From NCBI GenBank assembly GCA_023140175.1, contig JAGLMD010000059.1, positions 1-55,439 of the forward strand: DNA of 55,439 bases, read 5' to 3'. The DNA comes from Nanobdellota archaeon. GTDB lineage: Archaea > Nanobdellota > Nanobdellia > Woesearchaeales > WJIZ01. This document shows positions 1-55,439 of the stretch, piece by piece. Both the position numbers and the translations under genes were made by a program. How positions within the stretch are numbered: position 1 is the first letter of the stretch; the number at the start of each line of letters is the position of its first letter. The notes under the pieces are model-generated. The model saw only the letters and a list, made by a program, of their open reading frames with translations, had not been told where the DNA came from and did no database searches.

Positions 1-33
1 AGAATATGATTTATTAAATTTGTTAATGTTTCT

Positions 34-474
34 CTATTCTTTCTTAATGGATTTTTTCTCAACTACTTTCTTTGTCTCTATTTTCTTCTCTTCAACTATC
101 TCTGCTTCTTTTACCTGCTGTTCTGTTTTTTTAGCTGCTTTCTTTTTCACTGTTTTCTCGGACTCTTTTGTTGTTTCTGCTGCTTTCTTTTCTCTTTTCT
201 GCTTCTTTGGTTTTTCTGCAGCTTTCTTTGGCTTAGTTTCCCATACAGTTAATTTAAGTTTCTCGAATTCTGCTTTGACTTCTTCATGTGAAGCATTTTT
301 TTTAATCTTGATTTTTTTAGAAGATGGCTCCAGATGCATTATATTGCATTTTTTCCTTCTTACATTGCCATCTATTAATACATAATTATCATCCAGAATA
401 TCAACAATAACAGCTTCTCTGCCAGCATCCCTTCCTGCCAGCTTAATACATATTGTTCCTATTTCATACATCAT
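34..474 (-). CDS. rpl14e: 50S ribosomal protein eL14 (L14e) with a long K/E-rich C-terminal tail
   Basis: The N-terminal KOW-like segment GTICIKLAGRDAGREAVIVDILDDNYVLIDG is present. The gene sits next to L34e, as in archaeal clusters. About 65 aa of the C-terminus is low-complexity K/E/A sequence. Confidence 0.85.
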   Translation of the reverse strand: MMYEIGTICIKLAGRDAGREAVIVDILDDNYVLIDGNVRRKKCNIMHLEPSSKKIKIKKNASHEEVKAEFEKLKLTVWETKPKKAAEKPKKQKREKKAAETTKESEKTVKKKAAKKTEQQVKEAEIVEEKKIETKKVVEKKSIKKE

Positions 475-514
475 TTTGTTTCTCCAATCTCTTTAGTCAA
501 GATAGTGTTGCCAT

Positions 515-787
515 CTATCCAAGAGATTTTACTTTTTCTTTTAATAAAACTCTAGCGCATTTAGAGCAAAGAACACCGCCATATGGCCTTTGCGGCCTTT
601 TCCTTGTTTTAGGGATGTTCTGCATTTTTCTGGGCCTTTCTCTAGCTATTCCTTTCAAAACAGCACCACAGCCACCGCATTTAGCTGGACTGGGCTTTCT
701 TCTCTTATAGTGAGTCACTACTCTTCCCCCAGGTACCTTTACTTTAATCCTTCTTAATGACCTTGACCTTAATGCTCTTCTTACCAT
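515..787 (-). CDS. rpl34e: 50S ribosomal protein eL34 (L34e)
   Basis: It has the RSRSLRRIKVKVPGGRVVTHYKRRK motif and a CGGC...CSKC zinc-ribbon-like Cys pair, and its position is conserved. Confidence 0.9.
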   Translation of the reverse strand: MVRRALRSRSLRRIKVKVPGGRVVTHYKRRKPSPAKCGGCGAVLKGIARERPRKMQNIPKTRKRPQRPYGGVLCSKCARVLLKEKVKSLG

Positions 788-845
788 TTTTTACCTATTC
801 TTGGGATTATAATTTGATTTATAAAAGTTTAGTTTTAATTTAGTT

Positions 846-1601
846 CTAATATACTTTCAATGTTTTTCTTAGGGTCATGCTGGATATTATTGAAAGGATG
901 ATGTATGTTCCCAACCATCCCCAATTGAGTATAGGCAGGATTACCTTTTTTTTGTTATTGATGGATATGGATTTAAGATTACTGTTCTTTATCGGTTCTT
1001 CTATTTTAGCATATTTTTGCTCATTTGTTATTAAGACATCCTTGAAAAATATCCTATCACCATATTCAAGTTTAAGGCTATTTCCTTCAATATACTTCCC
1101 CTCTTTTCCCTTGAGTGTGAAGACTGCCTTATCATTGATTATCTCTTGCATAGGATCTCCAATGACTTCAATACCTTGGGGTGTAGTTATTGTTGCAGCC
1201 CCCATAGATGCCTTTTCAAAGTTTAATGTAATTTGGAACTGTTCTTCAGGTAAAATAGGCTCAAATGCATAGTGTGCATTCATCCATGAGAATATGAGTA
1301 TAATTGGTATGAATGTATAGAATGTGGATTTGAATGACTGACCCATATATTTCATATTTGACTGCATTGCTTTTTTCTGTACTTTCATCATCTCTTCAGG
1401 ATGGTCTCTAAGTTCTTTCATCTCATTCTGGAGCTCTTTCATCTCAGTCTTCAGGCTTTTCATAAGGTTCTGATTGGTTGTGAACTTATAGATGACAGTA
1501 ATAATAACTGATACAAGAAGTGACACAATAGATACTGCCAAAAAAGGATGCAAACTAAGTAAGGGATTGAATACCGGGTCAAGTAATTTTTCAAATACCA
1601 T
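846..1601 (-). CDS. DUF106 / EMC3-TMCO1 / archaeal YidC-like membrane insertase homologue with an enlarged TM2-TM3 loop
   Basis: The layout is TM1, then a charged coiled-coil hairpin (KSLKTEMKELQNEMKELRDHPEEMMKVQKK), then TM2 and a C-terminal TM. It occupies the conserved position downstream of secY in archaea. Confidence 0.6.
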   Translation of the reverse strand: MVFEKLLDPVFNPLLSLHPFLAVSIVSLLVSVIITVIYKFTTNQNLMKSLKTEMKELQNEMKELRDHPEEMMKVQKKAMQSNMKYMGQSFKSTFYTFIPIILIFSWMNAHYAFEPILPEEQFQITLNFEKASMGAATITTPQGIEVIGDPMQEIINDKAVFTLKGKEGKYIEGNSLKLEYGDRIFFKDVLITNEQKYAKIEEPIKNSNLKSISINNKKKVILPILNWGWLGTYIILSIISSMTLRKTLKVY

Positions 1602-1630
1602 TTTCTTTTTTAAATATGGTTGATTATGGA

Positions 1631-3055
1631 TTATCCACCCATGAACTTTCTCATCATTGGATTCATGTCCATCATATGCTGTTTGGCAATCTCTTCATAT
1701 AGCCTATAGATTATCATAACTGCAAGAAGAATGCCTGTACCCCTTGAGAGGGCCCCTGTAAGGTCTGCAAAAGCAGCTAAAAAGCCGACTGTTGCACCAC
1801 CCATGATTGTAAGCGGCCATATATATCTGTTTAGGATGCTTTCCAAAACCCTGCGATCACGCCTAAATCCGGGAATCTGTAATCCTGAAGACATCATCTG
1901 CTGCGCTTGTGACTTTGCATCCATACCAGATGTCTGCACCCAAAACATTGAGAAAACAACAGCACCCACGACCATAAATGAGATATAGACCAATGACTGT
2001 ATATATGGTTCAGAACCGAAAAATAATGTTTTCTGTTCTATGATTGTTCTTATTATATTTGGGGACTGCAGCCAATATAGGAATCCCCCAGTTATCTGGC
2101 CTGTTGTCTCTGCGAATGTTCCAAAGGTATTAGGACCGATCCAGTTTTGCAGTAAACGGCCCCATAGCTGGAGGTTAGCAATCAACGCAGCTACCAAAAT
2201 AACAGGTATATTTGATGTATAGATAAAGCTTAAAGGCCACCTTATTCCTTGTCCCCTGATTCTGCCAAAGGATAGGGGGATTTCAACTTTCATAGCTTGT
2301 ACATATACCACAATCATGAAAACAAGAACTGTGGAAACTAATGCTGCTAACTTTATCCCTGCTGTTGTTGGATCTCCTGCAGCCAATGCCTGAAAAAGGG
2401 CTGGAATTGCACCTGCTGAATATGTAATCCCTTCCAAGCCAGCTGGACCAGGAAGCCAATTGAATGCCTGGATAAATATTGATTGGGATACACCAGCGGC
2501 AATGAATAAGCTGATTCCTGAGCCAAAGCCCCATTTTGAGACCACTTCATCCATGAATAGGATCATAATGCCTCCAAGTATAAGCTGGAATATTAATACT
2601 AATTGTAATTGAAAGAATAATGCAGGAGCAGAGTCTGCTAAACCAGGAGGAGGAGCCAAACCACCCATAAATACGTAGATTGCTGCTTCAAATAGAATGA
2701 AAAATAAAGCCAATAATTTTTGCACTCCCTGAAAAAGCCTCTTTCCATCAGGGGATGTTAAATCAAACTTTAATATACTGGATCCATTCAGTAATTGCAA
2801 TACAATAGAAGCAGTAACAATGGGGCCAATACCAAGAGAAATTATTGAACCAAAACTTGCACCCAGTATGATTGATAAATAATCAAATCTTTGGAGGGCA
2901 TTTTCGCCAAGGCCGAATAAAGGCAGCATCCCCAGAATGAAATAGATTATCAGGGTGATTAAGGTCCATTTAAGCTTCTCTTTGAAAGAGAGTTTTTTTT
3001 GTGTTGGTCCTGCAACCTCTGGCAGATTAAATACAATCTCTTTGAAGAGGGACAT
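1631..3055 (-). CDS. secY: Preprotein translocase subunit SecY
   Basis: This is a 474-aa protein of about 10 TM segments at the end of the L15-containing ribosomal operon, with typical SecY N-terminal and plug segments. Confidence 0.95.
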   Translation of the reverse strand: MSLFKEIVFNLPEVAGPTQKKLSFKEKLKWTLITLIIYFILGMLPLFGLGENALQRFDYLSIILGASFGSIISLGIGPIVTASIVLQLLNGSSILKFDLTSPDGKRLFQGVQKLLALFFILFEAAIYVFMGGLAPPPGLADSAPALFFQLQLVLIFQLILGGIMILFMDEVVSKWGFGSGISLFIAAGVSQSIFIQAFNWLPGPAGLEGITYSAGAIPALFQALAAGDPTTAGIKLAALVSTVLVFMIVVYVQAMKVEIPLSFGRIRGQGIRWPLSFIYTSNIPVILVAALIANLQLWGRLLQNWIGPNTFGTFAETTGQITGGFLYWLQSPNIIRTIIEQKTLFFGSEPYIQSLVYISFMVVGAVVFSMFWVQTSGMDAKSQAQQMMSSGLQIPGFRRDRRVLESILNRYIWPLTIMGGATVGFLAAFADLTGALSRGTGILLAVMIIYRLYEEIAKQHMMDMNPMMRKFMGG

Positions 3056-3057
3056 TT

Positions 3058-3513
3058 TTATTCAGATTCCTCTTTTTTGGTTATTATCTCTCCTCCCTTC
3101 TCCTGCACTTTCACAATCGCTTTTTTTGAGGCAGCATCAACTATAATCTTCAACTTATTTGATACCCTTCCTTTGCCGAGCAGTTTATTATATCCAATTG
3201 AGGGGAGATTTATTATAAACATGTCACCTTCTTTATTCACTTTTTTTTCTATCAGTAATTTACTCAGTTTCTTTTCTAATTCATCCAGATTTATTGGTTT
3301 AACTTCTTTTTTTATTCCTTTCTTTTTAAAATTATACTTTCCAAAGTACTTTGATTTCCATATAACTGGCTTCTTGGCATCTCCCCTCTTTCCAGTGCCG
3401 GCCATTCCAGAGCCACCTTTGTTTCCTTTTCCACGATGTTTTTTCATTGCACCCCAGCCATGAGTACAAGAACCGCGCTGCCTGGAGTTTTTCTTTCTTT
3501 TTATTGATGTCAT
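3058..3513 (-). CDS. rpl15: 50S ribosomal protein uL15
   Basis: It has a G-rich N-terminus (GSCTHGWGAMKKHRGKGNKGGSGMAGTGKRG) and lies between L30 and SecY. Confidence 0.9.
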   Translation of the reverse strand: MTSIKRKKNSRQRGSCTHGWGAMKKHRGKGNKGGSGMAGTGKRGDAKKPVIWKSKYFGKYNFKKKGIKKEVKPINLDELEKKLSKLLIEKKVNKEGDMFIINLPSIGYNKLLGKGRVSNKLKIIVDAASKKAIVKVQEKGGEIITKKEESE

Positions 3514-3514
3514 A

Positions 3515-3952
3515 TTAAATCATTCTTCTGATAAGATCATTAATTTTTTCTCTACGGTTGCCTAATGCTCCGCCCCTCGAGAATGGCTTTTTTATTCCTT
3601 TTCTTTCATATCCTTTTCTTGGAGGAGGTAATCTGAAATATTTATTGTATTTTTTTCCGTCAAATTCAAAATATTTTCTTTTATATTCTATTTTTCCTTT
3701 GGAGTCTTTTTCTCTTCCTTTATATTCTTCTCCCCTCTTCCCTATGAGCTCTTTGAATAAGCCTTCTTCAACTTCACCATAAGTAACAAAATCCTTAACT
3801 TTATTAACCATGCCAATATTTTGAGGAGTAGGATTCAGTACTACGCAATAATTCTTATTATACAGCCTAAGCATATTAAGGGTGTCTATTATCTCTTTCT
3901 TTATCCTAACACTTCCCCTTACCCTAATAACTGCTATTTTTATATCTGTCAT
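3515..3952 (-). CDS. rpl30: 50S ribosomal protein uL30
   Basis: It contains IAVIRVRGSVRIKKEIIDTLNMLRLYNKNYCVV and holds the conserved position between S5 and L15. Confidence 0.9.
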   Translation of the reverse strand: MTDIKIAVIRVRGSVRIKKEIIDTLNMLRLYNKNYCVVLNPTPQNIGMVNKVKDFVTYGEVEEGLFKELIGKRGEEYKGREKDSKGKIEYKRKYFEFDGKKYNKYFRLPPPRKGYERKGIKKPFSRGGALGNRREKINDLIRRMI

Positions 3953-4795
3953 CTAATTTTCCTCTTTTATTTCTTCCAGGCTTTCAAACTCTTTCTGGAT
4001 GCTTTTCTCATAAGCGCCTTCTACTATCTTCATATCATTGCTATGCTTTATTTTCATAAGATTTCTTAAAGCCAGTTCACATGCTCCTATGAGGTTATTG
4101 GTTGTTTTTTTATGGCCTAATGTTTTTGACCACACATCTGTCACTCCTGCAAGCCTCAATATCTTTTGTACTTCCCTATGAACACAAAGGCCAGTTCCAC
4201 GCGGAGCAGGCATAAGCTTCAAGGTTACTGAACCCATCTTTGCCTGTACTGCGAATGGCATTGTATGCGGCTCTCCGCAATTACATTGCCAACTTCCACA
4301 ACTGCGTTTTATCTTTATTATGTTTAATTTTGCCTTTCTCAGGGCCTTTTCTCTGGCCGGCACAGTTTCCCTGCTTTTTCCGTAACTTAGGCCAACATAA
4401 CCATTACAGTTTCCAACAACAGCCAATGTTGCGAATTTAGGGCGATTACCTTCACGTGTCTTTTTTTGAGTCTGTTTGAAAACCCTTCTCTGGCCGCCGC
4501 CGAATTTACCCTTTGATTGGCCTATGAGCAATAATTCAGATTCAAGTCCGGGCAAAAGAAAATCAACTATTTCGGGTTCTAGGATTTTTTCACCTTTATC
4601 GAGAATCTCGTCTATATTCTTTATTTTTCCGCTCTTGACTTTCTCACCCAATATGGTCTTAGGTTTCCAGGAATCAAATTCACTTCTTTTTTCTTTTACT
4701 ACCTCTTCCTTTGCTTCTGGAGCCTTTTCTTTTACTTCTTTATTTTCTGCTTCTCCTTCTTTCTTCTCTTTTATTTCTTCCTTCTCTTCTGTCAT
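3953..4795 (-). CDS. rps5: 30S ribosomal protein uS5 with a K/E-rich N-terminal extension
   Basis: The core segment is GQRRVFKQTQKKTREGNRPKFATLAVVGNCNGYVGLSYGKSRE. An ATG at 4795 lies just after the L18 stop. The longest ORF would use a TTG at 4807. Confidence 0.9.
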   Translation of the reverse strand: MTEEKEEIKEKKEGEAENKEVKEKAPEAKEEVVKEKRSEFDSWKPKTILGEKVKSGKIKNIDEILDKGEKILEPEIVDFLLPGLESELLLIGQSKGKFGGGQRRVFKQTQKKTREGNRPKFATLAVVGNCNGYVGLSYGKSRETVPAREKALRKAKLNIIKIKRSCGSWQCNCGEPHTMPFAVQAKMGSVTLKLMPAPRGTGLCVHREVQKILRLAGVTDVWSKTLGHKKTTNNLIGACELALRNLMKIKHSNDMKIVEGAYEKSIQKEFESLEEIKEEN

Positions 4796-4796
4796 A

Positions 4797-5378
4797 TTAA
4801 GCACCAATTATCTTATTTTTTATCTCATTGAATTTTTTTGTTATGTTTGTGGGATCTATATTATTTTTCAAGTATCTGTTAAACTTTTTGTTAAAAGCTT
4901 CCGGGTCTTCTTTCAATTTCTTAGAGTAATCTTCAATATGCTTTCCACTGATTCTATTTTCATCAGGCAATATTGTATCCGAATGAGGTACTATCAGGCC
5001 AACATCAATTGCCCCTTTAAGTACTGCATAGAGCCTCGAATTCGGGATAGACTTCTGGAGGCCAATATCTAAGATAGCTTCTTTAATTCCTTTATCTTTT
5101 GCTTTTTTTGCAATAAGCAATCCTAATAGATACGCGCTTGGTGTATTAGCATAATTAAAATCCCATCCTTGTTCTTTCAAGTCGCTGCTCTTAGCAGAAA
5201 CAACAATTCTATCCCCTTTTTCAGAATATTCAATTACCTGAGCAGATATATCCCTTAATGATCTCCTTATAACTAAACGGGGCTTACCAGACAAAAGAAG
5301 CCTCAACCTCTTTCTATAATCTGTCTTGCCTTCTCTCTTTCTTCTATATGCAGCTGCACGTGTTTTGTGTGTTTTCAT
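4797..5378 (-). CDS. rpl18: 50S ribosomal protein uL18
   Basis: It has AAYRRKREGKTDYRKRLRLLLSGKPRLVIRRS, and its start forms an ATGA overlap with the L19e stop. Confidence 0.9.
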   Translation of the reverse strand: MKTHKTRAAAYRRKREGKTDYRKRLRLLLSGKPRLVIRRSLRDISAQVIEYSEKGDRIVVSAKSSDLKEQGWDFNYANTPSAYLLGLLIAKKAKDKGIKEAILDIGLQKSIPNSRLYAVLKGAIDVGLIVPHSDTILPDENRISGKHIEDYSKKLKEDPEAFNKKFNRYLKNNIDPTNITKKFNEIKNKIIGA

Positions 5379-5824
5379 TTTTTTGCCAAGTTATGTTCCT
5401 TAATATATAGCTGTATATGCCTTCTGCTTCTGAAAAAGCCACCCTTTGACTTCATATAAAGGCCGCCGAATGTTTTTTTGTCTATTTTTTCTGAACTTCT
5501 TAGTTCCCTTAATAATTTTCTTTGAGTCCTTATCTTTAACATCCATCTATCTTTTTTTGATATTTTTGAATTAATTTTGCCTTTTTTGCTTCCCTTACCT
5601 TTTCTCTTACCTTTACTCTTTTGCTTCTTTATCTTTCTTGCTCTTGCCCTTGAGCTTTCCTGGGTTTTCTTTTTTTCTATTGCTTTGTCTTTTATGAGGC
5701 TTTTAATATCCTTTTTAGTGATGGCTTCTTTAATCTCTTCCATCCTGGACGTATCTATCTTAATCTTCTTGGGAGAACATTTCAATATTCTCGATGCAAG
5801 CCTTTTTTGTAATGTCAATTTCAT
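5375..5824 (-). CDS. rpl19e: 50S ribosomal protein eL19 (L19e)
   Basis: It has the LQKRLASRILKCSPKKIKID N-terminus, and its order in the cluster is conserved. Confidence 0.9.
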   Translation of the reverse strand: MKLTLQKRLASRILKCSPKKIKIDTSRMEEIKEAITKKDIKSLIKDKAIEKKKTQESSRARARKIKKQKSKGKRKGKGSKKGKINSKISKKDRWMLKIRTQRKLLRELRSSEKIDKKTFGGLYMKSKGGFFRSRRHIQLYIKEHNLAKK

Positions 5825-5833
5825 TTTAGTTTA

Positions 5834-6415
5834 TTATACTTCTTTTTTTGTAAGCAATTTATCTTTTTCCTTTTTTTCTGCAGCAGCCTTTTCTTCTTCA
5901 TTAGTTATTTTATCTGCCAGATTGTCTTGTTTTTTCTCTTTTGTTTGTTCTTTTACCTTTTTATCAGCTTTCTTTTTTTCTTTTTTTGATTTCTCTTCCT
6001 TCCTTTTTTTCATACTTTCTTCTACTGCTTTGATATATTCTTCAGGCTGCTTTATGTTGATTATTGTAATTCCAAGCTCTTTTGCCTTGTTGATTATATC
6101 TATTTTCTTCTTTTTTCCAACTTTCGAGCTGATGATTACTCCTTCTTTTTCTTTATTTATTTTCTCTAAAGACTTTAATTCCGAGACACGGATTGAAAGC
6201 AGGCCGGATTTATCAAGACCCCTAACAGCCCTGGGCGACCTATAACCTACTTCTACACATTTCTGATGGCCTTTTAGGTTTAATCTCATCTTTGAGTCAA
6301 TACCCCTAGGCCTTTTCCATTTCTGTTCAAGTCTCGATTTTTTATGAGCACTCTGCATAATGAAATCCGGCTTTTTTTTCTTTATCCTTCTTCTCTTGTC
6401 TAAAAGTTCATTCAT
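5834..6415 (-). CDS. rpl32e: 50S ribosomal protein eL32 (L32e) with a K/E-rich C-terminal tail
   Basis: It has the WKRPRGIDSKMRLNLKGHQKCVEVGYRSPRAVRG core, followed by about 70 aa of K/E-rich tail. Confidence 0.85.
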   Translation of the reverse strand: MNELLDKRRRIKKKKPDFIMQSAHKKSRLEQKWKRPRGIDSKMRLNLKGHQKCVEVGYRSPRAVRGLDKSGLLSIRVSELKSLEKINKEKEGVIISSKVGKKKKIDIINKAKELGITIINIKQPEEYIKAVEESMKKRKEEKSKKEKKKADKKVKEQTKEKKQDNLADKITNEEEKAAAEKKEKDKLLTKKEV

Positions 6416-6975
6416 TTTATATCTTTACCATCTTTATTTATGATATAGATACCATCCTGGAATATTCTGGTATCATAATTTGCTCTTTTTGTCATCTTTT
6501 CGATATCTGAGGCAGCTGTGCCTGCAAGTTCTTTATCGTTACTTTCGATATTTATCAAATTACCTTCAATTTTAACATTAACACCCTGTTTAAGCTGCAA
6601 TACTCTCGGATATTTCTCTCCTATGAAATTTTTTATGGTTAATTGGTTATTAGTTACAGAGACATTCATGGGGAAGTGGCTTGAGCAAATTTTTAGTATA
6701 TATTTATGGCCTTCGTTTACTCCACTAATCATATTTTTTATGTGCGCCCTGTACGTATATACTAGTTTTTTCTCTCTTTTCGTTGTTTTTATTGTGGTTA
6801 TTGTTATCTTTTTGCCCTCAACATTTAAAATCAATATAGGATTAGATATGTTCTTTTTGTTTTCTCCTTTCGGGCCCTTCAGTGTCAATATGGTTCCATT
6901 TAGTGCGGCCTCTACTTTATCCGGAAGATTGATCATCGCTTCGATTCTTTTTTTGATATTTTTATCTTCTGTCAT
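6412..6975 (-). CDS. rpl6: 50S ribosomal protein uL6
   Basis: It shows the two-repeat L6 pattern (LTLKGPKGE...; LTIKNFIGEKYPRV). The ATG at 6975 lies directly after the S8 stop. The longest ORF would use a TTG at 6993. Confidence 0.9.
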   Translation of the reverse strand: MTEDKNIKKRIEAMINLPDKVEAALNGTILTLKGPKGENKKNISNPILILNVEGKKITITTIKTTKREKKLVYTYRAHIKNMISGVNEGHKYILKICSSHFPMNVSVTNNQLTIKNFIGEKYPRVLQLKQGVNVKIEGNLINIESNDKELAGTAASDIEKMTKRANYDTRIFQDGIYIINKDGKDIK

Positions 6976-6976
6976 T

Positions 6977-7369
6977 TTAGTAACAATACGCAATGAGCCT
7001 TCCTCCTATCTTCTTTTCTTTAGCCTTATCATGGCATACTGTTCCGTTAATTGTTGAGATTATCATGATTCCCATATCTTTGGATGGAAGATATCGTTTC
7101 TCGAATTTTTCAAAATCATCTTTTTTTATCGCGTATCTTGGCCTTATGACTCCGCATTTATTTATCCTGCCGCTAAGCTTTATATTATATGATTCCTTTT
7201 TTCCATCTTTTATTCTTGTGTATCCCTTTATGTATCCAAACTTTTTTAGTATGCCAAGCACATCTGCAATGAGTTTTGAAACAGGGCTAATAAGGCACTC
7301 TGGCTTGCCCAGCCTTTCATATTCGTTCATTTTTGATAATGCATTTGCTAATGTATCGTTCAAAGCCAT
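6977..7369 (-). CDS. rps8: 30S ribosomal protein uS8
   Basis: It has the DTLANALSKMNEYERLGKPECLISPVSKL N-terminus and the C-terminal GGRLIAYCY. Confidence 0.9.
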   Translation of the reverse strand: MALNDTLANALSKMNEYERLGKPECLISPVSKLIADVLGILKKFGYIKGYTRIKDGKKESYNIKLSGRINKCGVIRPRYAIKKDDFEKFEKRYLPSKDMGIMIISTINGTVCHDKAKEKKIGGRLIAYCY

Positions 7370-7379
7370 TTTTCACACC

Positions 7380-7610
7380 CTATGAATATTTCTTAAAACC
7401 TATTTTAGTTGCTATTTCCCTAAAACACTGCCTGCAAAGATTTAGCCCATATTGATCTATGTGCGCCCTGATTCTTCCGCAGCGCCGACACTTTTTCTTA
7501 GACTTTCCGCATGACCTTTCTTTAGGAGCATTATGTTTTATGTACTTCTTCAGTTTTACTGGCTTGGCTTTTAGCTGTTTGAAAACCTTCTTATAATCGC
7601 TATATGTCAT
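7380..7610 (-). CDS. rps14: 30S ribosomal protein uS14 (zinc-binding type)
   Basis: It has the [25 protein letters not shown] Cys4 motif. Confidence 0.9.
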
Positions 7611-8128
7611 TATTCTTCACCCATATTCACATTGAATTCTTTTTTCATGTACTCAATGGCTTCTTCTTTCTTTATTATGTGGTTCTTTGAAATTTTAGCT
7701 TTTTTCAGTGAGCGTCTTTTTATCCTAAAGCCCGGGCGTGTAAGAGTTATACATATCTCGAGCCCCATTATCCCTATCTTAGGGTCATATTTGACTTTGG
7801 GAATATCGATATATTCATGAATGCCAAATGCAATATTTCCATAATCATCAAACTGTGATTCTTTTAAACTATTGTCTTTTGCTTCAAGCAACCTTTTTAA
7901 CAAATCATATGCATTTTTTTTTCTTAATGTAAGCTTGTAACCAATTGGCAGGCCAGGCCTTAAGCCCCATGAAGGAATTCTTTTATTAGTAACAGTCTTT
8001 ACAGGCTCTATTCCTGTTATGTTTTTTATCAGAATTTTTGCCTTTTCCAGCCTATTCTGATCTTTACCTGCACCAATATTTAAGGTTATTTTATCAATCT
8101 TTATGGTTTTCATCGGATTCATAGTCAA
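7610..8128 (-). CDS. rpl5: 50S ribosomal protein uL5
   Basis: It contains [26 protein letters not shown]...[19 protein letters not shown]. Confidence 0.9.
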
Positions 8129-8823
8129 TTATCCTCAACAAGCTTTATTACTGGTTTTTCTTTACCGATAACAAATGCATATTTCTTCAAAGTTTCATAA
8201 ACTTCGTTTGGCTTAATCTTATAGATTATCTTGCTTCCTATTATGTCTTCTATGGTTCCAATTGATCCTCTGTGTTTTCCACCAGTAAGGAATATTATAT
8301 TGCCTTTCTCAAGTTTCAGGTGGTTTTTTATTTCCTTCTTAACTATATCCATTATGACTGTATCGCCCACCTTATGTTCGTTCTTCTCAAATAGTATGTT
8401 ACTTCCATCTGAAAGATTCAATTGTATCTTTTTCTTCACTAATGTCTTTCCAGTTACTTTACAGGGCTTAATGCCTGCTTCTTTTTCGCCTATATCAATC
8501 GCCTTAAAATTTCCTTTATTGTCAATAGTTATTCTGAAATTTTTCCGGGTATCTTTAAGAGATATAACATCAAACAGGCCTATAGGAAAGGATATGCTTT
8601 TTCTTCTTTTTCCATCTATAGATACTTCCCTATTATGTAAAATGTATTGGGATTCTTTTTTTGTATTGGATATTTTCAATATTTCAATGAGCAGCAAATT
8701 TAATGAAATACAATTCTTTAGGTTATGCGGACCAGGTTTGGGCCTTAAAATAAATACATTTTCTTTTCTCTTAACAGACCAGGTTTTTGGTGCTGAGATT
8801 GTTTTTAGATGATTTTTGACCAT
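8125..8823 (-). CDS. rps4e: 30S ribosomal protein eS4 (S4e)
   Basis: It has the HLKTISAPKTWSVKRKENVFILRPKPGPH N-terminus and a KOW-like C-terminal part. Confidence 0.9.
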   Translation of the reverse strand: MVKNHLKTISAPKTWSVKRKENVFILRPKPGPHNLKNCISLNLLLIEILKISNTKKESQYILHNREVSIDGKRRKSISFPIGLFDVISLKDTRKNFRITIDNKGNFKAIDIGEKEAGIKPCKVTGKTLVKKKIQLNLSDGSNILFEKNEHKVGDTVIMDIVKKEIKNHLKLEKGNIIFLTGGKHRGSIGTIEDIIGSKIIYKIKPNEVYETLKKYAFVIGKEKPVIKLVEDN

Positions 8824-8827
8824 TTTA

Positions 8828-9220
8828 TCACTCTTTCCGTGCTTTTTTTCTTTCTAATATCTTACTTCTTCTTTTATCTTCAAGATTCAGTTCAGTAATT
8901 ATTATATTTGATGCTGCTATATATGGCAGGGCCTTACTTCCGTCTTTCTTCTGGATTTCTATTCCAGAGATCAAAACTTTTGATTTTCTTGTATTAACAC
9001 TATCTACTTTTCCAATATGTCCTTTAAATTGCCCCCTGCCAACCTTTACTTTATCTCCCTTAATAACCACCATACTTCTTTTATTGTATTTTTGTATTAA
9101 TTCCTTTGATAAGTGTGAATTAGCAAATTTTCTTTTTATGTGGAGGGGAGCATTATACCTATACTTTCTCTGCTTCTTCGCCTTTTTACTGGCTTTCCAT
9201 GAACTAGACCATTTTTTCAT
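8828..9220 (-). CDS. rpl24: 50S ribosomal protein uL24
   Basis: It has KQRKYRYNAPLHIKRK and the KOW motif VVIKGDKVKVGRGQFKGHIGKV. The internal ATG at 9220 avoids a 40-nt overlap with L14. Confidence 0.85.
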   Translation of the reverse strand: MKKWSSSWKASKKAKKQRKYRYNAPLHIKRKFANSHLSKELIQKYNKRSMVVIKGDKVKVGRGQFKGHIGKVDSVNTRKSKVLISGIEIQKKDGSKALPYIAASNIIITELNLEDKRRSKILERKKARKE

Positions 9221-9225
9221 TTTCT

Positions 9226-9627
9226 TTATACTATTATTTTTGCGATTTTTGATATATTGCCCCAACGTTCAATTGCTTCTTTTGCTACTGCTCCCTTTAT
9301 TGTGGTTCCTTTTGGATTGCCTTTCTCATCTTTTACAACGACAGCGGCATTATCCTCGAATTTTATTCTTGTACCATCTAATCTTCTATACTCTTTCTTC
9401 TGTCTTACGATAATCGCTAAAATGGTCTGTTTTCTCATTTCTGGTTTGCCTTTAACGACAGAAGCATTGACAAGATCACCTACTCCTGCACTCCCCATCC
9501 TTCCTTTCACAGTCTTATTTCTTTTTCTGCCAAATACTTTTATCACTTTTGCTCCTGAATTGTCGCATGTAGGAACAAGTGCTCCGAAATTCAGTCCTTT
9601 TGTTATCCTTGCTTTTATAGATTCCAT
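9226..9627 (-). CDS. rpl14: 50S ribosomal protein uL14
   Basis: It contains LVPTCDNSGAKVIKVFG...GDLVNASVVKG. Confidence 0.95.
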   Translation of the reverse strand: MESIKARITKGLNFGALVPTCDNSGAKVIKVFGRKRNKTVKGRMGSAGVGDLVNASVVKGKPEMRKQTILAIIVRQKKEYRRLDGTRIKFEDNAAVVVKDEKGNPKGTTIKGAVAKEAIERWGNISKIAKIIV

Positions 9628-9642
9628 TTTTCAATATTGTAT

Positions 9643-10092
9643 TTAAACAACTGATTTATTATCTTCCTGGGATTCTTCTTTTTCTACTTCCTTTGATTCA
9701 ATCTTCTCGGATGCAGGTTTCTTTGAACTTTCTAATGCCTCTTTCTTTTGAATAAATCCTTTCTCTTTTCCTAATTTTTCAACAATTACAAAATTTACAG
9801 TTTTGCTTATTGGGGTGCACTCCATAATCTTTACTATTTCACCATCTTCAGCTTTTATACAATCCGGATTGTGTGCTTTCAGTTTTGTTTTCTTTCTTGC
9901 ATATCTTTCATATTTTGGTATAATGATTCTTCTTGTCCATTCAATGGTGGCTGTTCTCTGCATTTTTGCAGCTATTACAGTGCCTACAAAGATTCTGCCC
10001 CTTACCTTTATTTTGCCATGAAAAGGGCATTTATTATCTTCGCATTTATTTTCTGGAGGAGTTATTCCCGCTCCAATATTTTTTGTTTTCAT
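9643..10092 (-). CDS. rps17: 30S ribosomal protein uS17 with an acidic/K-rich C-terminal tail
   Basis: It contains CEDNKCPFHGKIKVRGRIFVGTVIAAKMQRTATIEW. A GGTGA Shine-Dalgarno-like element precedes the ATG. Confidence 0.9.
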   Translation of the reverse strand: MKTKNIGAGITPPENKCEDNKCPFHGKIKVRGRIFVGTVIAAKMQRTATIEWTRRIIIPKYERYARKKTKLKAHNPDCIKAEDGEIVKIMECTPISKTVNFVIVEKLGKEKGFIQKKEALESSKKPASEKIESKEVEKEESQEDNKSVV

Positions 10093-10201
10093 CTTTTCAC
10101 CGAGGTTTTGTAGTATTATAATTTTCTAAATATGACTCTTCTAAATTCTCCTATCTTGGGTACTTCTGGTGTGTGCCTATTTGTGCGTTTCTTATTCTCT
10201 A

Positions 10202-10513
10202 TTATTGCCTGGTTATTATTGTGTCAGGGGCAAAGCCCAATCCGAGCAAAATTTCTTTTGTTTTTTGAATATGGTTTCCCTGCAACTCAATTTTTCCTTG
10301 TTTTGTTGTTCCACCACATGCAAGTTTTGATTTCAGTTTCTTTGTCAAGTCTGTCATGTCAATCTCTTTTTCATCTAAACCATATATTACTGTATAGACC
10401 TTGCCGAATTTTTTGCTTTCGAGCAGTATAGTTATCTCCTGGCTTTCCTTGGCAATGGTTTCACAGACGCACAACTCTTTTGGTAAACCACACTTAGAGC
10501 AAATTTCACTCAT
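10202..10513 (-). CDS. Translation initiation factor aIF1 / SUI1
   Basis: It has an N-terminal Cys cluster (CSKCGLPKELCVC) followed by a SUI1 fold segment (KFGKVYTVIYGLD...LKSKLACGGT...IELQGNH). Confidence 0.9.
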   Translation of the reverse strand: MSEICSKCGLPKELCVCETIAKESQEITILLESKKFGKVYTVIYGLDEKEIDMTDLTKKLKSKLACGGTTKQGKIELQGNHIQKTKEILLGLGFAPDTIITRQ

Positions 10514-10733
10514 CCTTTTTTATTTCCTCCTTTGTTTTTTTATCAGATTTTTTATTTATAAGAGTAAGGATCCTTGCAATAGTCTTCTTGGACTGCCTTA
10601 TCCGGCCCGGGCTTTTTGGTGTTGTGCCTGAAGCAACTTCTGAGTTTGATTTTATCAGTTCCATTCTTATTTCTCTGAGGTGCTTTTCCAGTTCTTTCTT
10701 ATCCATATTTACTAAATCTTTATTTTTGACCAT
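10506..10733 (-). CDS. rpl29: 50S ribosomal protein uL29
   Basis: It contains ELEKHLREIRMELIKSNSEVASG...IRQSKKTIARILT. Confidence 0.85.
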   Translation of the reverse strand: MVKNKDLVNMDKKELEKHLREIRMELIKSNSEVASGTTPKSPGRIRQSKKTIARILTLINKKSDKKTKEEIKKDE

Positions 10734-10738
10734 CTTGT

Positions 10739-11452
10739 TCAGCTTTTCTTCTGCTCTTCTTCAGCAGGCTCTTTTTCTTTTTCTTCTTCCTTTTTCTTAT
10801 CTGCTTCTTTAGTTTTTTCATCAATCTCTTCTATAGCCCCTTTTTCTTCTTCAATTAACTCTATATGATCAGGCAGCTTAGTGTTTGGAGGCATTATGCT
10901 TACCTTTATGCCGACCACACCAGTTTTTAGTTTTGCTGTTGCATATGATGTATCAACACCAGTTAATGCGATATCCCCGCATTTTTTCAGATATCCCCTG
11001 TAAAATCTCCATACTTTTGATCTTGAGCTGGGTATCTTTCCTGAAATCAGTATTTCAATGCCCATAGCTCCTGCGTTCATAACATCTGACATTGTCTTAT
11101 GGCCAATTCCCTTGAATTTCGAAGTCCCAAATTTTTCGAGATAGTTGATTATTTTTTCAGCCATGATATTAGCATCAAGACTTACATTTTCAACCTCGCT
11201 TATTTCTACCTGTGGGTTTTCCAAATTAAATTTCTTCTTTAGTACCTTTGTCAGCTGTTTGATATTCTGGCCGCGCCTTCCAACCACAATTCCCGGCCTG
11301 GAAGTATATATTACCACTTTCTCTCCGAGGGGTGTTCTTTGCAGCTTTGTGTGGCTGTGTTCAGCACCTCTCAGGCTTTTAGATATGAATTCCTGAACCA
11401 TGAATTCTTTCATGTTTGATGCAATGAATTTTCTCTCAATCAAAAAAACCAC
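10739..11452 (-). CDS. rps3: 30S ribosomal protein uS3 with an E/K-rich C-terminal tail
   Basis: It has the ERKFI N-terminus and a KH-domain segment (RPGIVVGRRGQNIKQL). The start is a GTG. Confidence 0.9.
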   Translation of the reverse strand: MVFLIERKFIASNMKEFMVQEFISKSLRGAEHSHTKLQRTPLGEKVVIYTSRPGIVVGRRGQNIKQLTKVLKKKFNLENPQVEISEVENVSLDANIMAEKIINYLEKFGTSKFKGIGHKTMSDVMNAGAMGIEILISGKIPSSRSKVWRFYRGYLKKCGDIALTGVDTSYATAKLKTGVVGIKVSIMPPNTKLPDHIELIEEEKGAIEEIDEKTKEADKKKEEEKEKEPAEEEQKKS

Positions 11453-11494
11453 CCGTTTTTTTGAAGTTCCAAAAAATTAAATTTTTTGTGACAA

Positions 11495-12127
11495 TCATTT
11501 TTTATCATCTGCCTCTTCCTGATTTTTTGAAATTTCCATTTTTTTATCATCAACCTTAACGTTCTTCTCTTCTACTTCTTTTTCTTTAGGAGCAGGCTCT
11601 TTGGAGATTTTCTTAGAAGCAATAGCTTCTTCTGCTTTCTTTTCCTTTGAAGGTTCTTTCTGTTCTTTTTTAATATCTTTGTTCTTTTTGCTTTTTCCTT
11701 CCTCTATTACTATCTCGATGTTTGTTCTTTTTGCTTTTCTTCTTCTAAATCTTCCATATCTCCATGCATTACCCCCTTTCTGGGCCGAGATGTGCTTTAT
11801 TATAGTATCTGATGTGTTAAGTCCTTTGAATTGTGCATTTGATTCTATAGATTCTATGAGCTTAAATATTTCCTTAGCTGCTTTTTGAGGATATTTTCCA
11901 GCCATCATTCCTTTTTTATGGCCAGCGCCGTTTGTAAATCTCGTAAATTTTATTGGTGTTTTTAGGTCCATCGCATCTTTTAACATAGTTTTTGCCTTTG
12001 CTACAGGCTTTTTTCTCAGGCTATTGCATATCTCTATGGATGCTTTTGTTGATATGGGCAAAGCTCTGCCTATGCCTCTTGCCATATGTTCCTTATTGTA
12101 AACTTGACTAGAGTAATTATTTGCCAT
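11495..12127 (-). CDS. rpl22: 50S ribosomal protein uL22 with a K/E-rich C-terminal tail
   Basis: It contains ARGIGRALPISTKASIEICNSLRKKPVAKAK, and its position is conserved. Confidence 0.9.
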   Translation of the reverse strand: MANNYSSQVYNKEHMARGIGRALPISTKASIEICNSLRKKPVAKAKTMLKDAMDLKTPIKFTRFTNGAGHKKGMMAGKYPQKAAKEIFKLIESIESNAQFKGLNTSDTIIKHISAQKGGNAWRYGRFRRRKAKRTNIEIVIEEGKSKKNKDIKKEQKEPSKEKKAEEAIASKKISKEPAPKEKEVEEKNVKVDDKKMEISKNQEEADDKK

Positions 12128-12128
12128 C

Positions 12129-12512
12129 TTATTTCACTGATATATTTGCTGATGATTTTGTAGCGCCGATTCCTGGTGCAGAGTGGGTTATGTTCTTTCT
12201 TGTTAAGGCAAACTCACCAAGGAAGTGCCCTATCATCTCTGGCTGTATCTCCACCGAAACAAATCCCTTGCCATTGTGCACTTTTACTGTTTTGTTGATC
12301 ATCTCCGGCAGGATTACCATATCCCTGCAATGTGTCTTAAGATTATTATCATTCTTCTTTATTTTTTTCAGTACGACCTTGTGTTTATCGGTTAAGCCTC
12401 GCTTAAGGCTTCTTCTTGCACGTGCCTGAAAAAGTTCTGCTACTTCATTAATTGTCATAGATTCCAGTTCTTCAATGGTTTTTCCACGATATGTGAATTC
12501 CTTTTTTGCCAT
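12129..12512 (-). CDS. rps19: 30S ribosomal protein uS19
   Basis: It contains FTYRGKTIEEL...ARRSLKRGL...VHNGKGFV...GEFALTRK. Confidence 0.9.
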   Translation of the reverse strand: MAKKEFTYRGKTIEELESMTINEVAELFQARARRSLKRGLTDKHKVVLKKIKKNDNNLKTHCRDMVILPEMINKTVKVHNGKGFVSVEIQPEMIGHFLGEFALTRKNITHSAPGIGATKSSANISVK

Positions 12513-12524
12513 TTTTGATTACCC

Positions 12525-13232
12525 TTATTTCTTCCTTCCTGTTCTCCTTGGAGCAATTTTACCTACTTTTCTACCAGGGGGGCTGTTTCTCGAAGATTGA
12601 GTTGGCCTTCCCTTTGTATGTGAAGATTTGCTTCCAAAAGGATGCGCAACAGCGTTCATAGATGTTCCCGATACAGAAGGCCAGAACTTATTCTTAGCTT
12701 TCATACTAAAATATTTTTTTCCAGCTTTCATAAATGGTTTTTCTGTTCTTCCTGAACCAGCAACAGTGCCGATAGTAGCGAGACATTTTGATGAAAATTC
12801 TTTCTGTTTTTTTGAAGGCAGCTTCACTATTACCTTCCCTATGCTTTTTGTGGTTATTCTTGCAGCGGCGCCAGAAGACCTCACGAACTTACCACCATCT
12901 CCTGGTTTGGATTCTATATTGAATATGGGTGTACCCTCTGGTATTTCTGCTAATGGCAATGTATTGCCGGGCCGAATTTCAGAGTTTTTGCCATAGCTTA
13001 CTTCATCGCCAACTTTCTTACCCTCAGGAGCAATAGCAAGGTTATATCCTTCTGGGTAATTCACAACTATCAATGGCGCTGTATGGCCCTGTGAATGCAG
13101 TATGTCTTCGATTTTTCCAACTGCATTTTTATCTATTTTAGGGTGTTCTGCTTTTCCAGGATATCTAAAACTCGGAGCCCTGAAAGTAGATGAACCCCTT
13201 CCCCGCCTTTGCTGAATAAGATTCTTACCCAT
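12525..13232 (-). CDS. rpl2: 50S ribosomal protein uL2
   Basis: It contains GKNLIQQRRGRGS...PGDGGKFVRSSGAAA...AVAHPFG. Confidence 0.95.
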   Translation of the reverse strand: MGKNLIQQRRGRGSSTFRAPSFRYPGKAEHPKIDKNAVGKIEDILHSQGHTAPLIVVNYPEGYNLAIAPEGKKVGDEVSYGKNSEIRPGNTLPLAEIPEGTPIFNIESKPGDGGKFVRSSGAAARITTKSIGKVIVKLPSKKQKEFSSKCLATIGTVAGSGRTEKPFMKAGKKYFSMKAKNKFWPSVSGTSMNAVAHPFGSKSSHTKGRPTQSSRNSPPGRKVGKIAPRRTGRKK

Positions 13233-13234
13233 GA

Positions 13235-13504
13235 TTACATCAACCCTAATTGTGTTGCAATGTCTATTGCAGGACTTTCGTCACTGAATTTTATATATGC
13301 CCTTTTTTCTCCCTTAATATTTATGAATAGATTTATTTTGACTATTTTCGCATTGAATAGTTCTTCTATTTCCTTTTTTATTTCACTTCTTTTTGCTTTT
13401 TTATCAACTACAAAGATAAGCTTGTTTTCTGATTCCATCAATCTTATCGATTTTTCAGTCGATAATGGATATTTTATAATTTGCTTTTTATTCATAACTA
13501 TCAC
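13235..13504 (-). CDS. rpl23: 50S ribosomal protein uL23
   Basis: It contains IIKYPLSTEKSIRLMESENKLIFVVDKKAKRSEIK. Confidence 0.9.
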   Translation of the reverse strand: MIVMNKKQIIKYPLSTEKSIRLMESENKLIFVVDKKAKRSEIKKEIEELFNAKIVKINLFINIKGEKRAYIKFSDESPAIDIATQLGLM

Positions 13505-14307
13505 ATGAAACGGTTCTCTTTGGACATTTTTTCTACTGCCTTATCTGTCCATAAAGTTATTCTTCCCGGCATTGTGCCCGGTGCAAGCAGCTCTGCATTC
13601 AGGCCAGATACTTTTACTATATCTGCTCCAGGTATATTTTTAGCTGATTTTAATAAAGGGCAGTCTTCTGCTGTTACAATTAAAATACCTTTCTTCTTCT
13701 TATATTTTCTTCCACGCATTTTTCCTTTACCTGGACGAATTTTTTTCTTTTCAGTTCTTGCAAGCTCCTTCTCAAGCCCAATACTTTTAAGGAAATCAAG
13801 CACTTCTTTTGTTTTTTTTAATGAGCTTATAGTATTATCAATGATAAATGGGTAATTGTCTGGAGGGATATGGCCTCTTTTCTGGGATAATTCTTTAGAG
13901 ACTGTTGCTGATATTGCGCTTCTTATCGCCAGATTCTTTTCTTTTTTGTTTATCTTCTTCTCCCATATCTTTTCGGATTTGGGCGGGTGAGCTCTTCTGC
14001 CCCCAACTGTCTGGGGAGCGAATGCACCTGTCCAGTTCATTCTTTCTCCGCTTCTGGATGTTACTTTTCGAGGAGTTCTTGATTGTCCTATACCATATGT
14101 TGCCTTATAATCATGCCTTCTTTTTGAAACATATACTGAATGTCTCATTCCTGCTTCTTTGGATGCACCATAAGGCTGCCTCTTGCTGCTTTGCTCAGCT
14201 TCTACTGCTCTTTTTATTATATCTTCTCTTAATATCTCATTGAATTGGCCAGGCAAATCTATACTGCCTTTTTTTTCAGAGCCTTTGGATATTATGTCTA
14301 GCTTCAT
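13501..14307 (-). CDS. rpl4: 50S ribosomal protein uL4
   Basis: It contains GQSRTPRKV...GGRRAHPPK and lies between L3 and L23. Confidence 0.9.
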   Translation of the reverse strand: MKLDIISKGSEKKGSIDLPGQFNEILREDIIKRAVEAEQSSKRQPYGASKEAGMRHSVYVSKRRHDYKATYGIGQSRTPRKVTSRSGERMNWTGAFAPQTVGGRRAHPPKSEKIWEKKINKKEKNLAIRSAISATVSKELSQKRGHIPPDNYPFIIDNTISSLKKTKEVLDFLKSIGLEKELARTEKKKIRPGKGKMRGRKYKKKKGILIVTAEDCPLLKSAKNIPGADIVKVSGLNAELLAPGTMPGRITLWTDKAVEKMSKENRFM

Positions 14308-14308
14308 T

Positions 14309-15280
14309 TTACTGTTTTGATTCTTTACTTATATATACTATTGCAGGAGCCTTTTCAGGTATTCTGCTGCTTTTTCTTATAGCATGTGTTAATTTGATTA
14401 ATCTTTTTTTTGGACCGGGTATAGAGCCTCTTACTATTATATACTGGTTCTTTATAATACCATACCTTAAAAAACCACCCTTCTGCTCCACTTCTTTAGG
14501 ATCTTTACTTATTCTGAGCAGATGTTTATTATATTCTGTTCTTTGATGGTATCCCATCTGGCCAGCATGTGCAATCCTATACATAACATGGCCCTGTCCT
14601 TTCCATCCTCCAAGAGAACCCGGATTTCTTTTGGCTTTTTCAGATTTTTTTGCCTTTAATGTTATACCGAACCTCTTTACCGGCCCCTGAAATCCCTTTC
14701 CTTTTGTTATTGAATGAATGTCAAGCTGCTCGCCCTCTTTAAATAATTCGTCAATACTTATCCCTTTTCCTAGTTTTTCTTTTGCATATGCGAGCTTTTC
14801 TTCTTTTTTCCCGCCGATAGCCAGCTCAAAGATCTCTGGCTTTTTTTTGCCAATGTTCGTGAGTTTTGGCTGAGTATAAACAACTAAAGTAATATCATCA
14901 AATTCTTTTACATCATCAATCTTTTTTTCCTGCTTCTTAGGCAATGAGATTATTCTTGATAGGTCTTTATCCAGGTTTTCAGACATTATCTGCGTAATCG
15001 GTCTTATGCCATAATAAGAATTTTTATAGAATCTTACAGAAGCAACCTTGATGGAGGGGCATTCAATTATTGTTGCAGGACAGGATATGGTTTCGCCTTT
15101 TGTTTTTGTTGTGCTTCTGTTATCAGTTATCATAAGGTGAGTCATGCCTACTTTGTATCCTGCAAAACCGAGTGCTTTGGGTTCTAAGCTTTGCCAGCTC
15201 CTTATCTTAGCATGTGCTCTTTTAGCTCTTACTCTAGGCCAAAACTGCATGCTTCCATGTCTCGGATTCTTTTTCTTCAT
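14309..15280 (-). CDS. rpl3: 50S ribosomal protein uL3
   Basis: It has PRHGSMQFWPRVRAKR, and FQGPVKRFG follows later. The start is an ATG at 15280. The longest ORF would use a TTG at 15289. Confidence 0.95.
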   Translation of the reverse strand: MKKKNPRHGSMQFWPRVRAKRAHAKIRSWQSLEPKALGFAGYKVGMTHLMITDNRSTTKTKGETISCPATIIECPSIKVASVRFYKNSYYGIRPITQIMSENLDKDLSRIISLPKKQEKKIDDVKEFDDITLVVYTQPKLTNIGKKKPEIFELAIGGKKEEKLAYAKEKLGKGISIDELFKEGEQLDIHSITKGKGFQGPVKRFGITLKAKKSEKAKRNPGSLGGWKGQGHVMYRIAHAGQMGYHQRTEYNKHLLRISKDPKEVEQKGGFLRYGIIKNQYIIVRGSIPGPKKRLIKLTHAIRKSSRIPEKAPAIVYISKESKQ

Positions 15281-15307
15281 TTTAGTCAAATAGCTCTAGG
15301 CCAGCCA

Positions 15308-15320
15308 TTATTTTTAAAAG
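15308..15320 (-). promoter_or_regulatory. Candidate archaeal TATA box for the L3-led ribosomal operon
   Basis: The minus strand reads CTTTTAAAAATAAT, centred about 35 nt upstream of the rpl3 ATG. This fits a transcription start about 25 nt downstream with a short leader. Confidence 0.35.
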
Positions 15321-15346
15321 CCTTTTTCTGAAGCTCAGTTATAGAA

Positions 15347-15391
15347 ACAGTTTATCTAAATCGAAACTGTACTGAAAAAGCTTCTTTTCAG
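15347..15391 (-). terminator. Two adjacent 7-bp hairpins between the primase gene and the rpl3 promoter
   Basis: The first hairpin pairs ACAGTTT (15347-15353) with AAACTGT (15364-15370). The second pairs CTGAAAA (15372-15378) with TTTTCAG (15385-15391). Both lie downstream of the primase stop, and T-runs are nearby on the minus strand. Confidence 0.3.
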
Positions 15392-15496
15392 GCTTGTTTC
15401 CTATGCTGCTTTTTTTACTTTAAGATGTATAAATTGCATTAAACACCTTATTTTTTAGTATTTTTAAGAATTAGAGGGTATTTATAAAGGTTTCGA

Positions 15497-17035
15497 CTAT
15501 TTTTTCCCTTGCTTGTTTATTCCTCTGCTCTTTAAAATTGAATAATTTACCGGGTTTTTTATCTTTTTGCAGAAATTATCAGGCATGCATATCTGCATAT
15601 CCTTATAGTACATCTGATTGGAGCAATTTGGAGGCAAAATTTTTTCTTTATTTCTTTTATGATATCTGAGCTGGCCCACTATAATTGTTTCTTTCAAAGG
15701 TTCTTGGTTATTTTTGTTCCATTCTCTTATCTTTTTTTCAATCATCTCATAATCCCAGCCAACACTTTTAAGAAAGTTGATTAGGATAAAAACTGTTCTT
15801 TTCCTTCCATCTTCCACTCCAGAGAGCATCTTCTTTATGCATGGGGGAAATAAGACTTCGGGAATAGCTTCTGTTAGCGCTTCAAATTCTTTATTAGAAC
15901 CTGATTCTGTTTCTTTTCTCTCTTTCTCTTCTCCAAAAGCCATTGCCTTTTCGAATAATTCTTTAGCTTCGTTTTCCTTAGGTTTTTTTCTATCGATAAA
16001 AATATGCTTCGAGATTTTTACTATCTCAGGATTAGCATATTTTTTTTCGAATTTGAGTATTTTTTCAGGATTAAATGGGATAGATGCCATGCCAGATTTC
16101 TCATGCAATGAATATGGCATCCTGAAAAGATGTCTTGATGAGATTAATATCGTATCGACCTCGATTATAGATAAAGGGTTGAATAATTTCTTTGGTTCTT
16201 CATTTGAGCCGCATTCACAGATACTATGTCTTTCTATCTCTTTTTTTTCCATATGCACATTGCATTTCGGGCACAGCTTAAATTGCAATTCTGTGATTGT
16301 TTTTATAGAGGAATCACATTTTGGGCATATAAATTCAATTTCTTTGTCTTTGTTCTTTTCTTTTATCTCTTTTTCACACTTAGAGCAAATATTGATGGTG
16401 AGTTCATCAATGCTTTTCCCGGTGAGTTCCTGTAATTTTTGATATGATATCCTGTATTTTTTATTAAGGCCATCTCCAAAAATGATATCATTGTTTGCTT
16501 CGACTTTAATATATTTATCAGTAATATATTTTAAGAGGTATAATGCCATTTCTCTTGCAGCGATAGGGAACAAGTTTTTTGTTTCTTTTTCTTTATATTG
16601 CTTAGGAAAGGCTTCGAATGGCACCCCAATATGAAATCCCTTATTACCAGAGAACTTTACTGATACAGAATCAATCCCAAAATCTTTTAATCCCTGCACT
16701 ATTAGCCAAGCAGTGATTTTGGCAATCTTCCAGAACGGGGAGTCTATATCGAGAATCAAATCCCACCCCTTCCTCAGCTTCGTAACATTTGATTTTTTCA
16801 TATTTGGGGATATGAGCGTTGGGTTAGTCCATAGTTCTTCAGATGCATGAAAACTTGTCGCACCCTGTTTTGCCAAATCGATAATTTCTTCAGGGTATTT
16901 TAGAATGTCCGGCCTTTTTCCGAATCCTTTATCAGAATATTTTATGGCGACTTCCCTGTTCAAAGCACTATCAACCATGGCCTGTTGTATGTCTTTTCTT
17001 TTGTAATATCTTAAGAGGGTGCTTTGATTTAACAT
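15497..17035 (-). CDS. Fused archaeo-eukaryotic DNA primase: PriS catalytic domain with a Zn-ribbon insert, plus a PriL-CTD-like Fe-S domain
   Basis: AEP motifs are present: GWDLILDIDS (DxD), KFSGNKGFHIGVPFEAF, and SSRHLFRMPYSLHEKSG. The insert carries CSKC...CPKC...CPKC...CEC. The C-terminal domain has FPPCIKKML plus PPNCSN...ICMPDNFC, four Cys spaced like a PriL Fe-S cluster. Confidence 0.8.
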   Translation of the reverse strand: MLNQSTLLRYYKRKDIQQAMVDSALNREVAIKYSDKGFGKRPDILKYPEEIIDLAKQGATSFHASEELWTNPTLISPNMKKSNVTKLRKGWDLILDIDSPFWKIAKITAWLIVQGLKDFGIDSVSVKFSGNKGFHIGVPFEAFPKQYKEKETKNLFPIAAREMALYLLKYITDKYIKVEANNDIIFGDGLNKKYRISYQKLQELTGKSIDELTINICSKCEKEIKEKNKDKEIEFICPKCDSSIKTITELQFKLCPKCNVHMEKKEIERHSICECGSNEEPKKLFNPLSIIEVDTILISSRHLFRMPYSLHEKSGMASIPFNPEKILKFEKKYANPEIVKISKHIFIDRKKPKENEAKELFEKAMAFGEEKERKETESGSNKEFEALTEAIPEVLFPPCIKKMLSGVEDGRKRTVFILINFLKSVGWDYEMIEKKIREWNKNNQEPLKETIIVGQLRYHKRNKEKILPPNCSNQMYYKDMQICMPDNFCKKIKNPVNYSILKSRGINKQGKK

Positions 17036-17057
17036 AATCTGGAAGTATGAGAAAGAG

Positions 17058-17066
17058 TTTAAATAT
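17058..17066 (-). promoter_or_regulatory. Candidate TATA box for the primase gene (near-leaderless transcript)
   Basis: A TTTAAATAT element is centred about 27 nt upstream of the primase ATG at 17035. Confidence 0.35.
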
Positions 17067-17095
17067 TTGTTGTAGTGTGAATGGATTGCCGTAAG

Positions 17096-17104
17096 TTTTA
17101 TAAA
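17096..17104 (+). promoter_or_regulatory. Candidate TATA box for the 5S rRNA
   Basis: TTTTATAAA is centred about 26 nt upstream of the predicted 5S 5' end. Confidence 0.45.
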
Positions 17105-17125
17105 TTAGCCTATGATTCTAACCTT

Positions 17126-17239
17126 TGGACGGTCATAGGGGCTTGGTTCACCTGGTCTCGTTTCGATCCCAGAAGTTAAGCAAACCTCCGTTTTTAGCTG
17201 TACTGTACTTTTGTATGGGAAACTAAGAAAGCTGTCCAC
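17126..17239 (+). rRNA. rrf: 5S ribosomal RNA, not linked to 16S/23S in this window
   Basis: Conserved 5S blocks are present: GGTCATAGGGG, CACCTGGTCTCGTTTCGATCCCAGAAGTTAAGC, GTACTG and GGGAAA. The terminal helix pairs TGGACGG with CTGTCCA. A T-rich tract follows. Confidence 0.85.
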
Positions 17240-17246
17240 CTTTCTT

Positions 17247-18050
17247 TTAATTCTTATTTCTCATTTTATTTATATCTTTAACAGAATGTATATGTATTTC
17301 TTTTTCAGAGCTTAAATGCCCGTTCAGGAGGTTTTTTGATGCTATCTCAGGAAATACATCTTTTTCCAGGCTTGAGCCGGGATATTCTAATACTTCAGGG
17401 CCTGCAACGAATATAGGAGAGAATACTAAGTAAATATCAGACTCTTTTGGCTTCTGTGTAAATTTAAGAACCTTGTTTCCTTCAACCTTAAGTGTGCCTT
17501 TTTCTGATGGCTTTGAAGATGTGGTCATCATTATTGTAGCAAGTGCATTTTGTTTTAGATGATCATTCCATAACTCTTCAATGTTGATTTTATTAAATAG
17601 TATATCCCCATATACTACCAGAAAATCAGTGTCTATCTTTCCTTTAATTATTCTCAATGAGTCTGCTGAGCCGTTAGATTTTTTCTCTTCTATATAATTT
17701 ATCTTTACACCATATACTGCACCGTCTTTTATTATGTTGAATATCTTGGTAAGTATATTCTGTCTGGCAATTATAAAGATATTTTTAAAGCCAGATTCAC
17801 GTAATTTTTCAACAGCCCTTTCAATAATGCTTTTTCCGTTTATCTTAATGGTTGTTCTGCAGTCATTACCTATCCTGATTTTATCTTCTGGTCCACCTAC
17901 CAGAATTACGGCATTTCTATTTTCTCCTAATGCAAGATTAACAAGATATTCTATGGCCTGGGACCTATTTCTGATGTATATGTTATCTATTATTGAATCA
18001 ATATCTTTAAGGAGGGATTTTTCTATTGTTATCGATATTTTCTTTTTCAT
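17247..18050 (-). CDS. Ribbon-helix-helix (CopG-like) domain fused to a nucleotidyltransferase-fold domain with a degenerate G-loop; putative regulator
   Basis: The N-terminus KISITIEKSLLKDIDSIIDNIYIRNRSQAIEYLVNLAL fits an RHH pattern. The rest resembles sugar-phosphate nucleotidyltransferases, but the LAGGxGTRL loop reads LVGGPEDKIRIG. Confidence 0.65.
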   Translation of the reverse strand: MKKKISITIEKSLLKDIDSIIDNIYIRNRSQAIEYLVNLALGENRNAVILVGGPEDKIRIGNDCRTTIKINGKSIIERAVEKLRESGFKNIFIIARQNILTKIFNIIKDGAVYGVKINYIEEKKSNGSADSLRIIKGKIDTDFLVVYGDILFNKINIEELWNDHLKQNALATIMMTTSSKPSEKGTLKVEGNKVLKFTQKPKESDIYLVFSPIFVAGPEVLEYPGSSLEKDVFPEIASKNLLNGHLSSEKEIHIHSVKDINKMRNKN

Positions 18051-18054
18051 ATTT

Positions 18055-18141
18055 TATGCGAATTTATTATAGTATATAAACGTATCGCATAAAGTAGGAT
18101 ATTAGTAAGATATTTAAATAAAGTTGTTGTAACTTCGCGTA
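18055..18141. promoter_or_regulatory. Divergent promoter region with three related CG-containing half-sites (candidate RHH operator)
   Basis: TATGCGA (18055-18061) and TCGCATA (18085-18091) form a 7-bp inverted repeat. TCGCGTA (18135-18141) is a third related site. A TATA-like GATATTTAAATAAAG lies at about 18110-18124, and a GAGGTG Shine-Dalgarno-like element precedes ugd. Confidence 0.3.
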
Positions 18142-18166
18142 TTATTAATATGTCCGAGGTGGATTT

Positions 18167-19465
18167 ATGAATATTGCAGTTATAGGAACTGGTTATGTTG
18201 GATTAGTTGTGGGTACATGCTTGTCTGATTTAGGGAACGATATAATCTGTGCAGATATAAATGAAGAGAAGGTAAAGCTGCTAAATAATGGTGGAGTACC
18301 AATCTACGAGCCAGGACTGGAAGAAATGCTCAAGAGGAATATAAAAGGGGGCAGAATCAAATTTACTAGTGATATAAAAACCGCAATAGAAAAATCTTTG
18401 GCGATATTTATTGCTGTCGGCACCCCGCCCGGAAAGAATTATGAAGCTGATCTTTCTGCTGTTAAGGCCGTAGCTAAAAGCATCGGTGAATATATGGATG
18501 ATTATAAGGTAATTATAGATAAAAGCACAGTTCCTGTGGGGACTGCTGATATGGTGGCTAAGATTATCAAAGATAACCAAAAAGATGCTATTGATTTTGA
18601 TGTTGTTTCCAATCCTGAATTTTTAAGAGAAGGAGAAGCGTTAGGTGATTTTACTAATCCAGATAGGATTGTTGTCGGAACAAAGTCTGAAAAGGCCAGG
18701 AAGGTTATGGGAGATATATACAGGGGTGTGGCAAGGACAGACAAGCCTATACTTTTTACAGATGTCAAGAGTGCAGAAATGATAAAATATGCCAGTAATG
18801 CCATGCTTGCTACCAGGATATCTTTTATGAATGAAGTGGCACAGCTTTGCGAAAAAGCAGGGGCAGATGTCAAGATGGTTGCGAAGGGGATGGGGCTGGA
18901 TGATAGGATAGGGCCCAGATTTTTACAGGCAGGGGCAGGATACGGCGGCAGCTGCTTTCCAAAAGATGTGAATGCTTTTTTTGAGACTATGAAGGAAAAT
19001 GGTGTTAAAGGCATTATACTTGATGCAGTAGAAAAAGTTAATTATGAACAGAAAAGATCTTTATTACCTAAAATAAAGAAACTACTTCCAGATATTGGTG
19101 GAAAGAGGATAGCGATATGGGGCCTTGCTTTTAAGCCCAAAACAGATGATATGCGAGAAGCACCCTCTATCGTGGTAATAGAACAATTGCAGAGCGAAGG
19201 GGCAAAGATAGTTGCTTTTGATCCAGAGGCTGAAGAAACTGCTAAGAAAATACTAAAGGATGTTGAGTATGTTAAGAAACCATATGATGCTTTAAATGAA
19301 GCGGATGCTCTTGTTATAGTGACAGAATGGAATGAGTTTAGGGATCTAGACAAAGAGAAAATTAAGGATTTGATGAAATCACCTAATATAATAGATGGAA
19401 GAAATGTTTACGAGCCCGATGAGATGAGGGAAGCAGGATTTAATTATATAGGAGTAGGAAGATAG
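18167..19465 (+). CDS. ugd: UDP-glucose 6-dehydrogenase
   Basis: It has the N-terminal Rossmann motif IAVIGTGYVGLVVG, the catalytic region GGSCFPKD, and the C-terminal UDPG/MGDP dehydrogenase domain LAFKPKTDDMREAPS. Confidence 0.92.
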   Translation: MNIAVIGTGYVGLVVGTCLSDLGNDIICADINEEKVKLLNNGGVPIYEPGLEEMLKRNIKGGRIKFTSDIKTAIEKSLAIFIAVGTPPGKNYEADLSAVKAVAKSIGEYMDDYKVIIDKSTVPVGTADMVAKIIKDNQKDAIDFDVVSNPEFLREGEALGDFTNPDRIVVGTKSEKARKVMGDIYRGVARTDKPILFTDVKSAEMIKYASNAMLATRISFMNEVAQLCEKAGADVKMVAKGMGLDDRIGPRFLQAGAGYGGSCFPKDVNAFFETMKENGVKGIILDAVEKVNYEQKRSLLPKIKKLLPDIGGKRIAIWGLAFKPKTDDMREAPSIVVIEQLQSEGAKIVAFDPEAEETAKKILKDVEYVKKPYDALNEADALVIVTEWNEFRDLDKEKIKDLMKSPNIIDGRNVYEPDEMREAGFNYIGVGR

Positions 19466-19477
19466 ATAAATGATAAT

Positions 19478-20212
19478 ATGAAATCAATAATACTTGCTGC
19501 AGGTTATGCGACAAGGCTATGGCCACTTACAAAGGATAAGCCTAAGCCATTACTGGAGGTTAAAGGAAAACCAATAGTTGAACATATTATTAAGAAGATT
19601 GAGGCTATTTCCATTATAGATGAAATATTCATCGTTACTAATGACAAATTCTTTAGAAATTTTCTTGAATGGAACTCTTCGTTTGGTTCTAAGAAAAAAA
19701 TAACTATAGTTAATGATAAGACCTTCTCAAACGATGATAGATTGGGATCATTAGGAGATATAAAATTTGTTGTTGAGAATATTGATGTTGTTGATGATGT
19801 GATGGTTGTTGCAGGTGATAATTTATTTGAGTTTTCCCTTATTCCGGTTATGGACATGTATGCAGAAAAGAAGAAAGCTATTGTTGCTCTTTATGATGTC
19901 AAAGATATTGAGCTTGCCAAACAGTATGGTATAGTCGCTGTTGATAGTGGCAATAAAATTGTGGATTTTGAGGAAAAGCCGCAGCAGCCCAAATCTACTT
20001 TGTCTTCTACCGGCATATATGTCTATCCAAAAACAACTGTAGAAAAACTCATAAAATTTGTAGATGATGATGGGAAGAAAGATAAGGCTGGCGATTTTCT
20101 GGAATGGATGTATAAACAGGAAGATGTTTATTGTTATGTTACAAAAGAAAAATGGTTTGATATAGGTACACTTGACCAGCTTGAAAAAGCAAAAGAGGAA
20201 TTTGGGGGTTAA
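19478..20212 (+). CDS. Sugar-1-phosphate nucleotidyltransferase, probably glucose-1-phosphate uridylyl/thymidylyltransferase
   Basis: It has the motif [22 protein letters not shown] and lies between ugd and UXS. Confidence 0.8.
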
Positions 20213-20213
20213 T

Positions 20214-21149
20214 ATGAAAACGATACTTGTAACTGGCGGGGCAGGCTTTTTAGGCAGTCATCTATGTGATGCTCTTGTCACTGATAATAAAGTAATCTGT
20301 GTGGATAACTTCTTTACTGGTAATGAGAAGAATATAAAGCACTTAATAGGAAATCCGAATTTTAAGATGGTTTCTCATGATATTATAATGCCCTTGTTTA
20401 TTCCGGATGAGAAGATAGACCAAATATATAATCTGGCTTGTCCAGCCTCTCCTGTTCACTATCAGTTTAATGCTATAAGGACGATAAAAGCAAATGTTGT
20501 CGGAACTATGAATATTTTAGGATTGGCGAGACAGCATAATGCAAGAATTCTACAAGCATCTACATCAGAAGTATATGGCGACCCCCTGGAGCATCCACAA
20601 AAGGAAAGCTATAAAGGAAATGTAAACCCCATTGGGATAAGGGCATGTTATGATGAAGGGAAGAGGTGCGCAGAGACACTTATGTTTGATTATCATAGGC
20701 AGAATAAAGTTGATATAAAGGTTGTTAGAATTTTTAATACATATGGCCCAAGAATGGCTAAAGATGATGGGAGGGTTGTGTCTAATTTCATAACTCAAGC
20801 ACTAGCAGGAAAAGATATAACTGTTTATGGCGATGGAAAACAGACAAGAAGTTTCTGTTATGTTTCCAATCTGATTATGGGAATTGTTAATATGATGAAT
20901 CAGGATGAATTTATTGGGCCAGTTAATTTGGGAAATCCAAAGGAATTTACTATTTTAGAGCTTGCTCAGAAAATTATCGAAATGACAAAATCTGAATCAA
21001 AGATTATTTTTGAAAAATTGCCACAGGATGACCCAATACAAAGAAAGCCAGATATTACATTAGCTAAACAGAAGTTAGGATGGGAGCCTAAGATTGAATT
21101 AAGTGAGGGTTTAAGGACTACGGTTAGTTATTTTAAGGAAATTTTATAA
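20214..21149 (+). CDS. uxs: UDP-glucuronate decarboxylase (UDP-xylose synthase)
   Basis: It is near-collinear with UXS signatures: [50 protein letters not shown] and QTRSFCYV. The ATG at 20214 gives [17 protein letters not shown]. Confidence 0.92.
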
Positions 21150-21174
21150 AATATGCAGTCTTTTTCTAAAAATT

Positions 21175-22353
21175 ATGAAGAGATTAAAGGTATTGTTTTT
21201 AACATCATCTTATCCGACAAAGAAGAATATATCAGGACCTTTTATCAGGAATATTGCTAAAGGACTGGTGAGAAAAGGAATAGATGTCACAGTTATGATA
21301 TTCTCATCTTCCGGGAAACTTAACAAGAGGAAAGATGAAGGGATTACAGTTATTGAATACCCCTATTCTTTGTTTCTAAAGCCCGCTTTACACCTCTATA
21401 ATGGATTAATACCCACTATTAAAAAGAGTTTCCTGGCTAAAGTAGAGTTTCCATTGTATCTTTTTTTTACCAGCCATTATCTGAAAAAGATTTCAAAAGG
21501 CTTTGACATTATCCATGCACAATGGTATTTTCCCTCAGGCCTTATCGCTGCAAGATGTAAGTCATCTATTAAGAAGCCGCTGGTAACTACAGCCTGGGGT
21601 GCAGAATTTCATCTGCCAAATAGTTTTATTGTCAGGAAGTTATTGGAATATGTAAATAAAAAAAGCGACATCAGAGTTTCTGTCAGCAACTACCTAAAAT
21701 TAAGAGCTAGTGAATATTGGCTGGATACCAATGGGATGCTTATTGTTCCCAATGCTGTAGATATTAAACAATTTTCTCTGAAGAGAAAGAAATCAAAAAA
21801 GATCGTTATTGCAGCTATCAGAAGGCTGGTACCTGAAAAGAGGATACAGGATTTAATAAATGCTGTAGCAAAGCTCCCAATCAATCTGATAAATAAGATG
21901 AATTTATGGATTATAGGAGACGGTCCTGAGAGAGATAGGTTAGTCAGGTTGACTGAAGAGAGGGGGTTGAAAAATATTACTAGCTTCTTTGGTATGGTTT
22001 CCCATAAAGAGATTCCTAGTTTATTGAGCCAAATTGATATTTGTGTTAATCCAAGTGTTCAGGAGGGAATGGCCACAGCTAATATTGAAGCAATGGCTTC
22101 TGGAAGCTGTGTTATAGCTACAAGGGCAGTTGGAAATGATGAGGTTATAATTGATGGAGAGAATGGTTTTCTATATGAGCCAGAAGATGTGAATCAGCTA
22201 TCTATGATTTTAGAGAAATGCATCCGGAACTATCCTAAGAGAGTCTGCATTAATGCGAGAAAGCAGATTAAAGAAAATTTCTCGATTGAGAAGGTTGCTG
22301 ATGATTATATACTTATTTATAAGGATTTGATAAACAAGAGAGGGGGGAAATAG
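21175..22353 (+). CDS. Glycosyltransferase, GT4 (GT-B fold)
   Basis: The C-terminal motif is EGMATANIEAMASGSCVIATRAVGNDEVIIDGENGFL. Confidence 0.85.
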   Translation: MKRLKVLFLTSSYPTKKNISGPFIRNIAKGLVRKGIDVTVMIFSSSGKLNKRKDEGITVIEYPYSLFLKPALHLYNGLIPTIKKSFLAKVEFPLYLFFTSHYLKKISKGFDIIHAQWYFPSGLIAARCKSSIKKPLVTTAWGAEFHLPNSFIVRKLLEYVNKKSDIRVSVSNYLKLRASEYWLDTNGMLIVPNAVDIKQFSLKRKKSKKIVIAAIRRLVPEKRIQDLINAVAKLPINLINKMNLWIIGDGPERDRLVRLTEERGLKNITSFFGMVSHKEIPSLLSQIDICVNPSVQEGMATANIEAMASGSCVIATRAVGNDEVIIDGENGFLYEPEDVNQLSMILEKCIRNYPKRVCINARKQIKENFSIEKVADDYILIYKDLINKRGGK

Positions 22354-22359
22354 TTTACT

Positions 22360-23127
22360 TTAGCCCTTTTTCCCTATAACAATTATGTTTGTAGCTTTTT
22401 TCGAATTAAATAGAAAATCTATGCAAAATATTGGCCATGCTATGTTTAATAAGTAATAGTATTTTGGCATCGTTTTTTTCTTGACTATTCTATTTCTTTT
22501 TTTTGCTGCTTTTAGGTAAAGTGCAAAATAGAACCACTTTAGTAATGGATAAGCGAAATATCTTGTTTTTTTTATCCTAAAGCCTGCAGAGATCATTTTT
22601 TCCATAAGCTCTTTCCTGCTATATCTCCTGTAATGGCCCCATTTCTTGTCAAACTCTGTATAATACTTCATATTTATCGGTACGCTGATTATTGCAATCC
22701 CACCCGGCCTTAACAGGCTGTAGATATTTCTTATTGCTTTTGCATCATCTTTTATGTGTTCAATTACAGAATTTGTTACAACAAGGTCATATTTGCCTTT
22801 GTTTTTTATGTTGAATACATTGCTGGCATAGAAATTTACATTTTTCGGCTTTCTGCTTTTTGCCAGGTTAATAGCATTTGTGTCAAGATCATATGCATCT
22901 ACTTTATATCCTTTTTTTCCTAAGAATGCGGAGAGAAGACCGACACCACAGCCGATTTCACATATGTTCTTGATGTTCTTCTGCTTTTTTATATACTTTA
23001 ATAATATTGTTCTGCTGAATCTTTTTCTGGGGTTTATTGTATCTATCTTTATCTTCTTATGCCCCCATTCTCTGTAATACTGCTGGTTTTCTACATCAAA
23101 GCCGTTTCTTTGTTTTAATTCAGCCAA
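22360..23127 (-). CDS. Class I SAM-dependent methyltransferase with a hydrophobic C-terminal segment
   Basis: Motif I is ICEIGCGVGLLSAFL, and the post-I acidic residue is in DAYDLD. Confidence 0.8.
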   Translation of the reverse strand: MAELKQRNGFDVENQQYYREWGHKKIKIDTINPRKRFSRTILLKYIKKQKNIKNICEIGCGVGLLSAFLGKKGYKVDAYDLDTNAINLAKSRKPKNVNFYASNVFNIKNKGKYDLVVTNSVIEHIKDDAKAIRNIYSLLRPGGIAIISVPINMKYYTEFDKKWGHYRRYSRKELMEKMISAGFRIKKTRYFAYPLLKWFYFALYLKAAKKRNRIVKKKTMPKYYYLLNIAWPIFCIDFLFNSKKATNIIVIGKKG

Positions 23128-23165
23128 TTTGCAACTCCTCTAATTTTATCGTAGAGAAAATCTTT

Positions 23166-23840
23166 TCATACGTTTTTAAATTTTTTGTAGGCTGTCATAA
23201 TCTTCTTCAGCCAGAGCGCAATACCAAGAACAGCATATACCCACAAGAAATAATATCCAAAGTTGAATATCATCACAAACATAATTATAAAATATGTTAT
23301 CGGAGAGAAACCCACATAGTAATTAATTCCTTTGAATTTATATGTGTATTCTCTTACAACTTCCTTATATTTGCTGTTTATCAGTGCCCTACTGTAATGC
23401 ATAAACATGAAATTTGCAAATGCGATAAATCCAACTATAAGTGTAGCAACTTTTCCATTTTCCAGATATGTTCCTATAGTGATACCAAGGAAGAGGGCAT
23501 ATTCTCTAAGCCTGTCACACCATTCATCAAAAACACCGCCAAATGAACTTGAAATTCCTCTTAATCTTGCTACTTTGCCATCTGTAGCATCTACTACCAT
23601 GGATAGGTATATCAAGATAGATCCGATTAAGCGATTGGTAAATCCGCCGAATATGAATAATGCCCCCGAGACTAATCCCATTACGGTTGATATAAATGTT
23701 ATTTGATTTGGAGTTATCTTTGTTGGAACTAATATTTTAGTTATAGGAAGAGCAAGCCAGTTTAATGTTGCTGTACTTAAAGGATCTCTGCATTTTTTTA
23801 TTGATTTTTCTATATTTTGTTTTGCTGATTTCTTTGCCAT
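23166..23840 (-). CDS. CDP-alcohol phosphatidyltransferase family membrane protein (canonical motif)
   Basis: DATDGKVARLRGISSSFGGVFDEWCDRL matches D-x2-DG-x2-AR-x8-G-x3-D-x3-D. The protein has multiple TM segments. Confidence 0.85.
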   Translation of the reverse strand: MAKKSAKQNIEKSIKKCRDPLSTATLNWLALPITKILVPTKITPNQITFISTVMGLVSGALFIFGGFTNRLIGSILIYLSMVVDATDGKVARLRGISSSFGGVFDEWCDRLREYALFLGITIGTYLENGKVATLIVGFIAFANFMFMHYSRALINSKYKEVVREYTYKFKGINYYVGFSPITYFIIMFVMIFNFGYYFLWVYAVLGIALWLKKIMTAYKKFKNV

Positions 23841-23987
23841 CCTTGGTTTCTATCTTGTCTATAATAAAAACATTTCGGTTATCTGAAAAGGTAAGCCTTG
23901 TGTGTTTGTATTTTATGATATTGCTTTGCTTAATCTCTTTATTTAAATAAACAATATATTTTTAAATCTGGGTGGGTTTTTATAATT

Positions 23988-25787
23988 TTGATATATGAAG
24001 AAAAAATGGTGCTAAGGGTTTGTATTAGTGGATTGGGCAGAATTGGGAAAGGTGTTTTGAGAGTTAATAGTGCACAAACCGATGAGAATAGAAAATTTGA
24101 GGTTGTAGCTATAAAGGATGTAGTGCCCCTAGAAAACTTAGCATATCTTCTGAAACACGATAGTCTATATGGGCTTTTTGATAAAGAGGTGGGTGTAGAG
24201 GGAGATAATCTTGTTATAGATGGCAAAAAAATTCCATATTTTCAGACTCCTCATGCTAAAGATGTTCCTTGGGATAAGCTTAATGTAGACTATCTTATTG
24301 AGGCTTCTGGTAAAGTACCTCATAATGAGTTAAGGGGGCTTCTTGAAAAGAAGATAGTTAAGAAAGTAATCTGTACATGGAATGTTCCTGATGCTGATAT
24401 AACTCTTATTCAAGGTATTAATAATAGTGCATATATTCCTGATAAGCACAATTTAATATCTGTAAGTACTTGTACTGGTAATGGTTTAGTCCCTATTATG
24501 TATCTATTAGAGAAGCATTTTGGCGTGTCTTATGGACATATAGTCACCATTCATCCTGTGTTGAGTGACCAGAAATTGGTGGATGTACCTCATCAACTTT
24601 TTCATCTTGGAAGAATGGCAACTAGGTCTATAATACCCACAAGCACAAATGTGGTCAAATCTACTATTTTATTAATACCTTCTTTGAAAGGAAAATTAGA
24701 CTGTATATCTTATCGTGTTCCTACATCTATTGTGTCAGTTATTGATCTTAATGTTACTCTAGGAAGAGAAGTTACTAAAGAGGGACTTACCAGCCTTTTT
24801 GAGGGATATTCAAAGAAAGAGTTAAAGGGGATAATTAACTGTGATTATGGGTTTATGAAGCATAGGAAGGTCAGTATTGATTTTGTTAGGTCGATTTATT
24901 CCAGTATTCTGCTGATGCAGGAGATGCAAATTACTAATGGTAAAAACTTAAGCTTGTCTATAATGCATGATAATGAGTGGGCTTATTGTAATAGGGTTCT
25001 AGATGTTATTAATTTTATTAAATCATATGATAAAGAGATTACTTCGAGGTATTGTCTTGCTCTTGATTTTGATGGTGTTATTGTAAATAGTGTAGAAGAA
25101 TGCCTTCTTGTCGGCTATAATGCTTTTGCTGAATATAATAAGAAAGCAAAGAAAATACAGAGTCTAGATGACTTGGGTGATCAAACTCTTAAAAAATTAA
25201 AAAAGATGAGGAATTTTATTAAGTTTGGGGAAGACTATGTATATCTCAATCTTGCTCTTGCTGAAGGTATGAATATACGTAGCCAAGAAGCTTTCAATTC
25301 TTTTAAGAAGAAGCATATTGATTTACAGTCTGTTTTTTTTAACCTATTTTACGATGAAAGAGAATCCTTCTCAACTACTCACAAAGAGGAATGGCTTAAA
25401 TTAAATTCCTTCTATAATGGGATGAAAGAATTTCTTTTAAATTATAAGAATAAGAAGAATTTATTCATTATCTCTACTAAAAGAAAAGAATTTATCTTGA
25501 AAATACTTAAAGCAAATAGCATTAACATAAATGAGCAGAATATTTTTCATGCGAATGAGAAAAAAACAGACATAATCTCTGAAATTTTGATTAAGCGTAA
25601 AATAGCACCATCTGATTTCTATTTTGTTGATGATCAAGTTACCACTCTTTTAGATGTGAAAGCTATTGAAGTGAATTGTTTTCTTGCAGATTGGGGTTAC
25701 AATAGTTATGAGCAATATGAGTTTGCTTTGGACCATAATATCAAAAGCATTGAGATTGATGATTTTTTAGAACAGTTTCTGATATAA
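23988..25787 (+). CDS. Type-I (bacterial/eukaryotic-like) glyceraldehyde-3-phosphate dehydrogenase-like domain fused to a C-terminal HAD-like hydrolase domain
   Basis: It is collinear with GapA: ISGLGRIGKG, LLKHDSLYGLFD, the catalytic STCTGNGLVP (Cys retained), TIHPV (His retained), IIPTSTN, YRVPT and HDNEWAY. The C-terminal part carries HAD motif I, LALDFDGVIVNS, and a later FVDDQ. The likely true start is the ATG at 24006 (MVLRVCISG). Confidence 0.8.
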   Translation: MIYEEKMVLRVCISGLGRIGKGVLRVNSAQTDENRKFEVVAIKDVVPLENLAYLLKHDSLYGLFDKEVGVEGDNLVIDGKKIPYFQTPHAKDVPWDKLNVDYLIEASGKVPHNELRGLLEKKIVKKVICTWNVPDADITLIQGINNSAYIPDKHNLISVSTCTGNGLVPIMYLLEKHFGVSYGHIVTIHPVLSDQKLVDVPHQLFHLGRMATRSIIPTSTNVVKSTILLIPSLKGKLDCISYRVPTSIVSVIDLNVTLGREVTKEGLTSLFEGYSKKELKGIINCDYGFMKHRKVSIDFVRSIYSSILLMQEMQITNGKNLSLSIMHDNEWAYCNRVLDVINFIKSYDKEITSRYCLALDFDGVIVNSVEECLLVGYNAFAEYNKKAKKIQSLDDLGDQTLKKLKKMRNFIKFGEDYVYLNLALAEGMNIRSQEAFNSFKKKHIDLQSVFFNLFYDERESFSTTHKEEWLKLNSFYNGMKEFLLNYKNKKNLFIISTKRKEFILKILKANSININEQNIFHANEKKTDIISEILIKRKIAPSDFYFVDDQVTTLLDVKAIEVNCFLADWGYNSYEQYEFALDHNIKSIEIDDFLEQFLI

Positions 25788-25790
25788 TTT

Positions 25791-27128
25791 TTATTTCTTA
25801 GAAAAAAGAATTATATGCAGATCTGCTATATTTGTATTTGTGGGCTGAGTCAATATAAGGTTGTCTAATCTTTTTTGGAGCTCAAAGCTGTTGTTATCAT
25901 CCAAGAATTCCTGAATGTTTAGCCCTTTTTCTTTTGCTTTTTTATAAGTGTCATTATCTGCTATGGCTCCTCCGATCCCATCAATAAAATCTACACCATC
26001 AGAACCAATTGAAGCTACAACTATGTTTTTTAAGTCTTTAATCTCTTCGATTAATGCAGCAATATATTCCTGGTTTCTGCCACCCTTTCCTTTTCCTCTT
26101 ACTGTTACTGTGGTTTCGCCTGCGTATAATAAAGCATAAGTACAGTTTTGTGAATTGTATCTTTCTTTAATTAAGGAAGCAATTTTCTTGGCAGCTATTC
26201 TTGCTTCACCAACAACGTTTTCATTGTAAACTTCTGTCTTAAATTCCAAGGAATCTGCTTTTTCTTTCATGGCTTTTAATGCTAGTTTGTTGTCAGCTAG
26301 GATATAGTTGTGTACATCTCTTAGTATTTTATCATCTTTTTTTATTGTTTCTTCTGCTTCTCCAGCTATACCTTTCTTTATATACTCAACTATACTTTTT
26401 GGTGCTTTATCAAGCAGAGAATATTTTTTTAATATATTGTATGCTGTATTGAACGTGGCTTCGTCTGGCCATGTCGGACCAGAGGCTGTCGCATCTTTCG
26501 GATTTAATGTGTCGGAAATTATCAGTGTTATTACTTTTGCTGGCTGGAGGTATCTGGCAAGCTTTCCTCCTTTGATTTTTGAGATGTGTTTTCTTATTAC
26601 ATTTATCTCATAAACTTCTGCCCCGGATTTGAGCATGAGGGAGGTTAGTTCTTTTATTTCATCTAGAGTTATGCTTTCTATTGGGTAAGTCATAAGTGAA
26701 GAACCGCCGCCAGAGATTAAGCAGATAACTATATCTTCTTTAGTTAGATCTTTTGTTAGTTCTAGCATTTCTCTTACTCCAGAAATACTGCTTTTATCTG
26801 GTATAGGATGTGATGCTATGTTTATCTTGATTTTTTTTGTATTTTTGGGAGTTTTATCGTTTATAATTCCGCCAGAAATAATGTCTAAGGGAATGATTTT
26901 TTCTAATTCAATTGCCATAGCACCAGATGCTTTTCCTCCACCGATGATATATAACTTTCCTTTAGAGATATCATATTTATCTTCACGCACACTTAAAATA
27001 TTGTCTTTGAATTTTACGTGTTTGGGGATGAATTTTTCTGGTAGTACACTTTCTATACCATAAATAAGAATATCTAATGCTTTTTTTCTTAGAGTTGTAT
27101 CTACTAGTTCTTTATAATTCTTAATCAT
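25791..27128 (-). CDS. Glycerate 2-kinase / hydroxypyruvate reductase family (DUF4147 + MOFRL)
   Basis: It contains IIGGGKASGAMA, CLISGGGSSLM, KHISKIKGGKLA, AGETTVTVRGKGKGGRNQE and SIGSDGVDF...GGAI. Confidence 0.85.
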   Translation of the reverse strand: MIKNYKELVDTTLRKKALDILIYGIESVLPEKFIPKHVKFKDNILSVREDKYDISKGKLYIIGGGKASGAMAIELEKIIPLDIISGGIINDKTPKNTKKIKINIASHPIPDKSSISGVREMLELTKDLTKEDIVICLISGGGSSLMTYPIESITLDEIKELTSLMLKSGAEVYEINVIRKHISKIKGGKLARYLQPAKVITLIISDTLNPKDATASGPTWPDEATFNTAYNILKKYSLLDKAPKSIVEYIKKGIAGEAEETIKKDDKILRDVHNYILADNKLALKAMKEKADSLEFKTEVYNENVVGEARIAAKKIASLIKERYNSQNCTYALLYAGETTVTVRGKGKGGRNQEYIAALIEEIKDLKNIVVASIGSDGVDFIDGIGGAIADNDTYKKAKEKGLNIQEFLDDNNSFELQKRLDNLILTQPTNTNIADLHIILFSKK

Positions 27129-27847
27129 CTTGATTCTAGAATTGTATCTATCTTATCTTTTGCTATCTTAAGATCTTCAAAGTTATCTATTTCAACCCAT
27201 GGGAGTCCTTTTGTGCTGATGGCATAAACTTCAGAATCTTGTGACATTATTTCTACTGGTCTTACAAAAGAAGCATCAGGAGAGCCTGTTTTTACAAGGT
27301 TTTCCACTTCTTTATAATATTTCTTAGCTCCTTCTGCAGAAAACTTATAGATACCCATTGCCCAACCATTGCCATCTTGGGCTTTTTTACTGATTGCTTT
27401 TACTTTTCCATCTACTGTTTTTACTTTCATAGAATCATCAATTAACTCAATTTGATCGTCTACTGCTATTCCATTTTCGTATTTGCTATCAACTACTTCC
27501 TGTAATATACCTTTACTGAATATTATATCCGCATTAAAGAATATTATTCCATCTTTTATTTCATCTCTTGCCATCCATAATGAGAACATATTATCTGTTT
27601 TATAATAATCTTCGTTTGTATAATATTTTATTTTGCAATTCTTGTATTGTGTGCCAAATTTATTTTTTACAACGTCTGCTTTATATCCTATTATAAGAAT
27701 TACTTCTTTTATGCCGCATTCTGAGATGTTGTCTAGCATATACTCAAGAATTGTTTTTTCTCCAACAGTTATCAATGCTTTTGGGTATTTGTTTGTTAGA
27801 GGTCTTAGTCTTTTGCCTTCACCTGCCATACAAATTAGTGCTTTCAT
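27125..27847 (-). CDS. LicC/IPCT-like nucleotidyltransferase, probably a cytidylyltransferase for a phosphorylated small alcohol or acid
   Basis: It contains MAGEGKRLRPLTNKYPKALI and NMFSLW...IFFNADIIF. Its stop overlaps the start of the MOFRL gene (27125-27128). Confidence 0.75.
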   Translation of the reverse strand: MKALICMAGEGKRLRPLTNKYPKALITVGEKTILEYMLDNISECGIKEVILIIGYKADVVKNKFGTQYKNCKIKYYTNEDYYKTDNMFSLWMARDEIKDGIIFFNADIIFSKGILQEVVDSKYENGIAVDDQIELIDDSMKVKTVDGKVKAISKKAQDGNGWAMGIYKFSAEGAKKYYKEVENLVKTGSPDASFVRPVEIMSQDSEVYAISTKGLPWVEIDNFEDLKIAKDKIDTILESR

Positions 27848-27915
27848 TTTGGAAGAAGAATAGGATGATTACATTTAAATTTTACTATTTAGGCCATTAT
27901 ATTTAATAGAAACTT

Positions 27916-28647
27916 CTAACCAACAGTATGGGTGTGTTTATATCTTGTACCATCTGATTCATATATAATCAATTTTCCATGAGGGGGTTTTATTTGATTA
28001 TCATCTATTTCTTTATTTTCGTCTATTACATCATTGAGAGTGTACCCTTCTAAGATCCATTTTAACAGACCTATTGGGCCCCCATGAGAAGAAATTAAAA
28101 TATGTTCGTCTTCATGGTTTATATTTAAATAATTCAGAAAATCAACAATAGCTTTGTATTTATTTTGAAGGCTTTCCCCCCCTTCAGGAATAAGATCAAC
28201 TGTCCAGACAGGACTTTGACCCCTATAGAGATGACCAAACTTAGGTATTACTTCATCTCTTTTAACTCCAGCAAGATGTCCAAAGCTTCTTTCTTTAATT
28301 CTATCATCTATATTAATTTCACCATCATAAATTGAAGAGGATATACCTTCCAGATTAAGCTGACCATTTTCGAATATTGGATCGCCTTCTGAATTGTATT
28401 TTGGATTGGCCTTTTCCAATGCGAGCAAAGCTGTATCATACGCTCTTCTTAAAGGTGAGCTGTAGACAGTATCAAATTTTACTTTTTCTTTTTTTATGTT
28501 ATCTCTAAGTATCATCGCTTCTAGAACACCTTCTTCGCTTAGTCCTTTATCTACTACACCAATCAGCCTATGCTCTTGGTTATCCTTTGTTTTTCCATGT
28601 CTTAAAAGATATAATGTATTCTCCATATGTATAAGTATTAAGTACAA
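27916..28647 (-). CDS. Histidine phosphatase superfamily (phosphoglycerate mutase-like)
   Basis: It has the catalytic motif LYLLRHGKT and a later SSHGGPI (second His). The start is probably the ATG at 28626 (MENTLYLLRHG). Confidence 0.8.
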   Translation of the reverse strand: MYLILIHMENTLYLLRHGKTKDNQEHRLIGVVDKGLSEEGVLEAMILRDNIKKEKVKFDTVYSSPLRRAYDTALLALEKANPKYNSEGDPIFENGQLNLEGISSSIYDGEINIDDRIKERSFGHLAGVKRDEVIPKFGHLYRGQSPVWTVDLIPEGGESLQNKYKAIVDFLNYLNINHEDEHILISSHGGPIGLLKWILEGYTLNDVIDENKEIDDNQIKPPHGKLIIYESDGTRYKHTHTVG

Positions 28648-28667
28648 TATTTAAATCTTTCTATTTT

Positions 28668-28687
28668 ATACTACTCTATAGTAGTAT
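28668..28687 (-). terminator. 8-bp hairpin immediately after the stop of the 28688..29161 gene
   Basis: ATACTACT (28668-28675) pairs with AGTAGTAT (28680-28687) across a 4-nt loop. Confidence 0.3.
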
Positions 28688-29161
28688 CTAAACTGAGTTC
28701 TTAGCTCTGATATTCTCAAATATATAAATAATTATCAATATAGCTAAAGAAGCCAAAAGCATGAAGTAATATTGATCCTGCCAGAACCAACCAAGTTCTA
28801 GTGCTTTGTAAGATAAGGGCATAAACATGTAGGTTTGTTTTATGAGGTAGTGTTTGTTTGTTAAGTCTAATAGCAGATGGCTTATCCATCCTAATGATAT
28901 TGAAGATATTGTTTTATGTTTCGGATATTTAAAGATAAATGAAATAAGAATTGTAGTTATTATCAATCCGATTGGTGAATGGAGGGGCAATAGGCCGAAG
29001 ATGAAGACATTTTCAGGAATATCAAAGAATAAACCCAATAAGGAGAGCTTATATATCATGTCTGGCAATATTGCTCCTAAAAGAACCAAACTCTTTTTTT
29101 TAACTCTAAGTAATTTCGCCAGAATCAATCCGACTATGATGTGGGTTATTAGATCAGGCAT
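28688..29161 (-). CDS. Membrane-bound metal-dependent hydrolase-like protein (YdjM/DUF457-like)
   Basis: The N-terminus MPDLITHIIVGLILAKLL and four or five TM segments with conserved His positions (SHLLLD) fit this family. Confidence 0.5.
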   Translation of the reverse strand: MPDLITHIIVGLILAKLLRVKKKSLVLLGAILPDMIYKLSLLGLFFDIPENVFIFGLLPLHSPIGLIITTILISFIFKYPKHKTISSISLGWISHLLLDLTNKHYLIKQTYMFMPLSYKALELGWFWQDQYYFMLLASLAILIIIYIFENIRAKNSV

Positions 29162-29597
29162 TTTGGTAAATGCCTCTTTTTGTTATTTTCCATTCTTTTA
29201 AGAGATAGAATACAGTGAAAACTAGAGCCATGAATGAGATTATGTACTTAATATAGTGGTTGGGGCTGTAATGTACATCAAGTAATTCTATATGGCCTTC
29301 TTTTTTGTATAGTCCATGTACAATAACCAAACCGTTTTTTACCGGAGTTATCTTATGGGAATTTGCCTTTACTTCTAATTCTGTTTTTCCAACTATGAAT
29401 ATGAAGTAATCTTCTGTGATATCTTTTATCCTTCCTACTTTTTCAATCTCTATATTGTTGTATTTTTCTGGATTTTTCTTAAATTCTCTCACAGATGGAA
29501 ATAATCTGTTGAAGTGAGTGTAGGAATCATGGCTTACATAAAAGAGCAACAATATTAGAAATAATATAAGGATGAATTTAAATATCTTCTTTGCCAT
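29154..29597 (-). CDS. Hypothetical membrane-anchored protein (N- and C-terminal TM segments flanking a small beta-rich domain)
   Basis: The ORF overlaps its neighbour by 8 nt, and hydrophobic segments sit at both ends. I do not recognise a family. Confidence 0.4.
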   Translation of the reverse strand: MAKKIFKFILILFLILLLFYVSHDSYTHFNRLFPSVREFKKNPEKYNNIEIEKVGRIKDITEDYFIFIVGKTELEVKANSHKITPVKNGLVIVHGLYKKEGHIELLDVHYSPNHYIKYIISFMALVFTVFYLLKEWKITKRGIYQNA

Positions 29598-29608
29598 ATT
29601 ACTCGCTT

Positions 29609-31087
29609 CTATCTCTTATCAAATTTCTTTTCTATAAAGCTTTGATATAAATCCCATTCTGGTGCGAATGAGAAAAACCTCAGTGACCATCTTAGATTAG
29701 CGTCTATCTTCATAATAGGAACAAATATTTCGTATAAGAGCATGTTTGTTCCTGATTTTAGTTTTCTTTTTTTGAATTGTTTTGAATAAAGAGATAACCT
29801 ATGTGTAAAAAATCTAAATCTTGAAATTATTGAGATTGTTTCTAGTTTTTTCTTATAGCTTTTGGTTAGCCAGGGGGTATTATTTGTGTCAGTATATTTC
29901 CATGATGCCCATTCTTCTATGGTGTTTGCGGGCCTGTATCCTGCTTTGACAGCATCATCATATACTGGTGTGCCCGGATATGGGCCATATACAAATAATC
30001 CATTTATTTCAAGCCTGTTACTTATTCTATATAATCTGTCGTAGAAATCTAATGTTTCATACATCTCATTTTTTGTTTCTTTCGGAATGCCTATGATAAA
30101 GCTCATCACTGGCATTATATTATGTTTAATACATTTCTTAGTGGCGATGATAACTTGTTCTGGTGTTATGTCCTTTGTTATCTTTTTCAGCATTGAAGGG
30201 GAGCCGGATTCAACACCTATTGAAAGCAATTCACACTTACTTTCTTTTAGGAGAGCCATGAAATCGTTATCAAATCTTGAGAGATAATCGGCCCTGCAAA
30301 AACTCATCCATTTAAATGACAGCCTATTTTTTATGATACCTTGTGCTATTTTTCTTACTCTTTTATTATCTACAAAGAAATTGTCCTCTACAAAATCTAT
30401 TTTTTTTGGTTTGTATAACTTTACTATCTCTTTTAAGTCTTTTATAACTTTTTCCGGGCTTTTGGCTCTCCATCTTTTTTTGTGGAAATTGAGGCCATAA
30501 CAAAATTTGCACCTATGTGGGCAACCTCTACTAGACTCATAACTAAAATATTCTAAAGATTCTGAATATTTGCTAATATCTATGAGGTCATATGCCGGGA
30601 TATCAAGGTTATCCAAGTCTATGAATTCTCGGTCAGGATTGAAAATTGGCTTGTTGTTTTTCAGGACTACTGTACCCTTTATGTCATCAAATTTCTTCCC
30701 TTTGTATATTTTTTCTAATAGTTCTCTAAAGGTTTCTTCGCCTTCTGACTTTACAATGATATCTACATATTTATTCTTAATAGACTGGTATGGGAAGAAT
30801 GAAACATGTACTCCCCCCCATATCAAAGGAATTTTTGGGTTTTTGTTTCTTATGAATTTACAAAATCTCAATGCTTCCTTTAATGGTGCGCCGGACATTG
30901 AACTTATCCCTATTGCCAGATAATCGTCAGGATTTATTTTTTCTGTATTCTCTATTCTCAAATCTAATACTTCTGGTTTAAAACCTTTTTTTCTTATATA
31001 GCTGGCAATAGCTAAAAGAGACATAGGGAATCTTGGCAGATCCATCTTTGGCCCGGTAAAAACAAGCAATACTTTCTTGGATTTCAT
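29609..31087 (-). CDS. B12-binding-domain radical SAM protein (class B-like), copy 1
   Basis: It has an N-terminal B12-binding-like Rossmann segment and the radical SAM CxxxCxxC motif in SSRGCPHRCKFCYG. Confidence 0.85.
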   Translation of the reverse strand: MKSKKVLLVFTGPKMDLPRFPMSLLAIASYIRKKGFKPEVLDLRIENTEKINPDDYLAIGISSMSGAPLKEALRFCKFIRNKNPKIPLIWGGVHVSFFPYQSIKNKYVDIIVKSEGEETFRELLEKIYKGKKFDDIKGTVVLKNNKPIFNPDREFIDLDNLDIPAYDLIDISKYSESLEYFSYESSRGCPHRCKFCYGLNFHKKRWRAKSPEKVIKDLKEIVKLYKPKKIDFVEDNFFVDNKRVRKIAQGIIKNRLSFKWMSFCRADYLSRFDNDFMALLKESKCELLSIGVESGSPSMLKKITKDITPEQVIIATKKCIKHNIMPVMSFIIGIPKETKNEMYETLDFYDRLYRISNRLEINGLFVYGPYPGTPVYDDAVKAGYRPANTIEEWASWKYTDTNNTPWLTKSYKKKLETISIISRFRFFTHRLSLYSKQFKKRKLKSGTNMLLYEIFVPIMKIDANLRWSLRFFSFAPEWDLYQSFIEKKFDKR

Positions 31088-31253
31088 TTTCTTTATGTTA
31101 TTTATCGAGAGAATGTAAGGATTATATTTAACCTTTTCTGTGTTGTTTTAATTATAAGATATTTCACTTAAATAACAAAAAATATATAAAACAGGGGAAA
31201 ACATAAATCTCAATATGTTTAAGTTTTGATTGTACTTCAATTAACTGAGTAAT

Positions 31254-31790
31254 ATGGATAAGAAGAAACTAAATTTGGGATGTGGAACAAAGACAATGGA
31301 TGGTTTTATCAATCTGGATAAAATAAATGCTCCTGGAGTAAATGTTACACATGACCTTGATGATTTTCCTTATCCATTTGGAGATGATTCATTGGATTAT
31401 ATAATAACAGAGCATGTTCTTGAACATATTGGGAAATATCACGAAACAATAAAGGAACTTGTAAGAATTTTGAAGCCAAGGGGTATTCTTGAGGTTGTTG
31501 TTCCTTATACAACCTTTTTCTGCTCTGAATTTCATCATAGGTTTTTTAGATTCAACTCTTTACATTTGCATAGAAAAGTCACGTCTTTGGAGAAGTTAGA
31601 GTTATATAAAAACTTGAAGACCATCAAGAGAAAACTTGAGTTTGATAAGAAGTTTCCTTTTTGGTATAATTATATTCCTGAAATTTTATTTAATTTACAT
31701 CCAATGGTAAGCCAGTTTTATGAGAAGACATTTTTTAGATACTTGTTTCCTGCTGCAACTATAAGGTTTATTTTAAAGAAGAAAATATAA
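31254..31790 (+). CDS. Small class I SAM-dependent methyltransferase (Methyltransf_11-like)
   Basis: It contains LNLGCGTKTMDGFINLD and ITEHVLEHI. It is a paralogue of 37156..37725. Confidence 0.7.
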   Translation: MDKKKLNLGCGTKTMDGFINLDKINAPGVNVTHDLDDFPYPFGDDSLDYIITEHVLEHIGKYHETIKELVRILKPRGILEVVVPYTTFFCSEFHHRFFRFNSLHLHRKVTSLEKLELYKNLKTIKRKLEFDKKFPFWYNYIPEILFNLHPMVSQFYEKTFFRYLFPAATIRFILKKKI

Positions 31791-31824
31791 TTTGTTATAT
31801 TAATATGGGTATTATGGGATTATT

Positions 31825-32571
31825 ATGACTAAGAAAATCAGTTCAGATAGTATAGAAAGATGGGAGCCGAAATATAAGAAGGCATTTCTTGAGAAAAGAA
31901 TGAGGAAAAGAAATATAGCAATTAATAAAGCAAGAATAATCTACTTTCTAGTTGGAGATATAATCAAGAAGAGCAATAAGATTATAGATTTGGGGGGCGG
32001 AGATGGTTCAATAAGAAAAGAACTGGAATTAATGAGCAAAAAGACCATAATAGGTACTGATTTGAATGCGGGGGGGCTTCAATATTCAAAGAATTTCTAT
32101 CAATGTGATGCATCTGATACCCCATTTAAGGATGAGGAGTTTGATTTTGTAATTTCTAATGGCCTTTATGAGCATATACCGAAAAATAAGCAACTTAAAT
32201 CTATCAAAGAGGCATATAGGATATTAAAAAAGGGGGGTTATATGTATTTTTTTACATGCAGTAAATATAGCATAATTGAGCCGCATACTCATCTTCCTTT
32301 CTTGGGGTGCATCCCCCAGCCTTTGGCCACACTAATTGCACGCGTGATTGGGGGAAGAAAAGTTTTTGATGTTTACTCACCTTCTTATGATGGGCTTATA
32401 AAGGATCTGTCAAAGTATTTTGTTGTAAATGATATAACTTTAGATTTAGTCTATAAGAAGAACAACCTATCTATTTCTAATAAAAGGATATTATCTAAAT
32501 TACCTAGGATAATTAATAAGATGTTATTAAGAGTCAGTCCAAGCATTAAACTTTTATGCCGTAAAATGTAG
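31825..32571 (+). CDS. Class I SAM-dependent methyltransferase
   Basis: It contains IIDLGGGDGSI, FDFVISNGLYEHIP and LKKGGYMYF. Confidence 0.75.
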   Translation: MTKKISSDSIERWEPKYKKAFLEKRMRKRNIAINKARIIYFLVGDIIKKSNKIIDLGGGDGSIRKELELMSKKTIIGTDLNAGGLQYSKNFYQCDASDTPFKDEEFDFVISNGLYEHIPKNKQLKSIKEAYRILKKGGYMYFFTCSKYSIIEPHTHLPFLGCIPQPLATLIARVIGGRKVFDVYSPSYDGLIKDLSKYFVVNDITLDLVYKKNNLSISNKRILSKLPRIINKMLLRVSPSIKLLCRKM

Positions 32572-32587
32572 AATAAGTGTTTCTATC

Positions 32588-32626
32588 GATAATTGCACTA
32601 ATTAGTATAAAATAGGTGCAATTATC
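32588..32626. terminator. Perfect 11-bp inverted repeat between convergent genes (bidirectional terminator-like hairpin)
   Basis: GATAATTGCAC (32588-32598) pairs with GTGCAATTATC (32616-32626) across a 17-nt loop. A third partial copy, GAATTGCA, follows. Confidence 0.4.
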
Positions 32627-32660
32627 AATCTAGTGAATTGCATTAAATAATATACACTAA

Positions 32661-33608
32661 TCATCGCAATTCATGATATGTTAGTTCTTTTGTTTTTACT
32701 TTTTTTGCCAAAAAAATAAGTGCCAGAAAACCAATTGAATATTTCATAATAAGGCCAACTATATATCTGCTTATTATTATTGGACTTGTGATTCCTATAC
32801 CTATATAAATCCAAGTCCCGAATGATTCCTTTATGCCAAGCCCATTTATTGTAATCGGTATTAGGGCAATAATCATTTCCATACATGCCACTAAGTAAAT
32901 AATCCATATGGATATATCCATGCCTAGGGAGAGGAAGATAAGATATATTGCAACCACACCAGAGAATATGCTGATAATAGTTAGTACAAAGTTGGTGATT
33001 AATGCAGCCTTATATGACTTGAAATATTTAAAAAATGTTTTAGAAAATCCCCTAAACTTTATGGCATATTTTCTTAGGATATATTTCTTTATTATTTCTC
33101 TGCTTTTTGATGAGACTAACAGGAATATTATTGTTGAAAACATAATTAGCAGGGCGATTGCAAGATTAAAGGCATATGTTTTACCTATAAGGAGAACAAA
33201 CCCAACCACAGAAAAAATAGATATTACTGCAAGAGTAATTAACTTATTAATTAGTATTATGCTAGTGCTTTTTCCTATTTCTATATTGTTATCTTTTTTT
33301 AGAAAATACACTAAAGAGAATTGTCCGATCTTTCCTGGAGTTAATAATCCTATTGATTGGCTTATCAGATAATGCTTAAAGAATCTCCAATTACCTATTT
33401 TTATGTTAATCTTATCAAAAAGGAGTTTTAAGGCAATAGAGCCCATAAATGGGCCTAATAAATATGTAAGCACAATCGGAAATATGTAAATTATCTTGAT
33501 AGTGCTTAATACTTCGATTATTTTACTGATTCCTACTTTCTGAAATAGTAAAGTAAGAATAGCGAGTCCGAAAATTAATCTTAGTATATTCCAATATTTA
33601 TTTTTCAT
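32661..33608 (-). CDS. Flippase-like / LPG-synthase-TM (UPF0104) family polytopic membrane protein
   Basis: It has about 8 TM segments and the N-terminus KYWNILRLIFGLAILTLLFQKVGISKIIEVL, typical of this family. It lies directly downstream of a GT2. Confidence 0.6.
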   Translation of the reverse strand: MKNKYWNILRLIFGLAILTLLFQKVGISKIIEVLSTIKIIYIFPIVLTYLLGPFMGSIALKLLFDKINIKIGNWRFFKHYLISQSIGLLTPGKIGQFSLVYFLKKDNNIEIGKSTSIILINKLITLAVISIFSVVGFVLLIGKTYAFNLAIALLIMFSTIIFLLVSSKSREIIKKYILRKYAIKFRGFSKTFFKYFKSYKAALITNFVLTIISIFSGVVAIYLIFLSLGMDISIWIIYLVACMEMIIALIPITINGLGIKESFGTWIYIGIGITSPIIISRYIVGLIMKYSIGFLALIFLAKKVKTKELTYHELR

Positions 33609-33620
33609 CTCTTCTGACCT

Positions 33621-34505
33621 TTATTTTTTATTCATATCAGCAAGAAAACCAAACACTATGATCTGAATGCCTGCAATTAGCAGTAATGAACTTAAAATAA
33701 CCCTTGGTGTGCCTCCGGCAGCCCCTGTTTTTAGGATATTATATACTATCCAGACACCGATTAACGTTCCAAGAATGATAAAAAATCCCCCTATGGAACC
33801 AAAAAATTTCATAGGTTCATAGTCACGATATATTCTCAGGATATTTAACCATGCTTTTATTGCGTAGTCTATCGGGCCTTTCATAAGCCTGCTTTTACTT
33901 CCTATTCTCCTATTGAATGTTATGGGTACTTCTTTTATTCTGAATTTATGTTTTGCAGCTTTTATAATCTGTTCCTGGGTGTATGTATGTGTAGATATTA
34001 TCTTTATATCTCCTGCAACTTTTTTTGTGAAAGCCCTGAATCCTGTCTGACCGTCTGTTATTTTTATTCTGCATATGTTTGATATAACTTTTGAGAATGC
34101 CTTATTTCCCCACCTTTTTATTTGGGACATCTGCTCTATCTTTCCTTTGAACCTGCTTCCTAAAACTAAATCACAGCCAGATTCTATCTCTTTTATAAGT
34201 AAGGGGATTTCTTTTGCACTATACTGACCGTCTGCATCAATATGCACTATTACATCTGCTTCCATGGCAAGGCTTTTTTCTATCTCTGTCTTGAAGGTTT
34301 CTGCAAGACCATAGTTAGTGGGATGATTAATTATGGCGGCTCCTTTATTTTTAGCTATTTCTGCTGTGTTATCTTTAGAGCCATCATTAACCACCAGCAA
34401 TTTATAGCTATACTTTGTTTTTCCCATTACCTCTTTGATATCAGAGATAACCTTACCTATAGTCTTAGCTTCATTGTACGCTGGAATAGTTACAACTACT
34501 TTCAT
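33621..34505 (-). CDS. GT2 glycosyltransferase (polyprenyl/dolichyl-phosphate sugar synthase-like) with C-terminal TM segments
   Basis: It contains VTIPAYNEAKTI, LLVVNDGSKDNT and HIDADGQY, and has two C-terminal TM helices. Confidence 0.85.
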   Translation of the reverse strand: MKVVVTIPAYNEAKTIGKVISDIKEVMGKTKYSYKLLVVNDGSKDNTAEIAKNKGAAIINHPTNYGLAETFKTEIEKSLAMEADVIVHIDADGQYSAKEIPLLIKEIESGCDLVLGSRFKGKIEQMSQIKRWGNKAFSKVISNICRIKITDGQTGFRAFTKKVAGDIKIISTHTYTQEQIIKAAKHKFRIKEVPITFNRRIGSKSRLMKGPIDYAIKAWLNILRIYRDYEPMKFFGSIGGFFIILGTLIGVWIVYNILKTGAAGGTPRVILSSLLLIAGIQIIVFGFLADMNKK

Positions 34506-34564
34506 ATTCTCTATAAAAGATAAACTATTTAAATAGGTTTCGAATAGTTTATATGGGGAATTGA

Positions 34565-36418
34565 ATGGGTTTTTTAACTATACTATTGTTTTTTATTTAT
34601 ACATATGGGATGGGTTTTAGTACGACTTTTTTTCTTAATTATAAAGGAAATTTTCTAGAGAGAAATATCATGAGAGTGGGGCTGGGGCTGGCTATTTTTG
34701 TGTTTATAAGCGTGCTTTTTGGTATTGTAGGGGTTCCGCTTGACTGGAAGATCTTTTTCATATTGTCAGTTATAGGCCCAATAATTTTTGTGTCTTTTAA
34801 TTATACAAAATTTAAGATACCTATAATAAAATTAAAGAAATCCCATTTATATGTTCTTGCAGTTATTTGTATGTTTTTTATTACTCTTTCTGTTTACAAT
34901 AAAGGGTCTTTCAGCTATTCCTGGATGGAGGATGATGACTCCTGGAATCATGCAACAGGTGTAAAATATGTTACGATCCAGAGAACAATTAAAGGTGATC
35001 CTCCTGCACAATATATCGATCCTTATCCTCCGGGCTATGATATCTTGATGGGGGTGCTTCATCAAACCGAACCATCTTTACAATGGACATTGAAATTTTT
35101 TAATAATCTTATAATTGCTTTAGGCATACTTTTTTTCTATTTCTTTGTTCTGCATTTCACAGGAAAAAGAGGAACTGCATTATTCTCAACTTTTGTCCTT
35201 TTTTCTATTCCTTCATATCTCAGCCACTTTATCTGGGCGCATACTCTTGTTGTTACTCTTTTTTTGGTTTCGCTTTACTGTATAGAGATGATTAAGAAAG
35301 ACAAGAGATGGATATATGCTGCTATTGTTGCTATTGCAAGTACCTGGCTTGTCCAGCCTACAAATCCATTGAAATTCTTTGTATTGTTTGTGGTCTATGT
35401 TTCTGTTAAATGTATTGTTGAAAAGAAGGTCAAATGGGATTTGATAACAGCAGTTATTGGAGGCTACTTGCTTGCTTTTATATGGTGGTTTAATCATTTA
35501 GAAGGCATACTTCCTGGAAAGGTGAAGAGTGCTGTTGAAGCTTCTTCCGCATCTGGAGGGGGATTTTTTGCTACTATGTTTTCATTTGTTCAGAAAGCAT
35601 TTCCGCCAAGCAGCGGAACAGCAACAAGGGCATATACATTTAGGGAGATTGTATTTGTACAACACAACAATATGATAAATAATCCAATAGGCATAGGCCT
35701 CTTTATCTCTATTCTAATTGCTCTTGGTACAGTAGCTATATTATTGAGTTATAAAGGCTTAAAGAAAGAAGAAAATTCCTGGAAAATCATTGCTTTGATT
35801 TGTGCTATTCTTACTTTCCTGGGATTTAATACAATGACTTTTAATCTGCCAATTGGATTTATTTCATTTAGGTTTTGGATGCTTTTTGCCTTATTTGGCT
35901 CAATAGTTGCTGCAGAAGGCATTTGGTTATTGTTTGGTCTTTTTAAGAGGTATAAGTTTCTTATTCTGAGTGTATTTGCTATTGGTATATTGTTAACGTC
36001 CGCGCATCAGAAATATTCTGTTAATACTGTCATTTGGCCCCCTGGTTTGGGTTGGGCTTTTTATCCCCCGCCAAATCATCCATATCAGGAAGCTATTGAT
36101 TATGCTTGGATTAAGGATAATTTACCAATTGACACTAATATATTTACTTTTGTGGATAGTTATGTTTTGGGTTTTGATATGTATGCGTGCCTTTGGTGTG
36201 AAGATATCAACAAGTATAGGGAAACTGCAATAAACCAAACAGCTTCTGACTTAAATCTTTGGCTGAAATCAAAAGGAATTGAATACCTTATTATTGATCA
36301 GAGAGCAGTCAGGAAATATGGTGTGGATGTTGTAAATAATAAATTACAAGAACTTTTAGGTTCTGGTGGATTTACACTTACCCATAGAAATTCTATGTTT
36401 GTGCTAAAGGTAGTTTAA
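34565..36418 (+). CDS. Large polytopic membrane protein, GT-C-like (ArnT/PMT-like) putative glycosyltransferase
   Basis: It has more than 10 TM segments, an acidic first-loop motif (MEDDDSWNH) and a soluble C-terminal domain. There is no WWDxG motif, so it is not AglB. Confidence 0.5.
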   Translation: MGFLTILLFFIYTYGMGFSTTFFLNYKGNFLERNIMRVGLGLAIFVFISVLFGIVGVPLDWKIFFILSVIGPIIFVSFNYTKFKIPIIKLKKSHLYVLAVICMFFITLSVYNKGSFSYSWMEDDDSWNHATGVKYVTIQRTIKGDPPAQYIDPYPPGYDILMGVLHQTEPSLQWTLKFFNNLIIALGILFFYFFVLHFTGKRGTALFSTFVLFSIPSYLSHFIWAHTLVVTLFLVSLYCIEMIKKDKRWIYAAIVAIASTWLVQPTNPLKFFVLFVVYVSVKCIVEKKVKWDLITAVIGGYLLAFIWWFNHLEGILPGKVKSAVEASSASGGGFFATMFSFVQKAFPPSSGTATRAYTFREIVFVQHNNMINNPIGIGLFISILIALGTVAILLSYKGLKKEENSWKIIALICAILTFLGFNTMTFNLPIGFISFRFWMLFALFGSIVAAEGIWLLFGLFKRYKFLILSVFAIGILLTSAHQKYSVNTVIWPPGLGWAFYPPPNHPYQEAIDYAWIKDNLPIDTNIFTFVDSYVLGFDMYACLWCEDINKYRETAINQTASDLNLWLKSKGIEYLIIDQRAVRKYGVDVVNNKLQELLGSGGFTLTHRNSMFVLKVV

Positions 36419-36430
36419 GTGGAGGATAAA

Positions 36431-37159
36431 ATGGCTGTATCATTTTTTTTGCCTTTTTACAATGAAGCAAGAATATTAGAGAAGAATGTACTTTGTATAT
36501 ATAATGAGCTTTTGAAATTAAAAAAGGATTTTGAGCTAGTTCTAGTGGATGATAGCTCTACCGATAATTGCCCTAAAATAGGGCAAAAATTATCTAAAAA
36601 GAAGAGTATAAGATATCTTAGGTTTGATAATGGCCCTTCAAGGAGGGAAAATCTAGCACTTGCTTTGAAAGAGGCAAGATATGAGATAGTGGCATTTTCA
36701 GATATTGACTTATCTACAGATCTTAAATACCTGCCTAGATTGATTAATGAGATAAGCAAAGGAGTGGATATAGCAACAGGGAGCAGATATTTATCTATAA
36801 AACCAAAAAGAGGAGTATTAAGGGCAATATACAGCACAGCCTATAATTCATTTTTAAGATTTTATTTTTCTTCAAGAGTAAAGGATCATCAATGTGGTTT
36901 TAAGGCATTTAGAAAGTCAGCTTTAATTTCTTTGCTAGAAGAGATGAGATATGATAAGAGTTTCAGGAGGGGGTGGTTCTGGGATGCAGAATTACTTATA
37001 AGAGCACAGAAAAATGGATTAAGGGTATCGGAGTTTCCAGTCAACTGGAAAACTGGTTCGAGTAGTACATTTGAAATCAGCAGAGAAATACTGATAATTC
37101 CATATATTTTTAAATTCAAGGAGAAACTTAAAAGATATAAAGGAAGGAAAGTAAAATGA
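36431..37159 (+). CDS. GT2 glycosyltransferase (polyprenyl-phosphate sugar synthase-like)
   Basis: It contains FFLPFYNEARIL, LVLVDDSSTDN and SDIDLST. The ATG at 36431 is preceded by GGAGG. The longest ORF would use a GTG at 36419. Confidence 0.8.
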   Translation: MAVSFFLPFYNEARILEKNVLCIYNELLKLKKDFELVLVDDSSTDNCPKIGQKLSKKKSIRYLRFDNGPSRRENLALALKEARYEIVAFSDIDLSTDLKYLPRLINEISKGVDIATGSRYLSIKPKRGVLRAIYSTAYNSFLRFYFSSRVKDHQCGFKAFRKSALISLLEEMRYDKSFRRGWFWDAELLIRAQKNGLRVSEFPVNWKTGSSSTFEISREILIIPYIFKFKEKLKRYKGRKVK

Positions 37160-37725
37160 AAAAGCCAGCTAAGTTAAATATCGGTTGCGGTAAGAAGAAA
37201 CTTAAAGGATATGTCAATATAGACTTGAATCCTGAGTGTAAACCAGATATCAAGTTTGATGCTTCTAAAATAAAGAATTATTCAATTTTTAAAGATGAAT
37301 CAATTGAGGAAATTAAATCGGAGCATTTTTTGGAGCATACACCAAATGCTGAAGAAATAATGAAGGAATGGCATAGAATACTTAAGAAGGGCGGCTCAGT
37401 TAAAATAAAATTGCCTCATTTTAGCAGGGGATTTACTAATCCGACACATATGCGTGGATTTGATTTGAGCTGGAGATTACATTTCGATAAGAAGAATAAC
37501 TATTCTACATATGCAGGAATAGAATTTGAGGCGATTAAGGTAAGATTAAACTGGGCTGCTTTTCTTGACTATTATCCCTGCGGCAAGATAACTAAGGCTA
37601 TATTGTATATAATGAATATTGTTATAAACTTTTTTGCAAATCTAAACCCAAATTTTTGCAGCAGGATATGGTGTTTTTGGGTAGGGGGATTTGAGGAAGT
37701 AGGGTTCTGGTTTAAAAAGAGATAA
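37156..37725 (+). CDS. Small class I SAM-dependent methyltransferase (Methyltransf_11-like)
   Basis: It contains LNIGCGKKKLKGYVNIDL and SEHFLEHTP, and its start overlaps the GT2 stop. Confidence 0.7.
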   Translation: MKKPAKLNIGCGKKKLKGYVNIDLNPECKPDIKFDASKIKNYSIFKDESIEEIKSEHFLEHTPNAEEIMKEWHRILKKGGSVKIKLPHFSRGFTNPTHMRGFDLSWRLHFDKKNNYSTYAGIEFEAIKVRLNWAAFLDYYPCGKITKAILYIMNIVINFFANLNPNFCSRIWCFWVGGFEEVGFWFKKR

Positions 37726-37775
37726 TATATAGTTCTTTTCTCTATAGCTGGCTTAATTGATTGACTCTAGATAAG

Positions 37776-37862
37776 GTTGACTTAAGCCCTACTTCGCTGA
37801 GCTACGTTTGGGCTATGCTATGTTTACCTAATAAATGATGGCATAGGGGGTCTTAAGTTGAC
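37776..37862 (+). other. Relatively GC-rich intergenic element able to form a long hairpin (possible small RNA or regulatory structure)
   Basis: GTTGACTTAAG (37776-37786) can pair with CTTAAGTTGAC (37852-37862) over 11 bp, two of them G-U. An inner CTATGC/GCATAG stem is also possible. Confidence 0.2.
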
Positions 37863-37893
37863 ATTATACTTATACAACAGAAACATTTAAATT

Positions 37894-39498
37894 ATGCTTT
37901 GCTTTTGTAGTATAAAGAAAGTGAACTATAAATTATTTTTCAAGAATAATAAATATTTGATCTTGATACTAGTCATATCATCTATTTTTTTGTTTACTGG
38001 TCTCGGTGACAGGAACATTGGCTGTGATGAAACATGGATGGTTATAGGAGCAGAAAATACATTAACCAATGGCTATCCTTATATATCTAAGACATTTGGT
38101 TTTTTTTCAGAACCTTTCGAACTTAGTGAGGATTCTTGGTTTACATATTACTTATTAGCTGGTTTTTACTTTGTGTTTGGAATAACTAATTTTGTAAGCA
38201 GACTGCCTTTTGCTCTTTTTGGATTATCCACAATTCTATTCTTTTACTTCTTTACTAACTATTTGACAAAAAATCGTAAGATAGCTTATTTAGCTACATT
38301 TTTGTTGGCTACTTCATATCCTTTCTATTCACATGCTCGCCAGGCACGATACTTTTCAGTTGTAATGTTCCTTACTTTGTTGCTTTGTTATTCTTATCTT
38401 AAGATTCTGGATCGTAAGGGAATTGGGTTTGATATACTTTTCATTGTCTCTAACACAGTTTTCTTCTATACTCATATACAACTATGGTTCTATATTGCAG
38501 CATCATTAATGCTACATTTTTTTATATTTGCTTTTGATAAAAAATATTTTAAAAGATTTGTAATTGACACTTTAGCCTGTTTATTTTTGTTTTCTCCATG
38601 GCTTTACTATTGGACTTTCATGAATTCATGGTTATTTGAAACAAAAGTTCCTACCTCGATATTAGGATTTTTATTTAAGCTTATTTTATCGTTTTACTAT
38701 TATTTTATTGTAGTATTTTCTGTAATATTCCTGCTTCTTCTTTTTCTATATAAAAAGAGCAGGGAACAAATACTTTTTAATAAGAAATATACATTTATTT
38801 TTACTGTTATTTTGGGTCTTTTTGTGTTGATATCTTTGCTTGGTTTTAATCCCTTGCCTGAAGCAAGGATAATTGTGTCAGGGACTCTTCCTTTATCTAT
38901 GATATTGGTTGCTCATATGATATATATCTTAAACCAAAAGTTGAAACTTCTTAGTGTGGTTTTGACAATTCTCTTGATTTTCAGCAATCTTCTTTTAGTC
39001 ATCCCCCTATATCCTTTGAAAATCATAGGGGTAGATGATATGGTGAATTATGATGGGCAATATATTCCTGATTTTTTGGACAGGAGTCTTAATGTAAATT
39101 TCGGGCTCTGGAATATCATATTGGAGATATCTCATGATTATATGTCTATTTATGATTCAATATTCCCTAAGCTGGATAATCTTGGTATTTCAAATGGTGA
39201 ATATACAATAATTACTGATCTGGATTTCAACCAACTGAATTACCAGTCTTCTAAAATGGGATTGAGGTTGGTGTTTCAGCAATTTGATTCAAAATCAGAT
39301 AGACTTAATTATTCTATTTACCTGATTAATTATGAGGAGAATAAAAAGCTGCTGCTTGATAATCTTGATGATGATTTTGATCTGGAATATATTGAAGATT
39401 ATGAGGATACAATATGGCAGGATTCTCCGAATCCGATATATCGCAGATATGGGCGCATTAAAGACCGGAATATGGTGCTTGCTTATAAAATTTCATGA
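37894..39498 (+). CDS. Polytopic membrane protein, GT-C-like (GT39/ArnT-like) putative glycosyltransferase
   Basis: It has about 11 TM segments, an acidic first-loop motif (GCDETW) and a soluble C-terminal domain. Confidence 0.5.
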   Translation: MLCFCSIKKVNYKLFFKNNKYLILILVISSIFLFTGLGDRNIGCDETWMVIGAENTLTNGYPYISKTFGFFSEPFELSEDSWFTYYLLAGFYFVFGITNFVSRLPFALFGLSTILFFYFFTNYLTKNRKIAYLATFLLATSYPFYSHARQARYFSVVMFLTLLLCYSYLKILDRKGIGFDILFIVSNTVFFYTHIQLWFYIAASLMLHFFIFAFDKKYFKRFVIDTLACLFLFSPWLYYWTFMNSWLFETKVPTSILGFLFKLILSFYYYFIVVFSVIFLLLLFLYKKSREQILFNKKYTFIFTVILGLFVLISLLGFNPLPEARIIVSGTLPLSMILVAHMIYILNQKLKLLSVVLTILLIFSNLLLVIPLYPLKIIGVDDMVNYDGQYIPDFLDRSLNVNFGLWNIILEISHDYMSIYDSIFPKLDNLGISNGEYTIITDLDFNQLNYQSSKMGLRLVFQQFDSKSDRLNYSIYLINYEENKKLLLDNLDDDFDLEYIEDYEDTIWQDSPNPIYRRYGRIKDRNMVLAYKIS

Positions 39499-39501
39499 TA
39501 A

Positions 39502-41013
39502 ATGAAAACCAAAATTAAGAATAGGGAAGGATTTGAAAGAATAACCATATGCACTTTTGTAGTAATAGCCATAGCTGTTTTGCTGCGGTTTTTATTAGCC
39601 TTTATTACTATGCCGGCAGGTGATGGCTGCTGGCATCTTAATGTGGCAAGATTTATTGCAAATAATGCAAAATTTCCCCTATTTGAGACATTAGGAAGAG
39701 AAGTTTTTGCAAGGCCGCCCCTATACCATATAATAGCTTCAGCTTTCTATATGATTTTTGAGAGTTTTGGGGCTGGTGGGATGGCTTTTAGGATAGTAAA
39801 TCCATTGTTTGGCTCTTTGACTGTCTTGTTTACATATTTTCTTTTAAATGAATTTTTTGATAATAAAAAAATGATATTCTGGAGTGTTTTTTTTGTGAGT
39901 TTTTTGCCTTTACACTTATATTTCAGTTCGATACCACATATTGATATCTTGGTTTCTTTTCTTACTATACTGACTATCTTTTTTCTTATAAAGAAAATGT
40001 ATTTTTTAACTGGGGTGTCTTTTGGACTGGCTATGCTTAGCAAGTATAGCGGGCCTTTCATATTCTTTATTATTTGTTTTTATCTATATCAAAATTTTAA
40101 ATCTAAGCAGTTTATGAAAAAAATAGCCATTATATCTATACCTGCTTTTTTGATTGCTTTTCCTTGGTATATCAGAAATTGGATTTTGCTTGGAAATCCT
40201 GTCTGGCCAATGTTAGGATTTATTTTCGGGGGATATAGAGAGAGTATGTTTAGTTCATTTGGTTTTTCTATTGTGCCATTATTTAATGTAAATTGGCTCA
40301 TATCTCTTTATTTAGGCCTTTTTGGTGTGCCGCAGGGCAATATATCTGCTTTGAATTTAATTCCTATGAGGAGCTTATTTCTTCCAATATGGGTATTATC
40401 TACTCTAATATTCATTTTTCCTCTAATTCTATTTTTTGCGGTTAGGAAAAAACCACAGAAATTGAAATTGTTTTATTTATGGGTAATCACCTTTATTTTT
40501 GTGTCTCTGTCTTTTTTACTGTTGTCTAGACTTTATCCAAGGATATTACTGCCTGCTGTGCCGGCAATCGGCTTACTATGGGCAATCGGATTAAGTAAGA
40601 TACCCACTAAATATTCCAAATATGCCAATATTATCTTAATTATTATTGCTATTGGGTTTGCTGGATCTGAATTTTTCAAGACTAATTATGCTTCTAACCA
40701 ATGGAAATATTATGATGAAGATTTTATGTGGGTCAGGGCTAATACAGAGAAAGATGCTATCTTCTTTGCAAATGGACAGTGTTTTTCTTATTATTTAGAA
40801 AGACAGGTTATCTCATCATATTTTTTTGATGAAGGCAGTTTGATAGATATTGCACTTTTGAGATTTAAGAATGTTGATTATATTTGGCTGAATCAGAATT
40901 TTGGGCCTGATCCCCATGCTAGATTAAATGAAGACATACTAGGAAAATTAGATCTTAACGAACCAATATACTATAATGAGGTTACGGGAACAGAAATATA
41001 TAGAGTAGAATAA
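39502..41013 (+). CDS. Polytopic membrane protein, GT39/ArnT-like GT-C glycosyltransferase
   Basis: It has the N-terminal LLRFLLAFITMPAGDGCWHLNVARFI loop, about 11 TM segments and a soluble C-terminal domain. Confidence 0.6.
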   Translation: MKTKIKNREGFERITICTFVVIAIAVLLRFLLAFITMPAGDGCWHLNVARFIANNAKFPLFETLGREVFARPPLYHIIASAFYMIFESFGAGGMAFRIVNPLFGSLTVLFTYFLLNEFFDNKKMIFWSVFFVSFLPLHLYFSSIPHIDILVSFLTILTIFFLIKKMYFLTGVSFGLAMLSKYSGPFIFFIICFYLYQNFKSKQFMKKIAIISIPAFLIAFPWYIRNWILLGNPVWPMLGFIFGGYRESMFSSFGFSIVPLFNVNWLISLYLGLFGVPQGNISALNLIPMRSLFLPIWVLSTLIFIFPLILFFAVRKKPQKLKLFYLWVITFIFVSLSFLLLSRLYPRILLPAVPAIGLLWAIGLSKIPTKYSKYANIILIIIAIGFAGSEFFKTNYASNQWKYYDEDFMWVRANTEKDAIFFANGQCFSYYLERQVISSYFFDEGSLIDIALLRFKNVDYIWLNQNFGPDPHARLNEDILGKLDLNEPIYYNEVTGTEIYRVE

Positions 41014-41045
41014 TGAATATATTTAAGAATTTATTTTTTATGTCT

Positions 41046-42164
41046 TTATTTCAGCAAACCTTTTTCTTTCAGTTCATTGGCGGCTTTTTCAACCATATCA
41101 TTAGATTCTGCTGTTGCAGCCCACTCTATCAATTCTTTCATTCCTTCTTCAAAGTTTACTTTTGGTTCAAAGCCGAGCTTATTTCTTATTTTAGTGATGT
41201 CTGAAAAACAATGTCTTACATCTCCTTTTCTGAATTTGCCCACTACTTGTGGTTTTATATCCTTTTCATATAATTTGGCCAGTATCTCCGCGACTTCTTT
41301 TATAGTCACATGTTTTCCTGCGCCAACATTAAAGACATCATAATCTGCAGACTTATTTTTCATTGCCAGAATATTCGCTTCGATGATATCATGTACTGAT
41401 ATAAAATCTCTTGATTGTGAGCCGTCTTCAAAGACCTGGGGTGGATGATTGTTTTTTATCATACTCATAAATATTGCTGCTACACCAGTATATGGGTTTG
41501 AAAGTGATTGTCTTGGACCATAGACATTGAAATATCTTAATGCTGTACTGGGGATTCCGTAAGCTTTTCCAATGTTCAATACCATATCTTCCTGGTCTTT
41601 TTTTGTTAGGGCGTAAATGCTGTTGATTTCCTGTTTCTTGGTTTCATCTGTTGGGATTGGCTTCAGAATCTTGTTGCAGCCAGGGCAGTGGACTTCCCAA
41701 TCATTATTTTCCATCTGCTCATCAGGCCTTAATTGCGGGGAAACTTTTCCACAGGATTCGCATTCATAAGCGCCTTCTCCATATGTGCTCATAGAACTTG
41801 CTACAATCACTTTTTTAACATCATTTTCTTTATTAATAAGAGCATCCATCAGATTAGCTGTACCTAATGTGTTTGCATTGACATATCTTGTTATTTGGTA
41901 CATGCTCTGGCCCACACCAACTAAAGCTGCATCATGAAATATTATATCAATATCTGATATTGATTTTTCAACTTCTTCGTAGTTGATCATATCTCCAGTG
42001 ATAAATTTTGCCTGCTTGTTCAGGTAATCAGGAATCTTTCCTTGGTGAACCTGTGGTTCCAGGCTGTCAAATATAGTTACATCATGGCCTAGCTGAACTA
42101 GTTTATCTACAAGAAAGGATCCTATGAAGCCTGCACCACCCGTTACTAAAATACGATAACTCAT
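41046..42164 (-). CDS. Extended-SDR NAD-dependent sugar epimerase/dehydratase with a Cys4 insertion
   Basis: It has [15 protein letters not shown] and the catalytic YALTK. The insertion reads YECESCGKV...VHCPGCNKI. Confidence 0.85.
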   Translation of the reverse strand: MSYRILVTGGAGFIGSFLVDKLVQLGHDVTIFDSLEPQVHQGKIPDYLNKQAKFITGDMINYEEVEKSISDIDIIFHDAALVGVGQSMYQITRYVNANTLGTANLMDALINKENDVKKVIVASSMSTYGEGAYECESCGKVSPQLRPDEQMENNDWEVHCPGCNKILKPIPTDETKKQEINSIYALTKKDQEDMVLNIGKAYGIPSTALRYFNVYGPRQSLSNPYTGVAAIFMSMIKNNHPPQVFEDGSQSRDFISVHDIIEANILAMKNKSADYDVFNVGAGKHVTIKEVAEILAKLYEKDIKPQVVGKFRKGDVRHCFSDITKIRNKLGFEPKVNFEEGMKELIEWAATAESNDMVEKAANELKEKGLLK

Positions 42165-42246
42165 TTTTTGTCCAATATTTTAGATATATAGATTTTATGT
42201 TATTATTTAAATCTTTTGCAAGCTAAACTTTTGAAGCGATGAGAAT

Positions 42247-42324
42247 TCTTTCAGCATCTTTTGAATAATCTTTAATAAATCCAATGTTTTTTAAAGAAAA
42301 AGAATTTATCTTAATGCTGAAAGA
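42247..42324. repeat. Perfect 11-bp inverted repeat with a 56-nt spacer in a divergent intergenic region
   Basis: TCTTTCAGCAT (42247-42257) is the reverse complement of ATGCTGAAAGA (42314-42324). Confidence 0.3.
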
Positions 42325-42405
42325 TAAAGAAAAGAGTGTTGGTAAACAGGCTTTGGTGGAGCATATTATACCCTAATAACTCTAAAAGATTTTGAGAGGG
42401 AGTAA

Positions 42406-42792
42406 TTGATGCAATTTGACAAAAACGAATATACAAAGATATTTAATGAATATATCAAAGACAACAAAATAGTTAAATCTAATCAGGCCTATAAAATAAA
42501 TTTATTTATTGGGAAATCCAAAAACAGCTTAGTTATAGCTAGAGGCACTCCAAAAAAGATTACTGATTATAAAAAAGAACTAAGCAAATTGATAAAAGAG
42601 AAGAAACTGGAAAATGTAAAGACGGATTTCAGATGGATTCCTAAAAAAGATAAAGTGGATTATTACAAGAACCAGGGTATTGTGATTCTTCCATATACAC
42701 TTGCTTCATATCAATCAGGAATTACCAATAATGCAATAACCCCTGATTTCTGTTGCTATGACAAGAGTAGTGGCTTTATGGAAAATAGTTGA
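42406..42792 (+). CDS. Hypothetical protein
   Basis: The ORF has a GAGGGAG Shine-Dalgarno-like element upstream, and the likely start is the ATG at 42409. I do not recognise a family. Confidence 0.35.
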   Translation: MMQFDKNEYTKIFNEYIKDNKIVKSNQAYKINLFIGKSKNSLVIARGTPKKITDYKKELSKLIKEKKLENVKTDFRWIPKKDKVDYYKNQGIVILPYTLASYQSGITNNAITPDFCCYDKSSGFMENS

Positions 42793-42977
42793 TAAGTTCA
42801 GGCTGAGAAGAGGGGCAAGAGCAGAGAATCCGAAAGCACTTGCATAAGTATAAAGAAAGCCTTTGACAATCGTTCTCCATACAAAAAGGAAAAAAGAATA
42901 CAGGAAAAAAGCGAACCGGGTTGGGATTGCAAAACAGCAACCATGATTGTATAAGAATTCAATATAGGTAAAATAAG

Positions 42978-44132
42978 ATGGTCAAAATAAAGCTGGCAGT
43001 TGTTGGTTTTCCATATAACCATCCAACTGGAATAAGAAATATTAAGGCAATAGTAAAGTTATCTAAATTAAAGAATATTTTTATTGACCTTGTCACAGTA
43101 ACAGAATGGAAAGGATATAAAGTCAGGAACATAAAACAGTTCGAGAACAAAAATCTTAAGATTCACCTTCTTACCCCTAAATTCTTCAGTAGAGTTAGCA
43201 TACAGTTCAGGTATTATATGAAAGGATTATACAAAAAATTAGCGCAGATTAATCCGGATATAATCTATGTGATAAATGAGCCATTAGCTATAAACACATT
43301 CCTTGCCACAATATATTCAAAAAAACTGAAGAAAAAGATAATGTGCTTTGTATGGGACAATGTTTTTATCAGGAAGATACTTCCAATAAGGATTTATGAA
43401 AAGTTCACCCATAAGAATATGGCCAAAATCATTGCCGGCTCAAAAGATGCTATAGATCTTATTGCAAAAAAAGGCTATCCAAGAAAAAATACAGCAATAA
43501 TTCCCTTAACTGGTGTCGACACTTCATTCTTCAAACCTTCTAATACTAATCTATGTAATGAATTAAACATCAAAAAAGAAAAAACTTGTTTATTCATTGG
43601 CAGGCTGGAAGAAGAAAAAGGTATACAGTATATCTTAGATGCAAAAGCTATTTTAGATAAGAAAGGCAAGAAATACATTTTCCTATTTATTGGAGATGGA
43701 AAGATCTACAACATATTAAATGACATAGCAAAGATAGACAAGAATGTAAAAATAAAGAAATGGGTTGAATACAATGACCTTTCAAAAGCATATAACTCAG
43801 GAAAAGTATTCCTCTATCCTTCTGTTCCTCAGAAATTCTGGGAAGAGCAGTTTGGATACTCAATGCTAGAAGCAAAGGCATGCGGAATTCCTGTAATAGC
43901 CTCTGACATGTCAGGCCCCAGAGAGATAATAAAAGACAAGGAAGACGGCTTCATAATCCCAAGTAAGAACGCTAAAGAGTTGGCAGAAAAGGTAGAATAC
44001 CTTATGGAAAACAAGAAAATCTATAATGAGTTCTCAAAAAAATCAATAAAGAATGCCAAAAGATTTGATAATAAGATCATAGCACAAAAGTTATATAAAG
44101 AATTACTAAGTTTGCATGGAAAAAAGAAATGA
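42978..44132 (+). CDS. Glycosyltransferase, GT4 (GT-B fold)
   Basis: It contains EEQFGYSMLEAKACGIPVIASDMSGPREIIKDKEDGFII. Confidence 0.85.
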   Translation: MVKIKLAVVGFPYNHPTGIRNIKAIVKLSKLKNIFIDLVTVTEWKGYKVRNIKQFENKNLKIHLLTPKFFSRVSIQFRYYMKGLYKKLAQINPDIIYVINEPLAINTFLATIYSKKLKKKIMCFVWDNVFIRKILPIRIYEKFTHKNMAKIIAGSKDAIDLIAKKGYPRKNTAIIPLTGVDTSFFKPSNTNLCNELNIKKEKTCLFIGRLEEEKGIQYILDAKAILDKKGKKYIFLFIGDGKIYNILNDIAKIDKNVKIKKWVEYNDLSKAYNSGKVFLYPSVPQKFWEEQFGYSMLEAKACGIPVIASDMSGPREIIKDKEDGFIIPSKNAKELAEKVEYLMENKKIYNEFSKKSIKNAKRFDNKIIAQKLYKELLSLHGKKK

Positions 44133-44956
44133 AAAAAATCAGGCCATCAAAAGAACTAAAAAAAGATATGGATAGGTATTATAACAGCTCAGAGGGTTAC
44201 CTGAACCATCTTAACAGGAAAAGAGGCAATTATTTTGATTATTACACATATTTTCTCTCAAACCACTTAAAAAAAATAAAAAAGGGTTCAACAGTATTAG
44301 AAGTTGGATGTGGAGACGGCTTTACCACATTCATATTATCTAAAAAATTTCCCAAGCTTGAGTTTATTGGCACAGATGTTTCAAAAAAATTCATAGAATA
44401 TGCAAAAAAGAACTTCCAGAATGAAAAGCTTAATTATAAAGTAGAAGACTCATTGAATTTCTTATTAGAAGACAATTCTGTTGATCTAATAACTTCAACA
44501 GATGTAGTTGAGCATGTTCCGGATATTCCCAACTGGCTTGATGAATCAAGAAGAATACTTAAAAAAAATGGACTTCTCATTATAGTTACAGGCAATCATT
44601 TCTCACCAATACAGCCTTTCTTAGATATAATAAGGTTTGAGAAAAGGCCTCCATTAGCACCAACCTATCTAAGCCAGTTTAAGCTATTGTTCTATAATAT
44701 ATATATGAGTTTCAGGAAAATGATAAAGCCATCTTTCATATATGTAAAGCCGGATTTATCAAGAATAAGCGATGATGGAGGTGACTTTGATGCAGTGTAT
44801 ATGGCAAACCAAATGGACATTGTTAGTTATCTAAACAAAAAGGGGATGAAAATACTGAATATGAGCTTCAAAGGCCATGATCTATTCTCTAAATTTACTG
44901 GCTATTGCCTGCCTCACTTTTGCGGGATGGGAATCGTTGCCAAAAAGATATTTTAA
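44129..44956 (+). CDS. Class I SAM-dependent methyltransferase
   Basis: It contains VLEVGCGDGFTT, VDLITSTDVVEHVP and LKKNGLLI, and its start overlaps the GT4 stop. Confidence 0.8.
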   Translation: MKKIRPSKELKKDMDRYYNSSEGYLNHLNRKRGNYFDYYTYFLSNHLKKIKKGSTVLEVGCGDGFTTFILSKKFPKLEFIGTDVSKKFIEYAKKNFQNEKLNYKVEDSLNFLLEDNSVDLITSTDVVEHVPDIPNWLDESRRILKKNGLLIIVTGNHFSPIQPFLDIIRFEKRPPLAPTYLSQFKLLFYNIYMSFRKMIKPSFIYVKPDLSRISDDGGDFDAVYMANQMDIVSYLNKKGMKILNMSFKGHDLFSKFTGYCLPHFCGMGIVAKKIF

Positions 44957-44994
44957 TAAAAAAAATTTTAAAAAAGGACTAATATCTATACTTT

Positions 44995-46431
44995 ATGGAC
45001 ACTGTCAAACTCTCACTGATTAAGCTAAGCGATGACCCGCATGAACCGATTAATCTTCTCACTATTTCTTCCTATCTGAAAAAATACATTCCCGAATTAG
45101 AAATCAGGATAATAGACAGAGCTTATGAGAATGTTCTGGAAGAGTTGGATAAATTCAGCCCGGATATAGTAGGAATATCAGCTATGACAGTAGAATATAG
45201 TTTAGCAATAAAACTGTGTAAAGCTATCAAAGAAAAGAGGCAGATCCTAGTAATAGTAGGCGGCACGCACATATCATTTCTTCCAAACTCTTTTGACAAA
45301 TGTTTTGATTTAGGCATATTGGGGGAAGGAGAGTTGCCTTTCTTAGAATTAATCAGAAAATTCAAGGAAAATCCGGGCACATTTAAAGAAAAAATAAGAG
45401 AGACAGAGGGGATCGTTTTCTATGATGACAAGAAATTGGTTATAAAGCCGCAAAAAGAAGTCCTGCAGGATTTAGATGAGATCCCTATTCCAGATAGGTC
45501 TTTGTTGAATCCAAATAACTTTGATGTAAAGCCAGTCTATACAATAGGAACATATGAAAAAAGGAACTCCATATTGACCTCAAGGGGTTGTCCATACAGG
45601 TGCAAATTCTGTGTCTCTGCAAGGTTCTTCAACAAGCTAAGGCTACATTCTGCAAGACGGGTTGTAGATGAAGTAAAATACCTTTATGAAAAATATGGAA
45701 TAACCCATATTAATATCTGGGATGATCTTTTTTGTGTGAGTGTACCTAGATTAAGAGAGATTGTCAATCTATTGGAAAAAGAGGGCATAAAAGGAAAAAT
45801 CAGTTTTCATGCTACTATAAGGGGCAATCTGGCCAAAGACGAGGTATTTGAATTATATAAAGAAATGGGCGTCAAATCAATAGGCCTTGGTTTTGAATCT
45901 GGCAGCCAAAGGATTCTTGAATATTTGAAAGGCCAGAACATAACAATTGAACAGAACCTCCTGGCTATTGAGAAAGGCATCCGGCAAGGATTTAAGATGA
46001 TGACTTCTTTTATGATTGGTGTCCCTACAGAGAAGATAGAGGACATGAAAAAAACCAGGGATATAATGAAAAAATGCATAAATATGGGAATAAGCAGATT
46101 GTTTATATATATCCTAACACCCTTTCCAGGAAGTGAGTTCTGGGATCTTGCCCTTGAAAAAGGAAAAGTAAGTGAGGATATGGATTTTTCAAAGCTCTCC
46201 TTCCATAACAAAATCCCTCTTCTTATGGATGAAGATGTTCCAATAAAAGAATATTTAAAAGTAAGAAAGCAGATACTTAAAGAAATGAACAGAATTAAGT
46301 ATAACTGCCTAAGGGATTACTTCAAAGATGATCCGGTAAGAACGTTGTCCGGAATAATGAAGAATCCATTCAGTTCTCTGCTTAAGGCAGTAGGATTAAA
46401 GAACGAGAAAGAAGAAGTGGATGAATTATGA
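44995..46431 (+). CDS. B12-binding-domain radical SAM protein (class B-like), copy 2
   Basis: It has an N-terminal B12-binding-like domain (VGISAMTVEY...VIVGGTHISF) and the motif TSRGCPYRCKFCVS. Confidence 0.85.
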   Translation: MDTVKLSLIKLSDDPHEPINLLTISSYLKKYIPELEIRIIDRAYENVLEELDKFSPDIVGISAMTVEYSLAIKLCKAIKEKRQILVIVGGTHISFLPNSFDKCFDLGILGEGELPFLELIRKFKENPGTFKEKIRETEGIVFYDDKKLVIKPQKEVLQDLDEIPIPDRSLLNPNNFDVKPVYTIGTYEKRNSILTSRGCPYRCKFCVSARFFNKLRLHSARRVVDEVKYLYEKYGITHINIWDDLFCVSVPRLREIVNLLEKEGIKGKISFHATIRGNLAKDEVFELYKEMGVKSIGLGFESGSQRILEYLKGQNITIEQNLLAIEKGIRQGFKMMTSFMIGVPTEKIEDMKKTRDIMKKCINMGISRLFIYILTPFPGSEFWDLALEKGKVSEDMDFSKLSFHNKIPLLMDEDVPIKEYLKVRKQILKEMNRIKYNCLRDYFKDDPVRTLSGIMKNPFSSLLKAVGLKNEKEEVDEL

Positions 46432-46565
46432 GAAACCTAAAATGTAAAGTTTATGATAATGAAATTTTAATAAGTGAAATAGTAAAGAAACAAAAAGATT
46501 TTATGAAAAAATTAGAGATCCTAATGCCTAAGAGTTTGGGAGTTTACAAAGGAAAAACATTATAA
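46428..46565 (+). CDS. Candidate 45-aa small ORF translationally coupled to the radical SAM gene
   Basis: Its ATG overlaps the upstream TGA (ATGA). My own translation gives MRNLKCKVYDNEILISEIVKKQKDFMKKLEILMPKSLGVYKGKTL. It is below the size cutoff of the ORF track. Confidence 0.3.
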   Translation: MRNLKCKVYDNEILISEIVKKQKDFMKKLEILMPKSLGVYKGKTL

Positions 46566-46582
46566 ATAAATGGAAAAAGCAT

Positions 46583-47362
46583 ATGTTAATCAATAAAATG
46601 GAAGATGTAAAATCATACTTGGAATTTGGATATAAAAAAGGTGAAGAGAAAGTAATTTATGATAGCAAGGAAGAACAGGATGCATATGATTTTTTTATGG
46701 TGCCTAGGTATTTAAAAGACATAATATCTTATAGGACAGGTAAAATAGAAAATGTGCATCATAAAGATGACCTGACTGATAATAAAAAGAAGTATGCTGC
46801 CCTCACAACATGTAAAAGATTTAGTGAGAACTTGGTATTCTATGAGGTTGGCTCATCATTGATGGGCGTAATAGATTCATTGGAATATATAAATAGGCAA
46901 ACCGGAAAACTAGATATCAAAAAAATCCAATTTATCGGAGTAGATAACTCTAAGATGATGAACCATGTTGCCAAATATATCCACCATGGATATGATATTA
47001 AGCTATATGAGGGAAAAACAAAAATAGAATGTGATGTTTTTTTTGCCAAAGGGGTATCTATTTTGTATGCATTCGAAAATGAAGAAATCTTTTGCAGCAC
47101 ATTGCTTGATAGCAAAATAAGTATTTTTGATTACACTTTCTCCACAAAAGATAAGCTTAATGAGTTTGTAGGTACAGGGAAAAAAGTTACTTTTTTATCA
47201 CTGGACAAATGCAGAGAACTATTAGACAAAGAGGGCAAGATTTTAATTTTAGAACCATCACAAAGAATAAAAAATGATGATGAAAAAAAAGTTACTTATG
47301 AGTGTATATTTGGAGATAAAGAAATTGTTTCTTTGTATTTAGAAGAATTGAAGAAATCCTGA
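46583..47362 (+). CDS. Hypothetical protein, possibly a Rossmann/methyltransferase-like fold
   Basis: It has a weak motif-I-like segment, VFYEVGSSLMGVID. I do not recognise a family with any confidence. Confidence 0.35.
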   Translation: MLINKMEDVKSYLEFGYKKGEEKVIYDSKEEQDAYDFFMVPRYLKDIISYRTGKIENVHHKDDLTDNKKKYAALTTCKRFSENLVFYEVGSSLMGVIDSLEYINRQTGKLDIKKIQFIGVDNSKMMNHVAKYIHHGYDIKLYEGKTKIECDVFFAKGVSILYAFENEEIFCSTLLDSKISIFDYTFSTKDKLNEFVGTGKKVTFLSLDKCRELLDKEGKILILEPSQRIKNDDEKKVTYECIFGDKEIVSLYLEELKKS

Positions 47363-47407
47363 AACAAAAGTAAATATCTTGGCCGCCAATAATAAAAGAG
47401 GTATAGT

Positions 47408-47836
47408 ATGGTTCAAAAAAATACAATAGAATATGGATATGATGGAAAGAAACCATATAACTTTTCAAGATATAAAGGCAAAGAGTTTCTTTTAGAATAT
47501 GAAAAATCACGCAAAGAAGCTATTTCTAAACTGGGCAATCTGGAGATTATAGAGGAAAACTGGTTAAATGAAGTAATACTAAAATATTATGAAACAAAAA
47601 AAGAGATAGACAATCTTTCAGGAAACATTGTCCTATCATTGCAATTCATCCAGAACTATCTAAAAACAAAAGATATTAGGTATCTGAATGCCTGTCTCAA
47701 AGCCAATGACTTAATTTGCGGCAGCCTAGATAAAATAAATTCTAAAATGTCGAGGAAATGTGCATTTACTTCAATAAGCTTAGAACTGAAAGAAGTAAAA
47801 GAATTATACAAAAAAAGGGGGATTAAAATTGAATAA
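47408..47836 (+). CDS. Hypothetical protein (predicted helical)
   Basis: The ORF lies in an operon context, and its end overlaps the next gene. I do not recognise a family. Confidence 0.35.
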   Translation: MVQKNTIEYGYDGKKPYNFSRYKGKEFLLEYEKSRKEAISKLGNLEIIEENWLNEVILKYYETKKEIDNLSGNIVLSLQFIQNYLKTKDIRYLNACLKANDLICGSLDKINSKMSRKCAFTSISLELKEVKELYKKRGIKIE

Positions 47837-48464
47837 TATTGGAATACTCCTATATCCCGGAACAAGAGCAATGTTTTATATGCAAGAACTAGTTAACAAT
47901 AAATTGAATCCTTCTTATGCATTAATATTAGATAATAAAAATAATCACTTTAAAGACCTCATTAAAATATGCAAGAACAATGAAATTGAGTATGAAACAT
48001 TAAAAACAAGCAACATAAATGATATTGAAGTAGTTGAGAAGATAAGAAAGAGAGAAGAAAATTACTTTATTTTTTCGGGTGGTGGTATATTAAGTAAAGA
48101 AATTGTGAATATAAAAAAATTCATCCACATTCATCCGGGTATCCTGCCCGAATACAAAGGAAGCACATGTTTTTACTATAGCCTTCTAAATGATAAAAAT
48201 ATAGGAGCGTCGGCATTTATCATGAAACCGGAAATCGATTCAGGTGAAATCATTGCAAAAAAAGTATTTCCCTTACCAAAGACAATGGATTTAGATAACT
48301 ATTATGATCCATTCATAAGATCAAGATTATTATTAGAAATCATTAAAAACAGGTCTTATGTAAAAACAAGATTACAGACAAAAAAAGGAAAAGACTACTA
48401 TATAATTCACCCTGTTTTGAAGCATATTGCTTTGTTAGATTTAGAAAAAGAGATAAAAAATTAA
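47829..48464 (+). CDS. Formyltransferase N-terminal-domain-like protein with an atypical active-site Asn position
   Basis: FIHIHPGILPEYKGS...IMKPEIDSGEII resembles the iNlHpSLLPryRG...D.G.ii core. The catalytic Asn position is His. The start is a TTG preceded by GGGGG. Confidence 0.55.
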   Translation: MNNIGILLYPGTRAMFYMQELVNNKLNPSYALILDNKNNHFKDLIKICKNNEIEYETLKTSNINDIEVVEKIRKREENYFIFSGGGILSKEIVNIKKFIHIHPGILPEYKGSTCFYYSLLNDKNIGASAFIMKPEIDSGEIIAKKVFPLPKTMDLDNYYDPFIRSRLLLEIIKNRSYVKTRLQTKKGKDYYIIHPVLKHIALLDLEKEIKN

Positions 48465-48465
48465 A

Positions 48466-49221
48466 ATGATATCAATTAAAGAACTATACTTAAAATACAA
48501 AAAACCACAAGTAGATAAGGTCAAATTAGATCCGTGGGGCAGGTTCATTAATATTATCTCAATCCCCATCACAAGGTTTTTGCTGGGCACAAGAATAACA
48601 CCAAACCAAGTAACATATTTCTGGACAGTTCTTGGGATTATTGGTGGTCTTTTCTTTATACCTGGAACTGTGAAATATAATATCATCGGTGCAGTGATTC
48701 TAAATATATCCTGGGTTTTTGACGCAGTAGATGGAACAATGGCAAGAGTAAGGAAGATATGTTCCCCCATGGGGTTCTACTTAGAATCACTTGGGCACTG
48801 GCTTAGCACAGTATTTATGGGTATGGGTATAGCGATTGGTGCATACAACAAAACAAAAGAGATTAACATATTGATATTAGGATTCTTATTCTGTATTTCG
48901 ATACTATTATTTCATTTGCTTACAAGAGAAAAAATACACATATATCTAAAAGAAGGGATGTATAAGAAAAAGGCTAAGGAAAGCAATCCTATAAAAATAA
49001 GTAAACAGGAAAATAAAAGTCTAGTACAAAGAATCTATGATATTGCCCTCCATTTTTATCAAGGAGATTTTTTCTTTTTGATTATAATACCTTTATCGCT
49101 ATTAAATATGGTAGAATATATGGTTATCTTCTATGGGATTACTTTTCCAATCTTAATACTCCTGCTATATATTTATGAGGTAAAAAGAGGATTTGAATGG
49201 GTAGATGGGCTACATAAATAA
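48466..49221 (+). CDS. CDP-alcohol phosphatidyltransferase family membrane protein with a variant motif (D3 to E, D4 to H)
   Basis: DAVDGTMARVRKICSPMGFYLESLGH aligns exactly with D-x2-DG-x2-AR-x8-G-x3-D-x3-D, but E and H replace the last two Asp. The protein has multiple TM segments. Confidence 0.7.
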   Translation: MISIKELYLKYKKPQVDKVKLDPWGRFINIISIPITRFLLGTRITPNQVTYFWTVLGIIGGLFFIPGTVKYNIIGAVILNISWVFDAVDGTMARVRKICSPMGFYLESLGHWLSTVFMGMGIAIGAYNKTKEINILILGFLFCISILLFHLLTREKIHIYLKEGMYKKKAKESNPIKISKQENKSLVQRIYDIALHFYQGDFFFLIIIPLSLLNMVEYMVIFYGITFPILILLLYIYEVKRGFEWVDGLHK

Positions 49222-49229
49222 AGAAACTG

Positions 49230-50024
49230 TTAATCTGATTGAAAATTAAAGAATTTTTCAAGACAGCATTTATCCAACCACCCATTATATCTTTCATAAT
49301 CATCCACAGTATCAAACTCTAACCATCCATGTTTGATAGTTATTGGTTCAACCTTATATCCTGCATCTATCAATGCCTGTAACATACATGTCATATATGC
49401 TTTCTTAAATGATTTGGACCTAAACCACTTTTTATCCTTATTAAAATATTTATTCTTGTTCTCATGATAGACTTTTTTCAATGCCTTAACTCCTTCCCTG
49501 GAGAACTTGATCAATCCGACATATCTTAATTTAGCTTCATCATGATTGCAGTCTGGATTTCCCAAATCAACTATTTCCCCTTTTTCATCAAGGACTAAAC
49601 TCTCAGTATCCTCTTTTGGATTATCCAATCTAGCTTTCCAATAATCCCAGTAATCCTCATCAACCGTAACACCAATATTCACATCACTATTCAAAATTTT
49701 CTCAACAATTCTCTTCTCATATAGAATATCTGCATAACAAACTAAGACTTCACTATCCAGCTCTTCCTCAGCACAGAACAGGGTCTCTATCATGTTGGTA
49801 TTTGCATAATCTTCATTAACATAATATTTGACACCCCTAATCTGAATCTTGTCAGGCTCAAATCCCTTGACAATTATGATATCATTAATGCCGCATTTTC
49901 TTAATGTCTCTACCTGCCATTCTATTAAAGCCTTACCGTTGAAATTGAGCATACACTTAGGCAGGTTCTCGGTATATCTGCCTAATCTTGTTCCCATTCC
50001 TGCTGCTAAAATTATTGCTTTCAT
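49230..50024 (-). CDS. LicC-like nucleotidyltransferase, probably a cytidylyltransferase for a phosphorylated small molecule
   Basis: It contains ILAAGMGTRLGRYTENLPKCML and NMIETL...VCYADILY. It is a paralogue of 27125..27847. Confidence 0.75.
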   Translation of the reverse strand: MKAIILAAGMGTRLGRYTENLPKCMLNFNGKALIEWQVETLRKCGINDIIIVKGFEPDKIQIRGVKYYVNEDYANTNMIETLFCAEEELDSEVLVCYADILYEKRIVEKILNSDVNIGVTVDEDYWDYWKARLDNPKEDTESLVLDEKGEIVDLGNPDCNHDEAKLRYVGLIKFSREGVKALKKVYHENKNKYFNKDKKWFRSKSFKKAYMTCMLQALIDAGYKVEPITIKHGWLEFDTVDDYERYNGWLDKCCLEKFFNFQSD

Positions 50025-50140
50025 TATACCCCCTTAAATACTAAAACTGCAGTTATATTTAAATAATATGTAATATTTTAATCATTCTACAGTGACAAAA
50101 ATAGAAAGGTTTTTAAATAAGAGATTACCTTGAATGCATA

Positions 50141-51025
50141 ATGTCTACAAAGGAAAAGTTAAACTGGATTTTACTACCTTATAAAGGAAAGGGGGTCTTA
50201 GAAGTAGAAGAAAGAGTGCAACAATTTACAGAAAGAGACCTCAGTAACTTAGTTGAAGAGCATGCAAGAAAGATTGCTAGGCACCTAGGTAAAGATGAAA
50301 ATAAACTTGTTCAGGCCATAGTAGAAGAAAATAAAAAAACAATCAATGATTATATTCCTGGTCTTTCACCACAATTTGCACAAGAAGAGATTTACAATCT
50401 TGAGGGATTTGATCCTACTACCGAAAGACTCACTTTGGGTATTACAACAGGTCTTATGGCAAAAGCACTTCAGAATGTCTATAAAGATCAAGATCCGACA
50501 CAGAATCCGATCGTTCTTCAAGGAATATTAATCACAAAAGATGAAAAAATAGTATTAGGAATAAGATCTAAACCTAATTTCAGAGCCAATCAACCTGATG
50601 AACCTTTCGATTATAAAATTATGCCTATTCCTGCGGGTTATGCTCTTCTTCATGAAGAAAAAAATCTAACACAGCTATTTTATCTTGAACTAAATGAAGA
50701 AAGTGGATTACATGAAGAAAACATAGCATCACTATCTATAATCTATAATCATGATGATATAGGATTTACAGGAGGAAAAAGGATAACTCTACTGGCTTAT
50801 ACCAACAATTCATTTAGAGAAGTTGAAGAAAGTTGGAGAAATGCACCACATAGTTGGGAATACGAAGGATTGCTTGAAATTGAATGTAGCTCCAAAGCAA
50901 TGAGGGAGTTATTAACAACAAGAAATTTCTCAAAATATCATGAAAAAGCAAAAGGATTATTAGAACCTACAATAGTACCTGTATTCGAATATATAGCAAG
51001 CAACCCAACCATTATTAGAAGATAA
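50141..51025 (+). CDS. Hypothetical protein with a divergent Nudix-like box
   Basis: AGYALLHEEKNLTQLFYLELNEESGL resembles GX5EX7REUXEEXGU, but the spacing is irregular and the R position is L. A TATA-like TTTTTAAATAAG lies about 27 nt upstream. Confidence 0.4.
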   Translation: MSTKEKLNWILLPYKGKGVLEVEERVQQFTERDLSNLVEEHARKIARHLGKDENKLVQAIVEENKKTINDYIPGLSPQFAQEEIYNLEGFDPTTERLTLGITTGLMAKALQNVYKDQDPTQNPIVLQGILITKDEKIVLGIRSKPNFRANQPDEPFDYKIMPIPAGYALLHEEKNLTQLFYLELNEESGLHEENIASLSIIYNHDDIGFTGGKRITLLAYTNNSFREVEESWRNAPHSWEYEGLLEIECSSKAMRELLTTRNFSKYHEKAKGLLEPTIVPVFEYIASNPTIIRR

Positions 51026-51029
51026 AATC

Positions 51030-51250
51030 CTTCAAACTGAGACTACCTTCCCCTCACCAATTTCTCAACCGTTTTTTTAGAAATCCTTTCAGGAGTATCT
51101 GGAAACGATTCATAAGGTGGCGGTTCCGAGGGAATATACTCTAATTCTACTGCCCTTATCTGAAAGATATTTCCGCAGATATATTCCTAGTATCTGGCTT
51201 CGGGCTATATTCCCAAAACACACTACACCTATTTGCTTAATATTTCTCAT
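51030..51250 (-). pseudogene. Remnant of a low-molecular-weight protein tyrosine phosphatase (or arsenate reductase-like) gene
   Basis: My own translation of 51110..51250 gives MRNIKQIGVVCFGNIARSQILGIYLRKYLSDKGSRIRVYSLGTATL*. It carries the CX5RS P-loop (CFGNIARS) and a SAGT-like SLGT. It stops after 46 aa, and only a short continuation appears in another frame. The ATG overlaps the upstream TGA. Confidence 0.45.
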
Positions 51251-51942
51251 CATTCTACACTTTTCCAAAACATATCCTTATTAATAAATGCTCTAACTAT
51301 TTTCTCATTCACTCCTTCATCCGGGCTTCTCCGTTCAGGATGCCATTCTATCCCTACAATAGGCAAAGATTGATGATATATTCCCTCAACTACACTATCT
51401 GAAGTCTTTGCAAATACAACCATATTTTCACCTATACCCCCTTCAATAAATCCATAATTATGATAAGAATTAGTTTCAAAACTCTTGCCTAAAAAATTAG
51501 CTTTATCACCCATAACATTAACATTATGTGTAACCGCAACATGCCCAATAAAATCTTTAACCTCATCTTTAATACTAACTAATTTCCCACCAAAAAAAAC
51601 ATTTATGAATTGCATCCCTCGACAAATCCCCAAAACAGGCAATTTCTTTTCAATGGCAATCTCAATCATCTTCTTCTCTGTTGAATCCCTTATCTCAGAA
51701 AAGTCGGAATTTGAAGGCACTTTACCCTCATATAGTGCAGGATTGACCATATTCCCCCCAGTCAGTATTAGGCCTTCTATAGGCAATTCATCAAAATAAA
51801 GACCAAGATCCTTTACGCAATTAGGGATAACAATCAATTTTATACCACACTTCTCAAGATAGTTTACATAATTATTTTCAAGATTATCTACATAATCTCC
51901 GTGTTTATTCTTGTCATTCCGTTGTGATATTGCTACCAGCAT
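51250..51942 (-). CDS. Class I glutamine amidotransferase-like / peptidase C26 gamma-glutamyl hydrolase family protein
   Basis: It has the nucleophile elbow PVLGICRGMQFINVFFGG and the His-Glu motif GIEWHPER. Its start overlaps the upstream gene by 10 nt. Confidence 0.8.
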   Translation of the reverse strand: MLVAISQRNDKNKHGDYVDNLENNYVNYLEKCGIKLIVIPNCVKDLGLYFDELPIEGLILTGGNMVNPALYEGKVPSNSDFSEIRDSTEKKMIEIAIEKKLPVLGICRGMQFINVFFGGKLVSIKDEVKDFIGHVAVTHNVNVMGDKANFLGKSFETNSYHNYGFIEGGIGENMVVFAKTSDSVVEGIYHQSLPIVGIEWHPERRSPDEGVNEKIVRAFINKDMFWKSVE

Positions 51943-54900
51943 GTTAAACCACCCCCCATAGGAGTTATTTTCTTAAACTTACAATCAAGAATAATTCCTT
52001 TAGCCTTTCTTAAGCTATCAAAAATCACCCCACATCCTATTGCTGCAGGAATTCCAAATTCCGCACACCTTATCGACATATGAGATGCCACCCCCCCATA
52101 TTTAGTTATCAGTCCAGAAATATCTCGGGTAAATATCCAATCATAACCCGGATCTCCATTCTCTATTAAGACAACTTTGCCTTTAACATCCTGAAAATTT
52201 CCATCACCATCTTTAACAAGTTCCACTATCTCCGACTTTACTGTCTTTTGAGTTATATAATTTGGCCTAGGCTTATAATACTCTATGATATCAAAATCAT
52301 CTTCCGAAAAAATCAAAGGAGGCAGAACCAACCCTCCATTAAGTTCTCTTTCTTTCATTCTCAATTTTATTAATTCTTTCCACCCCCGGGTTAGCTTATT
52401 TCGCCCCCCTAGAAAATCTGATAAAATATCATTTATATCTAACATGGAGAGTTCAAGTCTAGTAAAGCCCATTTCATACCCTGCTTTAGAAATAAGCTCA
52501 ATACTATCACTAAGATTTTTAGTGAATTCAAATTTCGAGAATTCTCTTGCAGTGATAGCATCTCTGCAAAAATCGAAAAGATATTTTGCAGAAAAATTCA
52601 TGCCCTTTTTTTTAAGAAAGCCCGTGATAATATTTTCAATATCAGGAGTAAGCTCAAAATTGGAAGATTTAATTTCGCTACCAACATCAGGAATCGCACC
52701 TAAAAGAGAAGGATTTGATTCATATCTCAAGCTACATATATCATATGACCCCGGCCTTAAATGATAGTATTTCTTAATAAACTCTTCCTTACTGATATTT
52801 CCAGAATGCATCATTTTGAAATCTTCATCTATCTCAGTTGCAACAGTACGTATAGACCTCATAAAATTATCAAATAGGGTCTCATCAATTATTCCTTTTT
52901 TTACCATGCTCTTTAATATAATTTTACCTATAAAAGCAAGCCTAGCTAATCTAGAAAACTCCACAGTTCCTTTTTCTTTGCATTTATCAAGCAAAGATTT
53001 TGCATTTTTTATTGTTTCACCAACAGAAACATTTTTTATTTCACCTAATCGGATCTCCCCCCTTTCCACCCCCATATCAGTTATGGACTTTAAATCATCT
53101 TTGATTGACTCTTTCGAATTCTTAATCAGGTTATTTGTCAATTTAATTAAAGATTTTTTAAGCTGAATTACTTCTGCAGAACTAAATCCATTCTGAATTA
53201 GCTCAGTAGACCGATCATCAAAACAGAAATCAAAACAACTATAGACTATATCAAATTCAACTTTGTCTTGTAATTCAGGATTTTTTTCAAGTTTATTTAG
53301 ATAGAAATCTACTAGTTTCCCCCTCAGCTCCTGAGAAAGTGCGGCCGGAACAAAAGAGTTAAAACTATGCCTCACATCAATATAAGGTTTATTTCCAAAT
53401 AAAACAACAAGTTTGCCTGGGTCTACATTATAATAACCTTGCGAAGTTCTTGCTTGATGCCATGAACTAGCAGTTATTATATAATCATACAAAGAGTAAT
53501 CTAGATGATGGGGATTGTCCCCTATTATCTCAGCAGGATTCCAATCAGGCATATCGGCAAAAATAGTTCTATTGCCTGTAAGATGTTCCTTTTTCTTACA
53601 AAAATCAGTAAATTTCTTTTTTAGGATAGATATCTTCTCCTTCAAGTCATCATCCAGATCATAGTTCTTCAGGCTAGTAGTTAGTGGCCTCACCTGAAAT
53701 ATTATAATTTCACCGTTAGTATCAATAGCAAATTCTATATCTAGCCCAATACCTTGAACTTTTTCCTCGATTTCTTTAACAGAACCCAGAAGTCGCTTAA
53801 ATTTAATAGGTATTTTTGAAGCATCGACAAATCTTGAAATCTTTAGGAGATTACCCTCAACACCCTTAGTGACTGTATCGCTTTTCCCGGTCGAATTATC
53901 ATAATTAATCACATAATAAGGTGCATTATTCTCAAGTGTTCTCGTAAAGATAACCCCACTCATGATAATGTTCTGAGTGTGTGTCTGGATAAGAACTTGA
54001 TTAAAAGAGCTTTCAGAATTTTTAGATTTATATGATTTAATTACCCTTTTTATGGCCTCTTCAACTTGTTCTTTAGATGATGAATCTACATCTAGTTCGC
54101 TTTCATAGCAGCCAGCCATGGAGTTTTCTAAAGTATCTTCATTAACAGCAGAACTTCTAACAACAATCATGCTTGGAGAATACTTATTTGATATCTCCTT
54201 AATTAATGACTCCTTCCTGTTTTTCCAATCAGAAACAGTGAACACAAATATATCTTCAATCTTAGATAATTTCAAAAGTGGTTTTAATGCTTCAAGGGTT
54301 TTTGCTTTTGTAGAGATAATCACTTTATTGATATCTTGAGAATCTGATCCTAAGCTAGCTTCACCACTCACTAAAGAAGCAAAGTCGATAACATCCTTTA
54401 ATTTATCTTTGTAGTCAATTACCTTACTCATTATCTTATAATTAGATAACCTTGAATAATATGGATGCTGAATTACATCCCCGCCTATACTTTTGACATA
54501 ATCTGAACCTGGAACAAACTTCCAATCAGACCCATGTACAATCATAATCTTTGCTTCAGGAAATTCTTCATGCAGTTTCCTTAAATTATCAGTTGGATCT
54601 ACATCTGACTGAGTCATTACTCTGTCTACACATTTTAGTGCAGTTATGATGGCCTTTCTTTCTTTAAAATTCGCGATTGGTTTTGCCCTGTTTTTCTCAA
54701 CAGCCTTATCAGTTAATACACCACAGACACTATAATCAGATATTGATTTAGCAAATTGTATAGAACGGAGATGACCATAATGAAAAAGATCTGCAACTGT
54801 GCCACTATAAGCTATTTTTTTGATACTTGCCTTGTTTATCTCAACTATATCTCCATCCCTAATATCAGAATCATTAGGTATAGTGACACAAAGCTGGCCA

Positions 54901-54953
54901 TTAGACTTATTCTTCCAAACCCTTTTTTTCATGAAATCACCCACTAGTAACAC
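51933..54953 (-). CDS. Multidomain fusion: HxGH cytidylyltransferase, PPDK_N-type ATP-grasp, a long middle domain and a C-terminal swivelling phosphohistidine domain (Cj1418 / rifampicin-phosphotransferase-type small-molecule kinase)
   Basis: The cytidylyltransferase part has GTVADLFHYGHLRSIQFAK...SRLSNYKI. The ATP-grasp part has VVRSSAVNEDTLENSMAGCYESELDV, SGVIFT and IEFAIDTNGEIIIFQVRPLT. The C-terminus has KYGGVASHMSIRCAEFGIPAAIGCG. No PEP/pyruvate TIM-barrel domain is present. The start may be the ATG at 54932 (MKKRVW). Confidence 0.8.
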   Translation of the reverse strand: MLLVGDFMKKRVWKNKSNGQLCVTIPNDSDIRDGDIVEINKASIKKIAYSGTVADLFHYGHLRSIQFAKSISDYSVCGVLTDKAVEKNRAKPIANFKERKAIITALKCVDRVMTQSDVDPTDNLRKLHEEFPEAKIMIVHGSDWKFVPGSDYVKSIGGDVIQHPYYSRLSNYKIMSKVIDYKDKLKDVIDFASLVSGEASLGSDSQDINKVIISTKAKTLEALKPLLKLSKIEDIFVFTVSDWKNRKESLIKEISNKYSPSMIVVRSSAVNEDTLENSMAGCYESELDVDSSSKEQVEEAIKRVIKSYKSKNSESSFNQVLIQTHTQNIIMSGVIFTRTLENNAPYYVINYDNSTGKSDTVTKGVEGNLLKISRFVDASKIPIKFKRLLGSVKEIEEKVQGIGLDIEFAIDTNGEIIIFQVRPLTTSLKNYDLDDDLKEKISILKKKFTDFCKKKEHLTGNRTIFADMPDWNPAEIIGDNPHHLDYSLYDYIITASSWHQARTSQGYYNVDPGKLVVLFGNKPYIDVRHSFNSFVPAALSQELRGKLVDFYLNKLEKNPELQDKVEFDIVYSCFDFCFDDRSTELIQNGFSSAEVIQLKKSLIKLTNNLIKNSKESIKDDLKSITDMGVERGEIRLGEIKNVSVGETIKNAKSLLDKCKEKGTVEFSRLARLAFIGKIILKSMVKKGIIDETLFDNFMRSIRTVATEIDEDFKMMHSGNISKEEFIKKYYHLRPGSYDICSLRYESNPSLLGAIPDVGSEIKSSNFELTPDIENIITGFLKKKGMNFSAKYLFDFCRDAITAREFSKFEFTKNLSDSIELISKAGYEMGFTRLELSMLDINDILSDFLGGRNKLTRGWKELIKLRMKERELNGGLVLPPLIFSEDDFDIIEYYKPRPNYITQKTVKSEIVELVKDGDGNFQDVKGKVVLIENGDPGYDWIFTRDISGLITKYGGVASHMSIRCAEFGIPAAIGCGVIFDSLRKAKGIILDCKFKKITPMGGGLTCW

Positions 54954-55050
54954 TAGTAAAAAAATTATAGATAATAGACTTATTTATAAAACTTTTTGTT
55001 TTTCGTATGTATTCCCCACATTGAACAGTTCACGACCAAAAGTTGTAATT

Positions 55051-55439
55051 TTAATTAAAAATCTCTAATTGCATTGCTTTTATCAGTTTCTTTTGAGATT
55101 CGGTAAGTTCATTTATATGCCTTATTGCTTCTTTTCCCCCAGCAACTTTAGTATAATAACAGGTGATTTCCTCCAGTTCTTCAAGTGATTGTTGAGTTGT
55201 TATCTGATGTTTTGTTTCACTTAACCTATTTCTTAATATTTGGTATAACTGTAGGGCCATAATACATGTGTAAACATGACTTTCTATCCTCTCATCCTTA
55301 GAATGCAGCATTGGACCAAGCACTATAAATCTATTTGTATATGCATTTGCTTTTAAGAACTGAAAGTTCTTTTCGATTTTATCTTTATTAAAAAATAATT
55401 CCAAAATATCTTGAGGTAATAAGCCTAATCTGTTTGTAA
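55051..55439 (-). mobile_element. 3' part of a DDE transposase gene (IS4/IS1634-like), truncated by the window edge
   Basis: The reading frame stays open to position 55439. It has the C-terminal YREK-like motif FFNKDKIEKNFQFLK (Y..R..IE..F..LK pattern), followed by LHSKDERIESHVYTCIMALQL, typical of IS4-type C-termini. Confidence 0.55.

What the first reader, a model, noticed from the sequence alone, without database searches (positions are those of the whole stretch)
23166..28647. Phosphoglycerate-centred activation module: GAPDH-HAD fusion, MOFRL glycerate kinase, PGM-like phosphatase, cytidylyltransferase-like NTase and CDP-alcohol transferase
Five adjacent genes all point to three-carbon phospho-acid chemistry followed by nucleotide activation. 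The first is a type-I GAPDH-like dehydrogenase with the catalytic Cys and His retained, fused to a HAD phosphatase-like domain. The second is a DUF4147/MOFRL protein, a family that includes glycerate 2-kinases. It is translationally coupled to the third gene, a LicC/IPCT-like nucleotidyltransferase (overlap at 27125-27128). The fourth is a histidine phosphatase of the phosphoglycerate-mutase superfamily (RHG motif). The fifth, divergently transcribed, is a canonical CDP-alcohol phosphatidyltransferase. Pairings of an NTase with a CDP-alcohol transferase that act on soluble phospho-alcohols are established. IPCT/DIPPS makes di-myo-inositol phosphate, and the related di-glycerol-phosphate route in Archaeoglobus works the same way. 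By analogy, this module could make an NDP-activated glycerate- or glycerol-derived unit and transfer it as a phosphodiester. The acceptor could be a glycan, a lipid head group or a solute. I do not know of a described pathway with this gene combination.
Basis: inference. Interest (0 to 1): 0.7.

Follow-up and report, generated by a model that had tools for sequence, protein, structure and literature searches.

The report
Archaeal CDP-glycerate (phosphoglycerate transfer) gene module
A tiny archaeon carries a conserved set of genes that most likely makes glycerate, phosphorylates it, couples it to CDP, and attaches phosphoglycerate to a membrane or surface molecule. This chemistry is so far described only for a Caulobacter sphingolipid.

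Summary
Window 23166-28647 encodes a CDP-alcohol transferase, a GAPDH-like::HAD fusion, a DUF4147/MOFRL kinase, a LicC/IPCT-type nucleotidyltransferase (NTase) and a histidine phosphatase. The kinase and NTase genes overlap by ATGA.

The genes are not scattered glycolysis genes:
- I found 17 distinct loci carrying this NTase subfamily, from Nanoarchaeota, one Patescibacteria contig and unbinned metagenome contigs.
- In 16 of the 17 a glycerate kinase lies nearby: MOFRL in 15 and the unrelated GlxK family in one. Two loci carry in-frame NTase::MOFRL fusions.
- None of 150 loci with more distant LicC-like NTases has such a kinase.
- The likely glycerate source swaps between a GAPDH-like enzyme and a D-2-hydroxyacid dehydrogenase, often with an aminotransferase.
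- CDP-alcohol or TagF-like transferases, methyltransferases and AsnB-like amidotransferases recur.

The GAPDH-like protein keeps Cys149, His176 and Arg231. It has Leu in place of the anion-site residues Thr179 and Arg195, so it is not an ordinary GAPDH.

The best reading is D-glycerate, then 2-phosphoglycerate, then CDP-glycerate, then phosphoglycerate transfer. The closest precedent is Caulobacter CpgD/CpgA (2022-2026). This is therefore a new variant of a known kind. The acceptor and the role of the histidine phosphatase remain unknown.

The parts
23166..23840 (-). CDP-alcohol phosphotransferase (224 aa, polytopic membrane protein). Proposed to transfer phosphoglycerate from CDP-glycerate to an unknown hydroxyl acceptor.
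   Evidence: PF01066 scores 59 bits and the canonical D(x)2DG(x)2AR(x)8G(x)3D(x)3D motif lies at residues 84-109. The best solved relative is AF2299, followed by PIPS and DIPPS. AIPS, PIPS and DIPPS equivalog models all score far below their cut-offs. A CDP-OH transferase also sits in the module in L009, L010, L011, L091, L093, L097, L099 and L171. These transferases fall into at least four sequence groups.
23988..25019 (+). GAPDH-like dehydrogenase domain of the fusion protein (probable start 24006). Proposed NAD-dependent oxidation of a triose aldehyde to the acid, supplying D-glycerate.
   Evidence: Gp_dh_N and Gp_dh_C are present. TIGR01534 scores 248 against a cut-off of 367. C149, H176, R231, N313, E314 and D32 are kept. 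In every member of the subfamily T179 is Leu, R195 is Leu, R194 is His, Asn or Gln, and T151 is Gly. Homologues of 32-57% identity lie in the module in L001, L008, L009, L010, L091, L093 and L171.
25020..25787 (+). HAD phosphatase domain fused to the GAPDH-like domain. Proposed triose-phosphate or phosphoglycerate phosphatase.
   Evidence: HAD_2 scores 25 bits. The four HAD motifs are invariant in the family: D16xD18GV, T153, K182 and D205. The AlphaFold model has pLDDT 94.7, and its nearest folds are phosphoglycolate-phosphatase-like HAD-IA enzymes. The same protein is a separate gene directly after the GAPDH-like gene in L001 (44% identity), L008 and L010.
25791..27128 (-). DUF4147/MOFRL kinase. 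Proposed D-glycerate 2-kinase that makes 2-phosphoglycerate.
   Evidence: DUF4147 scores 229 bits and MOFRL 102 bits. PDB relatives are PH0495 (293 bits) and the Thermotoga protein deposited as 'glycerate kinase, putative', 2b8n (222 bits). The glycerate 2-kinase equivalog models score below their cut-offs. The gene lies next to the NTase in most subfamily loci (5-6 kb away in L011 and L099), is fused to it in L092, L097, P0249, P0253 and P0248, and is replaced by a PF02595 glycerate kinase in the L001/L002 cluster.
27125..27847 (-). LicC/IPCT-type nucleotidyltransferase. Proposed CTP:2-phosphoglycerate cytidylyltransferase that makes CDP-glycerate.
   Evidence: NTP_transferase is present. LicC is the best PDB hit. 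The subfamily profile matches LicC, PntC, IPCT and IMPCT over their full length. The stop codon overlaps the kinase start codon as ATGA. The motifs G9xGxRL, K23, T84-D-N86-M-F-S89, N105-A-D107 and W217-V-E-I-D have the same spacing as CpgD residues R16, K26, T88, N90, T93, N110-G-D112 and W201.
27916..28647 (-). Histidine phosphatase (branch 1) at the head of the NTase-kinase gene pair (probable start 28626). Its role is unresolved: it may dephosphorylate a product or acceptor, or act as a phosphoglycerate phosphatase or mutase.
   Evidence: His_Phos_1 scores 100 bits. The motifs are RHGKTKDN and SHGGPI. The best PDB matches are small dPGMs and the phosphoserine phosphatase PspA. All equivalog models score below cut-off. 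A His_Phos_1 gene also lies in L009. In L008 and L010 a second, unrelated HAD hydrolase occupies the same position directly upstream of the NTase.
22360..23127 (-). SAM-dependent methyltransferase directly downstream of the CDP-alcohol transferase. Possible tailoring enzyme.
   Evidence: Methyltransf_23, _11 and _12 are present. It is a weak homologue (about 29% identity) of the 290-aa methyltransferase that follows NTase-MOFRL in L092, L093, L095 and L097, and follows GAPDH-HAD in L008 and L010.
28688..31087 (-). Three co-directional, tightly packed upstream genes: a YdjM-like membrane hydrolase (28688-29161), a 147-aa protein of unknown function (29154-29597) and a B12-binding radical SAM enzyme (29609-31087). 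Possible tailoring or accessory genes.
   Evidence: Pfam assignments are. A B12-rSAM homologue lies beside the module in L010, L091 and L171, and in 0 of 150 other NTase loci.

Best explanation
The five genes, plus flanking tailoring genes, form a dedicated pathway for activating and transferring phosphoglycerate.

Step 1, inferred: the GAPDH-like::HAD fusion makes free D-glycerate from a triose phosphate. The aldehyde is oxidised to the acid and the phosphate is removed. The order of these two reactions is unknown.

Step 2, inferred from family and context: the MOFRL kinase phosphorylates D-glycerate at O-2 to give 2-phosphoglycerate.

Step 3, inferred from family, translational coupling, gene fusions and the CpgD precedent: the LicC/IPCT-type NTase condenses 2-phosphoglycerate with CTP to give CDP-glycerate.

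Step 4, inferred: the membrane CDP-alcohol transferase moves phosphoglycerate from CDP-glycerate onto a hydroxyl of a membrane-bound acceptor and releases CMP. The acceptor could be a lipid head group or a lipid-linked or surface glycan.

The adjacent methyltransferase and B12-radical-SAM enzyme would tailor the unit. In related loci an AsnB-type amidotransferase would convert it to the glyceramide. The histidine phosphatase supplies a second phosphatase activity whose substrate is unknown.

What is shown here: the gene families, the active-site residues, and the conserved linkage, fusions and displacements. What is not shown: any enzyme activity, the nucleotide used, the phosphate position, and the acceptor.
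For: Linkage:
- The NTase subfamily (at least 150 bits to the window protein) was found in 17 distinct loci.
- In 16 of them a glycerate kinase lies in the fetched flanks: MOFRL in 15 and the unrelated PF02595 family in the L001/L002 cluster.
- None of 150 loci with more distant LicC-like NTases has one.
- In-frame NTase::MOFRL fusions occur in L092 and L097, and in three of the eight best representatives out of 1.84 billion proteins.

Glycerate supply is displaced non-orthologously:
- A GAPDH-like gene is present in 8 loci. A HAD gene sits next to it in L001, L008, L010 and L093 and is fused to it in the window.
- A D-2-hydroxyacid dehydrogenase sits directly upstream of the NTase in L011, L095, L098, L099 and L172 and is also present on the short L096 contig. 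A class I/II aminotransferase accompanies it in L011, L096 and L172 and also sits upstream of the NTase in L092, L094 and L097.

Transferases: a CDP-OH transferase is present in 9 loci and TagF-like genes in L001, L093 and L097.

Carboxylate chemistry: AsnB-type amidotransferases are present in 9 of 17 subfamily loci against 1 of 150 others.

Precedent:
- Caulobacter CpgD belongs to the same COG1213 clade, makes CDP-glycerate and prefers D-2-phosphoglycerate.
- CpgA, which has a PgsA/CDP-alcohol transferase domain, adds phosphoglycerate to a lipid.
- The residues that contact substrate in CpgD have spacing-equivalent counterparts in the window NTase.
Against: - No activity was measured.
- I could not obtain the CpgD or CpgA sequences, so homology to them rests on shared relatives and motif spacing, not on an alignment.
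- All specific NCBIfam equivalog models score below their cut-offs.
- It is not obvious why a cell would make 2-phosphoglycerate through free glycerate when glycolysis already provides it. The rest of this genome was not available to check.
- The module-linked CDP-OH transferases fall into at least four sequence groups, and pairing with a CDP-OH transferase is not specific to this NTase subfamily (9 of 17 against 60 of 150, not significant).
- The HAD-like family also occurs outside the module.
- The window has a second NTase plus CDP-OH transferase pair at 48466-50024, so the donor-transferase pairing within this genome is inferred from other loci.
- Two phosphatases are more than the simple scheme needs.
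Confidence: 0.7

Rival explanations
1. The module works like DIP synthesis and makes a soluble, charged osmolyte. CDP-glycerate would be condensed with a phosphorylated small alcohol, for example a second phosphoglycerate. The histidine phosphatase would then remove the extra phosphate, giving a glycerate-containing phosphodiester solute.
For: The transferase's closest solved relatives include AF2299 and the IPCT/DIPPS enzyme, which use soluble CDP-alcohols. A dedicated phosphatase heads the NTase-kinase gene pair, matching the DIPP-phosphatase step; in L008 and L010 a second HAD sits in that position. NTase fusions to His_Phos_1 or HAD_2 exist in the wider family.
Against: In the longer loci the module is embedded among glycosyltransferases, sugar epimerases, methyltransferases, flippase-like genes and TagF-like genes. 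In L001 it sits in an O-antigen-type cluster whose only candidate transferase is a weak TagF-like hit. No solute of this kind is known to me.
Confidence: 0.1
2. Phosphoglycerate is the acceptor, not the donor. The transferase would act like archaetidylinositol-phosphate synthase: CDP-archaeol plus phosphoglycerate gives archaetidyl-phosphoglycerate, which the histidine phosphatase dephosphorylates to a glycerate-headed lipid.
For: The best NCBIfam hits of the transferase are the AIP and PIP synthases, which use a phosphorylated acceptor followed by a phosphatase. A PGM-superfamily phosphatase is present. From memory, the mycobacterial glucosyl-3-phosphoglycerate phosphatase is of this type.
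Against: This leaves the NTase without a role, yet the NTase is the gene most tightly coupled to the kinase: translationally coupled here and fused elsewhere. The AIPS and PIPS scores are far below their cut-offs (73 against 170-180). In L001 a TagF-like gene takes the transferase's place. No CDP-archaeol synthase is seen in the window.
Confidence: 0.08
3. The NTase activates some other phospho-compound (phosphocholine, inositol phosphate, phosphoserine or a sugar-1-phosphate). The GAPDH-like, MOFRL and PGM-like genes are ordinary carbon-metabolism genes that happen to lie beside it.
For: NCBI names the NTase family 'phosphocholine cytidylyltransferase family protein'. The highest NCBIfam score is to the archaeal GlmU NTase domain. 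Aminotransferase plus 2-hydroxyacid dehydrogenase could also be read as serine-pathway genes, and the top NCBIfam hit of the phosphatase is the phosphoserine phosphatase PspA.
Against: The linkage is 16 of 17 against 0 of 150, and the NTase is fused to the kinase in several cases. The GAPDH-like protein lacks Thr179 and Arg195 and scores below the GAPDH cut-off. No choline kinase or inositol-phosphate synthase was seen among the window ORFs I scanned. The aminotransferase is class I/II, not the class V SerC type.
Confidence: 0.05

Closest known systems
Caulobacter crescentus CpgD (CCNA_01210) plus CpgA (CCNA_01217): CDP-glycerate synthesis and phosphoglycerate transfer for ceramide diphosphoglycerate
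   Same: A COG1213 (LicC/IPCT-type) cytidylyltransferase is paired with a transferase of the CDP-alcohol (PgsA-type) family. The CpgD product, CDP-glycerate, has been shown, with a preference for D-2-phosphoglycerate. The phosphoglycerate unit ends up as a phosphodiester on a membrane lipid.
   Different: - The Caulobacter locus has no reported glycerate kinase or dedicated glycerate supply. Its authors say the source of phosphoglycerate is unknown.
- Here a glycerate 2-kinase is coupled or fused to the NTase, and a GAPDH-like/HAD pair or a 2-hydroxyacid dehydrogenase feeds it.
- The hosts are Nanoarchaeota and Patescibacteria, not Alphaproteobacteria.
- There are no sphingolipid genes, and the surrounding genes are for glycan biosynthesis.
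- Sequence identity to CpgD and CpgA could not be measured.
IPCT/DIPPS (di-myo-inositol phosphate synthesis; 2xme, 4mnd, 4jd0)
   Same: An NTase of the same clade is paired with a CDP-alcohol transferase that uses a soluble CDP-alcohol donor, and a later phosphatase step follows. These are among the closest solved relatives of both window proteins.
   Different: There is no inositol-phosphate synthase, and the two domains are not fused. The equivalog model scores far below its cut-off (64-78 against 580). The kinase partner points to glycerate.
LicC (CTP:phosphocholine cytidylyltransferase, 1jyk) and the Gtp1-3 route to CDP-2-glycerol in Streptococcus pneumoniae
   Same: LicC is the best solved sequence relative of the NTase. 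The Gtp route has the same logic of dehydrogenase, then kinase, then LicC-type NTase for a three-carbon unit. I describe the Gtp route from memory; Gtp2 is mentioned in PMC11324152.
   Different: The kinases here belong to two glycerate-kinase families, not the choline-kinase or glycerol-2-phosphotransferase type. The dehydrogenases form an acid, and AsnB homologues imply a carboxylate.
Wall teichoic acid TagD/TagF system (CDP-glycerol)
   Same: A CDP-activated three-carbon phospho-unit is transferred to a glycan or polymer. TagF-like genes accompany the module in L001, L093 and L097.
   Different: The NTase fold differs (COG1213, not the TagD type). The window itself has no TagF-like gene. 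The Glyphos_transf hits are weak (20-31 bits).
Glycerate 2-kinases of the MOFRL family (PDB 2b8n from Thermotoga, PH0495 1x3l)
   Same: The same two-domain architecture, with 222-293 bits to these structures.
   Different: In known cases the kinase feeds glycolysis or sugar-acid catabolism. Here it is coupled or fused to a nucleotidyltransferase. It scores below the NCBIfam equivalog cut-offs.

Membership tests
COG1213-type cytidylyltransferases acting on non-sugar phospho-compounds (LicC, IPCT, PntC, CpgD) | Single-domain NTP_transferase fold with the G-x-G-x-R-L loop, a conserved Lys, and a C-terminal W-x-E-I-D metal site; full-length similarity to LicC and IPCT | tested here: met
   The motifs GEGKRL (9), PKAL (22) and WVEID (217) are present. 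The subfamily profile matches LicC (87.6 bits), PntC, IPCT and IMPCT over their full length. Sugar-1-phosphate NTases match mostly at the N-terminus or with lower scores.
CpgD-type CTP:phosphoglycerate cytidylyltransferase | Residues that contact cytosine (T88, T93) and glycerate (N90, N110) in the CpgD structures | tested here: inconclusive
   T84-x-N86-x-x-S89 and N105-A-D107 have the same spacing as CpgD T88-x-N90-x-x-T93 and N110-G-D112, and are conserved in the subfamily. No CpgD sequence or structure was available for a real alignment.
CpgD-type CTP:phosphoglycerate cytidylyltransferase | Formation of CDP-glycerate from CTP and phosphoglycerate | not testable with these tools
   This needs an enzyme assay. 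The indirect support is the coupling and fusion to glycerate kinases.
MOFRL-family glycerate 2-kinase | DUF4147 plus MOFRL architecture and close similarity to solved members | tested here: met
   PF13660 scores 229 bits and PF05161 102 bits. PH0495 scores 293 bits and 2b8n 222 bits.
MOFRL-family glycerate 2-kinase | Score above the NCBIfam equivalog cut-off (NF040791, NF041176) | tested here: not met
   218 against 670, and 196 against 550. The assignment therefore holds at family level only. Substrate is supported by displacement with a PF02595 glycerate kinase.
Type I phosphorylating GAPDH | Catalytic Cys149 and His176 and an NAD-binding domain | tested here: met
   C149, H176, D32, N313 and E314 are conserved.
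Type I phosphorylating GAPDH | Anion-binding residues Thr179 and Arg195 (with Arg231), and a score above the TIGR01534 cut-off | tested here: not met
   T179 is Leu and R195 is Leu in all subfamily members, while R231 is kept. TIGR01534 scores 248 against 367. It is therefore not filed as an ordinary GAPDH.
2,3-bisphosphoglycerate-dependent phosphoglycerate mutase | RHG catalytic motif together with the mutase-type second-His motif (HGNSLR), and a score above the family cut-off | tested here: not met
   RHG is present, but the second His lies in SHGGPI. TIGR01258 scores 59.8 against 81.7, and all dPGM equivalog models are below cut-off. The distinction by motif comes from my own knowledge.
CDP-alcohol phosphatidyltransferase family | PF01066 above cut-off and the D(x)2DG(x)2AR(x)8G(x)3D(x)3D motif in a polytopic membrane protein | tested here: met
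   59 bits against a cut-off of 22, the motif at residues 84-109, and several hydrophobic segments.
IPCT/DIPPS, AIP synthase or PIP synthase | Score above the equivalog cut-off; an inositol-phosphate synthase nearby | tested here: not met
   Scores are 64-78 against 580, 73.5 against 180 and 73 against 170. None of the window ORFs I scanned is an inositol-phosphate synthase. Not every ORF was scanned.
HAD phosphatase (subfamily IA) | Four HAD motifs, including DxD, and an alpha-helical C1 cap | tested here: met
   D16xD18, T153, K182 and D205 are invariant. The model has pLDDT 94.7, and its nearest folds are phosphoglycolate-phosphatase-like (TM 0.5-0.63). The substrate is not determined.

The most novel reading that the evidence does not exclude
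Ultra-small episymbionts (Nanoarchaeota and Patescibacteria) use this module to decorate or build a surface structure made of glycerate-2-phosphate units. This could be a teichoic-acid-like poly(phosphoglycerate), poly(phosphoglyceramide) or methylated polymer, or a new phosphoglycerate head group placed on scavenged host lipids. The GAPDH-like Leu179/Leu195 subfamily would then be a new non-glycolytic, glycerate-forming dehydrogenase. The same gene set would be the missing genetic basis for the D-glyceramide 2-phosphate substituents known from bacterial O-antigens.
Probability: 0.25. Interest if true: 0.8.

Novelty: new variant of a known kind. Interest (0 to 1): 0.6.

Why it matters
CDP-glycerate was first described in 2025, in one bacterium and for one lipid, and the source of its phosphoglycerate is unknown. 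This module matters for four reasons.

1. It shows the same activation logic in archaea and in candidate-phyla bacteria.
2. It adds a dedicated upstream route (a glycerate-forming dehydrogenase, a phosphatase and a glycerate 2-kinase), supported by gene fusions and non-orthologous displacements.
3. It links the route to amidotransferases and methyltransferases. That gives a concrete, testable gene set for the glycerate-phosphate and glyceramide-phosphate substituents seen chemically in bacterial glycans.
4. It gives a handle on the surface chemistry of uncultured, host-dependent DPANN and CPR cells, and assigns a probable role to a divergent GAPDH-like subfamily.

Tried and rejected
- **CpgD and CpgA sequences.** I looked for them to make a direct alignment. 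They are absent from the PDB copy, both with the single sequence at E up to 10 and with a subfamily profile. The papers' supplements hold no sequences. The comparison therefore stayed at the level of motif spacing.
- **Scan with a 21-sequence NTase alignment.** It was too diverse for the locus scan. I rebuilt it with 11 close sequences.
- **HAD-like domain as a marker for the module.** Rejected. Three of its homologues sit in unrelated contexts: sugar-acid genes, and a canonical GAPDH in Marinimicrobia.
- **GAPDH-like protein as a marker.** Rejected. Its relatives in Methylococcales are not in glycan clusters.
- **Sequence search of the HAD domain against PDB.** It found nothing, and the fold search gave only generic HAD-IA neighbours.
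- **Literature search.** I found no description of a glycerate-kinase plus cytidylyltransferase polysaccharide pathway, nor of glyceramide gene clusters.
- **Readings I rejected.**
  - Ordinary glycolysis genes: the anion site is altered and the linkage statistics argue against it.
  - CDP-2-glycerol: the kinases and AsnB homologues point to a carboxylic acid.
  - A serine or phosphoserine route: the aminotransferase is the wrong class, and the window has neither an aminotransferase nor a 2-hydroxyacid dehydrogenase.
  - An inositol route: no inositol-phosphate synthase was found.

Full report
**Source and setting.** The window is a 55.4-kb contig of a 'Nanoarchaeota archaeon' MAG; the fusion protein is identical to an NCBI/ENA entry from a contig of exactly this length. 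It has about 33% G+C. An archaeal ribosomal-protein/SecY operon and a primase gene occupy 1-17 kb. From 17 to 51 kb the contig is one long surface-glycan region. It holds a UDP-glucose dehydrogenase-like gene, a UXS-like gene, several NTases, GT4 and GT2 glycosyltransferases, PMT_2-type transferases, many methyltransferases and two B12-radical-SAM genes.

**The observation.**
- The CDP-alcohol transferase (23166-23840, minus strand) has the complete family motif at residues 84-109 and several hydrophobic segments.
- The 599-aa ORF (probably 593 aa, starting at 24006) combines Gp_dh_N/Gp_dh_C with a HAD domain.
- The DUF4147/MOFRL gene (25791-27128) starts inside the stop codon of the NTase gene (27125-27847), as ATGA.
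- The His_Phos_1 gene (27916-28647) heads this minus-strand gene row.
- Further upstream on the same strand, tightly packed, lie a YdjM-like protein, a 147-aa protein of unknown function and a B12-radical-SAM protein.
- A SAM methyltransferase follows the transferase gene.

**Are the genes a unit?** The closest relative of the GAPDH-like domain (57% identity) sits in a polysaccharide cluster. There it is flanked by an NTase (38% identical to the window NTase) and by a 250-aa protein that is 44% identical to the window's HAD domain. A glycerate kinase of the unrelated PF02595 family lies just upstream.

Relatives of the NTase show the same picture:
- L008: HAD, NTase, MOFRL, GAPDH-like, HAD-like, methyltransferase.
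- L009: GAPDH-like, NTase, MOFRL, an unknown gene, CDP-OH transferase, with His_Phos_1 further along.
- L010: as L008, plus a CDP-OH transferase and a B12-rSAM gene.

I then scanned one genome per GTDB species, and the JGI metagenomes, with a profile of the NTase subfamily, and compared every flank with seed proteins. Two further look-ups added L171 and L172.

Results of the survey:
- Seventeen distinct loci have an NTase scoring at least 150 bits against the window protein.
- Sixteen of them have a glycerate kinase in the fetched flanks. The exception, L098, is a 6.5-kb contig.
- None of 150 loci with more distant LicC-like NTases (below 150 bits) has a MOFRL, PF02595 or GAPDH-like gene. Fisher p is 2e-21 for the kinase.
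- In L092 and L097 the NTase and the kinase form one 694-696-aa protein.
- In a search of 1.84 billion representative proteins, three of the eight best hits are such fusions.
- The named loci are Nanoarchaeota (window, L008, L011, L171) and one Patescibacteria contig (L099). The module is rare: the scan of 185,579 species-representative genomes returned only one further locus of this subfamily (L011).

**What the swaps say.** The gene that varies between loci is the one that should supply the kinase substrate.
- Eight loci have the GAPDH-like gene. A HAD phosphatase sits next to it in four of them and is fused to it in the window. Three different HAD types fill this role.
- The other loci have a D-isomer-specific 2-hydroxyacid dehydrogenase, directly upstream of the NTase wherever gene order could be read (L011, L095, L098, L099, L172). 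A class I/II aminotransferase accompanies it in L011, L096 and L172 and also precedes the NTase in L092, L094 and L097.

Oxidation of a triose aldehyde and reduction of hydroxypyruvate both yield D-glycerate. Both kinase families are known only as glycerate kinases. Nine loci also carry AsnB-type amidotransferases, which act on carboxylates. These independent lines converge on a free three-carbon hydroxy-acid that is phosphorylated and then nucleotide-activated.

**The individual proteins.**

*NTase.* LicC is its best solved relative. The subfamily profile matches, over its full length, only cytidylyltransferases for non-sugar phospho-compounds: LicC, PntC, two IPCTs and the Thermotoga IMPCT. 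That is the clade to which Caulobacter CpgD belongs.

*Kinase.* It resembles PH0495 and the Thermotoga protein 2b8n, deposited as 'glycerate kinase, putative'.

*GAPDH-like domain.* It keeps Cys149, His176, Arg231 and the NAD-binding residues. Every member of its subfamily, including relatives in Methylococcales, has Leu at Thr179 and at Arg195, and Gly at Thr151. A canonical GAPDH in L007 keeps all of these residues. The domain scores well below the GAPDH-I cut-off. I infer a changed handling of phosphate or of the substrate: either a non-phosphorylating reaction or a non-phosphorylated aldehyde substrate. I cannot tell which.

*HAD domain.* It has all four catalytic motifs. Its confident model (pLDDT 94.7) is nearest to phosphoglycolate-phosphatase-like enzymes.

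*Histidine phosphatase.* It has RHGKTKDN and SHGGPI rather than the mutase-type HGNSLR, and scores below all equivalog cut-offs.

*Transferase.* It is closest to AF2299, then to PIP synthases and DIPPS.

**Comparison with what is known.** CDP-glycerate was described in 2025. Caulobacter CpgD makes it from CTP and phosphoglycerate and prefers D-2-phosphoglycerate; structures followed in 2026. CpgA, which has a PgsA/CDP-alcohol transferase domain, is genetically required to add the second phosphoglycerate to ceramide phosphoglycerate. [quoted passage not shown]

The window module has the same NTase-plus-transferase logic. It adds a dedicated kinase and glycerate supply, it occurs in archaea and candidate-phyla bacteria, and it sits among glycan genes rather than sphingolipid genes.

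The IPCT/DIPPS system is a looser analogue. D-glyceramide 2-phosphate is a known substituent of the Providencia alcalifaciens O22 O-antigen (reference cited in PMC6222762). Loci that combine a glycerate 2-kinase, this NTase and an AsnB homologue are an obvious candidate for its biosynthesis, but I could not test this. The window itself has no AsnB homologue.

I found no paper describing this gene combination.

**What remains open.**
- **Acceptor.** The module-linked CDP-OH transferases fall into at least four sequence groups. In L001 the only candidate transferase is a weak TagF-like gene, and L093 and L097 have both types. The acceptor may therefore differ between lineages.
- **Second phosphatase.** It is His_Phos_1 in the window and L009, and an unrelated HAD at the same position in L008 and L010. 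Its role is unexplained. It could dephosphorylate a phosphorylated acceptor or product, as in the PgsA, PIPS and DIPPS pathways. It could also act on phosphoglycerates.
- **Tailoring.** The methyltransferase and B12-radical-SAM enzymes recur and probably tailor the unit, but the chemistry is unknown.
- **Unmeasured.** The nucleotide used, the phosphate position and every enzyme activity are inferred, not measured.

**Verdict.** It is best filed as a new variant of the recently described CDP-glycerate/phosphoglycerate-transfer system, with a previously undescribed upstream branch and a new taxonomic range.

Noticed in passing
window 48466-54953: A second CDP-type cluster. It holds a second CDP-OH transferase (48466-49221) and a second NTase (49230-50024). 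It also holds a Peptidase_C26/GATase protein (51250-51942) whose best NCBIfam hit is gamma-glutamyl-CDP-amidate hydrolase, below cut-off. The fourth gene (51933-54953) encodes a 1006-aa fusion: a TagD-like cytidylyltransferase domain joined to a PRK05849-family PPDK_N/PEP-utilizer protein (844 bits). From memory, that architecture matches the C. jejuni L-glutamine kinase Cj1418. Together these look like a phosphoramidate (MeOPN-like) pathway in an archaeon.
   Followed up: partly
L091, L093, L097, L098, L099, L011, L171, L172 (e.g. L093:680-2611): AsnB-type glutamine amidotransferases accompany the NTase-kinase module in 9 of 17 loci, against 1 of 150 other NTase loci. This suggests amidation of the glycerate carboxylate to glyceramide phosphate. 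The window has no such gene.
   Followed up: partly
L003/L004:10001-11053 (Methylomonas) and all GAPDH-like genes of the module: A GAPDH-like subfamily with Leu179, Leu195 and Gly151 but intact Cys149, His176 and Arg231 also occurs in Methylococcales. There it sits next to a ribosomal operon and outside any glycan cluster, and its function is unknown.
   Followed up: partly
L007:10001-12133; L005:10001-10762; L006:2931-3725: The HAD-like family that is fused to the GAPDH-like domain in the window also occurs on its own. In a Marinimicrobia MAG it lies about 330 bp upstream of a canonical GAPDH. In another contig it lies among sugar-acid catabolism genes.
   Followed up: partly
proteins P0261, P0285, P0259, P0272 (representative library): Other fusions occur in the wider NTase family: two NTase domains plus an AAA_33 kinase plus His_Phos_1 (899 aa), NTase plus HAD_2, NTase plus nitroreductase, and NTase plus a Zn-alcohol dehydrogenase. 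Phosphatases are repeatedly tied to this NTase family.
   Followed up: no
window 29609-31087 and 44995-46431; L010:9878-11353; L091:8410-9882; L171:6417-8213: B12-binding radical SAM enzymes recur beside the module, and the window has two copies. From memory, a B12-rSAM methylase acts on a CMP-activated small molecule in fosfomycin biosynthesis. C-methylation of the CDP-bound unit is therefore conceivable.
   Followed up: no
L001:2940-3371; L011:7181-7804: HIT-domain proteins sit inside two versions of the module. The L001 hit is weak. Their role is unknown.
   Followed up: no
window 23988 / 24006 and 28647 / 28626: The longest ORFs begin at TTG codons. The deposited fusion protein is 593 aa, implying an ATG start at 24006. 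The histidine phosphatase probably starts at the ATG at 28626 (MENTLYLLRHG).
   Followed up: partly
window 55051-55404: A C-terminal fragment of an IS1634-family transposase lies at the very end of the contig.
   Followed up: no
window 34565-36418: A 617-aa ORF inside the glycan cluster has no Pfam or NCBIfam match at all.
   Followed up: no

What the first reader, a model, noticed from the sequence alone, without database searches (positions are those of the whole stretch)
51250..54953. Archaeal operon mirroring the Campylobacter phosphoramidate (MeOPN) donor pathway: kinase-cytidylyltransferase fusion coupled to a C26/GATase hydrolase
Two minus-strand genes are translationally coupled by a 10-nt overlap at 51933-51942. 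The 1006-aa product carries three recognisable domains in order. First is an HxGH cytidylyltransferase domain (FHYGH). Second is a PPDK_N ATP-grasp domain (VRSSAVNED...SMAG...; FQVRPLT). Third, at the extreme C-terminus, is a swivelling phosphohistidine domain (GGVASHMSIRCAEFGIPAA). No PEP/pyruvate-binding TIM barrel follows. That domain order matches small-molecule kinases such as rifampicin phosphotransferase and C. jejuni Cj1418 (L-glutamine kinase), not PEP synthase. The next gene is a class-I amidotransferase/peptidase-C26 protein with an intact Cys elbow (GICRGMQ) and HPE motif, the same fold as Cj1417 (gamma-glutamyl-CDP-amidate hydrolase). In C. jejuni, Cj1418, Cj1416 (CTP:phosphoglutamine cytidylyltransferase) and Cj1417 act in that order to make cytidine diphosphoramidate. 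That compound is the precursor of the O-methyl phosphoramidate capsule decoration. Here all three chemistries (kinase, cytidylyltransferase, gamma-glutamyl hydrolase) are encoded in two coupled genes. They sit inside a glycan island that also holds many SAM methyltransferases, a second LicC-like nucleotidyltransferase (49230..50024) and a Nudix-like protein. To my knowledge a P-N (phosphoramidate) glycan modification pathway has not been described in archaea, nor with this fusion architecture.
Basis: partly seen in the sequence, partly recalled or inferred. Interest (0 to 1): 0.85.

Follow-up and report, generated by a model that had tools for sequence, protein, structure and literature searches.

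The report
Archaeal phosphoramidate-donor gene cassette, variant form
A tiny uncultured archaeon carries the gene set that Campylobacter uses to make its rare phosphorus-nitrogen sugar decoration; the set proves to be widespread in microbes, and here it has an extra enzyme domain whose role is still open.

Summary
Two minus-strand genes overlap by 10 nt. The first encodes an HxGH cytidylyltransferase domain fused to an ATP-grasp / helical / phospho-histidine kinase with no TIM barrel. The second encodes a C26 amidotransferase with an intact Cys-His-Glu triad.

The kinase matches NCBIfam NF004508 end to end at 844 bits, and JGI labels close relatives 'glutamine kinase'. The hydrolase's best family is the Cj1417 family, but below that family's cutoff.

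The fused HxGH domain is not the Cj1416 counterpart. Cj1416 belongs to COG1213 (LicC-type), and that gene is present separately at 49230..50024, in the conserved third operon position. In 27 of 27 informative loci, a kinase carrying an extra N-terminal nucleotidyltransferase still keeps the LicC-type gene.

The cassette is not rare. It occurs in at least ~590 species genomes, bacterial and archaeal (including Haloferax), and on one giant-virus contig. An in-silico prediction for archaeal Borg elements already exists.

What looks new is a variant branch. Kinases with the extra domain tend to be linked to CMP-releasing CDP-X phosphotransferases and to lack the Cj1415-type kinase. This window has no such kinase.

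The parts
51933..54932 (-). Fusion gene: a small N-terminal segment, an HxGH cytidylyltransferase domain and a Cj1418-type (NF004508) three-domain kinase. The product is 999 aa from ATG 54932. The ORF extends to GTG 54953.
54420..54821 (-). HxGH (PF01467/COG0615) cytidylyltransferase domain. FHYGH lies at 54771-54785 and the C-terminal nucleotide motif PYYSRLS at 54444-54464.
   Evidence: Pfam hit of 47 bits. It aligns end to end with the Fom1 CyTase domain 5x3d and with ECT and TagD. Foldseek gives TM 0.87 and 1.6 A to HEP-CMP-bound Fom1. H51, G53, R92 and S163 are invariant and H54, P157, Y158 and Y159 are at least 90% conserved in 65 fusion proteins.
53664..54338 (-). ATP-grasp (PPDK_N) domain of the kinase.
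   Evidence: PF01326. The RSS..ED..AG and Q.RP motifs are invariant.
52284..53663 (-). Central all-helical, family-specific domain, presumed to bind the substrate. It is not a TIM barrel.
   Evidence: AlphaFold secondary structure, the RPH-like fold match, and invariant motifs such as DMPDWNPAEIIG, QDKVEFE and HLRPGTYDI across sequences 35-49% identical to the window's kinase.
51978..52184 (-). Swivelling phosphohistidine domain. The catalytic His (H951 of the 999-aa form) is the codon at 52080-52082.
   Evidence: PF00391. The G-G-x-A-S-H-M motif is invariant.
51933..51942 (-). 10-nt overlap (ATGCTGGTAG) between the stop codon of the fusion gene and the start codon of the GATase gene.
51250..51942 (-). 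C26 / class-I glutamine amidotransferase-fold hydrolase, Cj1417-like. The catalytic triad is C107, H201 and E203.
   Evidence: PF07722 at 119 bits. NF045546 is the best family at 93.8 bits, below its cutoff of 250. The triad and family-specific residues (R85, E89, G109 and W200 in 72/72; D86 and R108 in 71/72) are conserved in kinase-linked homologues.
49230..50024 (-). LicC-type (COG1213 / NTP_transf_3) nucleotidyltransferase. By family and by operon position this is the Cj1416 counterpart.
   Evidence: PF12804. LicC 1jyk is the best PDB hit. It holds the conserved third position of the cassette in about 50 loci. JGI labels homologues 64-73% identical 'L-glutamine-phosphate cytidylyltransferase'. 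Cj1416 is COG1213.
48466..49221 (+). CDP-alcohol phosphotransferase-family membrane protein with a variant signature, DAVDGTMAR-x8-G-FYL-E-SLG-H (48721-48798). It is the candidate transferase for the CDP-linked product.
   Evidence: PF01066. The assigned function is inferred.
47408..48464 (+). Two conserved accessory genes: a small ORF of unknown function (47408-47836) and a formyltransferase-fold protein (47829-48464) in which the catalytic Asn is replaced by His.
   Evidence: The formyltransferase-like family is found in 22 loci, bacterial and archaeal, usually after the APS kinase. The family HMM hits the window ORF at 276 bits.
50141..51025 (+). Unannotated 294-aa ORF on the opposite strand between the GATase and the NTase. 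It is not a conserved member of the cassette.
   Evidence: No Pfam or PDB hit. A homologue appears in only one other locus. The ORF in the same position in L005 is unrelated.

Best explanation
This is the front end of a cytidine-diphosphoramidate (phosphoramidate-donor) pathway of the Campylobacter Cj1418/Cj1417/Cj1416 type, carried in the surface-glycan island of a DPANN (Nanoarchaeota) archaeon.

Inferred chemistry. [quoted passage not shown] The separate LicC-type enzyme (49230..50024) joins that product to CMP from CTP to give CDP-L-glutamine. The translationally coupled C26 hydrolase removes glutamate to leave CDP-NH2.

Differences from Campylobacter. The window has no Cj1415-type 3'-kinase. 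The kinase also carries an additional HxGH cytidylyltransferase domain whose catalytic motifs are intact. I propose that this variant passes a CDP-linked species (CDP-amidate, or CDP-glutamine before trimming) directly to a CMP-releasing phosphotransferase, here the neighbouring CDP-alcohol-phosphotransferase homologue (48466..49221). That enzyme would place a P-N group on a glycan or lipid, and one of the island's SAM methyltransferases might then methylate it.

The role of the fused HxGH domain is unresolved. My ranking is: a second, distinct cytidylyl-transfer step feeding that transferase (about 45%); cytidylylation of glutamine phosphate in cis, overlapping with the LicC-type enzyme (about 30%); a nucleotide-binding or scaffolding role (about 15%).

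What is shown: domain identities, conserved catalytic residues, gene order, co-occurrence and fusions. What is inferred: every substrate, the transfer step and the final product.
For: Kinase:
- NF004508 covers the full length at 843.7 bits (cutoff 501). PEP-synthase models score at most 52 bits and RPH models about 22 bits.
- The fold is RPH-like with no barrel.
- JGI labels homologues 53-61% identical 'glutamine kinase'.

Hydrolase:
- Its best family is NF045546 (the Cj1417 family).
- The Cys-His-Glu triad is invariant in 72 kinase-linked homologues.
- JGI labels some homologues 'N5-(cytidine 5'-diphosphoramidyl)-L-glutamine hydrolase'.

NTase:
- Cj1416 is COG1213, and the window gene is LicC-type.

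Synteny:
- The order kinase > GATase > LicC-NTase > APS kinase recurs in bacteria and archaea. It matches cj1418 to cj1415.

Fusions in other lineages (Rosetta-stone evidence):
- kinase with C-terminal C26 GATase;
- APS kinase with HxGH domain and kinase;
- GATase with LicC-NTase and kinase in one giant-virus ORF.

Variant branch:
- The N-terminal NTase never replaces the LicC gene (27/27 loci).
- CDP-X phosphotransferases of three folds are linked in 20/30 loci with the extra domain and 3/14 without (p=0.009). The APS kinase is linked in 9/30 and 11/14 (p=0.004).
- No APS kinase is found in the window even at E<=10.
- The HxGH catalytic residues are conserved in 65 fusion proteins.
Against: - No C. 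jejuni sequence could be retrieved, so orthology rests on curated HMMs, automated KO labels and synteny, not on a phylogeny.
- NF004508 is named only 'hypothetical protein', and I could not verify that it includes Cj1418.
- The hydrolase scores 93.8 bits, well below NF045546's cutoff of 250. NCBI and some JGI records call its relatives PuuD-family.
- The co-occurrence statistics are not corrected for phylogeny.
- The contig ends about 1.1 kb beyond the kinase gene, so a Cj1415-type kinase or other partners may lie elsewhere in the genome.
- The window's CDP-alcohol phosphotransferase has E and H in place of the last two signature Asp residues, so its activity is uncertain.
- No P-N compound has been demonstrated in any archaeon.
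Confidence: 0.6

Rival explanations
1. The fused HxGH domain is the functional equivalent of Cj1416, so the two coupled genes alone convert glutamine, ATP and CTP into CDP-amidate. The LicC-like gene serves another purpose, for example activating a phospho-alcohol for the adjacent CDP-alcohol phosphotransferase.
For: The HxGH domain is physically fused to the kinase and its catalytic motifs are invariant. Its closest relatives cytidylylate small phospho- or phosphono-compounds: Fom1, ECT and TagD. An NTase of the other fold is fused at the same position in other lineages. The window's LicC-like gene lies next to, and convergent with, a CDP-alcohol phosphotransferase, and both proteins hit the IPCT/DIPPS model weakly.
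Against: The LicC-type gene holds the conserved Cj1416 position in cassettes that have no other NTase, so its function there must be the Cj1416 step. It is retained in 27/27 loci whose kinase has an N-terminal NTase. The giant-virus triple fusion uses the LicC-type domain. HxGH enzymes and Cj1416 are unrelated folds. JGI labels the LicC-type homologues as the glutamine-phosphate cytidylyltransferase.
Confidence: 0.25
2. The cassette makes a CDP-activated amino-acid donor and not a phosphoramidate. CDP-glutamine, or another CDP-X, is itself transferred to a glycan or lipid. This would resemble CDP-N-methylthreonine in Clostridioides difficile flagellin glycosylation. The C26 protein would act on something else or only afterwards.
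For: CMP-releasing phosphotransferases (LicD, TagF-like, CDP-alcohol PT) are linked to this variant. The C. difficile pathway shows that a CDP-amino acid can be a phosphotransferase donor.
Against: The C26 hydrolase is almost universally coupled to the kinase, often by overlap or fusion, and its triad is invariant. That fits an obligatory gamma-glutamyl cleavage step. Its best family is the CDP-amidate hydrolase family.
Confidence: 0.1
3. These are ordinary metabolic genes: a PEP synthase or PPDK-like enzyme plus a PuuD-type or anthranilate/GMP-synthase-type amidotransferase, sitting by chance inside a glycan island.
For: Generic annotations exist, such as 'PEP-utilizing enzyme' and 'gamma-glutamyl-gamma-aminobutyrate hydrolase family protein'. 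PuuD 6vtv is among the hydrolase's weaker PDB sequence hits.
Against: There is no PEP/pyruvate-binding barrel. PEP-synthase models score at most 52 bits against cutoffs of 598 and above. PuuD scores 49.8 bits against a cutoff of 266. The four-gene synteny and the multiple fusions link these genes specifically to one another.
Confidence: 0.02

Closest known systems
Campylobacter jejuni MeOPN donor pathway: Cj1418 (L-glutamine kinase), Cj1416 (CTP:phosphoglutamine cytidylyltransferase), Cj1417 (gamma-glutamyl-CDP-amidate hydrolase), Cj1415 (CDP-amidate 3'-kinase)
   Same: The three folds (ATP-grasp/His-swivel kinase, LicC-type NTase, C26 hydrolase) occur in the same gene order in related loci. 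The catalytic His and the Cys-His-Glu triad are intact. The genes lie inside a surface-glycan locus that also holds SAM methyltransferases.
   Different: The kinase carries an extra HxGH cytidylyltransferase domain. The window has no Cj1415-type kinase. A CDP-alcohol phosphotransferase homologue is linked to the cassette here. I could not test for Cj1421/1422 homologues because no sequences were available. The hydrolase scores below the curated family cutoff. The host is a DPANN archaeon.
Rifampin phosphotransferase (RPH-Lm; PDB 5hv1, 5fbs)
   Same: It is the best full-length structural match. It has the same layout: ATP-grasp, then a helical substrate domain, then a C-terminal swivelling His domain, with no TIM barrel.
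   Different: Sequence identity is only about 15%. RPH NCBIfam models score about 22 bits. The central domain is family-specific. RPH has no partner amidotransferase or NTase.
Fom1 cytidylyltransferase domain (fosfomycin biosynthesis; PDB 5x3d)
   Same: It is the closest structural and sequence relative of the fused HxGH domain (TM 0.87, 28% identity). It is also a cytidylyltransferase fused to an enzyme of the same pathway that does not catalyse the adjacent step.
   Different: Fom1 acts on 2-hydroxyethylphosphonate and is fused to PEP mutase. The window has no PEP mutase.
Predicted MeOPN-like cluster in Methanoperedens Borg elements (bioRxiv 10.1101/2024.11.05.622173)
   Same: It is an archaeal-associated, purely in-silico prediction of glutamine kinase, hydrolase and cytidylyltransferase genes, with two NTase-type genes in the cluster.
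   Different: It is carried on an extrachromosomal element. Its kinase is not reported as an HxGH fusion. One of its NTases is fused to PEP mutase.
Clostridioides difficile Type A flagellin glycan pathway (CDP-threonine, then N-methylation, then a TagF-like phosphotransferase)
   Same: A CDP-activated nitrogen-containing small molecule is made by an NTase and transferred by a CMP-releasing phosphotransferase, and a methyltransferase is involved.
   Different: It has no glutamine kinase, no C26 hydrolase and no P-N bond.

Membership tests
Cj1418-type L-glutamine kinase (EC 2.7.3.13) | Three-domain layout: ATP-grasp, substrate domain and C-terminal phosphohistidine swivel domain, with no PEP/pyruvate TIM barrel | tested here: met
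   Pfam domain order, the AlphaFold model and the Foldseek RPH-like match
Cj1418-type L-glutamine kinase (EC 2.7.3.13) | Conserved catalytic histidine in the swivel domain | tested here: met
   H951 in G-G-V-A-S-H-M is invariant in 65 fusion proteins and in 20 diverse kinases
Cj1418-type L-glutamine kinase (EC 2.7.3.13) | Sequence membership in the same curated family or clade as Cj1418 | tested here: inconclusive
   The protein scores 843.7 bits on NF004508 (cutoff 501), and JGI labels homologues 'glutamine kinase'. No Cj1418 sequence was obtainable, and NF004508 is named only 'hypothetical protein'.
Cj1418-type L-glutamine kinase (EC 2.7.3.13) | Genomic coupling to C26 hydrolase and LicC-type NTase genes in the cj1418>1417>1416 order | tested here: met
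Cj1418-type L-glutamine kinase (EC 2.7.3.13) | ATP-dependent N-phosphorylation of L-glutamine | not testable with these tools
   This needs an enzyme assay (31P-NMR or LC-MS).
Cj1417 gamma-glutamyl-CDP-amidate hydrolase (NF045546) | Class-I GATase / C26 fold with a Cys-His-Glu triad | tested here: met
   PF07722 at 119 bits. C107, H201 and E203 are invariant in 72 homologues.
Cj1417 gamma-glutamyl-CDP-amidate hydrolase (NF045546) | Score at or above the curated equivalog cutoff (250 bits) | tested here: not met
   The score is 93.8 bits. NF045546 is still the best family by 12 orders of magnitude in E-value. The kinase-fused Paenibacillus GATase behaves the same way (105 bits).
Cj1417 gamma-glutamyl-CDP-amidate hydrolase (NF045546) | Hydrolysis of CDP-L-glutamine to CDP-amidate and glutamate | not testable with these tools
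   This needs an enzyme assay.
Cj1416 CTP:phosphoglutamine cytidylyltransferase (COG1213, LicC-type) | COG1213 / NTP_transf_3 fold, tested on the fused N-terminal domain | tested here: not met
   The fused domain is PF01467 / HxGH (COG0615-type). Cj1416 is COG1213 and unrelated to it.
Cj1416 CTP:phosphoglutamine cytidylyltransferase (COG1213, LicC-type) | COG1213 / NTP_transf_3 fold and the operon position after the hydrolase, tested on the separate gene 49230..50024 | tested here: met
   PF12804, LicC as best PDB hit, conserved position and the JGI label on homologues 64-73% identical
Cj1415 CDP-amidate 3'-kinase (APS-kinase fold) | An APS-kinase-fold gene in the locus | tested here: not met
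   An HMM built from 19 cassette-linked APS kinases finds nothing in window ORFs of 40 aa or more at E<=10. The contig ends about 1.1 kb beyond the kinase gene, so the rest of the genome is untested.
Cj1421/Cj1422 MeOPN transferases | A homologue present in the locus | not tested
   No reference sequence or model was available in the tools.
PEP synthase / PPDK | A C-terminal PEP/pyruvate-binding TIM barrel and a family-level score | tested here: not met
   No PF02896 hit. PEP-synthase models score at most 52 bits against cutoffs of 598 and above. The central domain is helical.
CDP-alcohol phosphotransferase (PF01066), gene 48466..49221 | Signature D-x2-D-G-x2-A-R-x8-G-x3-D-x3-D | tested here: inconclusive
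   The first half of the signature is intact. The last two Asp residues are E and H (DAVDGTMAR-x8-G-FYL-E-SLG-H). The D4-to-H change recurs in L008, L011, L014, L019 and L021.

The most novel reading that the evidence does not exclude
DPANN archaea, and many uncultured bacteria, use a distinct branch of phosphoramidate biosynthesis with two cytidylyltransferases and no 3'-kinase. In this branch a CDP-linked P-N intermediate is handed directly to CMP-releasing phosphotransferases (CDP-alcohol PT, TagF-like or LicD). The product would be the first P-N-containing glycan or lipid of an archaeal cell envelope. The extra NTase fused to the kinase would catalyse a step that has no counterpart in Campylobacter.
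Probability: 0.3. Interest if true: 0.8.

Novelty: new variant of a known kind. Interest (0 to 1): 0.6.

Why it matters
O-methyl phosphoramidate has been treated as a near-unique Campylobacter capsule decoration. The core genes for its CDP-amidate donor turn out to be present in hundreds of bacterial and archaeal species and on a giant-virus contig. If those genes do what their homologues do, biological P-N glycan or lipid modifications are far more widespread than the chemistry literature suggests.

The variant seen here has an extra cytidylyltransferase on the kinase, no 3'-kinase, and a linked CMP-releasing phosphotransferase. That points to a second, uncharacterised way of delivering the phosphoramidate group.

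The cassette is also present in cultured Haloferax elongans, and genetic tools exist for the genus Haloferax. The question of whether archaea make P-N envelope components can therefore be tested directly.

Tried and rejected
- **Primary papers.** I tried to read the four primary Raushel papers (PMC5938751, PMC5629633, PMC6643271, PMC5938747), but none is held. Pathway facts are therefore cited from open-access secondary sources.
- **C. jejuni sequences.** I could not obtain Cj1415-Cj1418 sequences. The genome scan kept the 80 best loci and none was Campylobacter. All three homology searches returned only close archaeal relatives. No explicit phylogeny against Cj1418, PEP synthase and RPH was built; NCBIfam model scores served as a proxy.
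- **PRK05849 link.** A literature search linking PRK05849 or COG0574 to Cj1418 found nothing.
- **Window searches.** Searches for an APS kinase, a sulfatase-family protein and the conserved unknown 'c15' family found nothing in the window.
- **294-aa 'Nudix-like' ORF.** It has no Pfam or PDB hit. It is unrelated to its positional counterpart in L005. Single-sequence AlphaFold gave pLDDT 37, so I ran no fold search on it.
- **142-aa ORF.** No PDB sequence hit.
- **Phosphonate pathway, rejected.** LicC-type NTases resemble PntC, and the HxGH domain resembles Fom1. However, the window has no PEP mutase, and the kinase plus GATase pair would have no role in such a pathway.
- **Extra NTase always degenerate, rejected.** The NTP_transf_3-type extensions are heterogeneous, but the HxGH type has invariant catalytic residues.

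Full report
**1. Observation**

The sequence at the junction is ...GGT TTA ACA TGC TGG TAG, and the downstream ATG is embedded in it, giving a 10-nt overlap. A G-rich run ends 7 nt before that ATG. The real start of the long gene is probably ATG 54932, giving 999 aa. It is preceded by GGTGAT, homologues begin MKR/MKK, and the NCBI version is 999 aa.

Pfam finds CTP_transf_like (residues 53-144), PPDK_N and the PEP-utilizers mobile domain (924-992), and no PEP-utilizers_C barrel. The short protein is Peptidase_C26/GATase.

An AlphaFold model built on 65 homologues is confident (pLDDT 86.1, pTM 0.76), and the region from about 420 to 870 is entirely helical. Foldseek against the PDB returns full-length rifampin phosphotransferase first (E 5e-21). 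Next comes the HEP-CMP-bound Fom1 cytidylyltransferase domain (TM 0.87, 1.6 A). No PEP synthase or PPDK barrel appears.

The window is archaeal. It encodes SecY and an archaeo-eukaryotic primase small subunit, and the protein is 100% identical to one from a 'Nanoarchaeota archaeon' MAG on a 56,051-bp contig. The surrounding 18-55 kb is a glycan island.

**2. What the genes are**

*Kinase.* Against NCBIfam, residues 206-998 match NF004508 (PRK05849) end to end at 843.7 bits (cutoff 501). PEP-synthase models reach at most 52 bits and RPH models about 22 bits.

*Hydrolase.* Its best family is NF045546, gamma-glutamyl-CDP-amidate hydrolase (Cj1417), at 93.8 bits (E 1.5e-26). That is far ahead of PuuD (49.8 bits) and the TrpG/GuaA types, but below the curated cutoff of 250. 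Its Cys107-His201-Glu203 triad is invariant in 72 kinase-linked homologues, as are R85, E89, G109 and W200; D86 and R108 are kept in 71 of 72.

*Annotation labels.* JGI's pipeline labels close homologues of the three proteins as follows:
- 'glutamine kinase';
- 'L-glutamine-phosphate cytidylyltransferase';
- for some GATase homologues, 'N5-(cytidine 5'-diphosphoramidyl)-L-glutamine hydrolase', while others are called PuuD.

**3. The key correction**

Cj1416 is a COG1213 (LicC/IMPCT-type) cytidylyltransferase. TagD-type HxGH enzymes are COG0615 and are not homologous to it (PMC12275187). The fused N-terminal domain is HxGH-type; its closest relatives are Fom1 CyTase, ECT, TagD and HldC.

Comparative genomics settles its position. 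I mapped the partner genes in the 80 best loci. The order kinase > C26 hydrolase > LicC-NTase > APS kinase recurs in bacteria and archaea alike. It matches cj1418 > cj1417 > cj1416 > cj1415.

Locus L005 is a split version of the window's architecture: the HxGH gene, a kinase-only gene, the GATase, the LicC-NTase and an APS kinase.

Among loci with at least 3 kb of downstream sequence:
- all 18 with an HxGH-fused kinase keep the separate LicC-type gene;
- all 9 with an NTP_transf_3-fused kinase keep it too.

A giant-virus MAG contig encodes GATase, LicC-NTase and kinase as a single ORF of about 1,275 aa. The canonical cytidylyltransferase of this pathway is therefore the LicC type. The HxGH domain is an addition and not a replacement.

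**4. Distribution and prior knowledge**

The kinase family has 1,537 cluster representatives (clustered at 50% identity) at E<=1e-30. Its members show these architectures:
- kinase only;
- HxGH domain plus kinase;
- NTP_transf_3 domain plus kinase (for example Ca. Nomurabacteria and Haloferax);
- kinase plus C-terminal C26 GATase (for example Paenibacillus and many Lachnospiraceae);
- APS kinase plus HxGH domain plus kinase.

Archaeal carriers include Woesearchaeota, Pacearchaeota, Altiarchaeales, Micrarchaeia, a Marine Group I thaumarchaeote and cultured Haloferax elongans. The exact three-domain fusion seen in the window occurs in more than 110 90%-identity clusters.

A 2024 preprint already predicted Cj1416/17/18-like genes in archaeal Borg elements from structure models.

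**5. What is different here**

The window has no APS-kinase-fold gene, even at E<=10, although the contig ends about 1.1 kb beyond the kinase gene. Instead, a CDP-alcohol phosphotransferase homologue lies convergent with the LicC-type gene. Its signature reads DAVDGTMAR-x8-G-FYL-E-SLG-H, and the fourth-Asp-to-His change recurs in five other cassette-linked copies, including one in Omnitrophota.

I tallied 44 loci of at least 15 kb that carry the LicC-type gene:

| Linked gene | Kinase with extra N-terminal NTase | Kinase without | Fisher p |
|---|---|---|---|
| CMP-releasing CDP-X phosphotransferase (CDP-alcohol PT, TagF-like PF04464 or LicD PF04991) | 20/30 | 3/14 | 0.009 |
| APS kinase | 9/30 | 11/14 | 0.004 |

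These counts are not phylogenetically independent. The pattern does, however, span two NTase folds, three transferase folds and several phyla.

The HxGH domain keeps its catalytic residues. H51, G53, R92 and S163 are invariant, and H54 and the P157-Y158-Y159 stretch are at least 90% conserved. The R-x-K pair aligns with TagD K44/K46 (the residue numbering for TagD is from memory). The NTP_transf_3-type extensions are heterogeneous at their signature residues.

**6. Mechanism**

Shown:
- the domain identities;
- the conserved catalytic residues;
- the gene order;
- the fusions and co-occurrence.

Inferred:
1. Glutamine is N-phosphorylated by the kinase through His951.
2. The LicC-type enzyme cytidylylates the product.
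3. The coupled C26 hydrolase removes glutamate to give CDP-amidate.
4. In this variant the CDP-linked product goes directly to a CMP-releasing phosphotransferase, without 3'-phosphorylation.
5. One of the island's methyltransferases possibly methylates the transferred group.

The role of the HxGH domain is open. The candidates, in my order of preference, are a second cytidylyl transfer, cytidylylation of glutamine phosphate in cis, and a binding or scaffolding role.

**7. Verdict**

The GATase test is passed only in part: the Cj1417 family is its best family, but the score is below the cutoff. The assignment of the third chemistry to the fused domain is most likely wrong, and both the rarity of the architecture and its novelty in archaea were overstated.

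The finding is best described as a new variant of a known kind. The wide distribution of the cassette and the unexplained extra nucleotidyltransferase give it real, moderate-to-high interest.

Noticed in passing
L086:4576-8403 (IMGVR_UViG_GVMAG-M-3300024261-33_000001): A giant-virus MAG contig (locus GC 24%) encodes a single ORF of about 1,275 aa that fuses the C26 GATase, the LicC-type NTase and the kinase. All three Cj1417/1416/1418-type activities are in one polypeptide. This suggests that a giant virus may make CDP-amidate.
   Followed up: partly
L025, L029, L037, L038, L042, L043, L046, L049, L056-L058, L063, L065, L067, L071, L073, L081: Many Lachnospiraceae and other Clostridia have a kinase with a C-terminal GATase fusion and no detectable nucleotidyltransferase within 10 kb (0/13 informative loci). 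The neighbouring genes are housekeeping genes. This pair may have a different output, for example free phosphoramidate.
   Followed up: partly
window 47408-48464 (+): A small ORF of unknown function and a formyltransferase-fold protein recur after the APS kinase in cassettes from Cohnella, Nomurabacteria, Pseudomonas, Lysobacterales and DPANN archaea (the formyltransferase-like family is in 22 loci). In this family the catalytic Asn is replaced by His (H-x-H-P-G...D), while the catalytic His and Asp are kept. Its closest solved relatives are sugar N-formyltransferases.
   Followed up: partly
window 48721-48798 (+): The cassette-linked CDP-alcohol phosphotransferase has E and H in place of the last two signature Asp residues. 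The fourth-Asp-to-His change recurs in L008, L011, L014, L019 and L021 (Omnitrophota). The window's second copy (23169-23840) has the canonical signature.
   Followed up: partly
window 23169-28647: A separate module contains a canonical CDP-alcohol phosphotransferase, a GAPDH-HAD fusion, a glycerate kinase (DUF4147+MOFRL) that overlaps an NTP_transferase gene by 4 nt, and a histidine phosphatase. It resembles a CDP-glycerate route like the one recently described for CpgD in Caulobacter.
   Followed up: no
window 29609-31087 (-) and 44995-46431 (+): The island holds two B12-binding radical-SAM enzymes (the class B methyltransferase type). Related genes appear near the cassette in L010, L015, L027 and L032. 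Fom3, a class B radical-SAM enzyme, acts on a cytidylylated substrate made by the Fom1 CyTase domain (stated from memory), which is the closest relative of the fused HxGH domain.
   Followed up: no
L054:3738-14466 (Haloferax elongans ATCC BAA-1513, NZ_AOLK01000024): A cultured haloarchaeon has an operon-like array, all on one strand: a STAND/TPR regulator, a sulfatase-family (PF00884) protein, an NTP_transf_3-kinase fusion, the GATase, the LicC-NTase and an APS kinase. The sulfatase-family protein recurs in 10 loci and is a candidate phosphotransferase.
   Followed up: partly
window 54822-54932 (-): The first ~37 residues of the fusion protein (RVWKNKSNGQLCVTIPNDSDIRDGDIVEI) look, by eye, like a SpoVT/AbrB-type beta-hairpin segment. 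There is no Pfam hit, and model confidence in this stretch is low (pLDDT 56-76).
   Followed up: no
window 55051-55404 (-): A 117-aa ORF with no Pfam hit sits just upstream of the fusion gene, near the contig end. It could not be assigned to any family.
   Followed up: no
It is not conserved in the cassette.
   Followed up: yes
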